Shown: in pieces, positions 1-43,655 of the stretch
Numbering within the stretch: the stretch's first letter is position 1
How the letters are laid out: each line of letters opens with the position of its first letter
Assembly (NCBI GenBank): GCA_001001185.1
Contig: LCKC01000001.1
Location: forward strand, 1 to 43,655
Reading direction: 5' to 3'
Source of the DNA: Parcubacteria group bacterium GW2011_GWB1_45_10
GTDB lineage: Bacteria; Patescibacteriota; Minisyncoccia; UBA6257; Brennerbacteraceae
DNA: 43,655 bases
Made by a program: the position numbers and the translations under genes
Notes under the pieces: generated by a model
The model's input: the letters and a program-made list of their open reading frames with translations, nothing else
The model's database searches: none
What the model was told of the DNA's origin: nothing

Positions 1-793
1 CTTTTTGCGTAAAAGCCTCTTGCCCCAACGCCAGGATTTGTTCGGCTTTTTCAAAATCAAAAGTTGAAACATGGGAAATGTACGGTTTGACAATCAAGAG
101 CTTGTCGTTTTCCTGGATGCTTTCCTGAGTGTTGACCATTTCCATTAAGTAAAACAGAACTTTAAAAATCTTCCATTGTGAAGAGTTGGAATCGTCTTTT
201 ATTTCTTCGTGGATATAACCAGGCGCGTACCTGACGTCAACGCCAATGACAAAATCAGCGCCCATTTTAAAGCACTCGTCAACCGGAAAGTTGCTGACAA
301 CGCCGCCGTCAACCAAAAGGTCATTGCCCTTTTTCACCGGGGAAAAAATCACCGGCAGACAGCCGCTGGCCATAACTGCCTCGCCCAGGCTGCCTGATTT
401 TATCTCCACTTTTTTGCCGGTCGTCAAAGAAGTGGCTATCGCGCAAAACTTTTTTTCCAGATCTTCAATTTTGAGCTTGCCGAGCTCCGCATCCAAAAAC
501 TTACTGAAAGCGCTCAAAGAAAAAAGACCGCCATCTTTCCTGACGGATTTGTAAATCTCGCCGACATGCAAAAACTTTCTCCATTTTCCGCCTTTGGCAA
601 GACCAAGCAAAACGTCAAAATCTTTGCCCGCGGCGTACCAGGCGCCGACCAAAGCGCCGATGCTCGTGCCGGCAACGCAAAAAATCGGCAGGCCGAGTTT
701 TTCCAGCTCTTTAATCACGGAGATATGAGCAAGGCCTTTGGCGCCGCCGCCGCTCAAAGCCAAGCCGATTTTCGGAAATTTTTTTGACTCCAT
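1..793 (-). CDS. Patatin-like phospholipase (partial; C-terminus runs off the left edge)
   Basis: Own minus-strand translation from ATG 791-793: MESKKFPKIGLALSGGGAKGLAHISVIKELEKLGLPIFCVAGTSIGALVGAWYAAG... It has a GGGxKG oxyanion motif, a GTSIG (GxSxG) nucleophile and a later DGG Asp motif. I saw no in-frame stop down to position 1. It is missing from the ORF track because it is open-ended. Confidence 0.8.
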   Translation of the reverse strand, partial: MESKKFPKIGLALSGGGAKGLAHISVIKELEKLGLPIFCVAGTSIGALVGAWYAAGKDFDVLLGLAKGGKWRKFLHVGEIYKSVRKDGGLFSLSAFSKFLDAELGKLKIEDLEKKFCAIATSLTTGKKVEIKSGSLGEAVMASGCLPVIFSPVKKGNDLLVDGGVVSNFPVDECFKMGADFVIGVDVRYAPGYIHEEIKDDSNSSQWKIFKVLFYLMEMVNTQESIQENDKLLIVKPYISHVSTFDFEKAEQILALGQEAFTQK

Positions 794-797
794 TAAA

Positions 798-837
798 AAA
801 CTCTCTGAGTTAATGCTCTTATTTTAACAGAGAGTTT
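798..837 (-). terminator. Hairpin overlapping the anti-sigma stop and ending at the patatin start
   Basis: A 10-bp stem (aaactctctg..cagagagttt) with a 20-nt loop. On the coding strand it is followed by ttttaATG. Confidence 0.35.
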
Positions 838-1846
838 ATTTTAATAAAGTCTCTGCTTCAGCCAGCCTGGCTTCAAATTCAGACAGAGAATCAAAAAGCT
901 TAAGTAAATCCTCATCAGAACCTGATTCAGACAAGGCATTGAAAGAAACCTGCCAAGAATCAAGCTCTTGATTTAAAGATCTCAAATTATCCAGAGTCAA
1001 GCTGGTATTTTCCGGCTGGGGCGTGACCAAAGGTTCGCCAGACTCGGTCAGCTCAAGCGCCGTGGTTTTCAAACCGTCGCTCAAGCTTGAGTTCAAGCTG
1101 AAAGCAAGCATTTGACCGCGCGACCTCAACCGCAAAAACTCATTCATCGCTCTTTGCCATTTCTGCCCGTCGTCGGCAAAAATCCTGTTTTTTGTTTCGT
1201 ATTCAAATATTTTTCTTGAAACCAGCTCTTTCATAAAAGAAGAAAAGTTTTCCGCATCAAGATAAACTTCCGGAACAACCGAATCAAATCTCAAAACTTT
1301 CAGCTCGCCGGAAATATTTTCCAGGCGCGATTCAACTTCAAGTAGATAGCCCAAAGTTTCACCGTCGCGTTCAACACTGATTCTCAAAACTTCATTCTGA
1401 ATGCCCGAAAGTTCCTGATTATAGCCGTCAAGAAGCGCTTTTATTTTTGACGGGTCGTTAAGATTGTTTTCTTCAAGGTCTTTGAGTTCGGACAAACGGT
1501 TTAAAGCAAACTTCAGTTTCAAATCAGCTCTTGATTTGGCGTCAAAACTTTGAACGCCAAGCTGGATTTTTTCCCCGACAAGCTTAACCGGATAAAGGAA
1601 AGTGTCCACCGGAATGTTCTGGGTGGCGACCACCATGCCGAAACCAAGGCCCATAAACGCCAAAAGGAAAACGCCAAAACTGGCGGCCAGACGAAAGGCG
1701 CGGAAAAAGAAAATCGGCTCGCTTTTGACGTCGAGAACAATTCTGTTTTCCAAAACCCGCTTGAAGCTTTTCAAATAAGCAAAATCCGGCTGAACCTGTT
1801 TCAACCGTCTCAAGTGGTCAATTAATTGTTTTTCTTTGTCAGTCAT
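836..1846 (-). CDS. Single-pass membrane protein downstream of ECF sigma (putative anti-sigma factor)
   Basis: 336 aa with a short cytoplasmic N-terminus, one TM helix (FRLAASFGVFLLAFMGLGFGMVVA) and a long coiled extracytoplasmic part. It overlaps the sigma gene by 8 nt. Confidence 0.45.
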   Translation of the reverse strand: MTDKEKQLIDHLRRLKQVQPDFAYLKSFKRVLENRIVLDVKSEPIFFFRAFRLAASFGVFLLAFMGLGFGMVVATQNIPVDTFLYPVKLVGEKIQLGVQSFDAKSRADLKLKFALNRLSELKDLEENNLNDPSKIKALLDGYNQELSGIQNEVLRISVERDGETLGYLLEVESRLENISGELKVLRFDSVVPEVYLDAENFSSFMKELVSRKIFEYETKNRIFADDGQKWQRAMNEFLRLRSRGQMLAFSLNSSLSDGLKTTALELTESGEPLVTPQPENTSLTLDNLRSLNQELDSWQVSFNALSESGSDEDLLKLFDSLSEFEARLAEAETLLK

Positions 1847-2372
1847 TTTTCATTAAAGAATCAAGTGATTTCAAAGCCCGGTGGATGGCGACGGTAATCG
1901 CGCCTTTTGATTTGCCCAAGATTTCAGAAATTTCTTCGATCTCAAGTTCATCAACAAACCGAAGAAGCAAAATCTTTCTTTCCTTTTCCTGAAGCCGGTC
2001 AATCTTTTTCATTAAAGACTCAACCTCTTCGGAAACAATGATTTTATCTTCCAGAAGCGGATCTTGAACCAAAGAGTTTTCGTCTTCGGAAACGTCTTGT
2101 TCAAGGCTGGAAACCCGTTTTTTGGAACGGTACCAGTCGACAATCAAGTTATCCGCGGTCCGATAAAGGAAAGATTTTATCTTCTTGATTTTTTTGCCGG
2201 AGTTGAGATAATCCCAGGTTTTCAAAAAAACCTCTGAAGTCAAATCATTCGCCTCTTCTTTCAAGGAAACCCTTAAAAAAATATGCTTCCAAATCAGCGG
2301 CGAATAATAGTCGTAAACCAAAGAAAATCCGCTAACTTGGTCAAGCTTTATATTTTCCGGTTCTCCCTTCAT
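1839..2372 (-). CDS. ECF-type sigma-70 family RNA polymerase sigma factor
   Basis: 177 aa. It has a region-2-like stretch (DLTSEVFLKTWDYL...YRTADNLIVDWYR) and a region-4 HTH (LEIEEISEILGKSKGAITVAIHRALKSL). Confidence 0.8.
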   Translation of the reverse strand: MKGEPENIKLDQVSGFSLVYDYYSPLIWKHIFLRVSLKEEANDLTSEVFLKTWDYLNSGKKIKKIKSFLYRTADNLIVDWYRSKKRVSSLEQDVSEDENSLVQDPLLEDKIIVSEEVESLMKKIDRLQEKERKILLLRFVDELEIEEISEILGKSKGAITVAIHRALKSLDSLMKND

Positions 2373-2412
2373 ATTAAAGACGTAAAAGCAGACTAAAAAT
2401 TACACTGAATAA

Positions 2413-3120
2413 TTAAGAAAAACGCAAGTGTTTATCCCACTTTTTGTAAAGCTCCGAGGTCGCAAAAACGTCGCCCATGCAGTATTTGGCTATTTCCAGG
2501 AACTTTCCTTCGTCAAAAAGCCGGCCGACGTCGTCTCCGGAAACGCCGCCCTGCTTTGGCGACTCAATCCCGAAAGCCTTGGTCCAGAAATGCAAACCGA
2601 GATAATCGTTTTTGGCGCCGTAAAATCCGAGCTCATCAGCCAGGTCAACATGCTTGGCGAACATCGGCTGGAGACTGAGATAACGATTGTGCATCAGGTT
2701 CTTGCCCGGCTTAATCTGGTTGACCGCCGATCTGACCATCAACATCGGCATGTCAAAGCTTTTGCCGTTGAAAGTAATAAACTCCTCATAGCCCATGGCC
2801 AACTGCCAGAACTTTTCCAAAAGTTCTTTTTCTGTCTGAAACGCCAGATACTCAATGTTGTTTTCTTCAAATTTTGCGATTGGCGTCCGCGACTGAAAAA
2901 TCGCCACGCCTTTGTTTGTTTCAGGATTCAGCATGCCGATGGCGACAATTTCCGACAGCGGCGGGAAAAAAGTCAGCTTGTCTTTAAGATCCTGAAGTTC
3001 GTCTTCGTCTTTCGCCCGCTTCTTGAATCTGGTTTCCAAAATTTCCTTGGAAAGCTCGTCAAGTCCGTCAAATTTTTTGCCGATTGTTTCAATGTCCAAA
3101 ACCAATTTATTTGCCGTCAT
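2413..3120 (-). CDS. RNase H-fold 3'-5' exonuclease (PolB-exonuclease-like)
   Basis: 235 aa with an N-terminal LVLDIETIG (DxE ExoI motif) and a C-terminal YCMGDV (ExoIII-like). It overlaps the upstream gene by a 4-nt ATGA. Confidence 0.6.
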   Translation of the reverse strand: MTANKLVLDIETIGKKFDGLDELSKEILETRFKKRAKDEDELQDLKDKLTFFPPLSEIVAIGMLNPETNKGVAIFQSRTPIAKFEENNIEYLAFQTEKELLEKFWQLAMGYEEFITFNGKSFDMPMLMVRSAVNQIKPGKNLMHNRYLSLQPMFAKHVDLADELGFYGAKNDYLGLHFWTKAFGIESPKQGGVSGDDVGRLFDEGKFLEIAKYCMGDVFATSELYKKWDKHLRFS

Positions 3121-3545
3121 GTTTTTTTATTTTTTAAAATATTTTCCGCTTGTTCAACCCGATCGACACGACCAAGTTTTTGATAAGCCAAAATCTCTTC
3201 GGGCAGACACATGCACGGAGCCAAAATTCCGGAAAACTCCACGTTTTCTTTTTTTTGCAGGCAACCCGGATCCCTCAAGGGATCGACTCCGGCAATCATC
3301 GCCTCAACCTCAACGCCCTGATAACTGTAAACAATCTTGTTTTCCTTAATCAGCGGCTCCTGACCGATTTCTTTCGTCAAAACTGTTTTCAATCCTTCAA
3401 AGTCTTTTTCTTCAACCAGAATATCAATGTCCCGCGGATTAAGTTTGGCGCCCCGGATAAAAAGGCTGGCGGAGCCGATGAAACAATAATCAACTTCTTT
3501 GAGCTTTTCAACCAGAAACAAAATTGTTTGGTTCAGTTCGTTCAT
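3117..3545 (-). CDS. Small Pol-beta-superfamily nucleotidyltransferase
   Basis: 142 aa. The pattern FIGSASLFIRG...PRDIDILV matches the GS...DxD minimal nucleotidyltransferase signature. Confidence 0.5.
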   Translation of the reverse strand: MNELNQTILFLVEKLKEVDYCFIGSASLFIRGAKLNPRDIDILVEEKDFEGLKTVLTKEIGQEPLIKENKIVYSYQGVEVEAMIAGVDPLRDPGCLQKKENVEFSGILAPCMCLPEEILAYQKLGRVDRVEQAENILKNKKT

Positions 3546-3546
3546 T

Positions 3547-4314
3547 TTAAAAATAATTCAGCTGTTTCAAATAATTCTCATTTTCCCACTCCCACAAGCG
3601 TTTGGCCGCCAGAAAGGCTTCAAAATCGCTTTCAAAATTGTCCAGCTTTTTCAGCTCCCATTCGCCGACCTCGTCAGACCATTCGTGAAAACAGCTTTGG
3701 ATGCCGCCGCGAATTTTGGCGTTGCCGCCTTTATTTCTTTTTTTTGCCCCGCAGATTAAACACGACTGCTGCTGGTCAAGTCTTAAGATCCAGCGGCTTT
3801 TAAGTTCTTTTTTGGGAATCCCTTCCCAGGGCTCGTCTTCCTGCAAAGCGCCGAGATAGGCCGCAGTCTGAAGATTGTAGTCGCGCCAGATCCCCGAAGA
3901 AGTTTTGATGTCCAAAACCCCGAACTCATCATCAAGCTCAGCCAAAACGTCAACTGTGCCGGCAAAACAGTGTTTCGGGCTCCAGATTCTTTTCTCAATC
4001 GCGCCGCCGTCAAGCCTGAGCTTGTGCAGCTGGGCAAAATCATTAAAAGCCTGGACTGCCGGCTTAATCTCCGGATCAACGGTTAAAGCTTCATTTTTTA
4101 AAATCGCTTCAATGGCGTTGTGAATCTTCGTCCCCTGAGTCGCGGACTTGTCCGTGATTGACTGGGCGGCGCTGTAGTTTTTGGCTTCCCCGTAAAATCT
4201 CAAAAGAGCCGGCTTGGCTTTAATGCTAATGATTGAGGTAACGCGCGGATACCATTTGCCGTTAATCAGATAACCGGCGTAACTGACAAACTCTTCAAAG
4301 TTTCGGTGTTCCAT
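3547..4314 (-). CDS. PD-(D/E)XK (Cas4/RecB-like) nuclease
   Basis: GTVDVL...GVLDIKTS...YNLQTAAY gives a D..(D/E)xK core plus QxxxY. A Cys-rich stretch lies near the C-terminus (CLICGAKK...SCFHEW). I prefer the ATG at 4312-4314 (MEHRNF..., 4 nt after the upstream stop) over the TTG at 4344 used by the ORF track. Confidence 0.6.
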   Translation of the reverse strand: MEHRNFEEFVSYAGYLINGKWYPRVTSIISIKAKPALLRFYGEAKNYSAAQSITDKSATQGTKIHNAIEAILKNEALTVDPEIKPAVQAFNDFAQLHKLRLDGGAIEKRIWSPKHCFAGTVDVLAELDDEFGVLDIKTSSGIWRDYNLQTAAYLGALQEDEPWEGIPKKELKSRWILRLDQQQSCLICGAKKRNKGGNAKIRGGIQSCFHEWSDEVGEWELKKLDNFESDFEAFLAAKRLWEWENENYLKQLNYF

Positions 4315-4318
4315 AAGA

Positions 4319-4525
4319 TTAGTTGGTTGGCGGCGGGACGTCAAACGTCCCAGCCCCGTTTGACGGCGGCGGGCCTTTTGGCGGCGACACCCTGGGCGTC
4401 CCCTGCGGAAATTTCAAGCCGTTTGCCGGCGCCTGAACTTCGGGTCTGGAAACCAAGGACAGAAAAATAAAGTAAAGCAAAGCCAAAAATAAAGCAAACA
4501 AAATTATCTTGCCAATAACTTTCAT
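4319..4525 (-). CDS. Small hypothetical membrane/secreted Pro-rich protein (68 aa)
   Basis: MKVIGKIILFALFLALLYFIFLSL is a signal/anchor followed by a Pro/Gly-rich tail. The ATG at 4523-4525 lies 7 nt after a TATAAT box. The tracked GTG start at 4555 reads into an inverted-repeat arm. Confidence 0.4.
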   Translation of the reverse strand: MKVIGKIILFALFLALLYFIFLSLVSRPEVQAPANGLKFPQGTPRVSPPKGPPPSNGAGTFDVPPPTN

Positions 4526-4532
4526 GATTAAG

Positions 4533-4538
4533 ATTATA
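4533..4538 (-). promoter_or_regulatory. -10 box (TATAAT) 7 nt upstream of the small-protein ATG
   Basis: The coding strand reads gtgTTATAATcttaatcATG. The -35 region would fall inside the repeat arm. Confidence 0.4.
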
Positions 4539-4547
4539 ACACGTTCA

Positions 4548-4694
4548 CCCCTCACTTAGTTAAGACCTTCTTGTTTTCAGTGTTAATTGATTAACTTTAT
4601 CTAAAGAATAGGTGCGCTGTTCTGACCTTAACAAGCTTACAGTCATGTTAAAAACCAACCAAGACAATAACACTTATCTTAACTAGATGAGGGG
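4548..4694. repeat. 147-bp inverted-repeat-bounded intergenic cassette with TGAA/ttca flanks
   Basis: The arms are cccctcacttagttaaga (4548-4565) and tcttaactagatgagggg (4677-4694), 18 bp with 2 central mismatches. ttca lies at 4544-4547 and at 4695-4698. Confidence 0.6.
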
Positions 4695-4706
4695 TTCAGC
4701 GCTGAT

Positions 4707-5885
4707 TTAGGGCGCTTCCGGAAAACCGAAATCAGATTCAATCTCCAGTAAGCGGTTGTATTTTGCCAATCTCTCGCCCTGGTAAAAAGCGCCGAACTTC
4801 ACAAAATCCGCGTTCACGCCGACTGCCAGGTCAGCCAGATAGTCGTCATTTGTTTCTTGCGACCGGTGGGAAACCACAATTTTCAAACCATTGGCTCTCG
4901 CCAGCTGCACGGTTTCCAAAGTTTCCGTCAGAGTGCCGACCTGGTCGGGCTTGATAATAATGCCGTTAATCATTTTCTGACCGAGAACTTCTTTCAGTTT
5001 TTTCGGATTGGTCACCGTCAGGTCGTCGCCGACAATCAAAGACTGGTTGCCAATCTCCGATAATAATTTCTGCCAATATTCATTAAAGCCTTCTTCGGGA
5101 AAAGGATCCTCAAAATACGAAAACGGATAATTTTTCTGGAACTCCAGATATTCTTTCATGTATTTTTCCGGCTCAAAACCGGAAATATTGTTTGCCGCGG
5201 CATCAATGCCCAGCCGGTCGCCCAAAGAGATTTTTTGAGCGAGCAGGTCCAGAACTTCTTTTTCAGACCGAAAATCAATGTCAAAGCCGCCTTCGTCTCC
5301 GTAGTTAACTTCTTTTTTTTCCGATTCAAAAAACTTCGCCAAACCGTCAAAAAACCGGTCAAGGCTTTCAATCTGGTCTTTGACTGATTTTTCTTTGGCA
5401 AGCAAAAGATGTTCCTGAACCGGCAAATGATTTTTTGCGTGAACGCCGCCTTCAATAATGTTAAACAAAATCTTCGGCGACTGATAAGAAAAACCGCCCC
5501 CGGCGGAAAAAAGTTCCGCCAGATGCTCAAAAAGCTGTTTTTTTCCTGATTGGGCCGCCAATTTCGCGCAGGCAAAGCTGACGCCGAGCATGACATTTCC
5601 GCCAAGTTTTTCTTTCTGAAAACTCGGGTCAAGCTCAATCATTTTCTTGTCAATCCCAGCCTGGTCAAAAACATCCATGCCGGACAAAATCGCGGTCAGC
5701 TCCCCTGACTTCAAAACTGCCTGGTCTGGCTCAAGATATTTGGCTTCGTATTTCCCTTCTGATTTGCCAAACGCGACAAACGCGTCGCTTGACGCGCCAG
5801 TGTCGTCAAAAACCGCCACCCTGATAGTTTCCGAACTGCGAAACCCCAAGGCTTTTTGAATCTGAATTTTTTGTATTTTCGCCAT
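4707..5885 (-). CDS. eno: Enolase (phosphopyruvate hydratase), short divergent form
   Basis: The motifs GDEGGF, VGDDLTVTN, IKPDQVGTLTET, SHRSQETNDDYLADLAV and ERLAKYNRLLEIE align with canonical enolase signatures. It is 392 aa versus about 430 typical. Confidence 0.85.
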   Translation of the reverse strand: MAKIQKIQIQKALGFRSSETIRVAVFDDTGASSDAFVAFGKSEGKYEAKYLEPDQAVLKSGELTAILSGMDVFDQAGIDKKMIELDPSFQKEKLGGNVMLGVSFACAKLAAQSGKKQLFEHLAELFSAGGGFSYQSPKILFNIIEGGVHAKNHLPVQEHLLLAKEKSVKDQIESLDRFFDGLAKFFESEKKEVNYGDEGGFDIDFRSEKEVLDLLAQKISLGDRLGIDAAANNISGFEPEKYMKEYLEFQKNYPFSYFEDPFPEEGFNEYWQKLLSEIGNQSLIVGDDLTVTNPKKLKEVLGQKMINGIIIKPDQVGTLTETLETVQLARANGLKIVVSHRSQETNDDYLADLAVGVNADFVKFGAFYQGERLAKYNRLLEIESDFGFPEAP

Positions 5886-5892
5886 TATTTCT

Positions 5893-5921
5893 ATTATAGT
5901 TATTTATTGCTCTCATAGCAA
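5893..5921 (-). promoter_or_regulatory. eno promoter (TTGCTA-17-TATAAT), leaderless configuration
   Basis: The -10 at 5893-5898 lies 7 nt from the eno ATG (5885). The -35 is at 5916-5921. Confidence 0.55.
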
Positions 5922-5943
5922 TCATTCTCAGTGGTCACTTTGA

Positions 5944-6082
5944 GCAAAAACTCACAAGCTTTTTCGCGGTTTTGCGACACAGCGGGCAGGGTGTCCCGCC
6001 TTTAGCGGGACGAGCGAGGAGTAATACCAACAAAACTCCACGCTGGGGAGTTTTGTGTAGAAAAAGGCTTGTGAGTTTCTGC
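5944..6082. repeat. 139-bp inverted-repeat-bounded intergenic cassette (lysS-eno spacer)
   Basis: The arms are gcaaaaactcacaagc (5944-5959) and gcttgtgagtttctgc (6067-6082). Internal hairpins include caaaactcc/ggagttttg and gcggg/cccgc. Confidence 0.55.
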
Positions 6083-6087
6083 GAACT

Positions 6088-7536
6088 CTATTCTTTTGGC
6101 CTCATTAACGGAAAAATCTGGCACTCTCTCATGGTTTTGTTCTCCAGAAAAGCAAACAGCCTTTCGCTCATGCCAAAACCGCAGGTCGGCGGCATGCCAT
6201 ACTCCAAAGCCTCAACAAAATCTTTGTCATCCATCTGCGCTTCTTCGTCGCCGGACTCTCTCAGTTTTTGCTGTTCAGTGAACCGGCCAGCCTGGTCAAT
6301 CGGATCATTAAGCTCGCTGTAGCCGTTGCCAAGCTCTGACCCGGCAATAATCACCTGGAACCTTTCCGTCAGTTCAAGATCATCAGGCTTTCTTTTCGCC
6401 AAAGGCGAGATTGACACCGGCACGTGGACTAAAAACCCCGGGCCTTTTATCTGTTTGCGGCAATATTTCCAAAGATTATCAATCCCCCGTGTCAGGCTGA
6501 AACCCTGCTTTGAATAATCAACTTTAAGCTCTTTGAGTTTTTTCTCAATTTCTTTGAGACTGGTTTTGGTCACGTCAACGCCAGTCATTTTTTTGACGGT
6601 TTCAACGTAATCGTAAACTTCCCACGGCTTTCCCAGATCAATCTCATATTTTCCGATTTTGAATTTTTGCGTGCCAAAAGTTTTTTGGGCAACGCTCTTT
6701 ATCATTTCTTCAACCAGGGCCATACCGTCCAAATAGCTCGCGTAAGCCCAATAAAACTCCATCTGCGAATAATCCTGAAGATGCTCCGCGTCCATGCCTT
6801 CATTTCTGAACTGCCGGCCGATCTCAAAAGTTTTTTCAAAACCGGCAACCATCAGTCTTTTCTGCCAAAGCTCGCCCATTGAGATTCTCAAGTAAACGTC
6901 AATATCAAGCGCGTAATGATGAGTTTGAAAAGGCCTGGCGTCGGCGCCGCCCGTCGTCGTTTCCAAAACCGGCGTTTCCACTTCAACAAATCCTTTTCCA
7001 ACCAAAAAATCCCTGGTCGCCTGCCAAAACCTGGCTTTACGCAAAAAAAGGTCTCTCAACTCCGGGTTGAGCAAAAAATCAACATATCTTTTTCTTAAAC
7101 GCTCTTCTTCATCTTTCAAGCCAAACCACTCGCTCGGCAAAGGCCGCAAAGACTTTGTCAAAAGCTGCATCTTTGAAACTTCAACCGAAATCTCGCCCGC
7201 CTGAGTTTTGAAAACTTTGCCTTGAGCCGCCAAAAAATCTCCGCTGTCAAAAAACTCAAGCAGCTCAAAATCTTTTTCCAGATTTTTTTTGGAAAAAAAC
7301 AGCTGGATCTTGCCGGACTCGTCTTTAATGTCCAAAAAAGCCATTGCCCCGTGTTTCCGGATTGACCAAAGCCGTCCGCAAACCAAAACCTGCTTACCCA
7401 AAGAATCACGGGCGGTTTCTATTTTCCCGACTTTGCCTTTAAGCTCGATTCTTGGCGGAAACGGATTAATGCCTCTTTTTTTCAGCTCCTCAAGCTTTTC
7501 TTTTCGCGCTTTGATTAACTCCTCGAGACTAGCCAT
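6088..7536 (-). CDS. lysS: Lysyl-tRNA synthetase, class II
   Basis: 482 aa with an N-terminal OB anticodon-binding domain and class II motifs (FRNEGMD..., ELGNGYSELNDP, GMPPTCGFGMSERL). Confidence 0.95.
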   Translation of the reverse strand: MASLEELIKARKEKLEELKKRGINPFPPRIELKGKVGKIETARDSLGKQVLVCGRLWSIRKHGAMAFLDIKDESGKIQLFFSKKNLEKDFELLEFFDSGDFLAAQGKVFKTQAGEISVEVSKMQLLTKSLRPLPSEWFGLKDEEERLRKRYVDFLLNPELRDLFLRKARFWQATRDFLVGKGFVEVETPVLETTTGGADARPFQTHHYALDIDVYLRISMGELWQKRLMVAGFEKTFEIGRQFRNEGMDAEHLQDYSQMEFYWAYASYLDGMALVEEMIKSVAQKTFGTQKFKIGKYEIDLGKPWEVYDYVETVKKMTGVDVTKTSLKEIEKKLKELKVDYSKQGFSLTRGIDNLWKYCRKQIKGPGFLVHVPVSISPLAKRKPDDLELTERFQVIIAGSELGNGYSELNDPIDQAGRFTEQQKLRESGDEEAQMDDKDFVEALEYGMPPTCGFGMSERLFAFLENKTMRECQIFPLMRPKE

Positions 7537-7675
7537 CCCTGTAGTAGAATTTTGACCAATCGCTTATTTAGGCGATTAACCTTTATTTAAGTTAATTATA
7601 CTATCTCTACAAATTACCCTGCAGATCTGAATCTCGACGCGATAATGAAAAAACTGTCAAAATTACACTACAGGG
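7537..7675. repeat. 139-bp inverted-repeat cassette, copy A (abuts lysS ATG)
   Basis: The arms are ccctgtagtagaattttgac (7537-7556) and gtcaaaattacactacaggg (7656-7675), 20 bp with a central 2-nt mismatch. It is about 90 percent identical to copy B by eye. Confidence 0.75.
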
Positions 7676-7677
7676 TT

Positions 7678-8151
7678 CTAAGATATTTTTATGATTTTAT
7701 AATCTATTTTCTTACCCAAAAGATTGGTAACAAAAACCTGGTCGCCGGCTTTTTTGCCCAAAAGCGTCTGTCCAAGCGGAGATTCGTTGGAAATAAACCC
7801 TTTGCCCGGATCTGACTCTTCAGAACCGACAATCGTGAACTCCATTTTTTTGACACCCTGTTTCACCTCAACGGTCGAGCCGATGGCCACGGTCGTTGAG
7901 TTTTGCCTTTTTTTAATCACCGCCGCCCTTTTAATCAAGTCTTCAAGCTCCAAAATCCTGCCTTCGTTCATGGCTTGAGCTTCTCTGGCTGACTCGTAAG
8001 CCGGGCTGTCAGTGATATCGCCGGCCTCAACCGCCTCCTTGATTCTGTCGGCGATTTTCTTCCTTTCAATGTTTTTCAAAGCGTCAAGCTTGACTCTCAA
8101 ATTCTCCAAGCCCTCCTGAGAAACGTAATAAGGTTTGTTTTCCGTATCCAT
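7678..8151 (-). CDS. greA: Transcription elongation factor GreA
   Basis: MDTENKPYYVSQEGLENLRVKLDAL... has the coiled-coil N-domain with acidic tip residues and a C-terminal globular domain. I use the ATG at 8149-8151 (157 aa). The tracked TTG at 8175 would read through the repeat arm. Confidence 0.9.
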   Translation of the reverse strand: MDTENKPYYVSQEGLENLRVKLDALKNIERKKIADRIKEAVEAGDITDSPAYESAREAQAMNEGRILELEDLIKRAAVIKKRQNSTTVAIGSTVEVKQGVKKMEFTIVGSEESDPGKGFISNESPLGQTLLGKKAGDQVFVTNLLGKKIDYKIIKIS

Positions 8152-8152
8152 G

Positions 8153-8291
8153 CCCTGTAGTAGAATTTTGACCAATCGCTTATTTCGGCGATTAATCTTA
8201 ATTTAAGTTAATTATACTATGTCTACAAATCATCCTGTACCGCATGAATCTCGACGCGATAATGAAAAAACTGTCAAAATTACACTACAGG
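8153..8291. repeat. 139-bp inverted-repeat cassette, copy B (1 nt from greA ATG)
   Basis: It has the same arms and interior as copy A, in direct orientation 616 bp away. Differences cluster in the central ~25 nt. Confidence 0.75.
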
Positions 8292-8464
8292 ATTTCGCTA
8301 TATTCAGCTAATAACTTTGTATTTTAAACCGATAACCGCAAATTAGCAACCCCGATTCTCATTTCAAATTTGAGCAATTCTCTTTTTTCTAGTTTTCGGA
8401 GCCTCCAAGTCCACATCTCTCACCCCAGACGAACAAAATCGTCCCGTTCTGAACATTATTGGAG

Positions 8465-8574
8465 CAGAGATAAAATTTAGCGAGCGAGTAAACAAAAATT
8501 CCAGGCGTCCTTGTAGCGAAGCGTAAGGGGATGGTATTTTTGTTGTTATGAGCGAGCTTTCAAATTTTACTCTG
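8465..8574. repeat. 110-bp long imperfect hairpin in the mrdA-greA spacer
   Basis: The outer arms are cagagataaaattt / aaattttactctg and the inner arms are aaacaaaaat / atttttgtt. An internal loop is formed by same-sense agcgagcgag / gagcgagc, and there is a GC-rich apex. Confidence 0.5.
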
Positions 8575-8603
8575 TGAAAATTTATGTAAAGAATGGAATG
8601 ATT

Positions 8604-10460
8604 TTATTCGCTTATCCTATTCTCCCAGTACCAGTACAAAATCTGTTTTGCCAAAGGCACGGCCGTGGCGCCGCCGGAACCGCCGGACTCAACCAAAACC
8701 AAAAGCAAAAACTTCGGATCTTCTGCCGGAATAAAAGAGACAAAAGCCGCATTTGTATCTGTCAGACTTGAGCTTGTCTGGATGCTGCCGGTTTTGCCGG
8801 CAACGGAAAACGGCAGGCCGGCCATTCTGCCGGCGGCCGAACCGTCAATGACTGTTCTTTCCATGCCGCGGTTGACAATCTTAAAATAATTTTCATCAAT
8901 CTGATACTCCCTTAAAACCTTTGGGCTGCCATGGTAAACCTCTTGTCCGCCTTCCGAGTTAAAAACAGAGTTAATCAGGAACGGCCGGAAAACTTTTCCC
9001 AGATTGGCGAAAAGCTGATAATTTGCCGCCAACTGGATCGGCGTGGTTTTAACGTAACCCTGGCCGATCGAATAATGATAAGTGTCGCCGATGCGCCAGA
9101 TGTCTTTGAAAGTTTTTTCTTTCCATTCAGGATCCGGCAAAAAACCAGGTTTTTCCCCCAAGAAGTCAGTTTCGGTTTTCTTGCCCCAGCCGTATTTTTC
9201 AAGATATTCTTTGATTCTTTCAACCCCCAAACCCTTGATATTGCCGTAGCCCCCGCCAATGGTGTAAAAATAAACGTTGGCAGAGTCAGCAATCGCTTCT
9301 TCCATATTAACGAACCCGTGAGCTTTCCAGTCCCTGAAAATATACGGCTGATCCGGAAAATAAGGATTTTCAATCGTAATCTTTCCTTCAGTGTCGTCAA
9401 CTTTAAACAACGGATCAATGATTTTTTCTTCCAAAGCCGCCAGCGCGATAAACGGTTTAATGGTTGAACCCGGGCTGTATTCGCCGCTGACTGCCCGGTT
9501 AAAAAACGGCTGGGCCTTGGAATCAGACCAGATTTTTTTTGAAGTATCAAAACCGGGATAGCTCACCAAAGCCAGGATCTCGCCGGTTTTCGGCTCAAGC
9601 GCGACCGCCACCGCGCCGGAGCCGGCGTCAAAAACATTGTCCCGGAAAATCTGATAGATTTTTTCCTGCAGCTTGGCGTCAAGCGTCAGCCTGATTGAGT
9701 TGCCGGTTTTAAAATAATTGCTTTTTTCCTGACCAATCAAGTCGTCCTTAACGTCAACCTGATAACTAAAACTTCCCCGGCTGCCGCGAAGGTAACTGTC
9801 ATAAAACAGCTCCACGCCGACCTTGCCGATTGTCTGGCTTAAAGACAAGTCCTGATTTTCTGCATGCTCTTTTTCCGTAACCAAGCCTGTATAGCCAAGA
9901 ACATGGCTCGTGGCTTCTTTCAAAGGATAATGCCTCTGGTAGCGGCCGACGAGCTTGAAACCAGGCATCAAAGCCTCATTGGCTTTAAACTCAATCGCCT
10001 TATCCAAGTCAAAGTTTTCAAAAACAACTTCTTTGTTTGAATCAAGTTTTTGGCTGATCTCGTCTTTGGCAATGCCCGAAATTCTTGACAAAGTTTCCAG
10101 CTGCAGCTCAAAATTATGGCCGGAATCCAGATTTTCTTTGATCGGCAAAACCTCAAAATAAACTTGGTTATCCGCCAGAACATCGCCATACCGGTCAAAA
10201 ATCAACCCCCGCGGCGCTTCAAGAAAAATATTCCGCAAAGAATTTTCTTCTGACCGCCGTGCATAAGCCGGATGCTGAAAAATCTGAAGCTTAAAAGCAA
10301 CCCCCAGGCTCAAGAACATGAAAAAAGCCACCAAGCCCAGGATGAAAAAAACATACTTTCTGCCGATGGAAAACTCCAGGCGCTTGGCGAAAACCGCGTT
10401 GTTTTCCAAAAGTATTTCTTCCGGCTCAATGATAAAACTGTTGTTTCTTTTGAGTTTCAT
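8604..10460 (-). CDS. mrdA: Penicillin-binding protein 2 (elongasome transpeptidase)
   Basis: 618 aa with an N-terminal TM anchor and the transpeptidase motifs STIKP (SxxK) and KTGS (KTG). It is positioned after mreBCD. Confidence 0.85.
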   Translation of the reverse strand: MKLKRNNSFIIEPEEILLENNAVFAKRLEFSIGRKYVFFILGLVAFFMFLSLGVAFKLQIFQHPAYARRSEENSLRNIFLEAPRGLIFDRYGDVLADNQVYFEVLPIKENLDSGHNFELQLETLSRISGIAKDEISQKLDSNKEVVFENFDLDKAIEFKANEALMPGFKLVGRYQRHYPLKEATSHVLGYTGLVTEKEHAENQDLSLSQTIGKVGVELFYDSYLRGSRGSFSYQVDVKDDLIGQEKSNYFKTGNSIRLTLDAKLQEKIYQIFRDNVFDAGSGAVAVALEPKTGEILALVSYPGFDTSKKIWSDSKAQPFFNRAVSGEYSPGSTIKPFIALAALEEKIIDPLFKVDDTEGKITIENPYFPDQPYIFRDWKAHGFVNMEEAIADSANVYFYTIGGGYGNIKGLGVERIKEYLEKYGWGKKTETDFLGEKPGFLPDPEWKEKTFKDIWRIGDTYHYSIGQGYVKTTPIQLAANYQLFANLGKVFRPFLINSVFNSEGGQEVYHGSPKVLREYQIDENYFKIVNRGMERTVIDGSAAGRMAGLPFSVAGKTGSIQTSSSLTDTNAAFVSFIPAEDPKFLLLVLVESGGSGGATAVPLAKQILYWYWENRISE

Positions 10461-10741
10461 CCCGTTAGAGACAGGAAACGCTTTAATCTGTTTTTCAAGT
10501 AGCGTTTGCCCATGCCTGATTTTAAATACTTTTCTCCCGACCTGGCGTCAGCAGTATTCATAGAGGCTTCATAGTAAATCAGGTCAAAAGGTCCACGGTT
10601 CTTCTTCCAACCAACAATTTCCTTATTATGCTCAGTAAAGCGTTTCCGTAAATCATCGGTAAAACCCGTATACCACAGGCTGTTTTTTCTACTCCTGAGT
10701 ACATAGATATAGTAGTATTGTTTGTCTATAACGGGATTCAT
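10457..10741 (-). CDS. GIY-YIG nuclease family protein (94 aa)
   Basis: YYIYVLRS...LWYTGFTDDLRKRFTEHN... is a GIY-YIG/URI core. Its start overlaps the mreD stop as ATGA, and its stop overlaps the mrdA start as ATGA. Confidence 0.85.
   Translation of the reverse strand: MNPVIDKQYYYIYVLRSRKNSLWYTGFTDDLRKRFTEHNKEIVGWKKNRGPFDLIYYEASMNTADARSGEKYLKSGMGKRYLKNRLKRFLSLTG
10460..10736 (-). mobile_element. GIY-YIG gene cassette bounded by 13-bp terminal inverted repeats and a TGAA direct duplication
   Basis: On the plus strand, tcccgttagagac (10460-10472) faces gtctataacggga (10724-10736), matching 12 of 13 positions as an inverted repeat. A ttca flank lies on each side (10456-10459 and 10737-10740). 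Confidence 0.65.
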
Positions 10742-11193
10742 TCCCCTTTCTTTTTTAATATTTTTGCCGCCATAAACTCCAAAGCCAGAACCGCCAGGAA
10801 TATTAAAATCGCCAGAAAATAAAGATTAAAGTCTTTGACTTTAAAAAGCCAAGCCGCCGCGGCAAAACTCAAATTTAAATAAACCAAGCCGCCAATCAAA
10901 GTTTTCACCCGCGGCTGAAACTTGGCGAATGTTTTGACAAAAAACAGCGGCATTGCCATCGGCAGACCCAAAAACAAAAAACTGTAAACCAGATTCATGC
11001 CGGAAAACAAAGAAAGAAAAGCGGAAAAAACTGTCAGAAGGACGAGACCTTCAAGCAAACCGAAAGAAAAGCGGAAAAAACCGTAACCAAACCAGACAAA
11101 AAACAAAATTCCCGAAGACAAAACCGGCGCCAAGCTGAAGCTCGACAAAGCCAGCAAAGCGACACCGGTCAAAAGAAAAAATGCAAAAACCAT
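10738..11193 (-). CDS. mreD: Rod shape-determining protein MreD (polytopic membrane protein)
   Basis: 151 aa, almost entirely hydrophobic helices, placed immediately after mreC. The call rests on synteny. Confidence 0.6.
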   Translation of the reverse strand: MVFAFFLLTGVALLALSSFSLAPVLSSGILFFVWFGYGFFRFSFGLLEGLVLLTVFSAFLSLFSGMNLVYSFLFLGLPMAMPLFFVKTFAKFQPRVKTLIGGLVYLNLSFAAAAWLFKVKDFNLYFLAILIFLAVLALEFMAAKILKKKGE

Positions 11194-11898
11194 TTATTGG
11201 CTGAAAATATTTTTAACGATTGAGACTTTGAAAATTTCGCCGATTTTGAAAGGAACCTCAACCACGGCTTTTTTGAGATTAACTTCAGAAGAATTTTCCA
11301 GGCTTGATGCCGAACCAAGGTAAAACCCGGATTTGAAAACCCCGTCTTTACCCGAAGTTTCAACAAACGCAGTTTCAGAAATCTCGGTTTCTTTCGGCAA
11401 AAAATCAACGACAAACCGGCTGCCGTCAAAATAAAACACGCCGTTAAAAATCAAGGATGGGTCTGCCTGGATTCTCGTGGCGATTTTAAGCGACGGGTCA
11501 AAAATCGTTTTGACGACGCTGAAATCTTTTTCTGCCCGCTCAACTCTGCCGAATAAAGTGTTTTCGGAAACAATCACCCAATCCCCGACACTGAGATTGT
11601 CCGCCGAACCCCGGTTAATGAAGACTTTTTTGCCGCCGGAACCGATTAAAAATCCGATAATCTCGGCTTCATTTTCGGCTTTGACGCCGAAGTTGTCGCG
11701 CCACGACTTTGAGGCCAAAGTTTCTTCAAGTCTGATAATCCTTGACTGGAGCTCGTTTTCATTGATTTTCGGGTTGAAGATTTCAGCAAAAGCAAGAATC
11801 GCGGAATCCCAGCCGAGCTTCAAAAAAAATCCGACAAGAAAAACAGATAAAAAAGTCAAAATCAGTCCGGTTTTTTTAAAACTTGTCTTAGTTATCAT
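11194..11898 (-). CDS. mreC: Rod shape-determining protein MreC
   Basis: It has an N-terminal TM, a coiled-coil and a beta-rich periplasmic domain, and sits between mreB and mreD. I prefer the ATG at 11896-11898 (MITKTSF...) to the tracked TTG at 11919. Confidence 0.75.
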   Translation of the reverse strand: MITKTSFKKTGLILTFLSVFLVGFFLKLGWDSAILAFAEIFNPKINENELQSRIIRLEETLASKSWRDNFGVKAENEAEIIGFLIGSGGKKVFINRGSADNLSVGDWVIVSENTLFGRVERAEKDFSVVKTIFDPSLKIATRIQADPSLIFNGVFYFDGSRFVVDFLPKETEISETAFVETSGKDGVFKSGFYLGSASSLENSSEVNLKKAVVEVPFKIGEIFKVSIVKNIFSQ

Positions 11899-11936
11899 GA
11901 AAAACCTGTTTAATTCCAATCAAAAGAACGGAGTGA

Positions 11937-12992
11937 TTAAACCGGAGCCCTGTCTGAAAAAGCGTCAATCAAAACCCCGGAAAGCCGGTCAATGTCCTCC
12001 AAAACAATGCTCGCGCCCCGGACAACCGCGGTCAACGGGTCATCAGCAACCCTGACCGGCACGCCGGTCCGCTCAGACAAATACTCTGACAACCCGCCCA
12101 ACAAACTGCCGCCGCCGGTCATCATCAAACCCTTGGTCATTAAGTCAGCGACAAGTTCCGGAGGCGTTTTCTCAATCGTTTCTTCAACCGCCTGAATCAG
12201 GCTTTCAACCGAATCTTTTATCGCTTCCCGAACGTGTTTTTCCTTGATTAAAATTTCCTGGGGCAGGCCGGAAACCAGATTTCTGCCCTTAATGACCATT
12301 TCTTTATTCTGACCGGAATCAATCGCCGAACCAATCGAAATTTTGATGTCTTCGGCAGTCCGTTCGCCAATCGCCATTTTAAACTGATCTCTGGCGTAAT
12401 TAATAATATCTTCGTTGAGTTTGTCGCCGGCATAACGGACACTCCGGGAAATAACAATCCCGCCCAAAGAAATAACCGCAATCTCCGCCGTACCGCCGCC
12501 AATATCAATGATAAAGTTTCCCGAAGCTTCGCCAACCGGCAGTTTGACGCCAATGGCCGCGGCCATTGGCTCTTCCACCAGAAAAACCTGCCTGGCGCCG
12601 GCATTTTTGCCTGCCTGAACGACAGCTCTTTTTTCAACCTCAGTGCCGCCCAGGGGCACGCCGACAACCACTCTTGGACGATTTGGCAGAAAAGCGGAAA
12701 ATTCGTTCTGAACTTTATCAAAAAAATATTTGAGCATTTTTTCCGTCACTTCAAAATCCGAAACCACGCCATGCCTCAACGGCCTGATGGCGACAATATG
12801 CCCGGGCGTCCGGCCGACCATTTTTTTGGCTTCTTTGCCGACCGCCAAAATCTGGTTGGTTTTTTCATTGATGGCGACGACTGACGGCTCGTTAATGACA
12901 ATTCCCCTGCCCTTGATGTAAACCAAAGTATTGGCCGTACCCAGGTCAATGCCGATGTCTTTTGAAAATAAACCGAAGATTGCGTCAAACAT
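11937..12992 (-). CDS. mreB: Rod shape-determining protein MreB (actin-like ATPase)
   Basis: Phosphate-1, phosphate-2 and adenosine motifs are present: DLGTANTLVY..., IDIGGGTAEIAV and MTGGGSLLGGL. Confidence 0.95.
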   Translation of the reverse strand: MFDAIFGLFSKDIGIDLGTANTLVYIKGRGIVINEPSVVAINEKTNQILAVGKEAKKMVGRTPGHIVAIRPLRHGVVSDFEVTEKMLKYFFDKVQNEFSAFLPNRPRVVVGVPLGGTEVEKRAVVQAGKNAGARQVFLVEEPMAAAIGVKLPVGEASGNFIIDIGGGTAEIAVISLGGIVISRSVRYAGDKLNEDIINYARDQFKMAIGERTAEDIKISIGSAIDSGQNKEMVIKGRNLVSGLPQEILIKEKHVREAIKDSVESLIQAVEETIEKTPPELVADLMTKGLMMTGGGSLLGGLSEYLSERTGVPVRVADDPLTAVVRGASIVLEDIDRLSGVLIDAFSDRAPV

Positions 12993-13037
12993 AAAGATAT
13001 CTGGATTTTAACACAGGACTGTTGAAAAATCACAAGA

Positions 13038-13066
13038 TTGATAAAACAACCCAGCTGTGGCATAGT
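13038..13066 (+). promoter_or_regulatory. Putative promoter of the 57-aa ORF (TTGATA-17-CATAGT with TGg)
   Basis: TTGATA is at 13038-13043 and CATAGT at 13061-13066. Confidence 0.35.
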
Positions 13067-13085
13067 ATCAAAACAGGAGGTCCTT

Positions 13086-13259
13086 ATGCCAGTCATTAAA
13101 ACCATGCAGGATTTGACGAAGTACTACGGCAACAAAGTTTCATTGGCGAACGGGGAAGAAAAAAAGAGCGGCTTGCTGACAGCGCTGGCTTTTGTCGGCA
13201 AGACCAGAGGCAGTGTCGGCAGGGCTTATCTTGCCCACAGAAAAAAGAATGGTATGTAA
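13086..13259 (+). CDS. Small hypothetical protein (57 aa)
   Basis: The ATG at 13086 is preceded by AGGAGG at 13075-13080 and by a TTGATA-17-TGgCATAGT promoter-like sequence. A bidirectional terminator follows. I recognise no family. Confidence 0.4.
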   Translation: MPVIKTMQDLTKYYGNKVSLANGEEKKSGLLTALAFVGKTRGSVGRAYLAHRKKNGM

Positions 13260-13328
13260 GGCTCGAAAAGCGTTGATATCTTTCCCGGCCGAACAGAGGT
13301 TGAGGTCATAGAATAGCCATCTTCCTGC

Positions 13329-13366
13329 AAAAAACGCTCCGCTAAAAGCGGAGCGTTTTCTATTTT
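13329..13366. terminator. Bidirectional intrinsic terminator (ppsA / 57-aa ORF)
   Basis: aaaacgctccgc taaaa gcggagcgtttt with T-runs on both strands. Confidence 0.75.
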
Positions 13367-13367
13367 T

Positions 13368-13408
13368 CCCGACGCTTGCGGTCGGGACCCCGACTGTTAA
13401 CGTCGGGG
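13368..13408 (-). terminator. Two additional tandem hairpins after the ppsA stop
   Basis: cccgac..gtcggg (13368-13386) and ccccgac..gtcgggg (13388-13408). Confidence 0.45.
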
Positions 13409-13422
13409 CTATTTTCTAGATT

Positions 13423-15927
13423 CTACTTTCCGTCTTTTCCGAACGCAATCATTGTTTTGATGACTGAATCAGGGTTTAAACTGATGGCCTGGATGCCGAT
13501 TTTTTTCAAAAACATGGCAAACTCCGGATAGTCGCTCGGCGCCTGGCCGCAAATGCCGACGTATTTTTTCTTTTGATTGCATTTTTCAACAATGGTTTTT
13601 ATCAGCTCTTTGACTGACGGATTGTTTTCATTAGCAATGTGGGCAATGATACCCGAGTCGCGGTCAAGCCCCAACGTCAGCTGGGTCAGGTCGTTTGAGC
13701 CGATTGACATACCGTCAAACAGCTTCAAAAACTCGTCAATCAAAATCACGTTTGAAGGAATCTCGGCCATCATGTAGATTTTCAGATTTTTGCCTTTTTT
13801 CAGCCCGGCTTTGGCCATCACTGCCAGAACGCTTTTGGCTTCTTCAACTGTCCGGCAAAACGGCACCATTGGCACCACGTTTGTTAAACCCATATTTTCT
13901 CTGACTTTTTTGATTGCCTGGCACTCCAAGCCGAAAGCTTCGCTGAACTTCGGATCGTAATAACGCGAGGCGCCGCGCCAGCCAATCATCGGGTTTTCTT
14001 CATCCGGCTCGTAAAACGGGCCGCCGAGCAAAGTGCCGTACTCATTGGTCTTGAAATCTGAAAACCTGATAATCACGTCAAAAGGTGAAAAAGTCGCGGC
14101 AATCATGGCAATGCCTTCGGCCAGCTTGTCAACGTAATACTGCTTTTTGTTTTTGTAGCCCCGGGTCAGCTTTTCAACCTTTATCAAAGCGCTCTGAACT
14201 TCCCGGCGGCTGTGCTGATAAAAAGATTTCTGGTTTTTTCTTAATTTTTCATAATCAATCAAAATGTTCGGATGAACTCTTATTTTTGAAGCGATAATAA
14301 ACTCCAGCCGGCCGAGCCCGACGCCCTGGACCGGCAAAGAATGGTACCGGAAAGCTTCGTCAGGTGAACCGATGTTCAAAGAAATCTTGGTTTTCAGCTT
14401 GGGCAGGCTTTTCAAGCTGTGCTTCATCAGCTTGAACTTTAAGACTCCGGGATAAATCCGGCCAGCTTCGTCTGACGAACAGTCAACCGTGATTAACTGT
14501 CCGGTTCTCAAAACCCTGGTGGCGTCCTGACTGCCGACAATGCACTGGACGCCAAGCTCCCGTGAAACAATCGCCGCGTGCGAAGTCCGGCCGCCTTTGT
14601 CAGTGATAATCGCTGAAGCGATCTTCATAATCGGCTCCCAGTCCGGGTCAGTGATTTCGGTCACCAAAATCTCGCCTTTTTTAAAGGTGTTGATGTGTTT
14701 GGCGTCTTTAATCACCCTGACTTTGCCGGAAACAATCTTTGTCCCGATTGGAATGCCGGAAACCAGCGGCCTCGACGGCTTGGAAACAACGCTGTACTCT
14801 TCATAAACAGTTTCTTTTTTCCCGGCATGAATTGTTTCCGGCCGCGCCTGGACAATGAAAAGCTCTTTGGTCAAGCCGTCTTTCGCCCACTCAATGTCCA
14901 TCGGCGTGTATTTTTTGTGCTTTTTTGAAAAATGCTCTTCAACCTTGACGCAGTCTTTCGCCAAAGAAATCACTTCTTTGTCTGTCAGGGAATAAGCCTG
15001 CCTTTCTTTTTCCGGAACCGAAACAATCTTCACCGGCCGCCTGCCGGGTTTTAGTTGCGCCGGCCCAGTCGAAGCAGCTTGCGCTGATTTATCCTGAGAT
15101 TTGCCGAAGGAGCCTGCCGAAGCGTAAATCATTTTCAGATTTTTGCCGGAAAGCTTTTTGCTGATAATCGGATAAAAACCTTTTGCCAAAGACGGTTTGA
15201 AAAGAATAAATTCGTCCGGGTCAACTTTGCCCTGGACAATCATCTCGCCCAAACCGTAAATGCTGTCAATAATCACGGCGTTCTTAAACCCGGTTTCCGT
15301 GTCAATCGTGAAAGCGACTCCGGAAACCGCTTTGTCGGCCCGAACCATTTTCTGGACGCCGACAGACAAAGCGACGCTCATCTGGTCAAACCCCTTGTCA
15401 ACGCGATAGCTGATTGCCCGGTTGGTGAACAAACTGGCATAACATTTTCGCGTCGCTTCAAGAAGATCTTTTTCTCCGCGAATGTTCAGATAAGTTTCCT
15501 GCTGACCGGCAAAGCTGGCGCCGGGCAAATCTTCGGCGGTTGCCGACGACCTGACGGCGACGTCAACATTTTCCGTTTTGTACTGCCTTGAAAGCTCGTG
15601 ATAAGACTTTATAATCTGCTTTTCCAGATCTTTGGGAAACGCGCCGGACAAAATAAGATTTCTGACAATCTTGCCCCTTCTCGCCAAATCCATGACATTA
15701 TGCGTGTCCAAACCTTTCAAAGCTTGCCTGATTTTCTCTCCAAGGCTGTTAAACTTGACGAAATATCTGAATGTTTCGGCGGATACGGCAAAACCATTCG
15801 GAATCTTCACGCCCAAAGGCACAAGTTCGCGATACATCTCGCCCAAAGCCGCGTTTTTGCCGCCAACCAGCCCGACGTCTTTAATTGAAAGATTTTTGAA
15901 CCAAAAAATATGCCTCGCTTTCTTCAT
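13423..15927 (-). CDS. ppsA: Phosphoenolpyruvate synthase (pyruvate, water dikinase)
   Basis: 834 aa with an N-terminal PEP/pyruvate-binding domain (VGGKNAALGEM), the swivel phospho-His motif GGRTSHAAIVSRELG and a C-terminal PEP-utilizer barrel (GSNDLTQLTLG). Confidence 0.9.
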   Translation of the reverse strand: MKKARHIFWFKNLSIKDVGLVGGKNAALGEMYRELVPLGVKIPNGFAVSAETFRYFVKFNSLGEKIRQALKGLDTHNVMDLARRGKIVRNLILSGAFPKDLEKQIIKSYHELSRQYKTENVDVAVRSSATAEDLPGASFAGQQETYLNIRGEKDLLEATRKCYASLFTNRAISYRVDKGFDQMSVALSVGVQKMVRADKAVSGVAFTIDTETGFKNAVIIDSIYGLGEMIVQGKVDPDEFILFKPSLAKGFYPIISKKLSGKNLKMIYASAGSFGKSQDKSAQAASTGPAQLKPGRRPVKIVSVPEKERQAYSLTDKEVISLAKDCVKVEEHFSKKHKKYTPMDIEWAKDGLTKELFIVQARPETIHAGKKETVYEEYSVVSKPSRPLVSGIPIGTKIVSGKVRVIKDAKHINTFKKGEILVTEITDPDWEPIMKIASAIITDKGGRTSHAAIVSRELGVQCIVGSQDATRVLRTGQLITVDCSSDEAGRIYPGVLKFKLMKHSLKSLPKLKTKISLNIGSPDEAFRYHSLPVQGVGLGRLEFIIASKIRVHPNILIDYEKLRKNQKSFYQHSRREVQSALIKVEKLTRGYKNKKQYYVDKLAEGIAMIAATFSPFDVIIRFSDFKTNEYGTLLGGPFYEPDEENPMIGWRGASRYYDPKFSEAFGLECQAIKKVRENMGLTNVVPMVPFCRTVEEAKSVLAVMAKAGLKKGKNLKIYMMAEIPSNVILIDEFLKLFDGMSIGSNDLTQLTLGLDRDSGIIAHIANENNPSVKELIKTIVEKCNQKKKYVGICGQAPSDYPEFAMFLKKIGIQAISLNPDSVIKTMIAFGKDGK

Positions 15928-16071
15928 CCCGTTAGAAGCAAGAAACCTGCTTCAAAATATTTATGAGAGGTTTCTTAGCTGATTAATTTATCAATGTTTT
16001 TTATTACGAATCCCGATGGTTTCTGCCGACGGAGCCGCGTTTGACACGGCGGAGCAGGGCTTCTAACGGGA
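15927..16071 (-). mobile_element. ORF-less miniature derivative of the GIY-YIG cassette at the ppsA start codon
   Basis: Its termini tcccgttagaagc / gcttctaacggga form a perfect 13-bp inverted repeat, with ttca flanks at 15923-15926 and 16072-16075. It keeps the codons for MNPV... at one end and ...FLLLTG-stop at the other. Confidence 0.6.
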
Positions 16072-16106
16072 TTCATAAAAAATAAACGGTTAATTCGCTT
16101 ATCTTT

Positions 16107-16135
16107 ATTATACCGAGCCAAAACAAAAAGTCTAA
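16107..16135 (-). promoter_or_regulatory. ppsA promoter (TTAGAC-17-TATAAT), upstream of the miniature element
   Basis: On the plus strand, attata is at 16107-16112 and gtctaa at 16130-16135. Confidence 0.5.
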
Positions 16136-16159
16136 CCTCCGGAAAACGATTTTGCCGAT

Positions 16160-17461
16160 TCAGTCGCGGTAATAAACAATCAAATCCGAAACATTCGTAC
16201 CCGTGAACCCGGTCTCAAGATAATCGCCGGTTTTTTTGAAAAACGTGAAGGAATCGTTGTTTTTAAGGTATTTTTTCGCGCTCAAACCAAGGGTTTTTGC
16301 CTTTTGCCTGGATTGCTTGTCGGCAATGGCGCCGGCAAACTCCGTGTTGTCTATGCCGTCACTCGCAAAACAAACGAAAACTTCATTGTCTTTGACATTT
16401 TCCAAAGCTGCCAAGGCCGCATGCTGGTTCCGGCCGCCTTTGCCCCTGCCTTTTACCTGAATCTTCATCTCGCCGCCTGCCAGGAATAAATTGTGTTTTT
16501 TGTCTTTGGCGGACAAAAGCCTGATTTTAAAATAAGCTTGGTCAACGTTTTCCAGAAAATTCAGCGTCAAGATTTTCGGCTTGAGCTGCAGCTGCTTGGC
16601 TTTTTTATCCATTGCCAAAAGCGCGGTTTCATTGGTCAACAAAAGCTCTTGTTTGATGTTTTTGAAAAAAGATTTGTTTTTGACGGTGTCGGAAAAATAC
16701 TCAATCTTGTTTTTGTATTTTTTCCAAAGCTTGTATTTTTCCAGGACTTTTCGCGCGTCTTTGTTTTTTTTGTCGTCAAAAAACAGCGGCCCGGAAGCGA
16801 TGGTCATTAAATTTTTGTTGCCGGTTTCCGAAATGACGTCGGAAAAATACAGGGCCACTGTCGGCAACGGATAAATCAAAGCCGCCAGCTTGCCGCCCTG
16901 GACAAAAGACAGATGCTTTCTGACGCAGTTGAACTCCTGGATGGTCGCGCCACTTTTCAAAAGATCCAGGCTCAACGCCGAAAAGTCTTTCGGCTTAATA
17001 CCGTCGGGCAAGAAAAATAAGCTTGAGCCGCCGCCCGAAACAATGAAAATCAAAAGGTCTTTTTGCGGGTTCAAAGACTTAACCAGCTTCAAAAGCTTTC
17101 GGCTGGCTTCAAAATTTTTCGTTGACGGCAAAGGATGGCTGCCTTTAAAGCTCTTGATTCTTTTTAATTTTTCGCTTTTGACGTCAATCACCAGACCGCC
17201 CCGAATTTTTGAACCCAAAAGCTTTTCCAGGTATTTTGCCGCGGCCAAAGAGCATTTACCGATGCCGCAGACAAAAATTCTCTCGTAATCATTCAAATTG
17301 GCGGATTTTTTCCCAAAAAAAATCCGGCTGCCTTTTCTTTTGATTTTGGCTTTCAAAACATTATCAAGGTTAATTCCGGCAAAGCCAGCTTCAACAACTT
17401 CAAGGATTTTTTTTCTGGCGCTGGTTTTTGCCAGCCTGGTTTTATTTTTAATCAAAGACAT
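16160..17461 (-). CDS. Glycerate 2-kinase (DUF4147/MOFRL family)
   Basis: LLIFIVSGGGSSLF and the C-terminal GGEMKIQVKGRGKGGRNQHAALAAL are typical of MOFRL glycerate kinases. I use the ATG at 17459-17461 (MSLIKNK), 4 nt after the upstream stop. Confidence 0.8.
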   Translation of the reverse strand: MSLIKNKTRLAKTSARKKILEVVEAGFAGINLDNVLKAKIKRKGSRIFFGKKSANLNDYERIFVCGIGKCSLAAAKYLEKLLGSKIRGGLVIDVKSEKLKRIKSFKGSHPLPSTKNFEASRKLLKLVKSLNPQKDLLIFIVSGGGSSLFFLPDGIKPKDFSALSLDLLKSGATIQEFNCVRKHLSFVQGGKLAALIYPLPTVALYFSDVISETGNKNLMTIASGPLFFDDKKNKDARKVLEKYKLWKKYKNKIEYFSDTVKNKSFFKNIKQELLLTNETALLAMDKKAKQLQLKPKILTLNFLENVDQAYFKIRLLSAKDKKHNLFLAGGEMKIQVKGRGKGGRNQHAALAALENVKDNEVFVCFASDGIDNTEFAGAIADKQSRQKAKTLGLSAKKYLKNNDSFTFFKKTGDYLETGFTGTNVSDLIVYYRD

Positions 17462-17465
17462 GATT

Positions 17466-18341
17466 TTAAAACTCAAAAACTTTTCTGGCTGGCTCGCCGT
17501 CCAAAACAACCTGTTTTAATAAGCCGAGATAACGCGGCAAAGCCGGAGTTTTTTGGGAAACCAAGCTGATTAACCCGGGCAAAGACGCCAACCCCTCGCT
17601 TTGCAGCTCACCGGCATTGCCTTTAGCGAGTTTTTCACCCAACTCATGATTTTTGGAATATTTGCTGAACGAAGTGGCGATAAAATCGCCTATTCCCGCC
17701 TGGTCCCGGAGAATCGGTTTATCCAAGCTCAAAACCTCGGCAAGATAATCCCATTCTTCTGAAATTTTTGAAACCAAATAGCCTTTGAGATTATCGCCAT
17801 AACCCAGACCGGAAACAATCCCGATAATCAAAGCATAAACATTTTTCAAAACTCCGGCAAAAGCCACGCTCCCCACACCCTCTGATGTTTCTGTGTGAAT
17901 GTTTGTTTCTTTAAATAAATCCTGAACCTTATTGGCTAAAACCGCGTCTGGCGCCGCTAAAACCGCAAACCCCGGCATACCTTGCGAAATTTCTTCTGCC
18001 AGCATCGGCCCGGACATTAAAACAAAGTTATCTGGCGCAATTTCTTTAATGACCGCGTCCATTGTTTTGCCGGTATTTTCCATACCTTTGGCCAGGCTGA
18101 CCAGAATTGTTTCCGGTTTCAAAAAGCTTTTGACTGGTTCCAAAGCATTCCGCAGCACCCAGGACGGCACGCACAAAAAAACAAACTCGCTGGCTTTAAT
18201 CATTTGTTCAAGAGCCATGTTTTGAGTCGCTCTCTCCGGATTTTTATCCCAAAAATAAACCTCAAAACCTTTGTTTTGAAGAATCTTGCCCAACGCGCTG
18301 CCGATCTCGCCGTGGCCTAAAATTGTGATTTTTTTATCCAT
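17466..18341 (-). CDS. gpsA: NAD(P)H-dependent glycerol-3-phosphate dehydrogenase-like
   Basis: It has a Rossmann motif (ITILGHGEIGSALG) and a GVLKNVYALIIGI motif. I use the ATG at 18339-18341 (MDKKITILG). Confidence 0.7.
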   Translation of the reverse strand: MDKKITILGHGEIGSALGKILQNKGFEVYFWDKNPERATQNMALEQMIKASEFVFLCVPSWVLRNALEPVKSFLKPETILVSLAKGMENTGKTMDAVIKEIAPDNFVLMSGPMLAEEISQGMPGFAVLAAPDAVLANKVQDLFKETNIHTETSEGVGSVAFAGVLKNVYALIIGIVSGLGYGDNLKGYLVSKISEEWDYLAEVLSLDKPILRDQAGIGDFIATSFSKYSKNHELGEKLAKGNAGELQSEGLASLPGLISLVSQKTPALPRYLGLLKQVVLDGEPARKVFEF

Positions 18342-18360
18342 ATATTTATTTACAGTTCTT

Positions 18361-19197
18361 TTATCCAACGAGCTTTCTCGCCTGCTCCTGAAAAGCCGCG
18401 GCTTCAATCTCTTTCAGACCGGCTTTTTTCGCTAAGTCAATGGCGGAAAAACGCAGACAGTCTTTCAAAAGATGAATACCCGACTCGTAAATCCTGACGT
18501 AGTTCAGACGCCCCGCCCAGTCCGGAAAAATATTTATCGGGTAAAGTTTTTTTTGCTCAATCATCCGCTCCAAGCTCATTTCTTTCGGGTGGCCCCAGCC
18601 GGTAATCAGCATGCCGACACAGCCGCCGTAATCAATCGCGTCAGTCGTGCAACGAGTATTCGTCACCAGCCAAACGCCGTGTACCCAAGGCTGGTCGTGC
18701 TTCGGGTCAGATTCCCATTTTTTCTTGATGTCCAAAAATCTCGCCCAGACATAAAGCGCGACTTTTAAATCAGACCTGGCTCCGGGCGTGTTGTGATACT
18801 TGCACTCAACAATGAAATGCGATTTGTCTTTCCAGGCCATGACGTCAATCTCATGCCTGACGCAATCACCCTGGATAATCTGGTTGGTTTTGGTTTTATA
18901 ACCATACTCGTCAAGAACCCGGGCAATGTATTTTTCAAAAGGATAACCCGTCGGTCCCAGATGCATAATCGCCCGCCGGAGATTGTAGCGGCCCAAAAAC
19001 TCCGGACCGTAAGACCGCAACCGACCCAAAACAAACCTGAAAATTTCGTCCGAAGAAACTGTTTTCCTGAACTTTAAAGACGCTTCGTCGGCCAGACCTT
19101 TGGCAATCTTCCTGTCCAAACCGACATTCGCCAAAGAGTTCTCAATGTGCTTTTTATTGAAATATTCTTTCTTGCCGCCGGCTTTAATGATGAACAT
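18361..19197 (-). CDS. ATP-cone domain fused to Mrr-like PD-(D/E)xK endonuclease domain
   Basis: The N-terminus (IIKAGGKKEYFNKKHIENSL...) is ATP-cone-like. The middle has HEIDVMAW...FIVECKYH, a D...ExK restriction-endonuclease core. Confidence 0.6.
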   Translation of the reverse strand: MFIIKAGGKKEYFNKKHIENSLANVGLDRKIAKGLADEASLKFRKTVSSDEIFRFVLGRLRSYGPEFLGRYNLRRAIMHLGPTGYPFEKYIARVLDEYGYKTKTNQIIQGDCVRHEIDVMAWKDKSHFIVECKYHNTPGARSDLKVALYVWARFLDIKKKWESDPKHDQPWVHGVWLVTNTRCTTDAIDYGGCVGMLITGWGHPKEMSLERMIEQKKLYPINIFPDWAGRLNYVRIYESGIHLLKDCLRFSAIDLAKKAGLKEIEAAAFQEQARKLVG

Positions 19198-19639
19198 CTT
19201 GATTTTTATCCTTGATTAAAAATTTCACCGCCAAATATCCCGCGGCCATTAAAAAAACCGCGGTCTCTGAAATCAAACAATAAATGCAGAAGGCTTTCAA
19301 AACAAAAGCTTGCAGATAAAGCAAAATCAGAGAAACCGCCAGGCCCGACCAGAGCCAGACCCCAATCAGCCGAAAAATCATCTCTTTTTTCAGGAAAAAA
19401 TAAGCCATTGCCAGAAAAAACAACGAAATATAAAACGCCAAACCCCACCAGGACAAAGGCAGGCCGAGAAACCGGCTGTAAACACTGGTCAAAACCGCGT
19501 CGCAGTTAAATCCGGAAACATCGCAGGCAACGCCGGTTTTACCGGAGCTGAAAACCGCCAGGTAAGCCGAATCAAGAAAACCGATTAAACTGCCGAAAAT
19601 AACCGTCAAACCGAGAAAGGCTTGTTTTTTTGAGGTCAT
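19184..19639 (-). CDS. Vitamin K epoxide reductase (VKOR) family membrane protein
   Basis: A polytopic protein with a loop cysteine pair CDVSGFNC and a membrane CxxC (CIYC). Confidence 0.75.
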   Translation of the reverse strand: MTSKKQAFLGLTVIFGSLIGFLDSAYLAVFSSGKTGVACDVSGFNCDAVLTSVYSRFLGLPLSWWGLAFYISLFFLAMAYFFLKKEMIFRLIGVWLWSGLAVSLILLYLQAFVLKAFCIYCLISETAVFLMAAGYLAVKFLIKDKNQDVHH

Positions 19640-20283
19640 TATTTAAGTTCAGCTTCAATAATGCTTTTAAAAGATTCGTATCCGGCCGGATTCTGGATTC
19701 TTTTGCCGTTGATAAAAAAACTCGGCGTGCCGTCAACCTGAAACTTCAAACCCGACTGATAATCTTGAAAAACTTTTTCTTTAACCGCTTCAGACTCCAG
19801 GTCCCGCAAGAATTCGGCTTCATCAAGCTTCAGTTCTTTGGCGTAGCCAAGAAAAATCTCTTTGGCGCTGTTCGCGTTTGACCAAATTTCCTGGTTTTCA
19901 AAAAGCTTTTCTGACATCTGCCAAAACTGGTTTTGCCGGCCGGCGGCTTCACCCGCAAAAGCCGCCAGATTGGCGTTTTTATGAATCCGCGTCAAAGGAA
20001 ACTGCCGGTAAACAAATAAGATTTTGTCTGAATAATCCTGGACGATTTTTTCCACCACCGGATAATAAACCGCACAGGCCGGACACTGAAAGTCACTGTA
20101 CTCAACCAGCGTGACTTTCGCACCGGGATTGCCGCGCTTCCAGTCAGAATCATTGAGCTGAATGTCAAAAACGCTGGCGCCGGCACCTTGCCAAACCAAA
20201 GAATACATCAGGAAAAAAATCGCCCCAAGCAAAGCCGTCGCACCGCCAAAAATCAAAATTAGTTTCAAAACCTCTTTTTTCAT
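19639..20283 (-). CDS. DsbA-family thiol:disulfide oxidoreductase
   Basis: It has a signal anchor and a thioredoxin-fold active site (FQCPAC), and is adjacent to VKOR. Confidence 0.8.
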   Translation of the reverse strand: MKKEVLKLILIFGGATALLGAIFFLMYSLVWQGAGASVFDIQLNDSDWKRGNPGAKVTLVEYSDFQCPACAVYYPVVEKIVQDYSDKILFVYRQFPLTRIHKNANLAAFAGEAAGRQNQFWQMSEKLFENQEIWSNANSAKEIFLGYAKELKLDEAEFLRDLESEAVKEKVFQDYQSGLKFQVDGTPSFFINGKRIQNPAGYESFKSIIEAELK

Positions 20284-20647
20284 TAAGGATTATTTTAGCA
20301 CAAAACCCCGCTCCTGAAATGGAGCGGGGCGGGCGTTAGCCCTTTAGGAACAGACGAGCATTTCCAGTTTTGGCCTTCTGGAAGGCCTGATCAACGTCAG
20401 ATCTGAAAAACGCCCCGGACAACCTGCGAAGACGACCAACCTTGACCGAAAAACAAAACTTTCATAGGCTTTTCCTCTTTCTTTTTTTGTTCAAACCGGC
20501 TGAAAAACAGTTTTATCCTTCCAAGGCCGCCTCCTTTCTTGTTGTTAATTTATTATATCAACAAAAAACAAGACTCGATAAGAAAGTTATCCACAAGAAA
20601 ATAAAGATAAGCCAAAAACCGGTTTAAATGTTAAAATAGGTTTAAAT

Positions 20648-22054
20648 ATGTCGCCAAAACGAAGATTTGTCTTGTTTATCATCCTGACGGGCTTGTTCTT
20701 CATTGTCACGCCGGGAATCATTCTTTTTTCCCAGGGCTATTTGTTTGATTGGCAAAAGTTCAGGCTGGTGCAAGCTGGCGGCATTTTCGTCAAAACATTG
20801 CCCGAAGAAGTCAGTCTGGCCGTTAAACCGGAAAGCGGCACCAAAGAAAAAAAACTGGCTTCAAAAAAATCCCTTCTCGGCCCGGCGGGAACTTTGATTA
20901 AAAGCCTTTTGCCGCAAAAATACCTGGTAACCGTAACGCCGCTCGACAATCAAAATATCAGCTGGCAAAAAGAACTCGAGGTCAGCCCCTTAACCGTGAC
21001 CAAAGCTTCAAGAATCATTTTCCCCAAAACCAATCCGGAAATCAGCGCCATAGCCATGACCAGCTCAAGCATCAATTTGGTTAGCCTGCCGGAAAAAAAC
21101 AAAAAAACGGTTCTTTACGCGACTGAAGACAACAAGATTTTTTCGTTTGAAAACTCCACTTCAAGTTTAATCTTTGATTTGAAATCTTTAACCGGCTTTC
21201 CGAAAGCGGAAAAAATAACTGAACTTTCGCTTTCAAGCTCCGGCAAAAACTTTATCGCCTTCTCAAAAACCAGCGGCGTCATTCACGTTAAAGACAAAGG
21301 CACGTTTTTGATCGCAAGTTTTTTCAGGATTTTTCTAAAAAACGAAAAAACCAGCCTCAGCCAAACAAGGCTGGTTTGGCATCCGGAAAACGACAATGTT
21401 TTGTTCGCGTTAAACCAAAAAGGCGGGTATTTTTTTGACCTGAACACCCAGGAATATTCAAAATTCACGGAAAAAAATATTCTTGGTTTAACCAACAATT
21501 ATTTCCTGGATTCAAGCGGCGAAATCAACAACTTTGATTACACCGACAAAACCGCGGAGAAAAAAATCTTTGAGACCGGCCTGAAATCCGGCCGCTACCA
21601 GATAAGCCTGATTAAAGACACTGATTTCCTCCTCAAAAACGAAAGCGGAGAGCTTTTTCTGATTTTCAAAAACGAGCTCAAAAAAATCAGCGGCAATGTT
21701 TCATTTTTCCTTTTGAGCTTTGACGGTTCAAGGTTTGTTTACGGCACTGAATCAGGCGAGATTTTTGTTTACTTTTTAAAAGACGTTTTTGACGACCTGG
21801 CTTACAAAGAAAACGAAATTCTTGAGCTCGGCCGGGTTGAAAACTTGAAAACCGGCTACTTGGCCAACCACAACTGGCATTTAATCGCGGTTTCAAACAG
21901 CGCCCTGGCTGTTTTTGAGATAGACAAAAGGCTGCCGATAAACCAGTATGAAATCCAGCTTGGGCCAATAAGTAAGATAATTGAGTTTGCTGAACCGGAA
22001 ATCCGCTGGCTTGACCAGAACCAGAACCTCAAATCCGCAAAGATTTTCCCTTAA
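20648..22054 (+). CDS. Hypothetical N-terminally anchored protein (468 aa)
   Basis: One N-terminal TM (FVLFIILTGLFFIVTPGIILF) followed by a beta-rich repetitive extracytoplasmic region. I recognise no family. A bidirectional terminator follows. Confidence 0.5.
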   Translation: MSPKRRFVLFIILTGLFFIVTPGIILFSQGYLFDWQKFRLVQAGGIFVKTLPEEVSLAVKPESGTKEKKLASKKSLLGPAGTLIKSLLPQKYLVTVTPLDNQNISWQKELEVSPLTVTKASRIIFPKTNPEISAIAMTSSSINLVSLPEKNKKTVLYATEDNKIFSFENSTSSLIFDLKSLTGFPKAEKITELSLSSSGKNFIAFSKTSGVIHVKDKGTFLIASFFRIFLKNEKTSLSQTRLVWHPENDNVLFALNQKGGYFFDLNTQEYSKFTEKNILGLTNNYFLDSSGEINNFDYTDKTAEKKIFETGLKSGRYQISLIKDTDFLLKNESGELFLIFKNELKKISGNVSFFLLSFDGSRFVYGTESGEIFVYFLKDVFDDLAYKENEILELGRVENLKTGYLANHNWHLIAVSNSALAVFEIDKRLPINQYEIQLGPISKIIEFAEPEIRWLDQNQNLKSAKIFP

Positions 22055-22062
22055 ACCCGCCA

Positions 22063-22100
22063 AAAAGAAAATCGCTTTTAAAAGCGGTTTTCTTTTTTTG
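22063..22100. terminator. Bidirectional intrinsic terminator
   Basis: aaaatcgctttt/aaaagcggtttt stem flanked by an A-run and a T-run, 9 nt after the 20648-22054 stop. Confidence 0.7.
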
Positions 22101-22392
22101 ATAAGCAGTTAGCAAGAAACCCCACCTGCCGGCGGTTCCGCTTCGCGAAACATCGCCGGCTTTTTTGCTGCGCGCAAAAAACCGGAAGAAACGACGCGCA
22201 GGCGTCATTTCTTCCACCTATTTCTGATCCCGATTTGCGGGATAACGCTGGTTTCTTCGCCTTGCGAAGAATCAGAGAAAACGCTAAGCAGCTAGCGTTC
22301 GCCCGCCTAACGCTGGCGCCGAAAAACGGCGCATCAGCGTTTTTCTTGCTTCGCAAGAAACCGGAGAAAACGCTAAGCAGTTAGCGTTTTCT
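22100..22392. repeat. Array of at least nine short GC-rich stem-loops, including a duplicated copy of the rpsI 3' end
   Basis: The hairpins lie at 22128-22160, 22159-22184, 22184-22215, 22227-22243, 22253-22271, 22280-22299, 22309-22341, 22342-22360 and 22365-22392. The unit 22251-22299 repeats at 22339-22388. Confidence 0.7.
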
Positions 22393-22875
22393 CCATTGCG
22401 GGGCGCGGCGGGCTTTTTTCAAGCCGAACTTTTTTCTCTCTTTTTCCCTGGCATCCCGCGTCAGCAAGCCGCTGAGCTTAAATATTTTTTTAAGCTCCTG
22501 ATTCTCTTTGATAATCGCCCGGGCAATCGCCAGTCTTGAAGCTTCTGCCTGACCCCTGACACCCCCGCCTCTGGACGTAATCTCAACGCCGAATTTTCCC
22601 AAAAGGTCTGCAACTTTCAAAGGCTCTTGAACGATTTTTTGCATCTCCAAAATGGGGAAATAATCATTCAGGGTTTTGCCGTTTATCAAAATCTCTTTTT
22701 TGGAACGATAAAGCTTGGCGACAGCGGTCGCTCTTTTTCTTCTGCCCAAAGCTCTCAGATATCTGTCTTCCGCAAGAACCGCTTTTTTCGGCTCTTTGAC
22801 GGCTTTTTCCGAGTCGGCTTTTTTTATTCTTGGCTTTGTCGTCGCCGGGGTCTTTCTTGTTTTTTTCTCAACCAT
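22381..22875 (-). CDS. rpsI: 30S ribosomal protein S9 (with Lys-rich N-terminal extension)
   Basis: GGGVRGQAEASRLAIARA...LLTRDAREKERKKFGLKKARRAPQWRKR is the canonical S9 C-terminus. Confidence 0.95.
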   Translation of the reverse strand: MVEKKTRKTPATTKPRIKKADSEKAVKEPKKAVLAEDRYLRALGRRKRATAVAKLYRSKKEILINGKTLNDYFPILEMQKIVQEPLKVADLLGKFGVEITSRGGGVRGQAEASRLAIARAIIKENQELKKIFKLSGLLTRDAREKERKKFGLKKARRAPQWRKR

Positions 22876-22883
22876 AGATTTGA

Positions 22884-23240
22884 CTAAACAAACGTAACTC
22901 TCTTTAATAACTTATCGCGCCACTTGTTTTTCGGCAGCATCCCCCGCAAAACTTTCTTGAAAAGGCTTTCCGGATTTTTGACAAAAAGCTCTTTAAGCTT
23001 TTCAATTTTCATGTTGCCGATGTAGCCGGTGTGGCGGTAATAAAGTTTCTGATTGTATTTCCGGCCGGTAAACCTGAGTTTTTTGATGTTTCTTATCTTA
23101 ACTTCCCGGTTCAGAGGCAGGTTCGTGGCATAATGCGGAGAATCTTTGCCGGTCAAAATGCCAACCAAAGCAGTTGCCAGCCTGCCCATGGTCTTGCCGT
23201 CGGCGTCAAACTCGTAAATTTTCTTTGTTTCTTTCTCCAT
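22884..23240 (-). CDS. rplM: 50S ribosomal protein L13 (short, 118 aa)
   Basis: DADGKTMGRLATALVGILTGK...YYRHTGYIGNMK...LRGMLPKN are L13 signatures. It is positioned upstream of rpsI. Confidence 0.9.
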   Translation of the reverse strand: MEKETKKIYEFDADGKTMGRLATALVGILTGKDSPHYATNLPLNREVKIRNIKKLRFTGRKYNQKLYYRHTGYIGNMKIEKLKELFVKNPESLFKKVLRGMLPKNKWRDKLLKRVTFV

Positions 23241-23245
23241 GATAA

Positions 23246-23623
23246 CTATGACTTCTTGGCCGGTTTTAATTCTTCAAAAACAAAGCTGATGGAAGCCATT
23301 GGCGAAGCGTCCCTCATCCGCCTCGGCAACTTGACGATTCTGGTGTAGCCGCCGCGCCTTTCCTTGAATCTCGGCGCCAGGTCTTTGAAAACTTTTTCCG
23401 CGGACGATTTCGGCAATCTTTTCAAAAGTAAACGATAACTCGCCAAATTCTGCTTTTTCCCCAAAGTAATCAACGGAGCGACTTTTTTGTGAATCTCTTT
23501 TGCCCGCGACAAAGTCGTCGTGATTTTCTCTTTCATCACCAAATTATGAGCTAAGCCTTTCAAAAAAGCCCTTTTGTCCCCGAGTTTCTTGCCGAATTTT
23601 CTGCCTCTTTTCTGATGTCTCAT
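23246..23623 (-). CDS. rplQ: 50S ribosomal protein L17
   Basis: MRHQKRGRKFGKKLGDKRAFLKGLAHNLVMKEKITTTLSRAKE... is a canonical L17 N-terminus. It follows rpoA. Confidence 0.95.
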   Translation of the reverse strand: MRHQKRGRKFGKKLGDKRAFLKGLAHNLVMKEKITTTLSRAKEIHKKVAPLITLGKKQNLASYRLLLKRLPKSSAEKVFKDLAPRFKERRGGYTRIVKLPRRMRDASPMASISFVFEELKPAKKS

Positions 23624-23689
23624 TGTTTTTTAACTGATAAACGCTTGTCCGACTGAACTCCGCCTTCGGCGGAGTTGGGCGGGATTACT

Positions 23690-24625
23690 TTATTTCAAAC
23701 TGACTCCGTATTCTTTGGCGATTTTTTTAACCTCTTCAATAGCTTTAGCTCCCAAGCCCTTGAAAGCTTTGAGCTTGTCCGGGCTGATTTTTGACAGGTC
23801 GCCGATGGTTTTTATCCGGTGCTGTTTCAAAACCGCCAAAACTCTGCCTGAAAGCCCGGTCTCCTCAAGAGAAACACTCTCAACTTCCGAGCTGTCTCTT
23901 AACGAAGAAAAAGAGCTTGGACCGTCTTCGCCGGCCTCATCCAGCGCATCAAGCTTCAAACTTGAAAACTGGTCAAGAAGAATGCCAAGCGAATAATCAA
24001 AAGCCTGGAGCGGCTGGATTGTGCCGTCGGTTTTGATGAAAAACCGCAGGCGGTTGTAGTTGGTTTTTTCGCCGACGCGCATGTCTTCCAGTTCAGTGTT
24101 CACCAGAATCACCGGAGAAAAATTGGCGTCAATCTCAATCATGCCGATCGGCAGCTTTTCTTTTTTCCGGCGCTCTTCAACCGTGGAATAACCGATTCCT
24201 TTTTCCACCACGATCTCCAGCTCAAAAACAGCTTTCTTGTCCGTCAGCGTGGCGATCTCCGCTTCCGGATTGACAATCTCAACCTGAGAGTTTTTATTGA
24301 AGTCTTTGGCTTTGACGGTTTTTTCGCCCTTGACTTTAAGCGTCAGGCTTTGCGGTTCGTCGGAAAAAACTTTAAAGCGGAGCTTTTTCAGATTAAGGGA
24401 AATCTCAATCAAATCTTCCTGAACGTGCGGCACAGACGAAAACTCGTGGGCCGCCGAGTTCAAACGGAACGAAGTCACCGCGGCGCCTTCGCAAGAAGAA
24501 AGCATGACGCGCCTCAGGGCCGTGCCCAAAGTCAGGCCGTAGCCGGGATAAAGGCCTTCAATTTCAACGACCGCCTCAAAGGCGTCGCTCGAAACCACTT
24601 TCGGTTTTTGGGGCAATGAAATCAT
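23690..24625 (-). CDS. rpoA: DNA-directed RNA polymerase alpha subunit
   Basis: 311 aa with an N-terminal dimerisation domain (GYGLTLGTALRRVMLSS) and a C-terminal HhH alpha-CTD (LSGRVLAVLKQHRIKTIGDL). Confidence 0.95.
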   Translation of the reverse strand: MISLPQKPKVVSSDAFEAVVEIEGLYPGYGLTLGTALRRVMLSSCEGAAVTSFRLNSAAHEFSSVPHVQEDLIEISLNLKKLRFKVFSDEPQSLTLKVKGEKTVKAKDFNKNSQVEIVNPEAEIATLTDKKAVFELEIVVEKGIGYSTVEERRKKEKLPIGMIEIDANFSPVILVNTELEDMRVGEKTNYNRLRFFIKTDGTIQPLQAFDYSLGILLDQFSSLKLDALDEAGEDGPSSFSSLRDSSEVESVSLEETGLSGRVLAVLKQHRIKTIGDLSKISPDKLKAFKGLGAKAIEEVKKIAKEYGVSLK

Positions 24626-24658
24626 AGTTTAAATTAAATAATTATTTTTTATTACTTA

Positions 24659-25288
24659 TTATCTTGAGAAATATTCAATCACCAAAGGAAGATTGAAGTT
24701 TGTTTTCGCTTCGTCAAGACTCGGAAACGCTACGACTTTAAAACTCAGTTTGCCGGCGTCGACTTGAAGCCAGGTCGGCGTTTCGCGTTTCTTGAACCTT
24801 TCCGCCATGCCTTCAAAAAGATTTTTGGATTTTGAAGACTCAACCACGGAAACTTCGTCGCCGATTTTCAAACTGATTGAAGGGATATTGACTTTCCGGC
24901 CTTTCAAAGCCAGATGGCCGTGAGAAATCATCTGCCTGGCAATGCTTCTTGAAACCGCGATGCCTGACTGATAAAGCGCGTTGTCAATTCTCATCTCCAG
25001 AAGCCTGAACAAAACTTCAGGCGCGGAAAGTTTCTGCGACTTTCTCGCCGCCTCGGCGTATCTTTTAATTTGTTTGTTTTCCAATCCGTAAAACAGCTTG
25101 ATTTTCTGTTTTTCTTTCAGCTGGGTGCCGAATTCGGAAATATTCCGCCTCCGCTTTCCGTGCATGCCGGGCGGATAAGGCCGTCTGATCATCGCGGATT
25201 TCGGAGACGCTGACCTTTCAGCTTTGAGAAAAAGATTCTCGCCCAAAGCTCTGCTCTTTTTTTCTTTTGGTCCGGTAACAAATGGCAT
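24659..25288 (-). CDS. rpsD: 30S ribosomal protein S4
   Basis: EFGTQLKEKQKIKLFYGLENKQ..., the S4 domain RLDNALYQSG...ARQMISHGHLALKGRKVNIPS. Confidence 0.95.
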   Translation of the reverse strand: MPFVTGPKEKKSRALGENLFLKAERSASPKSAMIRRPYPPGMHGKRRRNISEFGTQLKEKQKIKLFYGLENKQIKRYAEAARKSQKLSAPEVLFRLLEMRIDNALYQSGIAVSRSIARQMISHGHLALKGRKVNIPSISLKIGDEVSVVESSKSKNLFEGMAERFKKRETPTWLQVDAGKLSFKVVAFPSLDEAKTNFNLPLVIEYFSR

Positions 25289-25295
25289 ATTAAAT

Positions 25296-25323
25296 AATTT
25301 TCAATTCTCAATTTTCAATTTTC
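25296..25323 (-). repeat. Four tandem heptads (GAAAATT on the coding strand) between rpsK and rpsD
   Basis: The plus strand reads aattttc aattctc aattttc aattttc, ending 8 nt upstream of the rpsD ATG. Confidence 0.7.
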
Positions 25324-25328
25324 AAAAA

Positions 25329-25781
25329 TTAAACTCTGCGGGCCTTTTTCTTGCGCGGGCCGTTGTGGGCAATCGGAGTGACGTCTCTAATCACCTGAAT
25401 GTTAAGATTGTTGTTAATCAAGGCCCTGACGGCCGCTTCCCGGCCGCCGCCGACGCCTTTGACGAAAATGGAGACTTTCCCCAGATCAAACTTTTTCAGT
25501 TTTTGAAGCAGGCCGTCGACAATACTCGTCGCCGCGTACGGCGTCGCTTTCCTCGGACCTTTGAAGCCGAGATTCCCGGCCGAACTCCAGGCCAAAACAT
25601 TGCCCTTGTCGTCTGTCACGGTAATCAAAGTGTTGTTGTAACTTGAAGCAATATAAAACTTGCTTGATTCAAGTTTTTTTGACTGCGCCGCGCCGCCGGA
25701 TTTTTTGATGTTTGTCTCAATTTTTTCCTGCTCTTTCAGCGTCTCGGAAACGTTTTCTTTTATGACTGCTTTTTTACCCAT
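25329..25781 (-). CDS. rpsK: 30S ribosomal protein S11
   Basis: SSYNNTLITVTDDKGNVLAWSSAG...VTPIAHNGPRKKKARRV. Confidence 0.95.
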   Translation of the reverse strand: MGKKAVIKENVSETLKEQEKIETNIKKSGGAAQSKKLESSKFYIASSYNNTLITVTDDKGNVLAWSSAGNLGFKGPRKATPYAATSIVDGLLQKLKKFDLGKVSIFVKGVGGGREAAVRALINNNLNIQVIRDVTPIAHNGPRKKKARRV

Positions 25782-25790
25782 GGTTATTGA

Positions 25791-26177
25791 TTAAGTCTTT
25801 TGCCCCGGGGCTTTCTTGCCCGAAGTCATTGTCACTCTCTTGTTGCCGCGGACCGTTCTTGAGTTATGCTTGGTTTTCTGGCCCCTGACCGGCAGCCTCT
25901 TGGCGTGCCTTGAACCGCGGTAGCTTTTTATGTCTTTCAGTCTTTTAATATTGGAAAAAATCTCTCTTCTCAGGTCGCCTTCAATCTTGTGGCTTTTTTC
26001 AATCACTTCTTTTAAAGCGTTGGTGTCGCTGGACGTCAAGTCTTTGGCTTTTTTGTCCGGATTGAGTTTCGCTTTTTGAATGATTTTTTTCGCCAAAGAC
26101 GGGCCAATGCCAAAAACATAGGTTAAAGCAACTTCAATTCTTTTTTCATCGGGAATGTTAACGCCTAAAAAACGCAT
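25791..26177 (-). CDS. rpsM: 30S ribosomal protein S13
   Basis: MRFLGVNIPDEKRIEVALTYVFGIGPSLAKKI... I prefer the ATG at 26175-26177 to the tracked TTG at 26192. Confidence 0.9.
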   Translation of the reverse strand: MRFLGVNIPDEKRIEVALTYVFGIGPSLAKKIIQKAKLNPDKKAKDLTSSDTNALKEVIEKSHKIEGDLRREIFSNIKRLKDIKSYRGSRHAKRLPVRGQKTKHNSRTVRGNKRVTMTSGKKAPGQKT

Positions 26178-26204
26178 GGGGATTTGTTTCAAACGGTCAA
26201 GGTT

Positions 26205-26318
26205 TTAACCTTGCCTTTGTTTGTGTTTTGGATTTTCGCAAATAATATAAACCCGGCCCTTACGGCGGACAACTTTGCACTTGCTGCATCTTTTTTTAAC
26301 TGAAGCTCTGACTTTCAT
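26205..26318 (-). CDS. rpmJ: 50S ribosomal protein L36
   Basis: Own translation gives [37 protein letters not shown] (37 aa). It is too short for the ORF track and lies between infA and rpsM. Confidence 0.95.
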
Positions 26319-26354
26319 CTTGACTGATTTTTGTTTGGAAAATAAAAAAGGCCC

Positions 26355-26570
26355 CTAACGGCGGAAAACAATCCTTCCCCGCTTCTCATCGTAGGAAGAA
26401 ACCTCAACCGTCACCCTGTCGCCAACTGTCACCTTAATGAAGTTTATCCTCATTTTCCCGGCAAGATGGGCTAAGACCTCTTTGCCGTTTTCCAGTTCAA
26501 CTTTAAAAAAAGCGTTCGGCAATGCCTCGGTAATTGTTCCGTCAACGCGGTAGTTCTTCTTATCTGCCAT
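26355..26570 (-). CDS. infA: Translation initiation factor IF-1
   Basis: 71 aa S1-like OB fold: [31 protein letters not shown]...[18 protein letters not shown]. Confidence 0.95.
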
Positions 26571-26587
26571 AATTTAAAGGCTTTTCC

Positions 26588-26616
26588 ATTATAGTAAAAA
26601 TAGGCTGAAAAATCAA
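26588..26616 (-). promoter_or_regulatory. infA-operon promoter (TTGATT-17-TATAAT)
   Basis: On the plus strand, attata is at 26588-26593 and aatcaa at 26611-26616. Confidence 0.5.
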
Positions 26617-26684
26617 GCCAATCAGGCTGGCGGCCCGAGTTTTGAACCAAAAGGGAAAATTCCGGGTTTTACTCAATCTCATCT

Positions 26685-28121
26685 TTAATCAACCTGGATT
26701 TTTATGGCATCAATGTTTTTCGGAGAGCTCCTGACCCAGAAAGGCCAGACAGAGACCCTGATTTTTTGGACGCCTTCAAGCTTTAAAAGCTCTTTTTTGA
26801 GCTCTTCAATGTTTTTGCCCGCGATTTTCTGTTTGAACTCCAGGGTGTCCACCACAGCGCTCAAATCTCTTTTGACATTGGCTGTCAGGCTGATGGTTGA
26901 TTTTTCAAAATCAACTTCGGGATTTTCGTAAAGTATCTGGTAAGAAGCAGAGCTTAAATCAACTTTAAATCCCTGTGTTTCCGTCATCTTCGCTTCAATC
27001 GTTCTTTTAAGCTCGTTTTCGTCAAAAACAAAGATGGCCAAAGAACCGGAGATTGTCGCTTTCAGCTTTTCGGCCACTTCACCGACCGCCGACGTGGTTA
27101 TTTTCCCCAGATCAAACCTGACGGCTTTGTCCAAAAGTTTCAGGCTTTCCGGGGCCTGGCTTAAAGCCTCGCTTTTCGCTTTCTCATAAGCGTACTCAGT
27201 GATTTTTTCTTTGGCGAGCTTGATGTCGTCGGCGGAAACCGCGGTCGTCAAACCTGAAGCGCCGCCGGAAAAAGGATTTTCTGAAACGCCGTAAATATTA
27301 TTGAACTTCGCTGAACCGGAAAAAGCCGGAATCGCGAATCTGACAGGCCCAAGATTGTAATCCGGGCCGGCTTGGTCGGCTTTCAGCTGGGCGGAAATCT
27401 TGCCGGAAACAATTTTACCGGCTTCAGTGGTGTAGCCCGGCACGACTGTCCTTGAAACCAAACGGAAGATTTTCTTGTCCGGAGATTCAAACCTTGTTCC
27501 GGCGACCAAAATCTGGGAACTGGCGGAGTTTTCATTGTAAATAACAATCTCGCCCGAAGCGAAGCTTGAGCCCTGGCCCTGCCCGGTGGCCGGGTAATCC
27601 TGGGTGTAAGAAAAAGACTTTTCAAACTGGTAAACCGGCAGTTCAATGCTGCCACCCGAACCAAGCTCGCCTGGTTTTTTGAAAGTTACTCTGAAGCTTT
27701 GCGACTGAGTTTCTTTTTTCGTCTCAATGCCGATGTCCACCCGGCTGATGGTGGAACCGAACGCCCAAACCGCAAAAATCAAACCAGAGACCGCGCTGAT
27801 AATCAAAGCTGGTTTAAAAAATCTTCTTGGTTTTTTTGCTTTCGGCAAAACCGAAAACGGCGCGGATTCAAAAGGTTGTTGAACAGTTTCCGGAATCATA
27901 ACTTCCGGCTCTGAATTTGAAATCATGGTTTCAGCCAGAGGCTTTTCTTTTGGCGTTCTTTTGGAAAGTTTTGTCTTTGCCGACGCTCCTGAATTATGAG
28001 TGATTGTTTTCAAAAACTCGTCTTCCAAAGACGGCCTTGCCTCATTGGCTTCAAGCTCTTGTTCGGACTGCGGCCTTGGCGAAGAGTTTTTTACTTTAAT
28101 ATCAATGATTCTTTTGGCCAT
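26685..28121 (-). CDS. Hypothetical single-pass membrane protein (478 aa)
   Basis: A disordered charged N-terminus, one TM (ALIISAVSGLIFAVWAF) and a large extracytoplasmic beta-rich domain. The family is not confidently recognised. Confidence 0.5.
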   Translation of the reverse strand: MAKRIIDIKVKNSSPRPQSEQELEANEARPSLEDEFLKTITHNSGASAKTKLSKRTPKEKPLAETMISNSEPEVMIPETVQQPFESAPFSVLPKAKKPRRFFKPALIISAVSGLIFAVWAFGSTISRVDIGIETKKETQSQSFRVTFKKPGELGSGGSIELPVYQFEKSFSYTQDYPATGQGQGSSFASGEIVIYNENSASSQILVAGTRFESPDKKIFRLVSRTVVPGYTTEAGKIVSGKISAQLKADQAGPDYNLGPVRFAIPAFSGSAKFNNIYGVSENPFSGGASGLTTAVSADDIKLAKEKITEYAYEKAKSEALSQAPESLKLLDKAVRFDLGKITTSAVGEVAEKLKATISGSLAIFVFDENELKRTIEAKMTETQGFKVDLSSASYQILYENPEVDFEKSTISLTANVKRDLSAVVDTLEFKQKIAGKNIEELKKELLKLEGVQKIRVSVWPFWVRSSPKNIDAIKIQVD

Positions 28122-28252
28122 CCCGTTACTAAAATTTTGGCAATCGCAAGACTAAAGTCAAGCAAACTCCAAAATTAAAATAATTAATTATTGACTCATT
28201 TTATACGCCCGCTTTTTTGGCGATTCAGAAAAAAGCCAAAATTTAGTACGGG
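28122..28252. repeat. 131-bp inverted-repeat cassette abutting the start codon of the 478-aa gene
   Basis: The arms are cccgttactaaaattttggc (28122-28141) and gccaaaatttagtacggg (28235-28252). The arm plus the adjacent aatcgc resembles the A/B arm (ccctgtagtagaattttgaccaatcgc). Confidence 0.6.
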
Positions 28253-28266
28253 ACAAGTAATAAAAA

Positions 28267-28275
28267 ATTATATCA
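28267..28275 (-). promoter_or_regulatory. Extended -10 (TGaTATAAT) just after the alaS stop, upstream of the 28122 cassette
   Basis: The coding strand reads cgTGaTATAATttttt. Confidence 0.4.
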
Positions 28276-28287
28276 CGAAACTTGCCT

Positions 28288-30126
28288 TTACGATATCACG
28301 GCGCGGATTCTTTTAATTCCCTGGCCGATTGACTCAACTTTCTGGATTTTCAGGCCTTTGATCTCGCCGGTGTTTTCAACGTGCGGCCCGCCGCAGATCT
28401 CCACCGAAAAATAGTTTTCCGGAACCCCGACAAAATAAACCTTCACTTTTTCGCCGTATTTGCTCTCAAAAACGCCCAAAGCGCCAAGTTGTTTGGCTTT
28501 TTCCAGCTCCATTTCCTCAAAATGAACCGGTAATGATTCTTTGATTTTTTCGTTGATTAAATCCTCAACCTGCTTTATTTGATCAGGAGTAATTTCTTTT
28601 GGGTGCGGAAAATCAAACCGCAGCCGCTCTGCCGTGATGTTTGAGCCTTTTTGATAAACATGCTCGCCAAGAACCTTTCTTAACGCCGCCTGCAAAAGGT
28701 GAGTGGCGGAGTGATATCTGGTTGAGATTTCAGAGTGATCCTGCAAACCGCCTTTGAAAACTCCGGCTGACGCCCGACGCGAAAGCTCCTGATGTTTTTT
28801 CATTTCTTCTTCAAATTCTTTCTCATCAACTATTAATAGCCTTTTGGCAAGTTCCTCTTGAATCATTTCTAGAGGAAAACCGTAAGATTGATAAATAAAA
28901 AAAGCTTTTTTCGCATCAACTCTATTGAAAGTCTTGATTTCTTGTCCAGGGGCTATTCTCTGGATCTCGCCAACTAGGAAAAGTTTGTTTAACTCCCTCA
29001 AACCAGCTTCCAAAGTTTTTGAAAACCTTTCTTCTTCCTTGTCCAACTCTGATTTAATAAACTCTTTGTTTTTCAAAACTTCCGGATAAGCGCCTTGATA
29101 AGTCTTAATCACGGTTTCGGAAATTTCCGAACAAAAAGGTTTATCCATGCCAAGCTGTTTGCCATACCTGACCGCTCGCCTGATTAACCGCCGCAGAACA
29201 TAACCACGTTCAGTGTTTGACGGTTCAAGTTTTTCCGCCAAAACAAAAACTGAAGCTGTCAAGTGGTCAGCAATGATTCTCATGGCCTTGGTGATTTCTT
29301 CAAGCTCAAGATATTTTTTTCCGGAAAGTTTTTCAATTTCCTGAATGACCGGAAAATAAAGATCAGTTTGATAATTGTCAAAAACGCTATTCAAGACCGC
29401 GACTGTTCTGGCCAAACCCATGCCCGTGTCAACGTTTTGCTGTTTCAAAAGTTCAAAACTGCCGTCAATCTTTTTATTGTACTGCATGAAAACATTGTTC
29501 CAAACCTCCACCCAGCGGGCGTCATCACTCTCAAAAACATCAGGCACTAATTCTTTGCCAGTCCAGTAAAATATCTCCGTATCCGGACCGCACGGCCCGC
29601 TCAACCCTGCCGGACCCCACCAGTTGTTTTTTCTTGGTAAATAAGAAATTCTCGATTCCGATATACCCAAAGATTTCCAAATTTCAGCAGAATCATTGTC
29701 TTTTGGCACCGCCTGCCCTGAGCCTGTCGAAGGGTCGCCGGCGAACACTGAAACCGCCAGTTTTTCTTTTTCCAAACCAAGCCATTTTGAAGACGTTAAA
29801 AACTCCAAGCTCCACTCAATCGCGTCTTTTTTGAAATAATCTCCCAAAGACCAGTTGCCAAGCATCTCAAAAAAAGTCTGATGAACCGTATCGCCAACCT
29901 CGTCAATATCGTCAGTGCGCAGGCATTTCTGGACATTGACCAGCCTTTTGCCGCCCGGATGCTTTTCGCCCATTAAATAAGGTACCAAAGGATGCATGCC
30001 GGCAGTCGTAAAAAGCACGGTTGGGTCGTTTTCCGGAATTAAAGAAGCGCTGGAAATAATCGTATGGCCTTTTTCCTTGAAAAAATCAAGGTATTTTTGA
30101 CGCAGCTGTTTGGCGGTAATCTTCAT
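28288..30126 (-). CDS. alaS: Alanyl-tRNA synthetase, truncated form lacking the C-Ala domain
   Basis: It has a class II catalytic core (FFKEKGHTIISSASLIP...TTAGM), a tRNA-binding region and editing-domain zinc motifs (HSATHLL, CGGPHV). It is 612 aa versus about 870 for full-length AlaRS. Confidence 0.9.
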   Translation of the reverse strand: MKITAKQLRQKYLDFFKEKGHTIISSASLIPENDPTVLFTTAGMHPLVPYLMGEKHPGGKRLVNVQKCLRTDDIDEVGDTVHQTFFEMLGNWSLGDYFKKDAIEWSLEFLTSSKWLGLEKEKLAVSVFAGDPSTGSGQAVPKDNDSAEIWKSLGISESRISYLPRKNNWWGPAGLSGPCGPDTEIFYWTGKELVPDVFESDDARWVEVWNNVFMQYNKKIDGSFELLKQQNVDTGMGLARTVAVLNSVFDNYQTDLYFPVIQEIEKLSGKKYLELEEITKAMRIIADHLTASVFVLAEKLEPSNTERGYVLRRLIRRAVRYGKQLGMDKPFCSEISETVIKTYQGAYPEVLKNKEFIKSELDKEEERFSKTLEAGLRELNKLFLVGEIQRIAPGQEIKTFNRVDAKKAFFIYQSYGFPLEMIQEELAKRLLIVDEKEFEEEMKKHQELSRRASAGVFKGGLQDHSEISTRYHSATHLLQAALRKVLGEHVYQKGSNITAERLRFDFPHPKEITPDQIKQVEDLINEKIKESLPVHFEEMELEKAKQLGALGVFESKYGEKVKVYFVGVPENYFSVEICGGPHVENTGEIKGLKIQKVESIGQGIKRIRAVIS

Positions 30127-30184
30127 GTTGAATGATTGAGATTATAGCAAAAAACCGCTGTTTTTTTAACCTCTCTAATAAATC

Positions 30185-30212
30185 TTGACTTTTTGGATAT
30201 ATGTGATATAAT
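30185..30212 (+). promoter_or_regulatory. Sigma-70-type promoter (TTGACT-16-TGaTATAAT)
   Basis: The -35 TTGACT is at 30185-30190, the extended -10 TGa at 30204-30206 and TATAAT at 30207-30212. Confidence 0.6.
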
Positions 30213-30218
30213 GTATCT

Positions 30219-30371
30219 AGTGACGGGATGGCTTTCTGCGCCACTCTTCCCAGCTTGTTCGCTCATTTTCCGGTTTACACCCGTGAAAAGAGCGACAATA
30301 CGTGACCAGAGAAAAGCAAAGCGTACCCGTCCAAAAAAACGCGCTCTCCGGAGCGCGTTTTCACTATTTTT
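30219..30371 (+). ncRNA. Candidate ~150-nt structured RNA or cis-regulatory leader (class unknown)
   Basis: It runs from just downstream of a near-consensus promoter to an intrinsic terminator. The predicted closing stem is gacggg/cccgtc, with a ~38-nt internal hairpin (ttcgctc...gagcgac). It contains no ORF with an SD. Confidence 0.3.
30338..30371 (+). terminator. Intrinsic terminator closing the candidate RNA
   Basis: A 9-bp stem (aacgcgctc tccg gagcgcgtt) followed by ttcactattttt. Confidence 0.65.
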
Positions 30372-30428
30372 AATTACTTGATTGTTCGTTTCAGATAACA
30401 GATACTTATATTAATAAAGGAGGTTGCC

Positions 30429-30749
30429 ATGACAAAGATTTATCTGTCTGTTCCTCACACTTTGTCATGGGAAGAGGCTCTGAGCCGCCGCAGCCGCCTG
30501 GCTTACTCTCTGTTCTTGGTTTTCGGTGTTAAAAATCTCGAGATTAAGTGGGACCGCAACGCCGCCGAGTTCAGTTACTGGAAAGACCACAAACACAAGA
30601 CCAAAGACTCGGTTTCTCTGGCAGGCGTCATCGCCATTGCCAAAGAAAAAGTTTTGGTCAACGCTTCAAGCAAAAACGGCGCTGAAAACGCCGACAAGAT
30701 TGCGGAAAAAATCAAACAAGCGGTAAAAAAGGAGTTTGCGACAGATTAA
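30429..30749 (+). CDS. Small hypothetical protein (106 aa; weak resemblance to PHA-system small proteins)
   Basis: The ATG is preceded by AAAGGAGG at 30417-30424 and a terminator lies downstream. The N-terminal pattern (IYLSVPHTLSWEEALSR) is reminiscent of the PHA_gran_rgn family, but this is recall only. Confidence 0.45.
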   Translation: MTKIYLSVPHTLSWEEALSRRSRLAYSLFLVFGVKNLEIKWDRNAAEFSYWKDHKHKTKDSVSLAGVIAIAKEKVLVNASSKNGAENADKIAEKIKQAVKKEFATD

Positions 30750-30771
30750 AGGTTCAGAGCCGTTCCCTAGT

Positions 30772-30808
30772 CCCCCGTGCATAAAATTGCGTGGGGGATT
30801 AATTTTTT
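30772..30808 (+). terminator. Intrinsic terminator after the 106-aa ORF
   Basis: cccccgtgc..gcgtggggg is a 9-bp stem with 2 G-U pairs, followed by attaatttttt. Confidence 0.55.
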
Positions 30809-30809
30809 G

Positions 30810-30818
30810 TGATATAAT
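30810..30818 (+). promoter_or_regulatory. Extended -10 promoter (TGaTATAAT) giving a leaderless HExxH mRNA
   Basis: TATAAT at 30813-30818 lies 6 nt from the ATG at 30825. The tgtgatataat string matches the one at 30202-30212. Confidence 0.5.
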
Positions 30819-30824
30819 TAAAAT

Positions 30825-31562
30825 ATGAAATCAAAATTTAAGATCAAATTTAATCTCAATCCTCTTTACGTCTTTCTTTTCACTATTAACACGGAACAAG
30901 AAGAAGAACCGTTTAAGGGTTGGGCAGATTTTACCAATAAAATATGGGAAGAAGATTCTAAAGTCTTCCTGCTTTTAGCGGGTGCTGCTGAGCGCGTCTT
31001 GTTTATTAAGAATAAAATTGAATATAAAAATGCTTATGCGAGAAAACTAAAAATGCTCGCAAAAATCAAAAAAGCCCCCGAATATAAACGCCTAATCAAG
31101 GAGTCGAAAAAATACCTAAGGTTCGTTAAGACTCAATGGAGGAAAAATGAAAAAAGGGCAACGAGTTTATTGCAGGAATTATCGGGACTGCCTCTGCCAC
31201 AACATACGGTTACGGTTAATATTACCCACCCCAAACTTCGTAATGGAGTGACCTTCGACGACAAAAACATTGTTTGGGGGCACTCAGAAGATTTTAGGAA
31301 TTATTCCACTGTTTATATCTGCCACGAGATTCTTCATATTATGACAAAAAATAATAATTCAGATATCTTTCACGCGGTGATTGAACTTCTGGCAGATAAC
31401 GAGATCAGGATTAGACTAAATAAAAAAGGGAGGTATTTTCAGTACGACGGCCACAAATATCTCAAACGAATAGAGAGAAAGCTCCTCCCCTCATGGAAAC
31501 AATATCTTAAACAAGATAACAAAAATATGCTGGAGTTTATCGAAAAACATAAAAAGAAATAA
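30825..31562 (+). CDS. Hypothetical HExxH-motif protein (putative Zn metallopeptidase)
   Basis: 245 aa. YICHEILHIM contains HExxH, with a downstream acidic/His stretch (HAVIELLADNE). The gene is visibly more AT-rich than its neighbours. Its ATG lies 6 nt after TGaTATAAT. Confidence 0.55.
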   Translation: MKSKFKIKFNLNPLYVFLFTINTEQEEEPFKGWADFTNKIWEEDSKVFLLLAGAAERVLFIKNKIEYKNAYARKLKMLAKIKKAPEYKRLIKESKKYLRFVKTQWRKNEKRATSLLQELSGLPLPQHTVTVNITHPKLRNGVTFDDKNIVWGHSEDFRNYSTVYICHEILHIMTKNNNSDIFHAVIELLADNEIRIRLNKKGRYFQYDGHKYLKRIERKLLPSWKQYLKQDNKNMLEFIEKHKKK

Positions 31563-31590
31563 AAGAGGCTAGTTAATTAGCCTCTTTTTT
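31561..31590. terminator. Bidirectional intrinsic terminator between convergent HExxH and rSAM genes
   Basis: An 11-bp stem (aaaagaggcta gttaat tagcctctttt) followed by tttttt. Confidence 0.75.
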
Positions 31591-31591
31591 C

Positions 31592-32851
31592 TTACTCATT
31601 ACTACAAGGATCGTATTTGCATCTTGGCTGCTGCCCATAAAGACCAAGCCCAAAGTTTATACTCAAGGCACGACAGTCCATACAAGCATACCGAAACTCA
31701 CAATCACGGCATCGTTCAACATAATCCAAGGTGATGTTCCAGTATTGCCTTTCCAGCACTTGAACTACGGATTTCACGCTTCCTTGCTTTAAATTGCCCA
31801 CTGTCTGCTCTCTAGCAAAAACACAAGGAAACACATCTCCTTCCGCGGTAACAGCCATTTCCCCTCTCCAACAAGGGTTGACCATCCTTGCCTGGTGAAA
31901 AAACTGTGGCGTAACTGTAAAGCAAAACCCGTACTGCATTGGAATGCGAGGTTCGATTGCGTTACTACACCCTCGACCAACGGGACGAACATCGTCAGGT
32001 TCGAAATCCCCACCTTCCAAAAGCAGCCCTTCACGACGCAGAAACGCTTCAATCTCTCCCATATCGTTTTCGTTCTGGTTCATTCTGATAACACCAATCC
32101 GAAAATCGATACCGAGTCCCTGAATTTTTTTTATGTTGTGATACCAACGCTTGAAGCTTCCCGCAATCTGGGTGCAGGCATCGTGAACTTCTGGACAATG
32201 ACCTAATAAAGTCGTAGCGACATGAATTCCGTAATGCTTTATTCTGTCAATATCTTTATCCTTCAGAAGGGTCAAGTTTGTGAAAATCTCAATGTCTGAA
32301 AAACCAAGAGTCACGGCGCATTCAACCATTCTCCAGAGTTGTCGATGCATGAAGGGTTCACCGCCAACAAACTGGACGCGTTCACAACCAAACTGCCTGG
32401 CCTCTTTTAAAGTTCTTTGGGCAATTCTCACATCCATAAAGACTTTCAATAGAGGACAAAAACCTCCATAACAATGGATGCATTTCTGGTTACATTGGTT
32501 GGTTACCTCAAGCCAAAGGAACTCAAGCATGGGCACGGTTCCGGTTTTCATAACAGAGGTATCTTGATGGAAAAGCCTTCCATCAATACCGTTGTCTCTG
32601 ATCAACCGGAAGACGCTGGACGCATAATTTTCTAAAAAGACGAGTTTCTCCTCAACATTTTCGTCTTCTTGAGCAAGGGCGAACAATAATTCACCACTAG
32701 CCGAATCAATACTGACCAGAGATTCCTCCAGAAGATCGTACAGCGCCCACTTTCGCGCACCCTCAACAATAAATAGGTGATCCCCAATACTTACAGCCTT
32801 CCTGTTGTTTTGAGTTGGTACTGACAAATCACACCTACTTTCTGATTTCAA
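31592..32851 (-). CDS. Radical SAM / SPASM-type peptide maturase with N-terminal RRE-like domain
   Basis: CNQKCIHC (Cx3Cx2C) is followed by GGEP. The C-terminus has Cys-rich auxiliary-cluster motifs (CWRGEMAVTAEGDVFPC, CRDCEFRYACMDC, later C). An N-terminal extension of about 100 aa resembles PqqD/RRE (LFIVEGARKWALYDLLEESLVSIDSASGELLFAL). The start is TTG 32849-32851, 4 nt after AGGAAG. Confidence 0.85.
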   Translation of the reverse strand: MKSESRCDLSVPTQNNRKAVSIGDHLFIVEGARKWALYDLLEESLVSIDSASGELLFALAQEDENVEEKLVFLENYASSVFRLIRDNGIDGRLFHQDTSVMKTGTVPMLEFLWLEVTNQCNQKCIHCYGGFCPLLKVFMDVRIAQRTLKEARQFGCERVQFVGGEPFMHRQLWRMVECAVTLGFSDIEIFTNLTLLKDKDIDRIKHYGIHVATTLLGHCPEVHDACTQIAGSFKRWYHNIKKIQGLGIDFRIGVIRMNQNENDMGEIEAFLRREGLLLEGGDFEPDDVRPVGRGCSNAIEPRIPMQYGFCFTVTPQFFHQARMVNPCWRGEMAVTAEGDVFPCVFAREQTVGNLKQGSVKSVVQVLERQYWNITLDYVERCRDCEFRYACMDCRALSINFGLGLYGQQPRCKYDPCSNE

Positions 32852-32855
32852 TCTT

Positions 32856-32882
32856 CCTGAGGCCGGGGTTCCGGCCTCAGGG
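32856..32882 (-). promoter_or_regulatory. 11-bp GC-rich stem-loop between precursor and rSAM genes
   Basis: cctgaggccgg ggtt ccggcctcagg. There is no U-tract. Its 3' arm overlaps the AGGAAG upstream of the rSAM TTG start. Confidence 0.65.
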
Positions 32883-32921
32883 TTTATACATGATGAACCG
32901 AGAAAAGATATGAAATCCCTC

Positions 32922-33089
32922 CTATTTGCGCTTCGGTTTACACGGAGTGCATCCTGGCTTACAGCATTGTGCCAGGATAGTCCGCCTTACCTTCCGCGGT
33001 TCAACGACGGTCTTCCCGCGTTTGGAAATTGATCTCCAAAGCGGTACTTTGGCGTTGGTCGCCAGAACAGTCAGCTTACTGGTTGCCAT
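32922..33089 (-). CDS. Cys-rich 55-aa putative RiPP precursor peptide
   Basis: Own translation gives MATSKLTVLATNAKVPLWRSISKRGKTVVEPRKVRRTILAQCCKPGCTPCKPKRK. GGAGG lies 6 nt upstream of the ATG, a TTGACA-17-CATAAT promoter lies upstream, and the rSAM gene is directly downstream. It is below the ORF-track length cutoff. Confidence 0.6.
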   Translation of the reverse strand: MATSKLTVLATNAKVPLWRSISKRGKTVVEPRKVRRTILAQCCKPGCTPCKPKRK

Positions 33090-33120
33090 ATGGCACCTCC
33101 TTTATTCTTGTAATGTGTAG

Positions 33121-33149
33121 ATTATGCTACTTTTATTCTTCTTTGTCAA
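33121..33149 (-). promoter_or_regulatory. Promoter of the precursor-peptide gene (TTGACA-17-CATAAT)
   Basis: On the plus strand, tgtcaa is at 33144-33149 and attatg at 33121-33126, with an exact 17-nt spacer. Confidence 0.6.
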
Positions 33150-33179
33150 AGATTTAACAAAAGGTTAAATCCCTACCGC

Positions 33180-34406
33180 TCAAGCAATAATTCCTCCGCC
33201 CAGCATCTGCCTGCCTTTGTAAAACACGATTGACTGACCGGGCGTAATGCCGACCGCCGGTTTTTTGAAAACAACTCTCATCTCTCCTTTCTCATCTCTG
33301 GTTATCTTTACTTTTTCTAGCGGCTGACGATAACGATATCTCGCTGAACACTTGATCGGATATTTTATGGAAAGATTTACCCAGCTGGCATTTTTTACAA
33401 AAATGCGCGCGGGAAAAAACTTTGACAAGTCTCTTTTTATTGCCACAGACAAAATGTTTTTCTTGACGTCTTTTGCGGCAACGAAAAGAGGTTCGCCAAA
33501 GCCGACGTTAATGCCGTGCCGCTGCCCCAGAGTGAAAAGATGCGCGCCTTGATGAAACCCGACAGTTTTTTCAATTCTTTTGTTTCCTTTGCCAAAACTC
33601 ACCAGAACAATCGCGCCGGTTTTTTCTTTGATAAAAGGCTTCAAAAACTTTTTCAAACTGACTTTGCCGACAAAACACAGCCCCTGGGAATCTTTTCTTT
33701 CAGCGTTCGGCAAACCGGCGATTGAAGCCAGTTTTCTGACTTCTGGCTTGGTTAAGTCTCCCAGCGGGAAAATGCAATACTTTAATTGATTTTGTTTCAA
33801 TGTCCACAAAAAATACGATTGGTCTTTGTTGTTATCTTTGGCAATAAACAAAGAAACAGAATTCGGCCGAGAGAAGTTCTCGGAGCCCCGACGAGCTTGG
33901 TCTCCCGCTTTGCGGGAGTCGTCGGGGCGAGAGCACAGCTGGTTTTTAACCGCTGGAGTTAAAAAACCAGTGGTTCGATCGGCTGGATTCTGTTTCAGCT
34001 TCACATAATGTCCGGTGGCGATAAAATCCGCGCCGAGTTTTCGGGCTTTTTCCAAAAACAGCCCGAACTTTATTTCTTTGTTGCAAAGCACGTCCGGATT
34101 CGGAGTTTTGCCGCTTTTGTAATTTTCAATGAAATCAGTAAAAACGATTTTCTGGTAATCTTTTTCAAAATCCCAGGTATAAAAAGGAATCTTAATCTTC
34201 GCCGCGGCTTGCCGGGCCTGCCTTTGGTCTTCTTCCCACGGGCAGTAAATCACACCGGGGAGCTTTTTCGTCCAGTTTTTCATGTAAACGCCGACAACAT
34301 CAAAACCCTGCTGTTTCAAAAGCAAAGCCGCCACCGAGCTGTCCACTCCTCCACTCATGGCTACAAAAACCAACGGGATTTTTTGAGATAATTTCGGCAT
34401 AGGCAT
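33180..34406 (-). CDS. mnmA: tRNA 2-thiouridine(34) synthase MnmA (with ~40-aa insertion)
   Basis: It has the PP-loop VAMSGGVDSSVAA, then ATGHYV...NKDQSYFLW...DSQGLCF. The start is ambiguous (ATG 34406 or 34400; the track uses TTG 34436). Confidence 0.9.
   Translation of the reverse strand: MPMPKLSQKIPLVFVAMSGGVDSSVAALLLKQQGFDVVGVYMKNWTKKLPGVIYCPWEEDQRQARQAAAKIKIPFYTWDFEKDYQKIVFTDFIENYKSGKTPNPDVLCNKEIKFGLFLEKARKLGADFIATGHYVKLKQNPADRTTGFLTPAVKNQLCSRPDDSRKAGDQARRGSENFSRPNSVSLFIAKDNNKDQSYFLWTLKQNQLKYCIFPLGDLTKPEVRKLASIAGLPNAERKDSQGLCFVGKVSLKKFLKPFIKEKTGAIVLVSFGKGNKRIEKTVGFHQGAHLFTLGQRHGINVGFGEPLFVAAKDVKKNILSVAIKRDLSKFFPARIFVKNASWVNLSIKYPIKCSARYRYRQPLEKVKITRDEKGEMRVVFKKPAVGITPGQSIVFYKGRQMLGGGIIA
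33866..33970. repeat. Three consecutive palindromes embedded in-frame in mnmA
   Basis: The three are ccgaga..tctcgg; ccccgacga..ctcccgc tttg cgggag..tcgtcgggg; and ctggttttt..aaaaaccag. The ccccgac..gtcgggg motif also occurs in the ppsA terminator region at 13388-13408. Confidence 0.65.
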
Positions 34407-34455
34407 TAAACCAGCTGGTTTGCCGGTTTTAAACAAGATTAGCTTAAAAATAAAA

Positions 34456-36048
34456 TCACTCAGTTTTCTCTTGGGCGTCCGGCTCCTGATTGGTTTCCGG
34501 CTCGGGTTTTTTCTCTGTTTTTTTGCCGGTGATGATGTTTTTCAGCATCTCGGAAAGGCTTTGTTTTTTGTCTTTTTTCTCTTCTTTGCCTTTTTTGAGA
34601 TTTTTCAGGCATTTTTTGCAGTAAATCGAGCGTTTCGGATCAGGCTGGAAAGGCACCCTGACTTCCCGGCCGCAAGAACTGCAGGTGGCTTCAAACAAAA
34701 CACCGCTCATGGAAGCGAAGTTGCTTTCCTGGGGCTCAAACTTGTCTTCTTCAATGTTTTCCGGATTAGCCGGCTGCAGCCATTCAGCAATCTCGGCTTG
34801 GACGATTTTTTTGTTGGTCCCGTATTTAAGCTGGCAAAGATTAATGATTTCTTTGGCGTAGCTCACCGGCGGAAGATTCTGCGGCGGCAAAGTTGAAGCC
34901 AAAAACGGCGACGACGTAATGCCGTCAATCATCATCTTGGTGTAAAAATAATGGTTCGGCAGATTAACCAGATCCTGGACGCCGATATTCGGCAAAAACT
35001 GCGGCTCAATTATTTCGGCGTCTTTGGCGCCGACCCGGAAATTAATGTGCGTGCCGACATTGCCGAAAATGGCGGCGGTAATCTCTTCCGGAACCTGCTC
35101 AATATACTGATGCCCCATAATCAGGCTCAAACGATATTTTCTTGCCTCCGCCAGAATCTTCACAAACGACTCCGTGGCAAAGTTCTGAAACTCGTCAATA
35201 ATCAAACAAAAATCCCGCCGTTTGCTTTCCGGAATGTCAATCCGCGACATCGCCGCCTGCTGGATTTTCGTCACCAATAAACCGCCCAAAAGCTGGGCAT
35301 TGGTTTCGCCCACAAGACCGACCGGCAAACGAATAATCAAGATTTTATTTGAATCAATAATCTCGCGCAGGTTAATCTTTGTTTTTTTCTGGCCGATGAT
35401 GTTCCTGATTAACGGATTGGAAGTAAACTGGCCGACTTTGTTCTGGATTGGCGCGATTGCCTCAACCTGAAACCGGTCGTGGTATCTGGCAAACTCGTTC
35501 GTCCAAAAAGCTTTGACCACCGGGTCTTGCAACCCGGAAACAATCATTTTGCGGTAGTCTTTGTCGGAAAGCATGCGGTTGATTGCCAAAAGAGTTGAGT
35601 CCGGATATTCAAGCAACGCCAAAAGAGTGTTGTTCAAAATATACTCCATTCTGGCTGACCAGACATCCGGCCAGATTTTTTTGAAAACCGACAAAAGCCC
35701 GGAAGCGACGTTGTGGCGGAAATCAAAAGCAACGTTTTCCATGACATTGAACGCAATCGGAAACTCGGTGTCCGAAGGATTGATGTAAACCACATCGTCA
35801 ATCCTTTCTTTCGGCACAAAATCAAGCAGCCTTTCGGAAAATTCGCCGTGCGGGTCAATCACGCCGACGCCGCGGTTATTCTGGATATGGTAAATCGCCA
35901 TCGTATCCAGCAAAGTTGTTTTGCCGGAACCGGTCATACCAATGACATAAACATGGCGCCGCAAATCGTCAATCTTAATGCCAAAAGCCGTCCGCTTGTT
36001 CCTGAACTCGGCTTCGCCGATTAAAATCCTGTCTTCTTCACTATTCAT
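34456..36048 (-). CDS. TraD/VirD4/HerA-like P-loop ATPase with C-terminal CxxC-x17-CxxC zinc ribbon
   Basis: Walker A is GMTGSGKTT and Walker B-like is FCLIIDEFQNF, followed by ARKYRLSLIMGHQ. The C-terminus has CSSCGREVRVPFQPDPKRSIYCKKC followed by a Lys/Glu tail. Confidence 0.75.
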   Translation of the reverse strand: MNSEEDRILIGEAEFRNKRTAFGIKIDDLRRHVYVIGMTGSGKTTLLDTMAIYHIQNNRGVGVIDPHGEFSERLLDFVPKERIDDVVYINPSDTEFPIAFNVMENVAFDFRHNVASGLLSVFKKIWPDVWSARMEYILNNTLLALLEYPDSTLLAINRMLSDKDYRKMIVSGLQDPVVKAFWTNEFARYHDRFQVEAIAPIQNKVGQFTSNPLIRNIIGQKKTKINLREIIDSNKILIIRLPVGLVGETNAQLLGGLLVTKIQQAAMSRIDIPESKRRDFCLIIDEFQNFATESFVKILAEARKYRLSLIMGHQYIEQVPEEITAAIFGNVGTHINFRVGAKDAEIIEPQFLPNIGVQDLVNLPNHYFYTKMMIDGITSSPFLASTLPPQNLPPVSYAKEIINLCQLKYGTNKKIVQAEIAEWLQPANPENIEEDKFEPQESNFASMSGVLFEATCSSCGREVRVPFQPDPKRSIYCKKCLKNLKKGKEEKKDKKQSLSEMLKNIITGKKTEKKPEPETNQEPDAQEKTE

Positions 36049-36056
36049 TAAAATAA

Positions 36057-36098
36057 TTTATTCTACTTTCTATTTTCTATTTTCAAGTTTCTAGATTC
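36057..36098 (-). repeat. Six tandem heptads (GAAnnnn on the coding strand) between the membrane-protein and ATPase genes
   Basis: The plus strand reads tttattc tactttc tattttc tattttc aagtttc tagattc. The coding strand reads gaatcta gaaactt gaaaata gaaaata gaaagta gaataaa. Confidence 0.65.
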
Positions 36099-36101
36099 TA
36101 T

Positions 36102-37490
36102 TTAGATCACCGGCAAGTTTGGCGGCGGCTCGTATTTCTTGGTCTGAACGCGATAAAGTCTCGGCGCGCCGGTCTGGGTCAGCGGGAAATGATACAAAGT
36201 CGCCAGTTCGTCCGTGGCAAAAATCATTTTTTTCATAATGTTCTCTTCGTCATCGTCTTCAAGAGCAAACTGCGGCGCCGGATCAGGCAACCTTGATTCA
36301 TAAGCCTTGAAAAGATTGTTCGCGTCCTGGTAATCCAGACTGTCGCCCAAAACCCATTTAATCAGGAAAAACCTGGTTTTACGCTTGTTTTTGAAACCGT
36401 TGAGGTTTGCCAGGGTAAAGCTCCGGAAATAAGAGTTAATCGCCGCGCTTTTCTGGTCTTTTTCAAAAGAAGCTTTCGGGGCGAGATAAATAACCCTGAC
36501 GACGGCTTCAAAAACTGTTTTTGAAACTTTGTTTTCCGCCCGCTCAACTTTCATTCTTTCGCCGCCCGACGGGCCTTCTTTTTTCTCTTCTTTTTTTTCT
36601 TCTTTGGCCGGCTCGGCTTGAGGACTGGTAAGCGAACCAAGGTCTTTGGCAAAACCTTTGACGACATTGGCTGACTCGTCGGCCAGGCCTTTGGCAATCT
36701 GCTTCAAGCCGCCCGGCTCTTTGGCTTCTTCTTTTTTGCCCAAAAGCTTGTCAATTTCTTTTTTGGTTTTTTCTTTCCAGGAATCGGACAACGGCTTGGT
36801 CAAGCCCCGCAGGACCATCTGCATCCAAATCTCTTCGCCGTTTTCCAGACCGCTCAAAACCTCCAAAAACGGCGCCATTGAGTCAAGCCGCCTTTCTTCA
36901 ACCCGCTCTTCAAAAAATTCGTAAGTTTTAATCGGGAAAACCGGCGACTCGTTCAAAGTCAATTCCGCCGCCCAGATGTTGTAATAATTGTTCGGCAAAG
37001 AAGAAAATCTTTTGACGTAATCTTCAATCTCGGTTATCTCCACCTGCGGATACTGCGAACGGAACTGAGCTTCAATCAAGTTCTTGAATTTTTTCGGCGT
37101 GTGGATAATAAACGAAATCCCCTCTCTGGTGCCAAGAATCTCAAAAGAAACCCAAAGCGGCACTTCGCCTTTTTTAAAAGGAATCTTCCGGTCCAAAAGC
37201 TCTTCCAGCCAGGTGTCCGGCGTTGAAGCAATCACTGACAAGCCGGTGAAAACCTGGTCCATGACTTTCGGCGTCGTCAAAACGTCCTGCGGAATTTTCA
37301 GCTCAAGGTTAATCCACTCAATGCTTTCTTTGAACTTTTCCTGGTTGTAATTTATCCAAAACTCCAAAGCAACGTAAAACGCGACAAACGGCAAAAACAG
37401 CCACCACCAGTCCACAAAAGCGCCCCACAAAGCCAGGAAAATGCCTTCAATCAAGCTGTTGGAAAATAAAAAATTATACAAGCTGTCCAT
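36102..37490 (-). CDS. Hypothetical membrane protein partnered with the ATPase
   Basis: 462 aa with two N-terminal TM helices (IFLALWGAFVDWWWLFLPFVAFYVAL), an internal Lys/Glu-rich linker and a C-terminal ...ELATLYHFPL motif. It lies 53 nt upstream of the ATPase. Confidence 0.5.
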   Translation of the reverse strand: MDSLYNFLFSNSLIEGIFLALWGAFVDWWWLFLPFVAFYVALEFWINYNQEKFKESIEWINLELKIPQDVLTTPKVMDQVFTGLSVIASTPDTWLEELLDRKIPFKKGEVPLWVSFEILGTREGISFIIHTPKKFKNLIEAQFRSQYPQVEITEIEDYVKRFSSLPNNYYNIWAAELTLNESPVFPIKTYEFFEERVEERRLDSMAPFLEVLSGLENGEEIWMQMVLRGLTKPLSDSWKEKTKKEIDKLLGKKEEAKEPGGLKQIAKGLADESANVVKGFAKDLGSLTSPQAEPAKEEKKEEKKEGPSGGERMKVERAENKVSKTVFEAVVRVIYLAPKASFEKDQKSAAINSYFRSFTLANLNGFKNKRKTRFFLIKWVLGDSLDYQDANNLFKAYESRLPDPAPQFALEDDDEENIMKKMIFATDELATLYHFPLTQTGAPRLYRVQTKKYEPPPNLPVI

Positions 37491-37504
37491 GCTCTTTTAA
37501 TTTT

Positions 37505-37646
37505 ACCCTGTAGTGAAGTTTTGACAACATTATTTCCGATTGATTATCCGGGGACTCTTTTTCTACTAAAAATACAGCAGAACTCTGCCGCCAAACTCAG
37601 TTTAACACAATGTTTATGAAGGAACGTCAAAACTCTACTACGGGGT
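37505..37646. repeat. 142-bp inverted-repeat cassette upstream of the 462-aa membrane protein gene
   Basis: The arms are accctgtagtgaagttttgac (37505-37525) and gtcaaaactctactacggggt (37626-37646). The arm sequence is clearly related to copies A and B. A solo cccgttaaaaaccaatcg lies just outside at 37651. Confidence 0.65.
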
Positions 37647-37695
37647 TTACCCCGTTAAAAACCAATCGTCCACTGGGTTTTTTGCACTTGAAAGA

Positions 37696-38781
37696 TTAAG
37701 CTTCCTGGACGCTCTGTTTTTCCCTTTTGAGCGTGTATTTTTTGTCTTTGGTTTTTTCAAAATAAGCCTTGTTCTGAAGGTTGATGAAAATCGTTGAATC
37801 TTTGACCAAACGATGCTGTTTGATGGCGGCAATGATTTCCTGCAAGTTCAAAGGCTTTCTTGCCCGCTTCAAAACCTGGGCAATCACTTCTTTGACCGTG
37901 CCTTTTTGATAACCCCATTCCGACAAAGCGTAAATGCCGCGGCCAACCAAAACAAAACCTTTGTTTTTTATCAGTTCGTTATGAACTGTCTGCGCCTCAA
38001 CGGTTTTTTGCCAAACCGGATGAAAACTTGAAGCGCTTCTGGCGTATTCGTTCATGGTTTTCGCCAGGTCGCGGAAATGCATCGGCGATTCTTTGGTCTT
38101 CAAAACCAAATAAGCTTTGTCGCCGACGTTTGCCGGCGCCACTTCCAGATGGCGTTCCGAACCAATGTAGCCGAACGGGCTGAAAGAAATCACCGGGCTC
38201 AAGCAGACATAAGACATCAAGTTTCCGGTCGTCAGATTGGAAAGCCCGGAAGCTTTCGCGATTTCCCGAATGAATTTTTCAAAGCCTTCAACCGGCAAAG
38301 GAGATTTTCTTGACTGAATGCCTTTGTTGATTTTTTTGACAAACTCCAAAACTTTCTGAACGAATTTCTTGTCGTTCGCCCAAAACGCCAAATGGCTTTC
38401 GTCTTCCGCAAAATAAGTTATTTTTTTGTTCAGAAAAACCAAAAAACGGATTTTCAAAACTTCGTCTTCCGAAACGTCAAAAAGATAAGAAAGCTCTTTG
38501 AGAAATCTTTGCTCTTCGCGGATGCCTTTGAAATTCGCCAAGTGTCCCTCAACGACTTTCAAAAAATCGTCCAGCAAAGAAGATTTTGATAAAAATTTGT
38601 TGATTTGTTTAAAACCCGCGGTTTCCAGCTGCCTGACTCTTTCGCGGGTAATGTTCAAGCTCTTGCCGATGGCTTCCAAAGTTTTGGTGTAGCCGGTTTC
38701 AAGGCCGAGCCTGGCGGAAACGATTTCTTTCGTCCGGTCCGGAAGCTGTTCCAGGATTTTGTCAACGATTTTCTGAATCAT
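37696..38781 (-). CDS. Sigma-70 region-4-like HTH protein with C-terminal HARE-HTH-like domains
   Basis: The N-terminus (KEIVSARLGLETGYTKTLEAIGKSLNITRERVRQLE) is a sigma region-4 HTH. The C-terminal winged-helix-like repeats (HFRDLAKTMNEY...VLVGRGIYALSEWGY; LNLQEIIAAIKQH...) look like HARE-HTH domains. Confidence 0.6.
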   Translation of the reverse strand: MIQKIVDKILEQLPDRTKEIVSARLGLETGYTKTLEAIGKSLNITRERVRQLETAGFKQINKFLSKSSLLDDFLKVVEGHLANFKGIREEQRFLKELSYLFDVSEDEVLKIRFLVFLNKKITYFAEDESHLAFWANDKKFVQKVLEFVKKINKGIQSRKSPLPVEGFEKFIREIAKASGLSNLTTGNLMSYVCLSPVISFSPFGYIGSERHLEVAPANVGDKAYLVLKTKESPMHFRDLAKTMNEYARSASSFHPVWQKTVEAQTVHNELIKNKGFVLVGRGIYALSEWGYQKGTVKEVIAQVLKRARKPLNLQEIIAAIKQHRLVKDSTIFINLQNKAYFEKTKDKKYTLKREKQSVQEA

Positions 38782-38888
38782 ATTCGTCTAATTTTTGTTC
38801 AATAAAAAGGCGGAAAATGCCTAACCCTTATCTTTTAATAGAATATCACATTTATACCCCAAGGTCAATAACTGAAAAGCCCGGAACT

Positions 38889-39947
38889 TCAAGATTCCAG
38901 CTTTTCTTTGGTTTTAAAATCTTTGTTCACTTTTTTCCAAAACTGCTTTTTCTCCCTTTGGTAATCAAGGCTTTTCTTTTGTTCAACGAATCTAGCTTCG
39001 CTCTTGAGTTTGAGCCAGCTTTTGTACCGCTCAAAAGAAAGCTCTTTGTTTTCCACGGCTTTAAGAATGGCGCAGCCTTTTGAGCTTTGATGGTCGCAGT
39101 CGGAAAACTGGCAGTTTGAGCTCATTTTCTCAATCTCTTCAAAAAAATCGCTGACGCTGTCTAAAGACGCCAAAATCTGAAGCTCGCGCATGCCCGGGGT
39201 GTCAATCACCAAAAAACCTTCCGGCAGAACGAAAAGTTCGCGTTTAGTGGTCGTGTGCCTGCCTTTTGAGTCTTTCCCCCTGACTTCCTTCGTCGGCAAA
39301 ACTGTTTCTTTCAAAAAACGGTTGATGATGCTTGACTTACCGACTCCCGAAGAGCCGATGAAAACCGCGGTCTCGCCCGGCTTCATCAAACCCGCCAGCT
39401 CTTTTAAACCAGCTCCGGTTTTGGCGCTGGTCAGAACAACTTTTTCTTTTGCCAGCCTGGTTTTTATTTTCCGCAAAACAGAGTCCCCGGCGTTCAGGTC
39501 AAGTTTGTTAAAAACAACCACCGGCTCAACGCCGCCGTCCCTGACCGCCACCAAATACCTTTCCAACCGGTTCAGATTAAAGTTGTTGTCCAGGCCCTGG
39601 ACCAAAAACGCTTTGTCAATGTTTGCCGCAATCACCTGCTCTTCAATCGCCTGGCCGGGCTTCGGGTCTTTCCTTGAAATCTTTGAAAACCGCGGCAAAA
39701 CTTTTTCCAGCAAAACTTTTTTTTCGCCTTTAAGTTTTTTGAACAAAACCCAGTCGCCGGTTTTCGGCATGGCGCTTTTTCTGGAAAAGCTTTTCAAAAT
39801 AATGCCTTCAACTTCGCCGAAAGCCGTGTAAAGAATCCAGTTTTTGCGGTTCTCAACAGCCACCCGGCCAATCAGTTCTTCTTTGACGCCAAGCTCTCCG
39901 CCAATTTTATTTTTATAGTTTTCAAAACCCCAATGAGACAAGTTCAT
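38889..39947 (-). CDS. rsgA: Ribosome small-subunit-dependent GTPase A
   Basis: A circularly permuted GTPase (NKLDL...GSSGVGKSSIINRFL...DTPGMRE) with a C-terminal zinc knuckle (CQFSDCDHQSSKGC). Confidence 0.9.
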   Translation of the reverse strand: MNLSHWGFENYKNKIGGELGVKEELIGRVAVENRKNWILYTAFGEVEGIILKSFSRKSAMPKTGDWVLFKKLKGEKKVLLEKVLPRFSKISRKDPKPGQAIEEQVIAANIDKAFLVQGLDNNFNLNRLERYLVAVRDGGVEPVVVFNKLDLNAGDSVLRKIKTRLAKEKVVLTSAKTGAGLKELAGLMKPGETAVFIGSSGVGKSSIINRFLKETVLPTKEVRGKDSKGRHTTTKRELFVLPEGFLVIDTPGMRELQILASLDSVSDFFEEIEKMSSNCQFSDCDHQSSKGCAILKAVENKELSFERYKSWLKLKSEARFVEQKKSLDYQREKKQFWKKVNKDFKTKEKLES

Positions 39948-40072
39948 CCCGTTAGAAGCAGATCGCGATCTTAAAAAGACGAAATCTGCAAATTAATGTT
40001 ATATTTTCCTGTTTAATCTAATTACATTCTTTTTCCCATTATTTCCCGCGGCGATCGCGGCTTCTAACGGGA
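39947..40072 (-). mobile_element. ORF-less miniature derivative of the GIY-YIG cassette at the rsgA start codon
   Basis: It has the same 13-bp termini as the 15927 copy, with ttca flanks at 39943-39946 and 40073-40076. It retains MNPVRS... and ...LLLTG-stop remnants. Confidence 0.6.
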
Positions 40073-40086
40073 TTCATTTTCAGGAA

Positions 40087-41580
40087 TTAAACAATCACCA
40101 TGCCGATTATTCCCGCCAGCAAAACGTAAATCAGGCAAGGGACAAAGATTTTTTTGATAATTTCGGCTTCTTTGTTTTTCAAGCCGACAACAGTTTCCGC
40201 GGCAAGCATATCCGCCAGAGCAATCATATTGCCAGCCGCGCCGCCGACCAAAGCCAGGGCCAGAATAATCTGCGAGTTCATTGAAAGTTCAAACGCCGCC
40301 TGGGCAAGAAACCCGCCAAACAAAAGATTTGAGATGGTTGCCGAACCTGTCAGAAAACTGCCGAACGCGCCAACAAAAGGCGAAAAAAACGGCAGCCAGC
40401 TGGTTTCAAATGTTTTGGCGACAATCGCGATTAACGACGGCAAACCGGAAAAGTTCTGGCCCGAGTTTATCATCAGCTGGACCATTGCCGACATCGCAAT
40501 AATCACCAAAAACGGCCCGACCGCCTGGCGCAAAGAAAAAACCGCGGTCCGCAAAACCAGCTTTTCAGTTTTACGCCAGGCAGCCACGACCAAGATCCCC
40601 GCCAGAATAAATGCCAGCCCGGGATTGAACGCGCTGATTGAATGATTTATCAAAGGAATTTTAAAAGAAATGCCGCTCAAAAAAATCTTTCCCAGAACCA
40701 AAAGCAGAACCAAAAGCCCGTAAGGGAAAACCGTTTTCCGCAACGACAGCTTGGTTTGAAGTTTTTCTTCCGGCCTGACTGTCATCGCGTTTTTCGGCAC
40801 GAAGATGCCGAGCTTGGTGGAAACAAAAACCAAAAGCACGCCGATAATCGCGCCGATGATTGACGGAAACTCCTGCCCCAAAGGCACAACCAGAATTGAA
40901 GGCAGAACAAACGCCAGCCCGGACCAGATTGCGAACGGCACGGCTTCCCAGAAAAGTTTTTTTCTGTCCTGGCGGTGAGAAACCACGGTCCATAACATAA
41001 ACAGCGGCACAATCAAACCGACAATGTTTATCATTGCGGCGTAAAACGGCACGCTTGAACTTTCCAGCCCGAAAAACCCGATTCTAATCGGCGTCCCGGC
41101 CGCGCCGAAAACCACTGAACTACTGTTGCCGAACAAAGAAACAATCGCCGCGTTCAACGGCGCCAGTCCCAGCCCGACCAAAAGCGGCGCGACAATCGCG
41201 CTCGGCGTGCCGAATCCGGCCGTGCCTTCAATGAAGTTTTCCAAAAACCAGGCGAGCAAAATCACCTGGATGCGGTGGTCTTTGGAAAACGACTCCAGAT
41301 AATAAGAAACCGCTTCAATGACGCCGAATCTTTTTAAAATCTCCAAAAAAAATATCGCCCCGCCCAAAATGACAAAAATATCAAACGCGACAAAAAACCC
41401 TTTCCCTAAAGAAACAAAAGCCGCCTGCGGCACGATCCGCCAGTAAAAAAACGCCAGGGCCAAGGTCAAGCCGAGCGTCACAAACGAAGTTTTCGCCAAC
41501 GCCAGATTTTTTTTCAGCAAAAGGTAAATAAAGACCGCAAACGGCGACAAAGAAACTAAAAATGTCAGTGCCTGAGTCAT
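40087..41580 (-). CDS. lctP: L-lactate/glycolate permease (LctP family)
   Basis: A 497-aa polytopic transporter with LctP-like stretches (FIEGTAGFGTPSAIVAPLLVGLG, GSATISNLLFGGFQ-like). Confidence 0.8.
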   Translation of the reverse strand: MTQALTFLVSLSPFAVFIYLLLKKNLALAKTSFVTLGLTLALAFFYWRIVPQAAFVSLGKGFFVAFDIFVILGGAIFFLEILKRFGVIEAVSYYLESFSKDHRIQVILLAWFLENFIEGTAGFGTPSAIVAPLLVGLGLAPLNAAIVSLFGNSSSVVFGAAGTPIRIGFFGLESSSVPFYAAMINIVGLIVPLFMLWTVVSHRQDRKKLFWEAVPFAIWSGLAFVLPSILVVPLGQEFPSIIGAIIGVLLVFVSTKLGIFVPKNAMTVRPEEKLQTKLSLRKTVFPYGLLVLLLVLGKIFLSGISFKIPLINHSISAFNPGLAFILAGILVVAAWRKTEKLVLRTAVFSLRQAVGPFLVIIAMSAMVQLMINSGQNFSGLPSLIAIVAKTFETSWLPFFSPFVGAFGSFLTGSATISNLLFGGFLAQAAFELSMNSQIILALALVGGAAGNMIALADMLAAETVVGLKNKEAEIIKKIFVPCLIYVLLAGIIGMVIV

Positions 41581-41628
41581 AAAAAGAATTTTAACATGGT
41601 TCGGCCACGCTCACCACGAAAGAAAACT

Positions 41629-42237
41629 TTATTCATTGTCGAGGCTTTGCCACAAAATCCGCGAAGCAAAGCTTTTGTAAGGCGACCATGAAGCAATGAT
41701 TTTTTCGGCCTTTTTTCTTGACGGTTCTTTTTTAAATCGATAAATTTTCATCAAGCCTTTTCTCAAACCCAGATCACCGAAAGAAAAAATGTCTGGCCTG
41801 GCCAGAGTGAACATCAAAAACATCTCACATGTCCACGGACCAATGCCCTTAACAGCAAGTAAACTTTCCCGAACTTCTTCGTCTGTCATCTCGTCAAACT
41901 TTGACAATGGCAGTTTTTTGTCCAGCACGGCTTTGGCAAGATATTTAACATATTTGGCTTTGGCGTTAGACATGCCAACGCCGCGCAGTTTTTTGTGCGG
42001 CATGGCAGCCACTTTTTTAGCCGTCACTTTATTGCCCGGGAAAAGTTTCTTGAATCTGAGAAAAATCACGCTGGCAACCTTTCCCGAAAGTTGCTGACCA
42101 ACGATTTCATAACACAAACGGGAGAAATAATTGCCCGGCCTGTCTTTTTTAATTTCCTCAAGTTTGCCGACTTTCAAAGCCCATTTGTACAGGGTTTTGT
42201 CTTTTTTCTTGAAATGATTGAGGATTTTTCTCTCCAT
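41629..42237 (-). CDS. HhH-GPD DNA glycosylase (AlkA / 3-methyladenine glycosylase II-like)
   Basis: LLAVKGIGPWTCEMFLMF...FSFGDLGLRKG is a helix-hairpin-helix Gly/Pro loop with the catalytic Asp. Confidence 0.75.
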   Translation of the reverse strand: MERKILNHFKKKDKTLYKWALKVGKLEEIKKDRPGNYFSRLCYEIVGQQLSGKVASVIFLRFKKLFPGNKVTAKKVAAMPHKKLRGVGMSNAKAKYVKYLAKAVLDKKLPLSKFDEMTDEEVRESLLAVKGIGPWTCEMFLMFTLARPDIFSFGDLGLRKGLMKIYRFKKEPSRKKAEKIIASWSPYKSFASRILWQSLDNE

Positions 42238-42349
42238 CGTTTAAGTATAGCAAAACACTTCCCTGTTCTTATCTTGTCAAAATAAACTTGATATGTTATT
42301 GTTTAAAAGTTCTCACTCATCTTTGTTTGGGGAAAGGAGGCTAAATCTT

Positions 42350-42841
42350 ATGTCCCCCAAATATCCTCTTGTTGATGTGATTGGCAGCACGTCTGTTGAC
42401 CACCCGGCGTTTCTGGTCCGCACTGGAATGTTTGTCGGCGCTTACAGTCTGTTCAGCGAACAGCTTGGCTGGGCTATTGTCCGCCGGGCTGGCGATATTG
42501 ACAGCCTCGGCTGGCGCGCGATTTTTCTGGAACCAGTTTCCGGCGGCGGCCAGATACAACTCACCGAAGAAGCCAGCCATCCCGATACTCCGGTGATTTT
42601 TCCGGGCGCGCATCTCGGTCTGAAAGTCTTTGACGCCGAAGAAGCCGCGAACGCGCTTAAGAGCTATTATGAGCGCGCTGGCATTGATTGCGAGATCGAG
42701 CCAGCCAACCCGGAAAAAACCAAGTGGTTTGTCCAGATTCCGGAACTCTTCACGTTTTCTCTGGAGTTCGTCTCTGTCGGCGTTGAGCCGTCAGCGCCGC
42801 CCCAAGAAATAAGGGAAAGGCTCTACACCTCACGGCCATAA
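42350..42841 (+). CDS. Hypothetical protein (163 aa)
   Basis: The ATG at 42350 follows AAAGGAGG, and a terminator follows the gene. A possible VOC/glyoxalase-like fold is only a weak impression. Confidence 0.4.
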   Translation: MSPKYPLVDVIGSTSVDHPAFLVRTGMFVGAYSLFSEQLGWAIVRRAGDIDSLGWRAIFLEPVSGGGQIQLTEEASHPDTPVIFPGAHLGLKVFDAEEAANALKSYYERAGIDCEIEPANPEKTKWFVQIPELFTFSLEFVSVGVEPSAPPQEIRERLYTSRP

Positions 42842-42854
42842 CATCAGCATAGAG

Positions 42855-42886
42855 AAAACCGCCCTGATAAAGGGCGGTTTTCGTTT
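42855..42886. terminator. Bidirectional intrinsic terminator (163-aa ORF / NUDIX)
   Basis: aaaaccgccct gataa agggcggtttt. Confidence 0.75.
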
Positions 42887-42889
42887 GGC

Positions 42890-43402
42890 TTACTCCGGTA
42901 AAAAATTCAGAATATTTTTCTTAATAAACTCCGTGGTGCCTCCCCACAAAAGATATTGGCTTAATTCCGAAATCGGAACGAAAATCTGGTTTTTCGTATT
43001 TCCGCCCGGGTCTAAAACAAACTTGTCTTGTTTTGTCATCCGGCAAACAAACCTGATCTGTATTGTGCCTAACACCCACTCGTTTTTTTTGTTCTTATCA
43101 AGCACTTTTTGATAAAAAAACGGCTTTGCTGTTTTTTCGTCAATAACTATGGCCGCTTCTTCGTAAACCTCTCTTTTCAAAGTCTCAAGATAAGTCTCGC
43201 CCGATTCAATGGTCCCGCCCGGCAGATTCCACTTTTTATCTTCCGGACTTACAAGCAAAAGGCGGTTTTGATTGTCCAGCACAAAAGCGTACACCTGCGA
43301 AGCGCCGCTTATGCCGGAAAAATCACTGCTCAAATACAGCTCAAAACGGATTGGTTTTCCTTCCCAGATAATTTCATTAACCAAATCAGGAGATTGGTTC
43401 AT
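42890..43402 (-). CDS. NUDIX hydrolase
   Basis: The Nudix box is GGTIESGETYLETLKREVYEEAAI. Confidence 0.85.
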   Translation of the reverse strand: MNQSPDLVNEIIWEGKPIRFELYLSSDFSGISGASQVYAFVLDNQNRLLLVSPEDKKWNLPGGTIESGETYLETLKREVYEEAAIVIDEKTAKPFFYQKVLDKNKKNEWVLGTIQIRFVCRMTKQDKFVLDPGGNTKNQIFVPISELSQYLLWGGTTEFIKKNILNFLPE

Positions 43403-43409
43403 TGGTTTT

Positions 43410-43655
43410 TTACGCCTTGCCTTTAATCAGCGCCAGTTTGGCTTTCCTTTTCAGGCTTTTAATCTGCGCTTCGCGCTTCAACGCTTTGTTTTTTGTCTGA
43501 AACCGTTCAGAGTAAACAATTTTTCTGGCTTTATGCGAAACCGTGTAGTGCCCGCCTTTTTTGTTTTTGTGCTCCAAAAACCGCCGTTCAAGATTGTTGG
43601 TAATGCCAGTATAAAGGCTTTTGTCCTGGCATTGAAGAATGTAGAGAAAATACAT
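43410..43655 (-). CDS. GIY-YIG nuclease family protein (81 aa; start at window edge)
   Basis: MYFLYILQCQDKSLYTGITNNLERRFLEHKNKKG... is a GIY-YIG core. Its stop lies 7 nt upstream of the NUDIX start codon. Confidence 0.8.
   Translation of the reverse strand: MYFLYILQCQDKSLYTGITNNLERRFLEHKNKKGGHYTVSHKARKIVYSERFQTKNKALKREAQIKSLKRKAKLALIKGKA

Follow-up and report, generated by a model that had tools for sequence, protein, structure and literature searches.

A 277-bp GIY-YIG nuclease unit on the mreD/mrdA start codon is probably one copy of a family of tiny mobile elements in CPR bacteria

The window analysed here is a stretch of 43,655 nucleotides from Parcubacteria group bacterium GW2011_GWB1_45_10 (contig LCKC01000001.1). 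On its minus strand, genes for MreC and MreB lie upstream of a mreD-like gene, and a small GIY-YIG nuclease ORF separates the latter from the essential cell-wall gene mrdA (Table 1). Of the two host gene names used in a first-pass annotation of this DNA, mrdA was supported by Pfam domains, while the mreD-like ORF gave no match in a Pfam search, so that 'mreD' is a positional name based on the slot in the mreB-mreC-X-mrdA operon and the membrane-protein-like sequence. Read on the minus strand, the junction is ...aaaggggaATGAA|TCCCGTTATAGAC...GTCTCTAACGGGA|TGAAactcaaaag, and the two terminal inverted repeats (TIRs) of the 277-bp element are complementary at 12 of 13 positions. The host A at 10741 forms with the left TGAA the ATG used by the GIY-YIG ORF (10741..10739), which the mreD TGA (10740..10738) overlaps, and the TGA of the GIY-YIG ORF (10459..10457) overlaps the mrdA ATG (10460..10458) in the same manner. 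In-silico removal of the element plus one TGAA gave ggggaATGAAactc, with mreD (ending KKGE before its stop) and mrdA (MKLKR...) both intact. The first-pass annotation had placed the 94-codon ORF exactly on the mreD/mrdA ATGA junction, bounded by a 13-bp inverted repeat and flanked by TGAA at either end, and had claimed that deleting the cassette with one TGAA restores a plain ATGA overlap; recomputation returned the same coordinates, overlaps, repeat match and deletion product. Its further statement that the nuclease TGA overlaps a regenerated mrdA ATG also held, the start being rebuilt from the final A of the element and the duplicated TG. The window had no matches to Rfam at gathering thresholds or in a tRNA scan, and therefore no known ribozyme, intron or tRNA-like end. 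RNA-level excision or ribosome hopping between the two AUGAA copies found no support and, given its design, is not required for the full-length element.

Table 1 Features of the mreD/mrdA junction and of related short elements in the window
Feature	Position	Strand	Remarks
Upstream host gene, mreD-like	10738..11193	minus	Stop overlaps the borrowed start
Left TGAA, 4-bp target duplication	10737..10740	minus	Contains the mreD stop TGA
GIY-YIG nuclease ORF	10457..10741	minus	94 codons; minimal single-domain, UPF0213/Slx1-like fold
Full-length element, TIR to TIR	10460..10736	minus	277 bp
Left terminal inverted repeat TCCCGTTATAGAC	10724..10736	minus	Encodes residues 2-6, (N)PVID
Internal stem, 5' arm GGAAACGCTTT	10637..10647	minus	Codons of invariant LRKRF; in the ssDNA fold pairs with 10484..10474
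Internal stem, 3' arm AAAGCGTTTCC	10474..10484	minus	Codons KRF; 1 nt from the right TIR
Right terminal inverted repeat GTCTCTAACGGGA	10460..10472	minus	Encodes SLTG; final A begins the mrdA ATG
Right TGAA, target duplication	10456..10459	minus	Source of the GIY-YIG TGA stop and of TG in the rebuilt mrdA ATG
Downstream host gene mrdA (PBP2)	8604..10460	minus	PF03717 + PF00905; begins at the regenerated ATG
ORF-less short element 2, TCCCGTTAGAAGC...GCTTCTAACGGGA	15927..16071	minus	z = -6.7
ORF-less short element 3	39947..40072	minus	Identical 13-nt TIRs; flanks ATGAA / TGAA
Candidate 4, diverged relative	28121..28253	minus	TIR TCCCGTACTAAATTTTGGC / GCCAAAATTTTAGTAACGGGA

The corresponding junctions of relatives were reached by a PBP2 homolog search; a MreD homolog search gave one relative. 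Empty sites, which the first-pass annotation had predicted, were found in this way. The closest relative, which shares the synteny and has a PBP2 that is 73% identical, reads ...aaaagaggATGAAgctt and has no element; its empty site is ...ATGAAgctt, where mreD stop and mrdA start overlap in ATGA. The mreD/mrdA junction was empty in the related loci L366, L360, L362 and L365, and a more distant relative carried a short element at the same junction, whose TIR was altered on both arms with the pairing kept. For the identical GIY-YIG protein, all ten contexts recovered were the same mreD/mrdA locus and none offered a within-species empty site. Because the copy is fixed in all ten contexts, it gives no sign of present activity. 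In a sister strain, greA has been lost, a possible case of rearrangement by such repeats.

Ends like those of the 277-bp element were present at three further places in the window. Short element 2 is flanked by ATGAA (16076..16072) and TGAA (15926..15923) and adjoins the ATG of a PEP-synthase-like gene (15927..13423), and short element 3 adjoins the ATG of an ORF at 39947..38889. Candidate 4 is flanked by TTG on the left and TGG on the right, and its last A yields the ATG of an ORF at 28121..26685.

Further copies were collected by flank-unconstrained scans of GTDB genomes and JGI metagenomes with patterns of perfect 10-13-nt arms and fixed length ranges. All counts refer to the matches listed and are lower bounds, and owing to these patterns the statistics are biased to intact ends, decayed copies being under-sampled. 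More than 230 further sites were found among the matches listed, as a minimum, in CPR bacteria. Tabulation of terminal repeats and flanks, as the first-pass annotation had proposed, revealed family-wide repeats and matched, variable 4-bp flanks. Among the matches listed, the 4-bp flanks were identical at 91 of 128 unique short sites (71%) and at 60 of 103 unique full-length sites (58%), against 0.4% by chance, and about 29% of short and 42% of full-length sites had no perfect duplication. These identical flanks were TGNN in 85/91 short and 60/60 full-length sites listed, and an A preceded the duplication in 87 of the 91 short ones. The duplications spanned 11 tetranucleotides (TGAA, TGGA, TGAG, TGCG and others), the two sides of each copy matching. 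In 77 of 91 oriented short copies listed (85%), the regenerated ATG opened an ORF of at least 100 codons, compared with 4.8% of all ATGs in these loci that stand first in an ORF of that length (binomial P about 3e-86).

Among full-length copies, the modal size was 277 bp (53 of 112 full-length copies from other genomes, among the matches listed), and 53 of the 62 open full-length ORFs listed started at a borrowed ATG or GTG; in GTG-flanked copies the rebuilt host start reads ATG. Use of the host start by an ORF without one of its own, proposed at first for the mreD/mrdA copy, recurs in these copies. TGA-type targets were more frequent in full-length than in short copies listed (57/60 vs 60/85, P = 2e-4), and the ORF was disrupted in 50 of the 112 full-length copies. 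In ten pairs, abutting elements had a single duplicated spacer in common; among these was a triple tandem in which two GIY copies were identical. Two short elements that were 98% identical stood at different start codons with unrelated flanks. These cases point to repeated and recent insertion. Short-element interiors were almost never alike, only 3 pairs among 127 elements being at least 85% identical, which suggests that most insertions are old and that something else preserves their ends. Two-arm patterns matched nothing in viral contigs, hence no phage link was apparent. Scanned for a bare 14-mer, viral contigs yielded 107 matches, which were discarded as lying at about chance level by rough estimate.

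These data bear on two other readings of the locus. Were the GIY-YIG ORF an ordinary resident gene of the operon, its inverted repeat and ATGA overlaps would be coincidences arising from the common ATGAA context, as the first-pass annotation had itself considered; ATGA overlaps and ATGAA starts are indeed common, ATGAA occurs 105 times in the window, and mrdA begins with ATGAA in 4 of 5 related junction types recovered. However, the repeat is conserved throughout the family and on ORF-less copies, and this, together with the empty site, the tandem copies and flanks that vary between copies but match within each, refutes coincidence, to which we assign next to no probability: the pattern is not one of chance. 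Alternatively, a classical free-standing GIY-YIG homing endonuclease gene could have cut the empty mreD/mrdA allele and been copied in by repair. Compared with close relatives, the gene is inserted, and the protein matches the group I intron endonuclease model TIGR01453 weakly and below threshold (19.6 bits vs a cutoff of 56.05), in the catalytic part only. Homing, however, leaves no target duplication and requires a long specific site, whereas more than 200 unrelated loci share only (A)TGNN here, ORF-less derivatives bear the same ends, and the protein has no DNA-binding domain beyond its 94-aa catalytic core. Insertion-site diversity and target duplications together effectively refute homing, and we regard it as very improbable.

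The nuclease of 94 aa consists of one Pfam domain (PF01541, residues 9-76, E=1.9e-14, 54.1 bits vs a cutoff of 22.6) with no accessory domain, and nearly all homologs have 86-97 aa. Across 30 homologs, Y24, G26, R32, H38, E70 and N84 were invariant and Y11/Y13 were at least 90% conserved; they correspond to the catalytic set of GIY Tyr, YIG Tyr-x-Gly, Arg, His, metal-binding Glu and Asn, with roles presumed after I-TevI/UvrC. The AF2 model (pLDDT 83) has strands at residues 10-17, 23-28 and 52-60 and helices at 31-39, 63-74 and 76-93, in the order strand-strand-helix-strand-helix-helix, which agrees with the three-stranded sheet plus helices of the fold; the TIR-encoded N-terminus is unstructured in the model. 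Best Foldseek matches were UPF0213 BH0048, Slx1, HIGLE and UvrC-N, and the nearest solved structures were UPF0213 proteins, which speaks neither for nor against a place in the Ssn clade cd10448 rather than in cd10456 (UPF0213) or another GIY-YIG clade. The TIR-encoded protein ends MNPVRD and FLSLTG are kept in about 100 of 120 homologs, 70 of the 120 beginning with MNPVR and 88 finishing with LSLTG. The left TIR has the family consensus TCCCGTTAGAGAC, coding for (N)PVRD, and residue 2 follows the duplicated NN (N for AA, S for AG, G for GG). Encoding of the last codons, SLTG, by the right inverted repeat had been noticed for the mreD/mrdA copy and likewise extends to the family.

When the full-length element was folded as ssDNA, the LRKRF codons paired with the KRF codons to form a second stem, the counterpart of a subterminal hairpin with a 3-4-nt loop in the short elements. 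Of the 91 short elements among the matches listed, 48 had a perfectly paired hairpin of 6 bp or more inward of the right TIR, vs 3.1 expected; 41 of these 48 hairpins were exactly 1 nt from the TIR, and they had 32 distinct stem sequences. Hairpins stood on the right, which is the host-gene side, in 48 short elements and on the left in 15, and their loop types included GCAA, GTAA and TTCG. The comparison of ends and stems identifies the 120-150 bp derivatives as internal deletions that keep only the TIRs and the second stem 1 nt inside the right TIR, and in the sampled loci they far outnumber the nuclease gene: across 860 kb, 6 GIY-YIG matches by tblastn stood against more than 128 short elements.

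Together, these results make it probable that the 277-bp unit belongs to a family of tiny TIR mobile elements, found mainly in CPR/Patescibacteria. As is characteristic of TIR elements, the repeats are conserved across copies, the duplication is fixed in length and variable between copies, many unrelated loci are occupied, and empty sites exist; the sole ORF, however, is a GIY-YIG domain and no recognised transposase (DDE, HUH, Ser or Tyr recombinase). As read from the flanks, integration takes place at (A/G)TG-NN, the surviving copies being almost all at gene start codons, and 4 bp, TGNN, are duplicated. A 5-bp duplication (ATGNN, with the element ending in ...CGGG) is disfavoured by the GTG-flanked copies only. 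Both strands of the element read 5'-TCCCG...CGGGA-3', and therefore its terminal A and the right-hand TG rebuild the host ATG. By the same reading, the original host ATG, NN and the first T of the element open the reading frame (M-N-P-V-R-D...), and at TGA-type targets the right-hand duplicate also gives the stop codon; the nuclease ORF has neither start nor stop of its own because the target duplication supplies both. The terminal ATGA overlap keeps the downstream gene translationally coupled.

We infer that the nuclease itself drives mobility. The 94-aa protein would be the element's own enzyme and, like the Ssn nucleases considered below, would cut ssDNA beside a hairpin. In the single-stranded element, the TIR stem and the second stem may form the recognised hairpin, and cuts at a fixed 4 nt outside its base would set the element ends. 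GIY-YIG enzymes are hydrolytic nucleases, so rejoining would have to fall to host functions. A short target preference for TG, usually within ATG-purine-purine, may combine with selection in gene-dense genomes, which tolerate only start-rebuilding insertions, to produce the restriction to start codons. We know of no strand-transfer or ligation activity in GIY-YIG nucleases, and a complete transposition pathway therefore cannot be written. That the 277-bp units are autonomous transposons, for whose movement the GIY-YIG ssDNA nuclease and host repair suffice, is a tentative proposal against which we lean slightly. If true, the nuclease with host repair would be a new mechanistic class of prokaryotic transposase, and the unit would be the smallest self-mobilising DNA element known, a start-codon specialist that shares start and stop codons with its host.

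The hydrolytic chemistry also speaks for another arrangement, in which an unrelated, unlinked transposase moves the TIR elements in trans and the GIY-YIG ORF is a passenger caught between the ends or codes for an addiction/maintenance nuclease. To our knowledge, a single domain of 94 aa is far below the size of any known transposase; the excess of short elements over the gene and the many disrupted ORFs fit this arrangement as well. Against it, the first six and last four codons of the ORF are the TIRs and two invariant motifs encode the second stem, an interleaving that is expected if the nuclease is the element's own gene rather than cargo. No other gene lay inside any copy, no transposase gene adjoined the copies inspected in an unsystematic search, and the Ssn/NTS system offers a precedent of the same protein type recognising flanking hairpin repeats. 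We consider movement by a transposase in trans unlikely.

Somewhat more credible, yet still on the unlikely side, is that the elements are now mainly host-serving 5'-leader structures like domesticated REP/RAYT, with stems that affect translation or mRNA stability and a nuclease that maintains or spreads the elements at a low rate. Ends and hairpin geometry are conserved while the interiors are unalignable, the hairpin is found about threefold more often on the host-gene side, and the loops are of the types mentioned above. No full-length copy reversed relative to its host gene occurred among the matches listed. The paired changes on both TIR arms in the distant relative and the fixation of the mreD/mrdA copy in the species point in the same direction, and domestication of NTS-ssnA-NTS has been proposed by the Ssn authors (PMC11893778). 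However, the closest relatives have no element at the mreD/mrdA junction, so the element is dispensable for mrdA expression, and tandem pile-ups on one start codon and the many pseudogenised copies look parasitic. A leader function accounts for persistence and not for origin; it is compatible with the mobile-element explanation and is no true alternative to it.

A mobile family of this kind would show a route by which selfish DNA can enter essential, packed operons at almost no cost, namely by landing on a start codon and rebuilding it, with the duplicated target doubling as the element's own start and stop. The elements add a leader of roughly 120-280 nt, sometimes with a small upstream ORF, before many CPR genes, which bears on gene calling, start-site annotation and models of translation initiation in these organisms, and such repeats may trigger rearrangements. 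A compact nuclease whose specificity can be defined by hairpin and offset could serve as an ssDNA tool, as the Ssn authors argue (PMC11893778).

A full-text literature search of incomplete coverage found no description of a GIY-YIG gene that parasitises start codons, in line with the view of the first-pass annotation that such behaviour is undescribed for free-standing GIY-YIG genes, and the CPR family is apparently large and undescribed. GIY-YIG homing endonucleases (I-TevI, Seg) share with it a GIY-YIG catalytic domain within a selfish insertion that spares the host gene, but they possess an extra DNA-binding domain and long sites, spread only to the cognate allele, and have no duplication, TIRs or MITE derivatives. 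MITEs and their parent insertion sequences (Correia/NEMIS, ERIC, RPE; IS630-, IS5-type) resemble the CPR elements in their TIRs, the short fixed-length target duplication, an autonomous-looking long form with abundant internal-deletion derivatives, co-transcription with host genes and strong predicted hairpins. The CPR element, in contrast, has no DDE or other known transposase, its long form is just 277 bp, whereas the smallest insertion sequences we know of are about 700 bp, and it targets the start codon itself. Its layout gives the element ORF start and stop codons in common with the host ORFs. Unlike the CPR elements, Rickettsia RPEs insert within genes and in frame. IS200/IS605 and REP/RAYT (REPIN) likewise combine a small nuclease gene with hairpin-forming repeats, including a subterminal hairpin, orientation-specific insertion at a short asymmetric target, hairpin derivatives that outnumber the gene and a plausible single-strand DNA lifestyle. 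Their HUH/Y1 transposases work through covalent intermediates, without TIRs or target duplication, while the CPR element has a GIY-YIG enzyme, true TIRs and a 4-bp duplication; no HUH domain was found in the 94-aa protein by Pfam search.

The closest known system, as judged from its published description, is Ssn/NTS. Ssn proteins are GIY-YIG nucleases of 94 aa that cleave ssDNA next to the hairpin repeats on either side of their genes (Chenal et al., Nat Commun 2025, PMC11893778), and binding to an ssDNA hairpin with cleavage a few nt outside it was shown experimentally (PMC11893778). The authors note that the gene-plus-repeats unit resembles an insertion sequence and raise mobility as a resemblance only; CPR bacteria are not mentioned in their paper (PMC11893778). 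If our interpretation is right, the CPR family would fill a gap by providing evidence of present or past mobility for GIY-YIG/hairpin-repeat units of the Ssn type. The Ssn/NTS system was absent from the first-pass annotation, as were the ORF-less derivatives in the window, the stop supplied by the duplication and the internal stem. The Ssn paper reports no mobility, target duplication, link to start codons or ORF made out of repeat and target (PMC11893778), and the SRM consensus HGTCWYN(0-2)YYVSBRHN(0-5)WNVSBRGN(0-2)RNCYNB had 0 matches on both strands of 91 short elements, 116 full-length elements and the whole window. Both systems have a single-domain GIY-YIG protein of 94 aa, a gene bracketed by inverted repeats with a TCCCG...CGGGA-type core, and a repeat dispersed in many ORF-less copies that are almost always outside coding sequence. 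They differ in architecture: the Ssn repeat is a self-contained hairpin of 20-50 nt and the gene lies between separate copies of it, whereas the arms of the CPR element are its two ends and the gene, or 100 nt in its place, is the loop.

Read on the minus strand, the insertion between mreD and mrdA extended from TCCCGTTATAGAC to GTCTCTAACGGGA, with aaaggggaATGAA directly before it and TGAAactcaaaag directly after it. Consecutive ORFs shared a 4-nt ATGA overlap at both the mreD/GIY-YIG and the GIY-YIG/mrdA junction, the 13-nt inverted repeat (10736..10724 and 10472..10460) matched at 12/13 positions, and TGAA lay directly outside both arms, so the cassette anatomy claimed in the first-pass annotation was found complete and in place. 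The identical 94-aa protein was recovered in ten contexts from different samples, all at this same locus, indicating fixation of the window copy in the species. Relatives whose PBP2 was 66-73% identical kept the mreB-mreC-mreD-mrdA-greA-lysS synteny and lacked the element. The predicted empty site was found in the closest relative (L366), where the junction reads ...aaaagaggATGAAgctt and mreD ends ...IIKRG* on the TGA within ATGA. In a more distant relative (L357), an ORF-less element of ~130 bp (795-930) occupied the same junction between ATGAA and TGAA flanks. Its arms (TCCTGTTAGAA / TTCTAACAGGA) differed from the window arms on both sides with pairing preserved; either another subfamily inserted here independently, or an orthologous copy underwent compensatory evolution.

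The right-arm core recurred within the window as inverted pairs, hereafter family 1 together with the mreD/mrdA copy. Two ORF-less units (16071..15927 and 40072..39947) were each preceded by ATGAA and followed by TGAA, and the diverged unit at 28253..28121 ended ...ACGGGA immediately before TGG, forming the ATG of ORF 28121..26685. As ssDNA, these three units folded into long arm-closed hairpins (z-scores -6.7, -3.8 and -3.7). The alternative that the pattern arose by chance from a common ATGAA start context was not upheld, because repeats and flanks recur on ORF-less units in the window.

Genes and repeat elements of the window that bear on the insertion
Feature	Position	Strand	Basis or description
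MreB	12992..11937	minus	ORF table and Pfam
MreC	11919..11194	minus	ORF table and Pfam
mreD position, 151-aa membrane-like protein	11193..10738	minus	ORF table; no Pfam match
GIY-YIG protein, 94 aa	10741..10457	minus	PF01541, E=1.9e-14
PBP2/mrdA	10460..8604	minus	ORF table and Pfam
ORF-less unit	16071..15927	minus	identical 13-nt arms TCCCGTTAGAAGC / GCTTCTAACGGGA; ends on start-codon A of PEP-synthase-like gene 15927..13423
ORF-less unit	40072..39947	minus	identical 13-nt arms TCCCGTTAGAAGC / GCTTCTAACGGGA; ends on start-codon A of ORF 39947..38889
Diverged relative	28253..28121	minus	longer imperfect TIRs TCCCGTACTAAATTTTGGC / GCCAAAATTTTAGTAACGGGA; TTG left flank, TGG right flank
Second family of TIR elements, ~140 bp	7537-7675, 8153-8291, 37505-37646	minus	CCCTGTAGTGTAATTTTGAC...GTCAAAATTCTACTACAGGG
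Second, divergent minimal GIY-YIG gene	43410-43655	minus	begins MYFLYILQC...; 32% identical to the first; cut by window edge
Three intergenic units, ~120-150 bp	4547-4695, 5944-6082, 22275-22393		19-25-nt inverted repeats ACCCCTCA..., GCAAAAACTCACAAGC..., GAGAAAACGCTAAGCAGC...

Short elements, which carry family-1 ends and no ORF, were scanned in GTDB species genomes, and full-length elements with the GIY-YIG ORF in JGI metagenomes, using patterns of the two arms with free flanks. All counts refer to the matches listed and are lower bounds; because only perfect arms spaced within fixed size limits could match, the statistics apply to well-preserved copies, and most of the surveyed sequences were metagenome-assembled, in which repeats are liable to mis-assembly. 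Among the matches listed, nearly all named hosts were CPR (Saccharibacteria, Paceibacterota, Kaiser-, Wolfe-, Yanofsky- and Nomurabacteria, Kazan and others). A few short-element matches (L123, L139, L143, L154, L163, L168 and L183) came from bins assigned to Omnitrophota, Elusimicrobiaceae, Phycisphaerae or Gammaproteobacteria, which could reflect mis-binning or true spread beyond CPR. Viral contigs scanned with both two-arm patterns gave no match.

Among the matches listed, identical 4-bp flanks were present at 91/128 short and 60/103 full-length unique sites (0.4% by chance). The tetranucleotide varied between copies (TGAA, TGGA, TGAG, TGCG, TGTA and others) and was the same on both sides within a copy, which marks duplication at insertion rather than sequence carried by the element, and bears out the reading of the TGAA flanks as a signature of insertion. 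TGNN made up 85/91 short and 60/60 full-length duplications among the matches listed, preceded immediately by A in 87/91 short copies. Copies with G before the duplication had GTG at the left junction and ATG at the right, indicating that the final A is the element's own; a duplication of 4 bp cannot be strictly told apart from one of 5 bp. In 77/91 oriented short copies the right-junction ATG opened an ORF of 100 codons or more, whereas of all ATGs in those loci 4.8% were the first ATG of an ORF that long (P about 3e-86). Family-1 elements insert at (A/G)TGNN with a 4-bp duplication and reconstruct the host start codon. The left junction fell on an ATGA stop/start overlap with the upstream gene in 22/74 full-length and 16/91 short copies, so that the mreD/mrdA arrangement is typical of the family. 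Rare non-ATG duplications (CATA, TAAA, CTGA, CTTA, and TTAA in L204) indicate that the target preference of the enzyme is not absolute, and selection probably sharpens the start-codon pattern. The GTDB locus L204 carries a full-length GIY element with TTAA on both sides and no ATG, that is, an insertion away from a start codon.

Full-length copies were oriented by tblastn, and none of the 112 listed ran opposite to the downstream gene. The ORF was open from left to right junction in 62 of them, and 53 of these 62 open ORFs began at a host ATG or GTG, in line with the proposal that the nuclease borrows its start codon. Its TGA stop consists of bases 1-3 of the right-hand duplicate, which accounts for the enrichment of TGA-type targets at full-length sites (57/60, vs 60/85 ORF-less sites; Fisher P = 2e-4). 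The element itself therefore supplies neither start nor stop codon. With a TGAA target the ORF ends in an ATGA overlap and coupling to the downstream gene is preserved, as had been suggested for the regenerated mrdA ATG. Read-through tails among the homologs (...SLTGFGGK, ...SLTGKI) are expected from non-TGA targets.

The window protein had more than 3,000 homolog clusters, most exactly 94 aa long. In the great majority the N-terminus was MNPVRD... and the C-terminus ...FLSLTG, which at the DNA level are the inverted repeat, and the derivation of the last codons from the right repeat thus extends family-wide. Residue 2 was N, S or G, which fits two bases from the target (AA, AG or GG) and a third from the element. 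A frame-shifted N-terminus, MIPLET..., was also present; it is the expected product of a 3-bp duplication, and 3-bp flank matches occur. GIY-YIG superfamily membership was supported by profile, residues and fold: the catalytic residues were invariant in the alignment, and the AlphaFold model (pLDDT 83) adopted a GIY-YIG fold with the TIR-encoded N-terminus unstructured. The nearest solved structures were uncharacterised UPF0213 proteins and the branched-DNA nuclease Slx1.

Short elements had a modal length of 120-121 bp, and their last ~30 nt matched the gene 3' end (...AAGCGTTTCCTGTCTCTAACGGGATGA). A perfect hairpin of at least 6 bp lay within 34 nt inside the right arm in 48/91 (3.1 expected from shuffles), exactly 1 nt from the arm in 41 of the 48 and with 32 different stem sequences; it was about threefold more frequent on the host-gene side (48 vs 15). 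In the ssDNA fold of the window full-length copy, GGAAACGCTTT (10647..10637, codons of the invariant LRKRF) paired with AAAGCGTTTCC (10484..10474, codons KRF), and this stem sits directly inside the TIR stem. The shared 3' end and the second stem indicate that short elements are deletion derivatives keeping two nested stems. Two invariant protein motifs doubling as the second stem may explain the near-invariant C-terminal third of the protein. At short elements the upstream ATG opened a short ORF ending inside the element, and no Shine-Dalgarno sequence preceded the rebuilt ATG.

Ten abutting element pairs were found, each with a single shared 3-5-nt spacer of TGAA type or its reverse complement. 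The start codon of a GTPase gene at L329 carried a tandem array of one short element and two GIY copies identical to each other, indicating that the rebuilt start codon stays a target. The clearest sign of recent movement came from L151, where two neighbouring genes each had a short element on the start codon; the two elements were 98% identical and their flanks were unrelated. In the GTDB locus L158, an element with subfamily arms CCCCGTTAGAGAT / ATCTCTAACGGGG was followed directly by TGAA and another element. Overall, the results bear out the first-pass interpretation of the insertion and extend it considerably.

The genome appears rich in hairpin-type repeats. The second TIR family shares the family-1 layout of TIR, 1 nt and subterminal hairpin (AATCGCC...GCGATT). 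The ...CAGGG end of one copy abuts ATGGCT on the lysS start (7536), a second stops just short of the likely greA ATG, and the third has TAAA on both sides and precedes the ATG at 37490 by 14 nt. A sister strain (L349, GCA_003521685.1) lacked exactly 616 bp relative to L348 and window 7537-8291, corresponding to greA and one second-family element, and a single such element linked the lysS ATG with the region downstream of mrdA; this loss reflects either recombination between two direct copies or assembly collapse of the repeat. No family-1 TIR was found at the 3' end of the second GIY-YIG gene (43410-43655).

Host-derived start and stop codons in the nuclease ORF, deletion derivatives, empty sites and repeated insertion on one start codon are features of the loci themselves. 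From the interleaving of ORF and cis sequences, and by analogy with Ssn, the one related type studied by experiment, we infer that the element is mobilised by its GIY-YIG protein. Ssn nucleases, likewise GIY-YIG enzymes of 94 aa, bind an ssDNA hairpin repeat and cut a few nt 5' of the hairpin, and copies of this repeat flank the ssn genes (PMC11893778). A family-1 element acting in the same way would, when single-stranded, fold via its two arms and the second stem, with the enzyme cutting at a constant distance of 4 nt from the stem base, on the outer side. To our knowledge, GIY-YIG enzymes are unable to rejoin DNA, so ligation or copy-in would be performed by the host. A strand-specific process acting on ssDNA agrees with both the asymmetry of the target and the biased orientation. 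The best explanation for the confinement of insertions to start codons is a short target preference that would act together with strong purifying selection in gene-dense genomes.

A classical homing endonuclease was ruled out by the many unrelated sites, the target duplication, the absence of a DNA-binding domain and a TIGR01453 score far below cutoff. In behaviour, family-1 elements resemble TIR transposons that have MITE derivatives, but they encode no recognised transposase. They share hairpins and a small nuclease with IS200/IS605-REP/RAYT systems, but add TIRs and a duplication and lack the HUH domain. In the full-text literature covered, mostly outside subscription journals, no other description of such elements was found. 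The nearest described system is Ssn/NTS, which agrees in protein size and domain content and has in common a TCCCG...CGGGA repeat core, gene-flanking repeats and dispersed copies, whereas its hairpin-repeat geometry differs and its published recognition motif (SRM) had no match in family-1 elements. Mobility, duplications, start-codon targeting and CPR members are not reported for Ssn (PMC11893778). We rate family 1 as a putative mobile, start-codon-specific branch of Ssn-like GIY-YIG/hairpin-repeat systems.

Follow-up and report, generated by a model that had tools for sequence, protein, structure and literature searches.

The structured segment on the start codon of ppsA raises a question: is it a piece of mobile DNA and, if so, of what kind? 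An initial annotation of the window (our term for the whole 43,655-nt stretch of Parcubacteria group bacterium GW2011_GWB1_45_10 that was analysed) had proposed that the segment is a miniature, nuclease-less derivative of a GIY-YIG gene cassette found elsewhere in the same DNA. Having compared the segment with its relatives, we consider it probable that the ppsA element belongs to a family of tiny mobile cassettes with hairpin ends found in Patescibacteria (CPR bacteria), of which it would be a non-autonomous copy with an internal deletion. The family is very widespread in these organisms and apparently undescribed; no description of such an element was found in the literature.

Architecture of the element on the ppsA start codon

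At positions 15923–16076 (minus strand, as are all features described below), the element reads tttttATGAA-TCCCGTTAGAAGC…GCTTCTAACGGGA-TGAA-gaaagcg; both location and sequence are as originally reported. It is 154 nt long with both copies of ATGAA, or 153 nt from ATG to TGA. Its host gene is ppsA (13423–15927; an 834-aa phosphoenolpyruvate synthase with PPDK_N, PEP-utilizers and PEP-utilizers_C domains), which has the same orientation and is opened by the element’s 3′ ATG. The 5′ ATGAA (16072–16076) is the original ppsA start site, now a decoy start codon (ATG 16074–16076), and the 3′ ATGAA (15923–15927) comprises the rebuilt ppsA start codon (ATG 15925–15927) and the two following adenines.

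Between these pentanucleotides lie the arms of a 14-bp terminal stem. Its 5′ strand is the left arm, A-TCCCGTTAGAAGC (16059–16072; 13-nt arm 16059–16071), and its 3′ strand is the right arm, GCTTCTAACGGGA-T (15926–15939; 13-nt arm 15927–15939), whose last bases are the A and T of the ppsA ATG. Every base of one 13-nt arm pairs with the other arm, as had been claimed, and the adjoining A/T pair extends them to 14 bp. The arms also retain the fossil coding ends noted previously: (M)NPVRS at the 5′ end, and GFLLLTG followed by a stop codon at the 3′ end. A sub-terminal hairpin (15940–15976) adjoins the right arm and ends at its boundary; it consists of AAGAAACCT and AGGTTTCTT, which form 9 bp around a 19-nt loop.

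The interior lacks the nuclease. Its only ORF is a 33-codon remnant with a TAA stop (15975–16076; peptide MNPVRSPAPPCQTRLRRQKPSGFVIKNIDKLIS) that begins at the decoy ATG and has no GIY-YIG similarity past the arm; an intact ORF for a mobility protein is absent. The initial annotation had placed the stop of this ORF about 47 nt before the right arm. The true distance is 35 nt, and 47 nt is the distance to the ppsA ATG. No tRNA was found in the window. We considered an integron attC-like reading of the motif GTTAGAG/CTCTAAC and rejected it: the half-site order is reversed with respect to attC, and there is no linked integrase.

Related elements in the window

When the 18-mer ATGAATCCCGTTAGAAGC was aligned to the window with up to three mismatches, it matched at five places, against 0.01 expected. 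Four of these fall at the ends of the ppsA mini and of a second mini (two each), and the fifth is at the left end of the GIY-YIG gene. The second mini (39943–40077; 135 nt) lies on the rsgA start codon. It has the same AGAAGC/GCTTCT arms as the ppsA mini and an unrelated interior: the two have only their ends in common, and neither holds residual nuclease coding sequence past the arm codons. The rsgA mini belongs to a class with a CGCGATCGC/GATCGCGATCT extension pairing that recurs in a multi-copy subfamily of the metagenome assembly SDBT01, and its ends match those of copies at loci L023, L119 and L052.

The full-length member (10456–10741) is a 94-aa GIY-YIG ORF between mreD and the PBP2 gene. 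This ORF spans the element, from the left-arm ATG to a TGA that overlaps the PBP2 ATG. Its termini and ATGAA flanks are the same as those of the ppsA mini, which bears out the reported identity of the flanks. The two elements had also been said to share the first 10 nt of their arms; this holds for the right arm (TCTAACGGGA), but the left arms agree only over their first 8 nt (TCCCGTTA, followed by G in the mini and by T in the full-length copy). This gene is the sole full-length copy in the window. Its terminal stem contains one T·C mismatch and its left arm encodes MNPVID; the mismatched arm counts against the explanation that we prefer.

A family of minis at gene starts in Patescibacteria

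Reference genomes were scanned with the two-ended pattern ATGAATCCCGTTAGA-N100-130-TCTAACGGGATGA. At least 120 genome loci, nearly all labelled Patescibacteria, were recovered, and they contain at least 129 minis; viral contigs gave no match to the pattern. A lack of further copies, which would have refuted the initial proposal, is thus not what we observe. The sizes of the 129 listed minis have a sharp mode at 128–131 nt (45, 23, 11 and 15 listed copies at 128, 129, 130 and 131 nt, respectively). The initial annotation had mentioned neither this size class nor the sub-terminal hairpin, and had not noticed that similarity between the window’s two minis is confined to their ends.

The ppsA mini has the ends of this family (5′ ATGAATCCCGTTA-A, 3′ TCTAACGGGATGAA) and meets the requirement of TTYCYT in the 3′ strand of the sub-terminal hairpin, which is the counterpart of the family’s GGAAnnn-loop-nnnTTCC. 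Its arm type, AGAAGC/GCTTCT, pairs perfectly, including the three variable positions, and recurs in 9 of the 129 listed copies. It does not fall in the size class of 128–131 nt: at 153 nt it belongs to the upper tail of family sizes, which reach 156 nt within the scanned range, and its 19-nt hairpin loop compares with a usual 3–5 nt.

The minis occur before unrelated host genes and are concentrated at gene starts. In 117 of the 129 listed minis, an ORF that starts at the 3′ ATG extends for 60 codons or more, or is still open where the locus ends. By a stricter test, 102 of the 129 appeared start-like, compared to 11.6% among the 2639 ATGAA sites that occur elsewhere in these loci; a mid-gene appearance was found for three of the 129 and for 13.6% of the other sites. 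Overall, then, 79–91% of the listed minis are on a gene start, vs. 12% of other ATGAA sites. GGGATGA is followed by A in 98% of the listed copies, and the flanks are otherwise unconserved. Locus L142 contains one element inserted into another, at an ATGAA within the latter, and the paralogue at L135 is empty there. This case shows that ATGAA is also targeted outside the context of a start codon.

Both helices of the family, the 14-bp terminal stem and the sub-terminal hairpin, covary. Arm positions 16–18 switch between GC and AU, AU and GC, and UA and CG, and they remain paired in 97–98% of the listed minis; in the hairpin helix, changes occur on both sides in all seven pairs. The covariation score was 0.274, against 0.137 for shuffles (0 of 500 reached 0.274) and at most 0.129 for slid controls. 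Mismatches in the hairpin comprise 10 G·T and 4 A·C and are about equal in the arms, a signal too weak to tell a function as RNA from one as DNA. Because pairing rather than sequence is kept at the variable positions, we propose that the folded ends are what is recognized.

Derivation of the minis from a GIY-YIG nuclease gene

The 94-aa protein in the window matches the Pfam GIY-YIG model at 1.9e-14. Its closest solved relatives by sequence are the UPF0213 proteins BH0048 (PDB 1ZG2) and EF2693 (PDB 1YWL), with E = 4.7e-6 and 3.6e-3; Slx1 matches the family nuclease at E = 0.18. Among the 120 listed homologues (65–80% identity) of 3065 found, 60 start with MNPVRD and 84 end with FLSLTG, and the arm-coding ends are nearly invariant. 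These coding ends are the arms and one hairpin strand of the element. A full-length copy at L063 carries AGAAGC/GCTTCT arms.

Full-length genes also contain an internal inverted repeat, GGAAACGCTTTA…TAAAGCGTTTCC, with versions of 15 bp (L108) and 14 bp (L074) that show compensatory changes; in the window’s copy the repeat is 12 bp long (nt 95–106 and 257–268) and encloses a 150-nt loop. The hairpin strands of the minis, including those of the ppsA copy, match this 12–15-bp long-range repeat. To judge from this match, a mini is thus a full-length gene minus the loop of its internal repeat. It keeps all of the conserved cis features, namely both arms and the hairpin derived from the LRKRF and KRFL codon stretches, and has lost the loop of about 150 nt that codes for the nuclease core. 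Similarity to the first 12–38 residues of the nuclease is kept in 20 of the 129 listed minis; such decayed N-termini argue that the minis derive from the gene, not the reverse.

The scheme behind our preferred explanation is as follows. The full-length form, about 285 bp, is a single 94-aa GIY-YIG (UPF0213/Slx1-like) ORF whose first codons (MNPVRD) and last codons (FLSLTG and the stop) themselves serve as the terminal inverted repeats. Family members enter ATGAA sites in a single orientation and are then bordered by this pentanucleotide at either end; at a gene start, the element takes over the host’s start site, and the host gene receives a new ATG from the element’s right end. To judge from sequence alone, the repeated ATGAA may equally be a genuine duplication of the target or one target copy together with an end of the element. 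The minis may be mobilized in trans by the family nuclease, which would recognize the two helices of the folded ends in DNA that is single-stranded or cruciform; both points are inferences. Precise excision at ppsA would join …TTTATTTTTTATGAA directly to GAAAGCGAGG, and a circle or hairpin junction would read …CTAACGGGATGAATCCCGTTAG….

In its most ambitious form, this scheme describes a new class of mobile element: an autonomous one-ORF cassette of about 285 bp, a DNA intermediate folded into two helices and cut by a Slx1-like nuclease of 94 aa, insertion at ATGAA starts in such a way that the cassette uses the translation start of its host and gives the host gene a rebuilt one in return, and trans-mobilized minis of about 128 nt spread across CPR gene starts. 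We regard that full description as tentative, a possibility to be taken seriously but not yet one to rely on. How a hydrolytic GIY-YIG nuclease yields insertions at many loci is unexplained, and the absence of biochemistry likewise counts against our preferred explanation as a whole. GIY-YIG nucleases act by hydrolysis of DNA, and strand transfer is not known for any of them.

Mobility of the minis and the proposed role of the nuclease

Must the ppsA copy have moved as a mini? Since it lies outside the 128–131-nt mode, it could have decayed in place: a full-length cassette at the ppsA start might have lost its nuclease loop by deletion across the internal repeat, an event that could recur because a mini is just what remains after removal of that loop, and never have moved in its present form. 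The atypical size and loop of the ppsA copy fit this idea, as does the failure to find a sibling copy with its interior; the same features count against our preferred explanation. On the other side, no residual GIY-YIG similarity survives in the ppsA interior. In addition, the first 21–23 nt, the only part of the ppsA mini that recurs elsewhere (L052, L036), connect it to other minis: a mini lineage in L052 and among the SDBT01 copies begins with the identical 23 nt (AGAAGCCCTGC). Finally, minis do amplify as minis within other genomes. Subfamilies at different loci of the same genome are seen in L025/L036/L050, L057 (two copies), L079/L080, L014/L067 and L022/L053, and SDBT01 has seven copies of about 149 nt on its contigs. 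We thus hold decay in place to be rather unlikely, though it remains a live possibility.

A second alternative concerns the nuclease itself, which could be a passenger or unrelated beneficiary, the elements being moved by another enzyme or spreading by replication slippage and recombination only. We know of no GIY-YIG enzyme that acts as a DNA transposase, and none was found in the literature on such enzymes; moreover, for each full-length copy in the fetched loci there are about 40 minis. The near-invariant coding ends that double as arms and hairpin strand, and the decayed nuclease N-termini within minis, are difficult to reconcile with a mere passenger, and the window shows no linkage of the elements to a gene for any other candidate mobility enzyme. 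This alternative is doubtful in our view.

Insertion at ppsA and possible consequences for its expression

The relatives examined share a syntenic arrangement (DUF4147/MOFRL gene, ppsA, mreB, mreC, mreD, PBP2). In five of them (L008, L010, L011, L152 and L153), the ppsA leader is only 0–161 nt long, with neither arms nor any trace of the element. The empty site reads ATGAA in L010 and L011 and ATGGA in L008 and L152. Similarly, L008, L010 and L011 lack the GIY-YIG gene between mreD and PBP2, and the L008 site is ATGAA. Empty ATGAA sites in relatives, together with the pair L142 and L135, constitute presence/absence polymorphism with a short direct repeat. A metagenome scan for an empty ppsA site within the species itself gave no hit, which carries no weight: a further scan, with the first 21 nt of the element, failed to recover the window’s own locus as well, so that the collection seems not to contain the organism. 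These short, element-free leaders indicate an insertion rather than a conserved riboregulator, and the comparison places that insertion after divergence from the nearest sequenced relatives. The proposed relationship between full-length and miniature members of a mobile family is thus supported by shared ends, absence from five relatives, a large family, amplification, and nuclease N-termini in some minis.

It had also been suggested that the ppsA promoter lies upstream, so that the whole element is transcribed. A promoter-like site (TAGACT-16 nt-TATAAT) is indeed present at 16107–16134, and a TATAAT box occurs in L008 and L152 at a distance from the ATG comparable to that between the window’s site and the original start. 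Such a promoter would put the whole element in the ppsA 5′ leader. Transcription is consistent with this arrangement, not demonstrated by it, as there are no expression data.

The predicted RNA fold closes the 14-bp stem, in agreement with the initial annotation (MFE −54.7 kcal/mol, z = −5.1), and DNA parameters give the same architecture (z = −3.9). With the element in place, the ppsA AUG is predicted to be unpaired with a probability of 0.19–0.25, vs. 0.55 in a reconstructed empty leader. An influence of the hairpin on ppsA translation, by partial masking of the AUG, is a plausible inference from these models and no more. In 47 of the 129 listed minis of the family, no stop codon interrupts the decoy frame before the right arm is reached. 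Shuffles predict about 13 such minis, and in each of the other two frames the number is 0 of 129; the decoy peptides are not conserved. Because the ppsA decoy ORF terminates so far upstream of the ppsA ATG, the termination-reinitiation arrangement of many family members does not apply to this copy. Our inference is that the ppsA promoter transcribes the element and that the stem partly masks the ppsA AUG, while ribosomes that initiate at the decoy AUG, to which the original leader has passed, would melt the 5′ arm and so expose the real AUG; in this way ppsA would remain coupled in its expression to its original initiation signal. A displaced Shine-Dalgarno sequence upstream of the decoy ATG was rejected as a general feature, with an SD-like 4-mer in only 12 of 128 listed copies, and no obvious Shine-Dalgarno sequence was seen in the examined ppsA leaders (window, L008, L010 and L011).

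Could selection have kept the hairpin and upstream ORF as a domesticated regulator of ppsA translation? The perfect arms and flanks and the strong predicted structure over the AUG would suit such a role, as would the identity of the ppsA region across seven independent assemblies. The ppsA protein is identical among them as well, however, so they are effectively one strain and silent on selection. Moreover, every relative examined lacks the element, and the same kind of element precedes unrelated genes. Domestication is accordingly very improbable. A conserved ppsA riboregulator or known structured RNA unconnected with mobile DNA, which a highly structured leader might have suggested and which would have refuted the initial proposal, is itself refuted by the five element-free orthologous leaders, by the lack of any Rfam match (in the whole window at gathering thresholds, and in 15850–16150 even at E up to 10), and by identical ends on the nuclease gene and on at least 129 copies in other genomes.

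Comparison with known systems

If the mobile-cassette explanation is correct, a GIY-YIG-associated, hairpin-ended element joins the known kinds of prokaryotic mobile DNA, and a puzzle is posed: how could a purely hydrolytic 94-aa nuclease generate site-specific insertions at many loci? In CPR annotation, many genes would have a structured leader of about 130 nt with a decoy start codon, with consequences for how start codons are called, how many small “hypothetical” ORFs are counted and how translation initiation is modelled. The sharply defined ends would offer an easy marker for strains and insertion polymorphism in metagenomes.

The family resembles MITEs, especially the Correia/NEMIS elements of Neisseria, which are likewise non-coding, about 100–155 bp long and present in many copies, with terminal inverted repeats and a short repeated target at both ends; they are often co-transcribed as a stable hairpin that alters the expression of a neighbor. 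There is no sequence similarity, however, and the partner here is a 94-aa GIY-YIG nuclease instead of a DDE transposase. Insertion takes place at ATGAA, in a single orientation, rather than at TA, start codons are occupied and rebuilt, and a second, covarying sub-terminal hairpin is present.

REP/REPIN-RAYT systems and IS200/IS605 miniatures are similar in pairing one small nuclease gene, with hairpin-forming ends, with abundant hairpin-only derivatives. They also share a short asymmetric target, a fixed orientation, the retention of pairing rather than sequence, and an apparent duplication that may be a target copy plus an element end. Their enzymes, by contrast, are of the HUH/Y1 type, which cut a single strand and rejoin it via a covalent intermediate. 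We rejected membership in these groups: no HUH (Y1) partner is present, and the GIY-YIG fold of the actual partner is not known to rejoin DNA. An IS200-type insertion sequence is about 700 bp; the cassette of about 285 bp, if autonomous, would be well under half that size.

Free-standing GIY-YIG homing genes (phage T4 seg, relatives of I-TevI) are also selfish genes wedged between host genes and using host signals. Such genes have one cognate site, with repair through long flanking homology there, whereas our family is found at many unrelated gene starts, has inverted-repeat ends and nuclease-less derivatives, and encodes a protein without a separate DNA-binding domain. A homing endonuclease gene was rejected on the basis of those many genes with unconserved flanks, and of the group I intron endonuclease model, which scored 19.6 bits against the family nuclease, under its cut-off of 56. 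Rickettsia palindromic elements, too, are small palindromes tolerated in close contact with coding sequence in reduced genomes, but they insert in frame within genes, become part of the translated protein and have no known coding partner; the mid-gene minis here number only three among the 129 listed.

The closest solved relatives of the nuclease by sequence, UPF0213 (BH0048, EF2693 and the E. coli YhbQ type) and Slx1, count as proteins of housekeeping or repair. We know of no inverted-repeat ends, miniatures or start-codon insertion described for them, and a literature search likewise found none. Slx1 cuts branched DNA, which fits recognition of folded ends by the family nuclease, and the small GIY-YIG proteins of the UPF0213/YhbQ type would acquire a testable role.

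Insertion at the ppsA start codon

The nuclease-less element on the ppsA start codon (positions 15923–16076) reads, on the minus strand, tttttATGAA-TCCCGTTAGAAGC … GCTTCTAACGGGA-TGAA-gaaagcg. Its left arm (16059–16071, minus strand) and right arm (15927–15939, minus strand) are perfectly complementary over 13 bp, as the initial annotation had held, or over 14 bp when the adjoining A/T is counted. The first, or decoy, ATG (16074–16076, minus strand) opens a remnant ORF of 33 codons, MNPVRSPAPPCQTRLRRQKPSGFVIKNIDKLIS, followed by a stop; at the 3' end of the element, the decoy frame reads …GFLLLTG and a stop. The second ATG (15925–15927, minus strand) starts ppsA (13423–15927, minus strand), an 834-aa ORF for phosphoenolpyruvate synthase with PPDK_N, PEP-utilizers, and PEP-utilizers_C domains. 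Two details of the annotation required correction: the left arm and the full-length copy have 8 nt in common rather than 10, and the remnant ORF stops 35 nt, not about 47 nt, before the right arm (47 nt is its distance from the ppsA ATG). The region is identical across seven independent assemblies of Parcubacteria bacterium GW2011_GWC1_45_9.

A mobile origin would have been refuted by a lack of further copies or by conservation of the sequence as a ppsA leader. Both possibilities were tested, and neither was met. The nearest ppsA relatives (69–81% protein identity) keep the gene order DUF4147/MOFRL gene, ppsA, mreB, mreC, mreD, PBP2. The gap upstream of ppsA is 232 nt in the window, 49 nt in two relatives (loci L008 and L152), and 39 nt in a third (L010); in a further relative (L011), ppsA and the preceding gene overlap, and the 161-nt gap at L153 lacks the element's arms. 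The start sites of these genes read ATGAA (L010, L011) or ATGGA (L008, L152), and deleting the element together with one TGAA recreates …ttttttATGAAgaaagcg in the window, coding MKKAR. The GIY-YIG gene is absent from L008, L010, and L011, the PBP2 start in L008 being ATGAA, and no Rfam family matches the element. We therefore conclude that the element inserted at this site and is not a conserved leader. A metagenome collection queried for an unoccupied ppsA site of the same species gave no hits, but that collection does not appear to contain the organism.

The nuclease gene and its miniatures

The same ends recur twice in the window: on a second miniature of 135 nt at the start of rsgA (39943–40077, minus strand) and on a full-length copy with a 94-aa GIY-YIG ORF between mreD and the PBP2 gene (10456–10741, minus strand). 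All three copies lie on the minus strand and on gene starts. With up to three mismatches, the left-end 18-mer has five matches in the window, where 0.01 would be expected. Of the ATGAA sites in the window, elements occupy 3 of the ~9 start-type ones; the 80 internal and ~13 other intergenic sites are all empty. The interiors of the two miniatures are unrelated to each other. The rsgA copy represents a second architecture, found again in other genomes, in which CGCGATCGC beside the left arm pairs with GATCGCG beside the right arm. The window's full-length copy encodes MNPVID at its start (10724–10741) instead of the consensus MNPVRD; the AGA-to-ATA change places a T·C mismatch in its terminal stem, and this copy may thus be impaired for mobility.

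The window nuclease has 3065 detectable homologues, the best 120 of which are mostly exactly 94 aa long and 65–80% identical. Because MNPVRD begins 60 and FLSLTG ends 84 of these 120, the inverted-repeat ends are the opening and closing codons of the nuclease gene. As a protein it amounts to a minimal GIY-YIG domain (Pfam match, residues 9–76); among solved structures, the UPF0213 proteins 1ZG2 and 1YWL come closest, then Slx1.

Miniatures were sought in one genome per species with the pattern ATGAATCCCGTTAGA-N100-130-TCTAACGGGATGA. The scan returned at least 120 loci, nearly all labelled Patescibacteria (Parcubacteria lineages, Saccharibacteria, and Kazan included), with 129 miniatures among the matches listed. 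Their sizes cluster at 128 (n = 45), 129 (n = 23), 130 (n = 11), and 131 nt (n = 15). Shorter forms were rare even when a wider size range was searched inside the fetched loci; this mode rests on a scan bounded at 128–158 nt and was checked within those loci only. The base 3' of …GGGATGA is A in 98% of the listed miniatures and the flanks are otherwise unconserved; thus, the repeated unit is ATGAA.

Several variants were also observed. A Kazan genome (L063, ~7423–7710) carries a full-length 285-nt ORF (MSPVRSQ…) with the arms AGAAGC/GCTTCT of both window miniatures, its frame terminating at a TAA within the right arm. Miniatures form tandem arrays at L014:6020–6160, sharing an ATGAA at each junction; the flanks, also in L067 and L077, display a third arm type, ATCCCGTAGTAG…CACTACGGGAT. 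Tandem or composite copies occur in L074 and L138 too. At L082 (~5574–5860), a GIY-YIG ORF lies between copies of a different inverted repeat (CTCACTTGGAAAGGATCC / GGATCCTTTCCAAGTGAG) and of a 12-nt direct repeat, GGGGCGGTTAGC. There may thus be several families of small GIY-YIG genes that end in inverted repeats.

The window also holds an unrelated repeat of ~141 nt in two copies (7537–7677 and 8153–8294; 93–98% identity), with inverted ends of ~20 nt (CCCTGTAGTGTAATTTTGAC and GTCAAAATTCTACTACAGGG) plus TTGACA and TAGTATAAT boxes that look like promoter elements. Its copies end directly at gene ATGs, one at lysS and one at greA. From another assembly of this organism (L002, GCA_003521685.1), the intervening greA segment is missing, which suggests recombination between the copies.

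Conserved helices

Two helices in the miniatures are kept by pairing, not by sequence. In the terminal stem, three variable positions switch GC/AU, AU/GC, and UA/CG while remaining 97–98% paired. A sub-terminal hairpin, GGAAnnn-loop-nnnTTCC, lies one base ahead of the right arm and shows two-sided changes in 7 of 7 pairs. The covariation score was 0.274, compared to 0.137 in shuffles (0 of 500 reached 0.274) and at most 0.129 in slid controls. Since what is maintained at the variable positions is pairing rather than sequence, recognition probably depends on the folded shape of the ends in single-stranded or cruciform DNA, an inference for which there are no biochemical data.

The hairpin strands match a long-range inverted repeat within the full-length genes. 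In the window's full-length copy, GGAAACGCTTTA (nt 95–106, codons LRKRFT) pairs with TAAAGCGTTTCC (nt 257–268, codons LKRFL) across a 150-nt loop, and the predicted fold comprises the same two stacked helices; L108 and L074 contain 15-bp and 14-bp versions with compensatory differences. Reducing the internal loop to a few bases and the stem by 4–5 pairs yields ~129 nt, accounting for the size mode. Similarity to the first 12–38 nuclease residues persists in 20 of the 129 listed miniatures, so the miniatures arose from the gene and not the gene from them. Both helices are present in the ppsA copy, whose 9-bp hairpin (AAGAAACCT/AGGTTTCTT) reaches the arm boundary; its hairpin loop, at 19 nt, and its 5' part exceed the usual length.

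Amplification and target site

Subfamilies with shared, though decayed, interiors occupy different loci of single genomes: three copies in a Jorgensenbacteria genome (L025, L036, L050), two in L057, and others in L079/L080, L014/L067, and L022/L053. Scanning metagenomes for the 21 nt that open the ppsA miniature retrieved seven ~149-nt copies on contigs of one assembly (SDBT01), closely similar by inspection and each with different downstream sequence. At L142:5133–5420, a related element is nested at an internal ATGAA of a 149-nt miniature; its arms (TCCCGAACGAAA/TTTCGTACGGGA) differ, but its outer ends, ATGAATCCCG…CGGGATGAA, are those of the family. The paralogue L135:486–650 provides the empty site; ATGAA targeting thus does not need start-codon context. 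Taken together, these comparisons establish the insertion and its membership of a family whose members are structurally constrained, associated with start codons, amplified within genomes, and targeted to ATGAA. For the ppsA copy itself, a full-length insertion that decayed in place cannot be excluded, as no sibling with its interior was found.

In 117 of the 129 listed miniatures, the 3' ATG begins a reading frame that either spans 60 codons or more or continues past the edge of the locus. Under a stricter test, 102 of the 129 are start-like and 3 mid-gene-like, versus 11.6% and 13.6%, respectively, of 2639 other ATGAA sites in the same loci. This excess needs either extra targeting or survivorship, whereby internal insertions would be lost and start-codon copies would persist, the gene being kept intact only by precise deletion. 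Palindromes between direct repeats are lost precisely by replication slippage, and we infer that the 5-nt direct repeats around the hairpin favour such loss. Mobility by way of a hydrolytic GIY-YIG nuclease is likewise inferred; the route to insertion is unexplained.

Inferred consequences for ppsA translation

A promoter-like TAGACT-16-TATAAT (16107–16134, minus strand) lies upstream of the element, 30 nt from the original ppsA start; the corresponding distance for the TATAAT box in L008 is 27 nt. Given these comparable distances, the 5' leader most likely includes the element. The initial annotation had anticipated an influence on ppsA translation. With the element, the ppsA AUG has a lower predicted probability of being unpaired (0.19–0.25) than in the reconstructed empty leader (0.55); the value recovers to 0.41–0.48 with the 5' arm held open, as a ribosome translating the decoy ORF would hold it. 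In the absence of expression data, both the leader assignment and any effect on translation are inferences.

Read in the decoy frame, 47 of the 129 listed miniatures have no stop before the right arm (~13 expected from shuffles); neither of the other frames stays open that far in any copy. Sizes of the form 3n + 2 predominate; in these, the decoy ORF stops at the right-arm TAA, 4 nt upstream of the host ATG. The open frame suggests selection for translation through the element, but could partly be a relic of the ancestral ORF; the decoy peptides exhibit no conservation among the listed miniatures. Because the decoy ORF of the ppsA copy stops early, only the unmasking form of coupling is possible there. 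By eye, the ppsA leaders (window 16077–16106; L008, L010, and L011, ~2960–3000) lack a Shine-Dalgarno-like sequence, and an SD-like 4-mer lies upstream at only 12 of 128 family insertion sites, suggesting that initiation at these genes is mostly SD-independent.

Comparison with known systems

The element does not qualify as a homing endonuclease gene, given the many unrelated sites and a match to the intron-endonuclease model that falls below the cut-off. The closest architecture is that of REP-RAYT and the IS200/IS605 miniatures, in which one small nuclease gene lies between hairpin ends at a short asymmetric target; membership fails the defining test, as the partner is GIY-YIG, not HUH. As a hairpin most likely co-transcribed with its gene, the element resembles Correia elements. 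Our literature searches turned up neither a GIY-YIG gene whose coding ends form inverted repeats nor miniatures of one, and no CPR element that targets start codons. The element behaves like a MITE, and we regard it as a MITE-like system whose partner and target are without precedent; the chance that a new mechanism underlies it is substantial.

What the first reader, a model, noticed from the sequence alone, without database searches (positions are those of the whole stretch)
31592..33149. Untracked Cys-rich 55-aa peptide gene upstream of an RRE-bearing radical SAM/SPASM enzyme: candidate novel RiPP locus
**Peptide gene.** The minus strand at 33089-32922 encodes MATSKLTVLATNAKVPLWRSISKRGKTVVEPRKVRRTILAQCCKPGCTPCKPKRK. 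It has the best expression signals in the window: TTGACA-17-CATAAT, and GGAGG 6 nt from the ATG. Most backbone genes here have no SD at all.

**Hairpin.** An 11-bp GC hairpin without a U-tract lies 39 nt downstream of the stop. It partly sequesters the AGGAAG in front of the next gene. This is the classic precursor-to-maturase stoichiometry device of RiPP operons.

**Maturase.** The next gene encodes a 419-aa protein with Cx3Cx2C, a Cys-rich SPASM-like C-terminus and a ~100-aa PqqD/RRE-like N-terminal leader-binding domain.

**Peptide features.** The C-terminal CCKPGCTPC with Thr and Lys neighbours fits thioether (sacti-/ranthipeptide-type) chemistry. The strongly cationic peptide does not look like SCIFF or any other precursor family I can recall.

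**Context.** No transporter or dedicated protease is co-transcribed. The locus sits in an island interrupting housekeeping genes (alaS | mnmA) of what looks like a reduced CPR-type genome, where such peptide chemistry is poorly explored.
Basis: partly seen in the sequence, partly recalled or inferred. Interest (0 to 1): 0.88.

Follow-up and report, generated by a model that had tools for sequence, protein, structure and literature searches.

The report
Cys-x-Pro peptide and radical-SAM maturase
A small, strongly expressed gene for a cysteine/proline peptide sits beside an iron-sulfur radical enzyme and a probable zinc protease that most likely cross-link and trim it, and the same pairing, always with Cys-x-Pro motifs, recurs across many phyla without any name or description I could find, so it is a good candidate for a new family of modified peptides.

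Summary
The 55-codon ORF (33089-32922, minus strand), its promoter, its GGAGG, the 11-bp hairpin and the downstream radical SAM/SPASM gene are all present.

Relatives of the enzyme carry an adjacent small ORF, and the closest ones share the core AQCCKPG(P)C(S/T)P. The frame is kept through many silent changes.

Three points go beyond the finding:
- **Wider family.** This locus is a minimal member of a large, unnamed family. In at least 53 of 80 genome loci holding a relative of the enzyme, a neighbouring ORF has a Cys-x-Pro repeat core. In 44 such precursors, 94% of 446 Cys have Pro at +2. Two enzymes are fused to such a tail.
- **Third gene.** A conserved, convergent 245-aa gene (30825-31562) has an invariant HExxH motif and is probably the leader peptidase. 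So "no dedicated protease" needs correcting.
- **Enzyme fold.** The predicted structure has an N-terminal RRE-like domain. The best fold matches are CteB, SkfB and SuiB.

No curated family model or searchable paper covers the peptide, the enzyme clade or the 245-aa protein.

The chemistry is untested. Thioether cross-linking at Cys-x-Pro is the best guess. I rate it a new variant of a known kind, of moderately high interest.

The parts
33121..33149 (-). Sigma-70-type promoter: TTGACA (33149-33144), 17-nt spacer, CATAAT (33126-33121)
   Evidence: It matches 11 of 12 positions. It is one of three sites at 11/12 or better in the whole window.
33096..33100 (-). Shine-Dalgarno GGAGG, 6 nt upstream of the peptide ATG
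   Evidence: Read directly from the sequence. Only 1 of 38 long ORFs in the window has any SD-like motif. The relatives L001 and L162 also have GGAGG here.
32922..33089 (-). Precursor peptide gene, 55 aa. The inferred leader is residues 1-41 (33089-32967), with a P-x-W motif and a conserved RTILAQ. The inferred core is CCKPGCTPCKPKRK (32966-32925).
   Evidence: ORF. Homolog P0111 scores E 1e-11 and lies upstream of the enzyme homolog. Ten aligned precursors share invariant Q41, C43, P45 and C50. Synonymous divergence supports the reading frame.
32856..32881 (-). Intergenic stem-loop: CCUGAGGCCGG / AACC / CCGGCCUCAGG, 11 bp, no U-tract
   Evidence: Fold z-score is -3.8 to -4.8. A strong hairpin of unrelated sequence sits at the same place in L001, L162, L165, L166, L168, L003, L006 and L007. 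Some of these are followed by U-runs.
31592..32851 (-). RRE-radical SAM-SPASM maturase. The longest ORF is 419 aa; the likely true start is TTG 32827, giving 411 aa.
   Evidence: Pfam Radical_SAM and SPASM both score above their cut-offs. There are 109 homolog clusters, and 3196 representatives at E<=1e-30. The AlphaFold model has pLDDT 89. Top Foldseek matches are CteB, SkfB, SuiB and TigE.
32594..32797 (-). N-terminal RRE/PqqD-like domain (residues 19-86): four beta-strands then three helices
   Evidence: DSSP on the model shows this topology with pLDDT about 95. Foldseek aligns the full length to CteB and SuiB, which carry N-terminal RREs. The PDB profile match to CteB starts at query position 28. 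hhalign to the PqqD domains of relatives is weak but in register, with P = 4e-4.
32471..32494 (-). CX3CX2C radical SAM cluster motif (C120, C124, C127)
   Evidence: Invariant in 31 homologs.
31619..31873 (-). SPASM domain with seven invariant Cys: C327, C343, C381, C384, C390, C393, C411
   Evidence: Pfam SPASM scores 26.9 bits against a cut-off of 21.5. The Cys are invariant in the alignment, and no eighth conserved Cys is present.
31561..31588 (.). Bidirectional terminator-like hairpin shared by the convergent enzyme gene and the 245-aa gene
   Evidence: The terminator scan finds it on both strands.
30825..31562 (+). Conserved 245-aa HExxH protein, the putative leader peptidase. The HEILH motif lies at 31323-31337.
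   Evidence: tblastn finds homologs next to the enzyme gene in 15 other loci, 13 of them distinct (gene tables). H167, E168, H171, H183 and E193 are invariant and E187 nearly so in 29 sequences. The model has pLDDT 94.6. Nearly all top Foldseek matches are zinc metallopeptidases, but none is significant (E >= 0.12).

Best explanation
**What it is.** This is a three-gene cassette for a ribosomally made, post-translationally modified peptide.

**Proposed steps**
1. The 55-aa precursor is transcribed from a strong promoter and, unusually for this genome, translated from a strong SD.
2. A stem-loop after the peptide gene lowers or stabilises read-through. The peptide message therefore outnumbers the enzyme message.
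3. The enzyme's N-terminal RRE-like domain binds the leader, which carries a P-x-W motif and RTILAQ.
4. The radical SAM/SPASM core acts on the Cys residues of the Cys-x-Pro units in the core CCKPGCTPCKPKRK.
5. The most likely reaction is intramolecular Cys-sulfur-to-carbon thioether cross-linking, as in sacti- and ranthipeptides, with the thiolate held at the open site of an auxiliary cluster.
6. The conserved convergent HExxH protein then removes the leader, probably after the invariant Gln. This leaves a small, rigid, cationic cross-linked peptide.

**Shown here**
- The genes and signals exist.
- Peptide, enzyme and the HExxH gene co-occur.
- The Cys-x-Pro rule holds.
- The enzyme has the stated domain architecture.

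**Inferred**
- The peptide is the substrate. This is strongly supported, including by enzyme-substrate fusions.
- The reaction type.
- The peptidase role.
- The biological function of the product.
For: **The peptide is the enzyme's substrate**
- Adjacent conserved precursors occur beside the closest relatives.
- In 53 of 80 genome loci, an ORF with at least 3 CxP units lies within 1.3 kb of the enzyme gene. That is 54 of 2128 nearby ORFs against 3 of 3068 distant ones. A further scan adds longer, partial or fused examples in seven more loci.
- In 44 precursors, 94% of 446 Cys have Pro at +2.
- L042 and P0157 are enzymes fused to a CxP tail.

**Enzyme type**
- Radical SAM and SPASM are present, with seven conserved auxiliary Cys.
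- The best sequence match among solved structures is the sactisynthase SkfB, at 2e-22.
- The best fold matches are CteB (9e-15, full length), then SkfB, SuiB and TigE.
- From my knowledge of the CteB structure: seven rather than eight auxiliary Cys leaves an open iron site that binds the substrate Cys.

**Other parts**
- The N-terminal domain has RRE topology.
- The hairpin is conserved as a structure.
- The HExxH neighbour is supported.
- Expression signals are confirmed.
Against: - No chemistry was or could be tested.
- Every NCBIfam hit to a characterised maturase is far below its cut-off. Examples are StsB at 72 bits against 625, AlbA at 50 against 850, and CcpM at 54 against 500. The bit scores do not separate thioether-forming from other SPASM enzymes.
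- anSME ranks just behind the RiPP maturases by fold, and its substrate motif also starts Cys-x-Pro.
- Sequence-level RRE detection is weak. Pfam PqqD gives no hit and hhalign gives 34% probability.
- The fold evidence that the 245-aa protein is a peptidase is not significant (E >= 0.12). The gene is absent from the Negativicutes loci and from L167.
- No exporter lies in the cassette, so a secreted role is unproven.
Confidence: 0.55

Rival explanations
1. This is the same cassette and substrate, but the chemistry resembles the anaerobic sulfatase-maturing enzyme. The enzyme abstracts the Cys C-beta hydrogen in Cys-x-Pro units and converts Cys to formylglycine, or to another oxidised Cys product. 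The result is a reactive aldehyde-bearing peptide rather than thioether rings.
For: - The substrate rule Cys-x-Pro (94% of Cys) matches the first three positions of the sulfatase motif Cys-x-Pro-x-Arg (established knowledge).
- anSMEcpe is a strong fold match, with E 3e-11 and a target-normalised TM-score of 0.57-0.61.
- Both enzymes are radical SAM/SPASM.
Against: - anSME does not appear at E<=0.001 in the profile search of PDB sequences, where SkfB, CteB, PqqE and SuiB do.
- No anSME model is among the top 25 NCBIfam hits for any of four family members.
- The family has an N-terminal RRE that anSME lacks.
- It has seven conserved auxiliary Cys, whereas anSME has eight (for the family; the anSME count is my knowledge).
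- Arg at +4 is not conserved.
Confidence: 0.12
2. This is the same cassette, but the radical chemistry targets Pro or the variable residue. Possibilities include epimerisation, C-C or C-O cross-linking, or dehydrogenation. The Cys residues then serve as metal ligands or disulfides in the product, giving a metallothionein-like or redox-active peptide. Such a product could work inside the cell, as PQQ or mycofactocin precursors do, rather than as a secreted antimicrobial.
For: - Pro is as conserved as Cys.
- Negativicutes cores carry up to 28 Cys. There the two-gene cassette sits at a fixed housekeeping site next to tig-clpP-clpX, with no protease or exporter.
- SuiB, TigE and the epimerase EpeE are also good fold matches.
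Against: - Cys is the only universally reactive residue in the unit.
- The nearest solved relatives by sequence and by fold are thioether-forming.
- Several relatives carry Tat-type signals, and one has a peptidoglycan-binding domain. These point to export of the modified product.
Confidence: 0.2
3. The small ORF is fortuitous or unrelated. The enzyme is a non-RiPP radical SAM protein, for example one acting on a cofactor or tRNA, that merely lies next to it.
For: - The enzyme falls below the cut-off of every named NCBIfam family, and heme and NirJ models score as high as the peptide maturases.
- The genes sit between housekeeping genes.
Against: - The peptide frame is conserved through synonymous change.
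- Precursor and enzyme co-occur in dozens of loci across phyla.
- Enzyme-substrate fusions exist.
- The enzyme has an RRE-like domain.
- The peptide gene has the strongest expression signals in the window.
Confidence: 0.03

Closest known systems
CteB / SCIFF ranthipeptide system (thermocellin; PDB 5WGG, 5WHY)
   Same: Both have the RRE-radical SAM-SPASM architecture, and CteB is the best full-length fold match. The profile match extends into the N-terminal domain. Both act on a Cys-rich precursor encoded next to the enzyme. Both leave an auxiliary cluster short of one Cys ligand (for this family; the CteB detail is my knowledge).
   Different: Sequence identity is only 16-17%. The precursor is unrelated to SCIFF, and no SCIFF or CteB family model is hit. 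The core rule here is Cys-x-Pro rather than Cys...Thr. The CPR clade has an extra HExxH gene.
Sactisynthases SkfB, AlbA and StsB
   Same: SkfB is the best sequence match among solved structures, at 2e-22. StsB is the top NCBIfam hit and AlbA also appears. All work on Cys-donor peptide substrates.
   Different: Scores are far below family cut-offs: 72 against 625 for StsB and 50 against 850 for AlbA. SkfB has a twitch domain rather than a full SPASM (my knowledge). The precursors show no similarity.
PapB / freyrasin (repeat-unit ranthipeptide with Cys-X3-Asp units)
   Same: The logic matches: a core built of short tandem units, each containing one Cys, processed by a single RRE-rSAM-SPASM enzyme. 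PapB forms Cys/Asp thioethers (PMC9413430 abstract).
   Different: The unit here is Cys-x-Pro with no conserved acidic acceptor. No PapB-type model appears among the hits.
Anaerobic sulfatase-maturing enzyme (anSME)
   Same: Both are radical SAM/SPASM, with a strong fold match. The anSME substrate motif begins Cys-x-Pro (my knowledge).
   Different: anSME has no RRE and eight auxiliary Cys (my knowledge). It gave no sequence-level hit. It acts on one site in a large sulfatase, not on a dedicated small peptide.
Grasp-with-spasm maturase (NCBIfam TIGR04193)
   Same: It gives the best match to the C-terminal SPASM region: 70-105 bits in four family members.
   Different: The score is below the cut-off of 175, and only the last ~100 residues match. 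No ATP-grasp gene lies nearby.
QhpD / QhpC (cytoplasmic radical SAM cross-linking of a Cys-rich subunit before export)
   Same: Some family members' substrates carry Tat-type signals (SRRGFIK, SRRKFLKK). This fits modification in the cytoplasm followed by export of the finished product. The QhpC analogy is my knowledge.
   Different: No quinohemoprotein genes are present. The window peptide has no signal peptide. No QhpD model appears among the top hits.

Membership tests
Radical SAM superfamily | CX3CX2C cluster motif and a core-domain match above the Pfam cut-off | tested here: met
   PF04055 scores 63.3 bits against a cut-off of 29.5. C120, C124 and C127 are invariant.
SPASM subfamily | C-terminal seven-Cys motif for two auxiliary clusters | tested here: met
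   PF13186 scores 26.9 bits against a cut-off of 21.5. Seven Cys are invariant, with a CX10GX4C element followed by CX2CX5CX2C and a final C.
RRE-fused RiPP maturases | N-terminal PqqD-like winged helix (beta-sheet plus three helices) that binds the leader | tested here: met
   The predicted topology is four strands plus three helices at pLDDT about 95. The full-length fold match is to CteB and SuiB. Sequence evidence is weak: no Pfam PqqD hit and hhalign P = 4e-4. Leader binding itself was not testable.
Sactipeptides / ranthipeptides | Cys sulfur linked to an alpha-carbon (sacti) or to a beta/gamma-carbon (ranthi) of an acceptor residue in the product | not testable with these tools
   This needs MS/MS and NMR of the modified peptide.
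SCIFF/CteB, AlbA, SkfB, StsB and CcpM equivalog families (NCBIfam) | Score above the curated equivalog cut-off | tested here: not met
   All score 50-72 bits against cut-offs of 300-850, for the window protein and three relatives.
Known RiPP precursor families | The peptide matches a curated precursor model | tested here: not met
   Six precursors, including the window's, gave no Pfam or NCBIfam hit. The RefSeq and GenBank name is "hypothetical protein".
anSME | No RRE, eight auxiliary Cys, a Cys/Ser-x-Pro/Ala-x-Arg site in a sulfatase, and a family model hit | tested here: not met
   An RRE is present and only seven conserved auxiliary Cys. Arg at +4 is not conserved. anSME is absent from the PDB profile hits and from the top NCBIfam hits. 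Only the fold is similar.
Grasp-with-spasm system (TIGR04193) | Score above cut-off and an adjacent ATP-grasp ligase | tested here: not met
   It scores 70 bits against a cut-off of 175, over the C-terminus only. There is no ATP-grasp neighbour.
Gluzincin-type zinc metallopeptidase (for the 245-aa protein) | HExxH plus a downstream Glu ligand on a thermolysin-like catalytic fold | tested here: inconclusive
   HExxH and E193 are invariant and E187 nearly so. Nearly all top fold matches are M4 or M1 peptidases, including the lanthipeptide peptidase EryP. However E >= 0.12 and TM is about 0.3. There were no Pfam, NCBIfam or PDB sequence hits.

The most novel reading that the evidence does not exclude
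Cys-x-Pro-repeat peptides and proteins, together with their dedicated RRE-radical SAM-SPASM enzymes, form a large and so far undescribed post-translational modification system. It spans Patescibacteria/CPR, Negativicutes, Latescibacterota, Desulfobacterota, Planctomycetota and archaea, and it installs a new kind of Cys/Pro-directed radical modification. In CPR it comes with a previously unrecognised family of small HExxH leader peptidases.
Probability: 0.3. Interest if true: 0.85.

Novelty: new variant of a known kind. Interest (0 to 1): 0.66.

Why it matters
- **Natural products.** If the inference holds, this gives a simple sequence rule (Cys-x-Pro units) and a ready enzyme/substrate set for a new family of radical-SAM-modified peptides. 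The set includes cultured Sporomusa and Pelosinus strains and natural enzyme-substrate fusions.
- **CPR biology.** It would show that reduced episymbiotic genomes keep a three-gene cassette for a tiny cationic modified peptide. The peptide gene carries the strongest expression signals in a 43-kb stretch. That suggests a role in interaction with hosts or competitors.
- **Enzymology.** It adds a new, small HExxH family as a candidate leader peptidase.
- **Annotation.** It gives a handle for labelling hundreds of "hypothetical" short ORFs.

Tried and rejected
- **Literature.** Ten full-text searches used radical SAM, RiPP or SPASM with CPR, Pelosinus, Sporomusa, CXP, Cys-Pro, proline repeats and literal core sequences. 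None found a paper describing this family. Two key papers were not held. Subscription-journal work may therefore have been missed.
- **Two RiPP papers read in full text.** Neither the graspetide survey nor the Mitchell-lab RRE-rSAM compendium mentions a Cys-x-Pro group.
- **Other profile libraries.** PADLOC and PHROGs gave nothing beyond generic viperin-like radical SAM hits.
- **PDB search with the 245-aa family profile.** No hits, even at E 10.
- **Metagenome scan.** It returned mostly distant radical SAM proteins and added only a few useful loci.
- **Rejected: AGGAAG as the enzyme's SD.** It lies 1 nt from the TTG at 32851, and homolog N-termini favour the start at 32827.
- **Rejected: a compositional island.** GC is 0.35-0.47 across the cassette and 0.38-0.51 in the flanks. 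Relatives sit between different housekeeping genes.
- **Rejected: the 106-aa ORF (30429-30749) as part of the cassette.** It has no homolog in any related locus.
Full report
**Observation**

The minus strand at 33089-32922 encodes the stated 55-aa peptide.
- The promoter TTGACA-17-CATAAT lies at 33149-33121 and matches 11 of 12 positions. My own scan finds only two other sites that good in the whole window.
- GGAGG lies at 33100-33096, 6 nt before the ATG. Only 1 of 38 long ORFs in the window has any SD-like motif. Many instead have a TAnAAT-like box a few bases before the ATG. The peptide gene is therefore a real outlier in expression signals.
- The 11-bp stem-loop lies at 32881-32856. The intergenic RNA folds better than all 200 shuffles, with z = -3.8.
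- The next ORF (32851-31592) has Pfam Radical_SAM at 4e-17 and SPASM at 5.9e-6, both above their cut-offs.
- The window comes from a Parcubacteria genome of the GW2011 set. The peptide is deposited there as a hypothetical protein, KKT86480.1.

**Is the small ORF a gene, and does it go with the enzyme?**

A protein search found one homolog, P0111 (63 aa, E 1e-11). It shares RTILAQCCKPGCTPC and lies directly upstream of the enzyme homolog P0004 on a Saccharibacteria contig.

I then fetched contigs for other close enzyme homologs and read their upstream spacers. This gave more precursors, some never called as genes:
- ...RTIQAQCCKPGPCGPKTCKPRDRTRSS
- ...TLAQCCKPGPCSPKW
- ...VLAQCCKPGPCSPKGR
- ...SQAQCCKPGACSPK
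- ...ILAQCCNPGPCSPKW
- ...QSQCCKPGPCSPKW
- ...QGQRCRPGPCSPKW
- ...VSAQGCNPQTPSC

In the alignment of ten precursors, Q41, C43, P45 and C50 are invariant, and a P-x-W motif recurs in the leader.

Between the window and L001, 30 residues are conserved and 17 of them use different synonymous codons. The reading frame is therefore under purifying selection.

**A much larger family**

A scan of one genome per species with a profile of the enzyme returned 80 loci at 29-63% identity.
- In 53 of them an ORF with at least three Cys-x-Pro units lies within 1.3 kb of the enzyme gene. That is 54 of 2128 nearby ORFs against 3 of 3068 more distant ones.
- A looser scan adds longer, partial or fused examples in seven more loci.
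- Cores include (CFPRQ)n, (CWPRQQ)n, (CRPCPPSQ)n and CNPN runs in Sporomusa, Pelosinus, Propionispora and other Negativicutes. PCRP runs occur in Latescibacterota and CDP runs in Peptococcaceae. Shorter cores occur in Roizman-, Woese-, Jorgensen- and Saccharibacteria.
- Over 44 precursors, 94% of 446 Cys have Pro at +2. The middle residue is free, and Cys spacing is mostly 4-6. These precursors were picked for having at least two or three such units, so the figure is partly circular. Even so, it is far above that threshold.
- An archaeal enzyme (L042) and P0157 carry a Cys-x-Pro tail fused to their own C-terminus. This is strong evidence that these cores are the enzyme's substrate.
- An exhaustive profile search gives 3196 representatives (50% identity clusters) at E<=1e-30. 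The best 150 score E<=1e-84, almost all over the full length including the N-terminal domain.

**The enzyme**

Thirty-one homologs share the invariant CX3CX2C and seven further invariant Cys in the SPASM region. No eighth conserved Cys is present.

The AlphaFold model (pLDDT 89) shows four strands and three helices at residues 19-86, ahead of the barrel. This is the RRE/PqqD topology.

| Comparison | Result |
|---|---|
| Foldseek against the PDB | CteB first (E 9e-15, full length), then SkfB, SuiB, TigE; then anSMEcpe |
| Profile against PDB sequences | SkfB best (2e-22); the CteB match runs from query position 28 |
| Pfam PqqD on the window protein | Not detected |
| hhalign to the C-terminal PqqD domains of longer relatives | Weak but in register (P = 4e-4) |
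| NCBIfam | Hits to StsB, AhbD, NirJ2, WgkB, CcpM, AlbA, all far below cut-off |

The clade therefore belongs to no named family.

The likely start is TTG 32827, giving the 411 aa that JGI called. This matches homolog N-termini and follows AGGTG. AGGAAG sits only 1 nt from the TTG at 32851, so I doubt that the hairpin works by hiding an SD.

**The hairpin**

Nine of the ten peptide-enzyme spacers I folded contain a strong stem of 9-19 bp. The sequences are unrelated, and some stems are followed by U-runs. The structure, rather than the sequence, is conserved.

**A third gene**

The 245-aa ORF at 30825-31562 is convergent to the enzyme gene and shares its terminator hairpin at 31561-31588.
- It has homologs next to the enzyme gene in 15 further loci, 13 of them distinct. 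The orientation varies but the gene is always adjacent.
- Only 36 homolog clusters exist. Those that carry a source name come from CPR (Berkelbacteria, Patescibacteria). None has a Pfam domain.
- H167-E168-x-x-H171, H183 and E193 are invariant, and E187 nearly so.
- The model is confident (pLDDT 94.6). Nearly all of its best fold matches are zinc metallopeptidases: LasB, vibriolysin, thermolysin, M1 aminopeptidases and the lanthipeptide peptidase EryP. None is significant, with E >= 0.12.
- I read it as a probable minimal gluzincin-like leader peptidase, at about 60% confidence.
- The Negativicutes loci lack it. There the two-gene cassette sits at a fixed site beside tig-clpP-clpX.

**Mechanism**

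Shown:
- A strongly expressed precursor.
- An RRE-rSAM-SPASM partner.
- A Cys-x-Pro substrate rule.
- A conserved HExxH neighbour.

Inferred: leader binding by the RRE, radical modification centred on the Cys of each Cys-x-Pro unit, and leader removal.

Thioether formation is the best guess, for three reasons:
- Cys is the only universally reactive residue in the unit.
- The nearest solved relatives, SkfB and CteB, make thioethers.
- A seven-Cys complement leaves an open auxiliary-cluster site, as in CteB (my knowledge of that structure).

An anSME-like Cys-to-formylglycine reaction is the most interesting rival, because the sulfatase motif also begins Cys-x-Pro. However, the family has an RRE, lacks the eighth Cys, lacks Arg at +4, and shows no sequence-level affinity to anSME.

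Tat-type signals on some relatives, and a peptidoglycan-binding domain on one, suggest that the modified products are exported in those lineages. The window peptide has no signal and no exporter nearby, so its destination is unknown.

**Novelty**

- None of the six precursors tested, nor the four enzymes or the 245-aa protein, reaches the cut-off of any specific Pfam or NCBIfam (June 2026) family model; the enzymes pass only the generic Radical_SAM and SPASM domain models.
- RefSeq calls the Sporomusa ovata precursor hypothetical.
- Ten literature searches found nothing. The library omits most subscription-journal papers, so I cannot exclude a prior description (see the tried-and-rejected field).
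- The kind of system, an RRE-rSAM-SPASM enzyme with a Cys-rich precursor, is well known. The precursor family, its Cys-x-Pro rule, the CPR-specific HExxH partner and possibly the chemistry are new.

**Verdict**

I rate it a new variant of a known kind, with interest 0.66.

Noticed in passing
whole window (38 long ORFs): Only 1 of 38 long ORFs has an SD-like motif at -20..-4. Many have a TAnAAT-like box 5-12 nt before the ATG, for example TGTGATATAAT just before the ATG at 30825. This suggests widespread leaderless or SD-independent translation in this genome.
   Followed up: partly
L042:1138-2688 (archaeal MAG) and protein P0157: In both, the radical SAM/SPASM enzyme is fused at its C-terminus to a Cys-x-Pro-repeat tail. 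These are natural enzyme-substrate fusions.
   Followed up: partly
L008:5227-5769 (Deltaproteobacteria MAG); also L029:2727-3035 and L068:3560-3928: The Cys-x-Pro-repeat partner in L008 is a larger protein with a twin-arginine-type signal (SRRGFIK) and a C-terminal PG_binding_1 domain (E 1e-13). L029 (SRRKFLKK) and L068 (RRRLL) also look Tat-targeted.
   Followed up: partly
L032, L021, L048 and other Negativicutes loci: The enzyme/precursor pair sits at a fixed site divergent from tig-clpP-clpX, usually with an amino-acid permease gene on the other side (L021, L048). Trigger factor carries an FKBP prolyl-isomerase domain. That may be coincidence, or it may be relevant to a Pro-rich substrate.
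   Followed up: no
L001:208-1026: In the Saccharibacteria relative, a DUF5678 protein and a retropepsin-like aspartyl protease (PF13650, 3e-7) lie just upstream of the precursor gene. The contig ends before the place where the HExxH gene would lie.
   Followed up: no
proteins P0172, P0180, P0187, P0199, P0206 and others; L010:2768-4351: Longer relatives (about 500-550 aa) carry an additional C-terminal PqqD domain (PF05402, 5e-21 in L010) on top of the N-terminal RRE-like domain.
   Followed up: no
window 34456-36048 (-): A 530-aa TrwB/HerA-like P-loop ATPase (coupling-protein type) has a C-terminal treble-clef zinc finger and lies just beyond mnmA.
   Followed up: no
window 30429-30749 (+), with promoter-like site at 30185: An orphan 106-aa ORF lies between alaS and the HExxH gene and is preceded by TTGACT-16-TATAAT (11 of 12). 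It has no family hit and no homolog in any related locus.
   Followed up: partly
L012:3252-3998 (Stomatobaculum MAG): The Cys-x-Pro repeats (QCNPCHPCYPDQITDG, three copies plus variants) form the N-terminal half of a ~220-250-aa protein (the start codon was not determined). Its C-terminal half has no Pfam match.
   Followed up: no

Follow-up and report, generated by a model that had tools for sequence, protein, structure and literature searches.

A MITE-like miniature, very likely derived from small GIY-YIG elements, rebuilds the rsgA start codon in a Parcubacteria genome

We looked at the start of the rsgA gene in a stretch of 43,655 nucleotides, called here the window, from contig LCKC01000001.1 of Parcubacteria group bacterium GW2011_GWB1_45_10. 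A short element was found inserted into the rsgA initiation site A|TGAA, duplicating TGAA; the exact sequence before insertion is inferred. The element is very likely a non-autonomous, MITE-like derivative of 277-bp elements that encode a GIY-YIG protein, and it belongs to a large, CPR-wide and apparently undescribed family that rebuilds host start codons. Copies of this family multiply as miniatures; they occur in many CPR lineages, with a single fixed orientation and hardly anywhere but at initiation codons.

The observation at the rsgA site, read on the minus strand, is confirmed, and the features of the locus and of its relatives in the window are given in Table 1. As the earlier note had claimed, the element shares its 13-bp termini and its TGAA flanks with a sister miniature at ppsA, and their interiors are unrelated: only the ends align with the ppsA copy and with the full-length copy. 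The inverted repeat is perfect over 13 bp and reaches 14 nt with 100% complementarity when the adjoining A/T is counted (39946-39959 with 40060-40073); on the plus strand, both flanks read TTCA (39943-39946 and 40073-40076). Both remnant ends described in that note were also found in the sequence. The upstream ATG, which does lie 9 nt past the lctP stop (40089-40087), was the original host start, and together with the upstream host translation signals it now opens a dead stub of 12 codons. At the other end the element reads DRDLLLTG followed by a TGA that overlaps the rsgA ATG at 39947-39945. Because the last base of the element is an A, an ATG is rebuilt before the unaltered rsgA coding sequence. 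The stub and the out-of-frame 3' remnant are the only coding content, which meets the size and no-ORF criterion for a MITE; terminal inverted repeats, a target-site duplication relative to the empty site, dispersed copies and a coding partner are present as well.

Table 1. Features of the rsgA site and related copies in the window
Feature	Position	Strand	Remarks
rsgA, host gene, 352 aa	38889..39947	-	Pfam RsgA_GTPase E = 7e-49; start codon rebuilt by insertion
Downstream TGAA	39943..39946	-	with terminal A 39947 of the element, regenerated rsgA start codon
Miniature element, 126 bp, T...A inclusive	39947..40072	-	ends at 39947, the A of the rsgA ATG
3' terminal inverted repeat GCTTCTAACGGGA, outer stem 3' arm	39947..39959	-	complement of TCCCGTTAGAAGC; family alignment
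4-nt bulge ATCT	39960-39963	-	3' arm, between second stem and outer stem
Second stem 3' arm GATCGCG	39964..39970	-	fold; family alignment
Stub ORF MNPVRSRDRRGK and stop, 12 codons	40039..40077	-	opens at decoy ATG; spans 5' arm of both stems
Second stem 5' arm CGCGATC	40053..40059	-	fold; family alignment
5' terminal inverted repeat TCCCGTTAGAAGC, outer stem 5' arm	40060..40072	-	invariant in family alignment
Upstream TGAA, 4-bp direct repeat	40073..40076	-	with A40077, original host ATG (40077-40075), now decoy start
Lactate permease (lctP), upstream gene	40087..41580	-	Pfam Lactate_perm E = 3.5e-82
Full-length relative, 277 bp	10460..10736	-	94-aa GIY-YIG ORF; Pfam GIY-YIG E = 2e-14; candidate source of mobilising nuclease
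Sister miniature, 145 bp, ppsA/PPDK start codon	15927..16071	-	same 13-bp termini, TGAA flanks; fold z = -6.1
Fourth, related element	28121-28253		also ends on start codon

Insertion was established by comparison with empty sites. Two syntenic orthologous loci without the element read TAA-CCGAACA-ATGGATTTA, with 7 nt from the lctP stop to the rsgA ATG, and at empty loci the gene order HhH-GPD, lctP, rsgA, sigma-70, DUF8128 is conserved. Moreover, the RsgA N-terminus aligns with homologues from residue 1. The pre-insertion start proposed in the earlier note stood only in part: relatives do have an element-free site, but it reads ATGGA, and the exact ATGAA was not seen there. Since the nearest empty relatives are distant (only 59% identical in RsgA) and carry ATGGA, the exact pre-insertion sequence can only be inferred; TAATTCCTGAAAATGAACTTGTC is an example of a filled site emptied in silico. 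At the PBP2 locus of the window, an empty ATGAA site, ...GAG|ATGAAATTT..., was found in two relatives. No strain-level polymorphism between filled and empty sites was detected among contigs with identical RsgA (13), PpsA (13) or PBP2 (18), and the rsgA copy is fixed since it is present in all 13 population contigs.

The ends of the rsgA element pair into a 13-bp plus a 7-bp stem. Its RNA fold reaches -40.7 kcal/mol against -25.6 +/- 3.3 for shuffled sequences (z = -4.5; none of 200 shuffles as good). The extra gatcgc/gcgatc pairing reported earlier is real, as CGCGATC/GATCGCG, and was refined here to a conserved second stem of the family, not one peculiar to the rsgA copy. Compensatory variation was observed at this stem, with GC 25, AU 13 and GU 6 at one pair and GC 38, UA 4 and AU 1 at another, and 99% of the alignment cells are paired versus 33-44% when the partners are slid; this percentage is inflated, since only copies with at least six paired positions had been admitted to the alignment. 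Relative to the host gene, the element has one fixed orientation (49:0), with the bulge on the gene-proximal arm in 49/49 scorable copies.

The strong and significant fold, the compensatory second-stem changes, the 21 sense-strand G.U pairs at a single position, the fixed orientation relative to the mRNA and the position of both AUGs at the base of the helix are also what could be seen if the structure were a host cis-regulatory RNA hairpin governing rsgA translation, through start occlusion, coupling to lctP or an RNase III site. We consider this origin unlikely, as one and the same element is found on genes with no relation to each other (rsgA, ppsA and about 100 others), is flanked by repeats and is missing from orthologues, while its interior is variable and it matches no Rfam family: a search of the window with Rfam 15 at gathering and permissive thresholds gave nothing relevant, the sole sub-threshold match being an unrelated chance one. 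A regulatory role would be an exaptation on top of mobility and offers no alternative origin. We give hardly any credence to another known palindrome (an integron attC site, a REP/BIME or the intrinsic terminator of lctP), to chance or to an assembly artefact. The element is indeed an intergenic imperfect palindrome of attC-like size with GTTAGAA/TTCTAAC motifs similar to attC core sites, but these stand in reverse order, GTTAGAA 5' and TTCTAAC 3' (attC: 5' RYYYAAC ... GTTRRRY 3'), and the neighbours are core genes in conserved synteny rather than cassettes; an integron integrase was not searched for. Neither a promoter-like nor a terminator-like site was found when they were looked for inside the element. 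The same sequence was recovered in 9 independent assemblies, with an N gap inside the element in a tenth, and the window has 5 occurrences of the terminal 13-mer (at most 2 mismatches) where 0.93 would be expected; 0/100 shuffles reach 5. The family profile detects the rsgA element with E = 6e-16 (nhmmer); the rsgA copy is itself part of this profile.

The GIY-YIG derivation of the miniature, also proposed in the earlier note, is supported. The termini ATGAA-TCCCGTTAGA and TCTAACGGGA-TGA are the two ends of a GIY-YIG ORF, because homologues of the 94-aa protein encoded in the window share MNPVR and LSLTG, and one miniature subfamily keeps 24/26 nt of the ORF 3' end (AAGCGTTTCCTG..TCTAACGGG). 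Homologues number 3057, most of them exactly 94 aa long and of the form MNPVR...LSLTG; among the best 120 of the 3057, the MNPVR start is present in 70 and the LSLTG end in 88. The 277-bp elements have the TCCCGTTAGA/TCTAACGGGA termini and the TGAA repeat in common with the miniatures. Among 41 intact full-length copies, the last base falls on the ATG of a long ORF in 36, the TGAA repeat is perfect in 26 and the length is 277 bp in 27. The ORF of the window copy opens at the host ATG (10741) and closes with a TGA overlapping the PBP2 ATG (10460), and the same 4-nt stop/start overlap with the downstream gene was found in three homologues. The start codon and the TGA stop of the 277-bp element are both supplied by the target ATGAA.

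In the protein alignment Y13, Y24, R32, H38 and E58 are invariant. A phmmer search with the 94-aa protein matched 1zg2, a UPF0213 structure (E = 4.7e-6), and 1ywl (E = 3.6e-3), and Foldseek ranked 1zg2 first, then Slx1 (TM about 0.6, rmsd 2.4-2.9 A), ahead of UvrC and I-TevI; the best sequence and structural matches are therefore of the Slx1/UPF0213 (YhbQ-type) kind. PHROGs and NCBIfam returned nothing informative on the protein beyond a weak match to a group I intron endonuclease. The parent protein is a stand-alone minimal Slx1-like/UPF0213 GIY-YIG domain in which the catalytic residues are kept; its nuclease activity is predicted only.

Miniatures whose ends are ORF ends could have arisen in place, each as an internally deleted full-length insertion, in which case the rsgA copy never moved as a miniature. 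The subfamily that retains about 25 nt of the ORF 3' end and the unrelated interiors of the two window miniatures agree with such decay, but the miniatures have in common an AGAAGC/GCTTCT extension of the terminus, the bulged second stem and a modal length of 119-122 nt, none of which belongs to the full-length gene. Furthermore, interiors that are 99% (two copies of the same MAG), 96% and 93% identical lie in unrelated flanks, the interior of the rsgA copy is about 70% identical to the widespread GCGATCGC subfamily of other genomes, and about 890 kb around miniatures contain no full-length copy. We therefore hold decay in place to be very improbable. A profile search of the window for more degenerate copies found only the rsgA and ppsA miniatures.

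A flank-free pattern scan of species-representative genomes gave at least 120 copies with the same termini, nearly all in CPR/Patescibacteria (Paceibacteria, Microgenomates, Uhrbacteria, Falkowbacteria, Kazan and other groups); 0 copies were found on viral contigs, considered as vectors. An ATG or GTG begins at the last base of the element in 98/120 copies (82%, and about 90% among ATG junctions), and in 87 of these 98 the ORF that follows has 80 aa or more or runs off the locus. By chance one would expect 1.5% with random TGRR insertion, 8.7% when tolerance is limited to non-coding and start sites, and 26% when the sites are ATGRR. Moreover, all 5 further copies recovered by the profile search end on an ATG. 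Placement is thus not random relative to start codons, as had been suspected. The proposed specificity for TGAA in initiation contexts was upheld as regards the context and not as regards the tetranucleotide, since the target is not strictly TGAA and is better written (A)TGRR. Flanking repeats are most often of 4 bp (69/120 copies), among which TGAA accounts for 30, TGGA for 11 and TGAG for 7; others are of 3 bp (18 copies) or 5-6 bp (7), and 22 copies have none. The base preceding the repeat is an A in 70% of copies, and in tandem copies the second element sits on the regenerated ATGRR.

The terminal pair is T..A in 92 copies and C..G in 24. Four C..G elements were found to read ATGAA-C...G-TGAA, with the upstream ATG kept and a GTG as the host start; since these variants change the host ATG to GTG, the terminal base pair is part of the element. 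A 5-bp ATGAA duplication with ends CCCG...CGGG was ruled out by the same copies, which carry ATGAA upstream but GTGAA downstream. A 3' tetranucleotide carried by the element, as in IS200/IS605, is less parsimonious, because TGGA, TGAG and TGGG repeats agree between the two sides in far more cases than they differ.

Whether the bias for start codons is due to the enzyme or to selection remains unresolved. We lean towards an inferred preference of the enzyme for ATGRR that is reinforced by selection. It is possible, although we rather doubt it, that starts are not targeted at all, insertion taking place at any TGRR or AT-rich site and only those copies surviving that are harmless and cannot be deleted sloppily, which in such compact genomes as those of CPR bacteria would leave the ones on start codons; this would concern one step of the mechanism and not the identity of the element. 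The coding density of 81% in the loci, the 33/57 insertions that overlap or lie within 30 nt of an upstream stop, the lack of any conserved motif beyond ATGRR in the flank logos, the 12/22 copies off start codons that are still at most 25 nt upstream of a gene start and the fixation of all three window copies (rsgA, ppsA and PBP2 sites) fit survival alone. It predicts, however, only 8.7% (TGRR) or 26% (ATGRR) of copies on starts, far from what the census gave, and does not account for the A that so often precedes the repeat, for the 49:0 orientation although the outer termini form a perfect palindrome, or for the re-targeting of regenerated ATGRR in tandems.

As to how the miniature moves, we infer, at about even confidence, that a full-length GIY-YIG protein (e.g. 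that of 10460-10741) mobilises it in trans by recognising its ends and making a 4-nt staggered cut at (A)TGRR. The protein would read the TCCCGT.../...ACGGGA ends, probably in the form of a branch point at a hairpin or cruciform, in the manner of Slx1. That enzyme cleaves branched and stem-loop DNA, and an element with hairpin-forming ends fits this. At a start codon, a full-length copy would gain a promoter, a ribosome-binding site, an ATG and a TGA for free, and the host gene would stay intact. To our knowledge, no GIY-YIG or Slx1-like nuclease performs insertion. Strand joining is not explained by a nuclease alone. Tentatively, the 277-bp element may represent a previously unknown class of prokaryotic DNA transposon, smaller than any other autonomous one known, with a 94-aa Slx1-like transposase and a start-codon specificity determined by the enzyme: a CPR-specific 'start-codon parasite'. 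Such a transposon would have no promoter, RBS, start or stop of its own, the duplicated TGAA would give it its TG and its stop, and its hairpin miniatures would include the rsgA element.

How rsgA is translated past the hairpin is unexplained, because the miniatures have neither a conserved coupling ORF nor a Shine-Dalgarno-like motif: the stub ORFs of the family have a median of 18 codons, stop short of the host ATG by a median of 72 nt and reach it in only 4/59 cases, and such a motif was seen in the last 16 nt of the element in only 2/100 copies. One conjecture, without direct evidence, is that rsgA is still translated because the hairpin loops out the 126 nt, is opened by translation of the stub or is cut by RNase III; each of these would leave the rebuilt AUG accessible.

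The rsgA element resembles bacterial MITEs (Correia/CREE of Neisseria, RUP, ERIC, Nezha), which are likewise short and non-coding, have terminal inverted repeats and a short target duplication, occur in many copies with the termini of a larger coding element and form hairpins within transcripts. It differs from them in that its presumed autonomous partner is a 277-bp GIY-YIG element with a single ORF and not a DDE insertion sequence, that its termini are the two ends of that ORF, and that it inserts on initiation codons, in one orientation, with a terminal base that rebuilds the start codon. Free-standing genes for GIY-YIG homing endonucleases (phage T4 seg/mob, I-TevI family) are also selfish, lie between host genes, often overlap the start of the neighbour and likewise depend on host expression signals. 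Homing endonucleases possess DNA-binding domains, and homologous repair copies them into a single cognate allele. In contrast, the parent protein, of the Slx1-like/UPF0213 branch, consists of the 94-aa nuclease domain alone, with no DNA-binding extension, and the family has inverted termini and target repeats and occupies many unrelated genes (rsgA, ppsA, PBP2 and about 100 others). A homing endonuclease gene was thus rejected, the rsgA copy having no ORF and the family not being confined to one cognate allele. Bacterial Slx1-like/UPF0213 members have so far been treated as vertically inherited repair proteins, whereas here such a member acts as the cargo of a mobile element and is probably its engine too. 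Selfish GIY-YIG enzymes have been placed in the UvrC-like lineage (PMC1564403).

IS200/IS605 and REP/RAYT elements are similarly very small, hairpin-dependent and placed in one orientation beside a specific 4-5-nt sequence. They use a HUH Y1 transposase on single-stranded DNA and have subterminal hairpins in place of terminal inverted repeats, with no target duplication and no link to start codons. This type was rejected because of the 4-bp repeat in 69/120 copies, inverted repeats that reach the very ends, and a GIY-YIG ORF as the only one sharing the termini (a HUH transposase gene was not searched for). Rickettsia palindromic elements also invade genes that stay expressed; they lie in-frame inside coding sequences and are translated within the host protein, we know of no nuclease partner for them, and they have no sequence relation to the rsgA family. 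GIY-YIG ORFs have been described in non-intron insertions of CPR rRNA genes (PMC11270868). These are in rRNA genes, with no start-codon targeting, termini or miniatures reported, and whether they belong to the same family as the parent protein has not been compared. No prior description of the family was found in the full-text literature, its terminal sequences included; PMC13285730, an apparent lead, proved unrelated.

The enzyme types known to drive DNA transposition are DDE, HUH, tyrosine and serine recombinases and Cas1. If the family moves as inferred, the Slx1-like GIY-YIG branch would be an additional one, and autonomous mobile elements would be known at a smaller size than before. The strategy, in which harmlessness and expression are both obtained through a rebuilt host start codon and borrowed translation signals, has not been described before, and hardly anything but precise excision could remove such an insertion from a start codon. 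In CPR genomes, thousands of small proteins annotated as 'GIY-YIG nuclease' or 'excinuclease ABC subunit C' are probably mobile elements. At such sites gene callers can choose the decoy ATG or misplace starts, and the hairpin can break assemblies, as in the public one with the N gap within the rsgA copy. Finally, rsgA, PBP2 and ppsA, all of them essential, tolerate a stable stem of about 20 bp on their AUG, and this provides a natural test of translation initiation in CPR bacteria.

On the minus strand, read 5′ to 3′, the lctP stop codon (TAA) is followed by TTCCTGAAA, ATGAA, the rsgA element, a miniature that ends on the A of the rsgA ATG, and TGAACTTGTCT..., which is rsgA. The element is bounded by a perfect 13-bp inverted repeat (TCCCGTTAGAAGC and GCTTCTAACGGGA; 14 bp with the adjoining A/T), and TGAA adjoins it on both sides. 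With up to 2 mismatches allowed, the terminal 13-mer was found 5 times in the window for 0.93 expected, a count reached by 0 of 100 shuffles. The upstream ATG opens a stub, MNPVRSRDRRGK, closed by a stop codon, and the 3′ end reads DRDLLLTG followed by a TGA that overlaps the rsgA ATG. A second stem, CGCGATC/GATCGCG, is nested in the outer one with a 4-nt bulge (ATCT) between them on the 3′ arm, and the RNA fold reaches −40.7 kcal/mol compared with −25.6 ± 3.3 for shuffled sequences (z = −4.5). The window copies starting at 10460, 15927 and 39947 could be aligned at their ends only. Pfam confirmed RsgA, lactate permease, PPDK/PpsA, PBP2 and the 94-aa GIY-YIG protein in the window. Everything that the earlier note had observed on the rsgA element was found again: the termini and TGAA flanks, the two remnant ends, an interior unlike that of the sister miniature on the ppsA/PPDK start codon, and a gatcgc/gcgatc pairing, which is real and forms the second stem. 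The ppsA miniature keeps its stub and 3′ remnant in one frame, with a single stop codon between them (MNPVRS...LIS-stop...FLLLTG-stop), and the second stem is CCTGCT/AGCAGG with a 6-nt bulge (fold z = −6.1). An attC site, a REP, a terminator, chance and an assembly artefact were excluded as identities of the rsgA element (0/100 shuffles, identical assemblies, no terminator).

Positions of the elements and neighbouring features (window coordinates unless a locus is named)
Feature	Position	Strand	Length	Remark
rsgA element	39947-40072	-	126 bp	T40072 to A39947
lctP stop codon	40089-40087	-		
ppsA miniature	15927-16071	-		
Full-length element	10460-10736	-	277 bp	on PBP2 ATG
Full-length element between its neighbours	10460-10741	-		ATGA overlaps on both sides
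mreD-like ORF	10738-11193	-		
PBP2	8604-10460	-		
Fourth related element	28121-28253	-	133 bp	last A is A of the ATG of the next ORF
Unannotated ORF	26685-28121	-	478 aa	downstream of alaS
Tandem miniatures	L070:4466-4790			
Miniature with adjoining element	L089 ~4929-5090			
Solo 3′ end	L214:395-412		13 nt	
N run within rsgA element	L009:437-465			GCA_003521685.1, DPHN01000032.1

An identical RsgA protein was found on 13 public contigs (Rifle groundwater metagenomes and two NCBI MAGs), ten of which were read. Nine of the ten carry the identical element, indicating that this copy is fixed in the population, and no strain-level empty site was found among them. The tenth, from a public MAG (L009), has a run of N exactly within the element, a gap probably due to the hairpin or repeat interrupting the assembly. 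Beyond these contigs, RsgA identity drops to 59% at best, and two relatives of this class share the gene order HhH-GPD, lactate permease, RsgA, sigma-70, DUF8128. The empty-site comparison proposed in the earlier note could thus be made: in both syntenic relatives the element is absent, 7 nt separate the permease stop from the rsgA ATG (TAA CCGAACA ATGGATTTA), and the RsgA N-termini can be aligned from residue 1 (MNLSHWGFENY vs MDLFSLGWENY). Without the element and one TGAA, the window sequence would read TAA TTCCTGAAA ATGAACTTG, the pre-insertion start that had been predicted. The rsgA element is an insertion.

A full-length copy, the parent element with a single GIY-YIG ORF, is present in the same window, 29 kb from the rsgA element. 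At E ≤ 1e-5, its protein has 3057 homologues; of the 120 best, 69 are exactly 94 aa long, 70 start with MNPVR and 88 end with LSLTG. These residues are encoded by ATGAA-TCCCGTTAGA and TCTAACGGGA-TGA so that the GIY-YIG ORF begins and ends in what had been noted as inverted termini. Since the third codon positions of these residues are nearly invariant, constraint acts at the DNA level. About 15% of the close homologues (P0038, P0039, P0042 and others) are 86-87 aa long, start with MF(Y/W)YVYVL and lack the MNPVR end. From a metagenome scan that found 537 GIY-YIG relatives, 80 loci were kept, 41 of them intact with both ends; 39 (L183-L185, L196-L197 and others) contain no intact ORF with both termini. 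Such short homologues and incomplete loci may reflect mis-called starts, or they may be copies in decay or immobile relatives. Among the 41 intact copies, the end falls on ATG in 36, and in 36 the start codon at the end opens a long ORF; 28 have a perfect 4-bp repeat (TGAA in 26 of them) and 27 measure 277 bp.

In the window copy, as in the homologues P0051, P0064 and P0006, the stop overlaps the ATG of the next gene by 4 nt. The GIY-YIG ORF of the window overlaps its neighbours at both ends, its ATG with the mreD-like TGA and its TGA with the PBP2 ATG; the target was a pre-existing stop/start overlap, and the chain of translational coupling was preserved. Relatives with 71% and 66% identical PBP2 have mreC, mreD, PBP2 and a single ATGAA without a GIY-YIG gene (...AAAGAAAAGAG ATGAAATTTAAAAGAGAC... 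and ...GGAAAA ATGAAATTTAAACGCGAC..., vs ...AAAGGGGA ATGAA[T...A]TGAAACTCAAAAGAAAC in the window). This is a clean empty site, and the full-length element therefore brings neither a start nor a stop codon with it: the A of its start belongs to the host, the upstream repeat copy supplies TG and AA, and the downstream one the TGA stop. Upstream of one full-length copy (L214), directly after the stop codon of the upstream gene, lies a solo 3′ end, ATCTCTAACGGGA, which could be a footprint or a truncated copy; a similar ACTAACGGGATGAG immediately precedes the full-length copy in L244.

We then scanned one genome per bacterial or archaeal species for CCCGTTAGAAGC-N(95-125)-GCTTCTAACGGG, leaving the terminal base pair and both flanks unconstrained. 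At least 120 loci in these species-representative genomes matched. Nearly all listed matches come from Patescibacteria/CPR MAGs (Taylor-, Zambryski-, Nomura-, Terry-, Wolfe-, Jorgensen-, Lipton-, Niyogi-, Uhr- and Falkowbacteria, Kazan, Microgenomates), and a few from MAGs labelled Gammaproteobacteria (L044, L090, L105, L114, L125) or Planctomycetota (L028, L123), labels for which mis-binning is not excluded. The terminal pair is T..A in 92 and C..G in 24 of the 120 listed matches. In 98 of these 120, a start codon (89 ATG, 9 GTG) begins at the last base of the element, in one orientation, followed in 87 of the 98 by a long ORF (≥80 aa, or running off the locus). The direct repeat adjoining the termini of the 120 is of 4 bp in 69, 3 bp in 18, 5-6 bp in 7 and absent in 22; in the start-codon class it reads TGAA (30), TGGA (11) or TGAG (7). 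The flanks are thus not strictly TGAA: a 4-bp repeat is commonest, TGGA and TGAG also occur, and the length varies from 3 to 6 bp. A profile search added 5 copies beyond the length or sequence range of the pattern, all 5 ending on ATG. Among the 22 listed copies off start codons, 12 lie ≤25 nt upstream of a long ORF, and 4 of these 12 have a TATG(A) repeat containing the start codon. Several copies off start codons come from MAGs labelled non-CPR; in one such MAG (L123), the GTG at the junction opens an ORF of 34 aa only. A C...G-terminus subclass (L016, L018, L028, L030, L067, L083, L104, L110, L126) sits off start codons at GTTGAC/GTCAAC sites, with TTGA/TCAA as repeat; TTGAC is recreated at both junctions and resembles a −35 promoter hexamer.

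The C..G elements define the boundaries. They read ATGAA-C...G-TGAA (L051, L102, L112), with the TGGA equivalent in L121; in these four insertions at ATGAA or ATGGA the upstream copy retains the host ATG, and the start of the host gene has changed from ATG to GTG. Therefore, the terminal base pair is part of the element, the duplicated stretch is the 4 bp that follow the A, and the element supplies the first base of the rebuilt start codon. In L070, two miniatures stand head to tail with a common TGG repeat, the second with full-length-type termini (TCCCGTTAGAGAT/ATCTCTAACGGGA), and in L089 the right flank of a miniature is ATGAATCCCG, which places another element immediately behind it. At these two loci, the regenerated ATGRR seems to have served as a target again.

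In about half of the listed copies, the outer stem measures 13 bp and the second stem 7-8 bp, with a 4-nt bulge (ACCT or ATCT) on the 3′ arm; the second stem exists in compensatory variants (CGCGGTCA/TGACCGCG, CGCGATCG/TGATCGCG, CTCGGTCA/TGACCGAG, CGCTTCGC/GCGAAGCG). In an alignment of 44 sequences including the window copy, 99% of the cells pair, compared with 33-44% when partners are slid. This percentage is inflated because members were pre-chosen for ≥6 paired positions; the compensatory types are still real, three second-stem pairs changing on both sides (e.g., GC 25, AU 13, GU 6). Compensatory change thus maintains the hairpin. The rsgA copy has the CGCGATC + ATCT form, with an interior ~70% identical to that subfamily, and its extra pairing is therefore a family feature. 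Miniatures could be full-length copies decayed in place; this is contradicted by their having an architecture of their own and by near-identical miniatures lying in unrelated flanks (interior identity of 99% for L042/L082 from the same MAG, 96% for L041/L116, 93% for L023/L127). The miniatures multiply as miniatures. The fourth related element of the window has the same terminal hexamers and different inner repeats (TCCCGTACTAAATTTTGGC ... GCCAAAATTTTAGTAACGGGA; fold z = −3.3); its repeat is TG only, with TTG in the upstream flank.

All 49 scorable copies have the bulge on the gene-proximal arm, so the orientation to the host gene is fixed despite perfectly palindromic outer termini. For the start-codon association, null expectations were taken from a crude prediction of genes in the 887 kb around the listed copies: 1.5% of random TGRR sites fall on gene starts, rising to 8.7% for TGRR and 26% for ATGRR if non-coding and start sites alone are tolerated, against 98/120 observed. 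Selection alone, without enzymatic targeting, remains a viable if rather improbable source of this bias; it does not readily account for the 49:0 orientation, nor for how far the observed fraction exceeds the ATGRR null. A combination of enzyme preference for ATGRR and selection is probable, by inference. The earlier interpretation, a third insertion at an ATGAA start codon reflecting specificity for TGAA in initiation contexts, is supported with refinements: the stem is family-wide, insertion occurs after the A of initiation sites (A/TGRR), the duplication is mostly of 4 bp, and the terminal base of the element regenerates the start codon.

The element has flanking repeats, its site is empty in relatives and family members sit on unrelated host genes, all of which contradicts a purely regulatory hairpin; exaptation is not excluded. 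The miniatures share termini and target with an element consisting solely of a GIY-YIG ORF. Structurally, the rsgA copy meets all testable criteria of a MITE and is filed as such, though as an unusual variant: it is partnered by a GIY-YIG ORF and not by an insertion-sequence transposase, its termini are coding-sequence ends and it rebuilds start codons. We are confident that it is a MITE-like derivative of the GIY-YIG element family, the mechanism being partly inferred; that the parent family is a categorically new kind of transposon is put forward only tentatively. No Rfam family matched, and no description was found in full-text literature (terminal sequences; GIY-YIG with start codon, transposon, MITE or CPR). 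Because most subscription journals were outside this coverage, the family may have been described before.

Among solved structures, the GIY-YIG protein is closest in sequence to the UPF0213 proteins 1zg2 and 1ywl. Its AlphaFold model (pLDDT 86) matched 1zg2, then several Slx1 structures (TM ~0.6, rmsd 2.4-2.9 Å), ahead of UvrC and I-TevI, and the Tyr, Arg, His and Glu positions do not vary among 47 homologues. 1zg2 and 1ywl were placed in the bacterial Slx1-like group by Dunin-Horkawicz et al. 2006 (PMC1564403), where this group is regarded as vertically inherited and selfish GIY-YIG enzymes as derived from the UvrC-like lineage. In their titles, the matched entries present Slx1 as a structure-specific nuclease acting on branched DNA. 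We infer that the protein of the full-length copy would act in trans on the common TCCCGT/ACGGGA ends, probably recognising them as a hairpin or cruciform junction, and would make a 4-nt staggered break at the target, with insertion completed by host repair or ligation.

How rsgA is translated past the hairpin is not explained by stubs, a Shine-Dalgarno motif or a promoter: stub ORFs of miniatures end a median of 72 nt from the host ATG and reach it in 4 of 59, no Shine-Dalgarno-like motif was found before the rebuilt ATG in miniatures, and no promoter or terminator was found in the rsgA element. The hairpin might loop the insert out and keep upstream signals near the rebuilt AUG, which is how the leaders of phage T4 genes 38 and 25 work; translation of the stub might open the stem; or RNase III might cut the stem, as is known for Correia elements, leaving a near-leaderless mRNA. 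For the family, insertion at a start codon would mean that the full-length copy is expressed for free, that the host gene survives and that loss requires precise excision.
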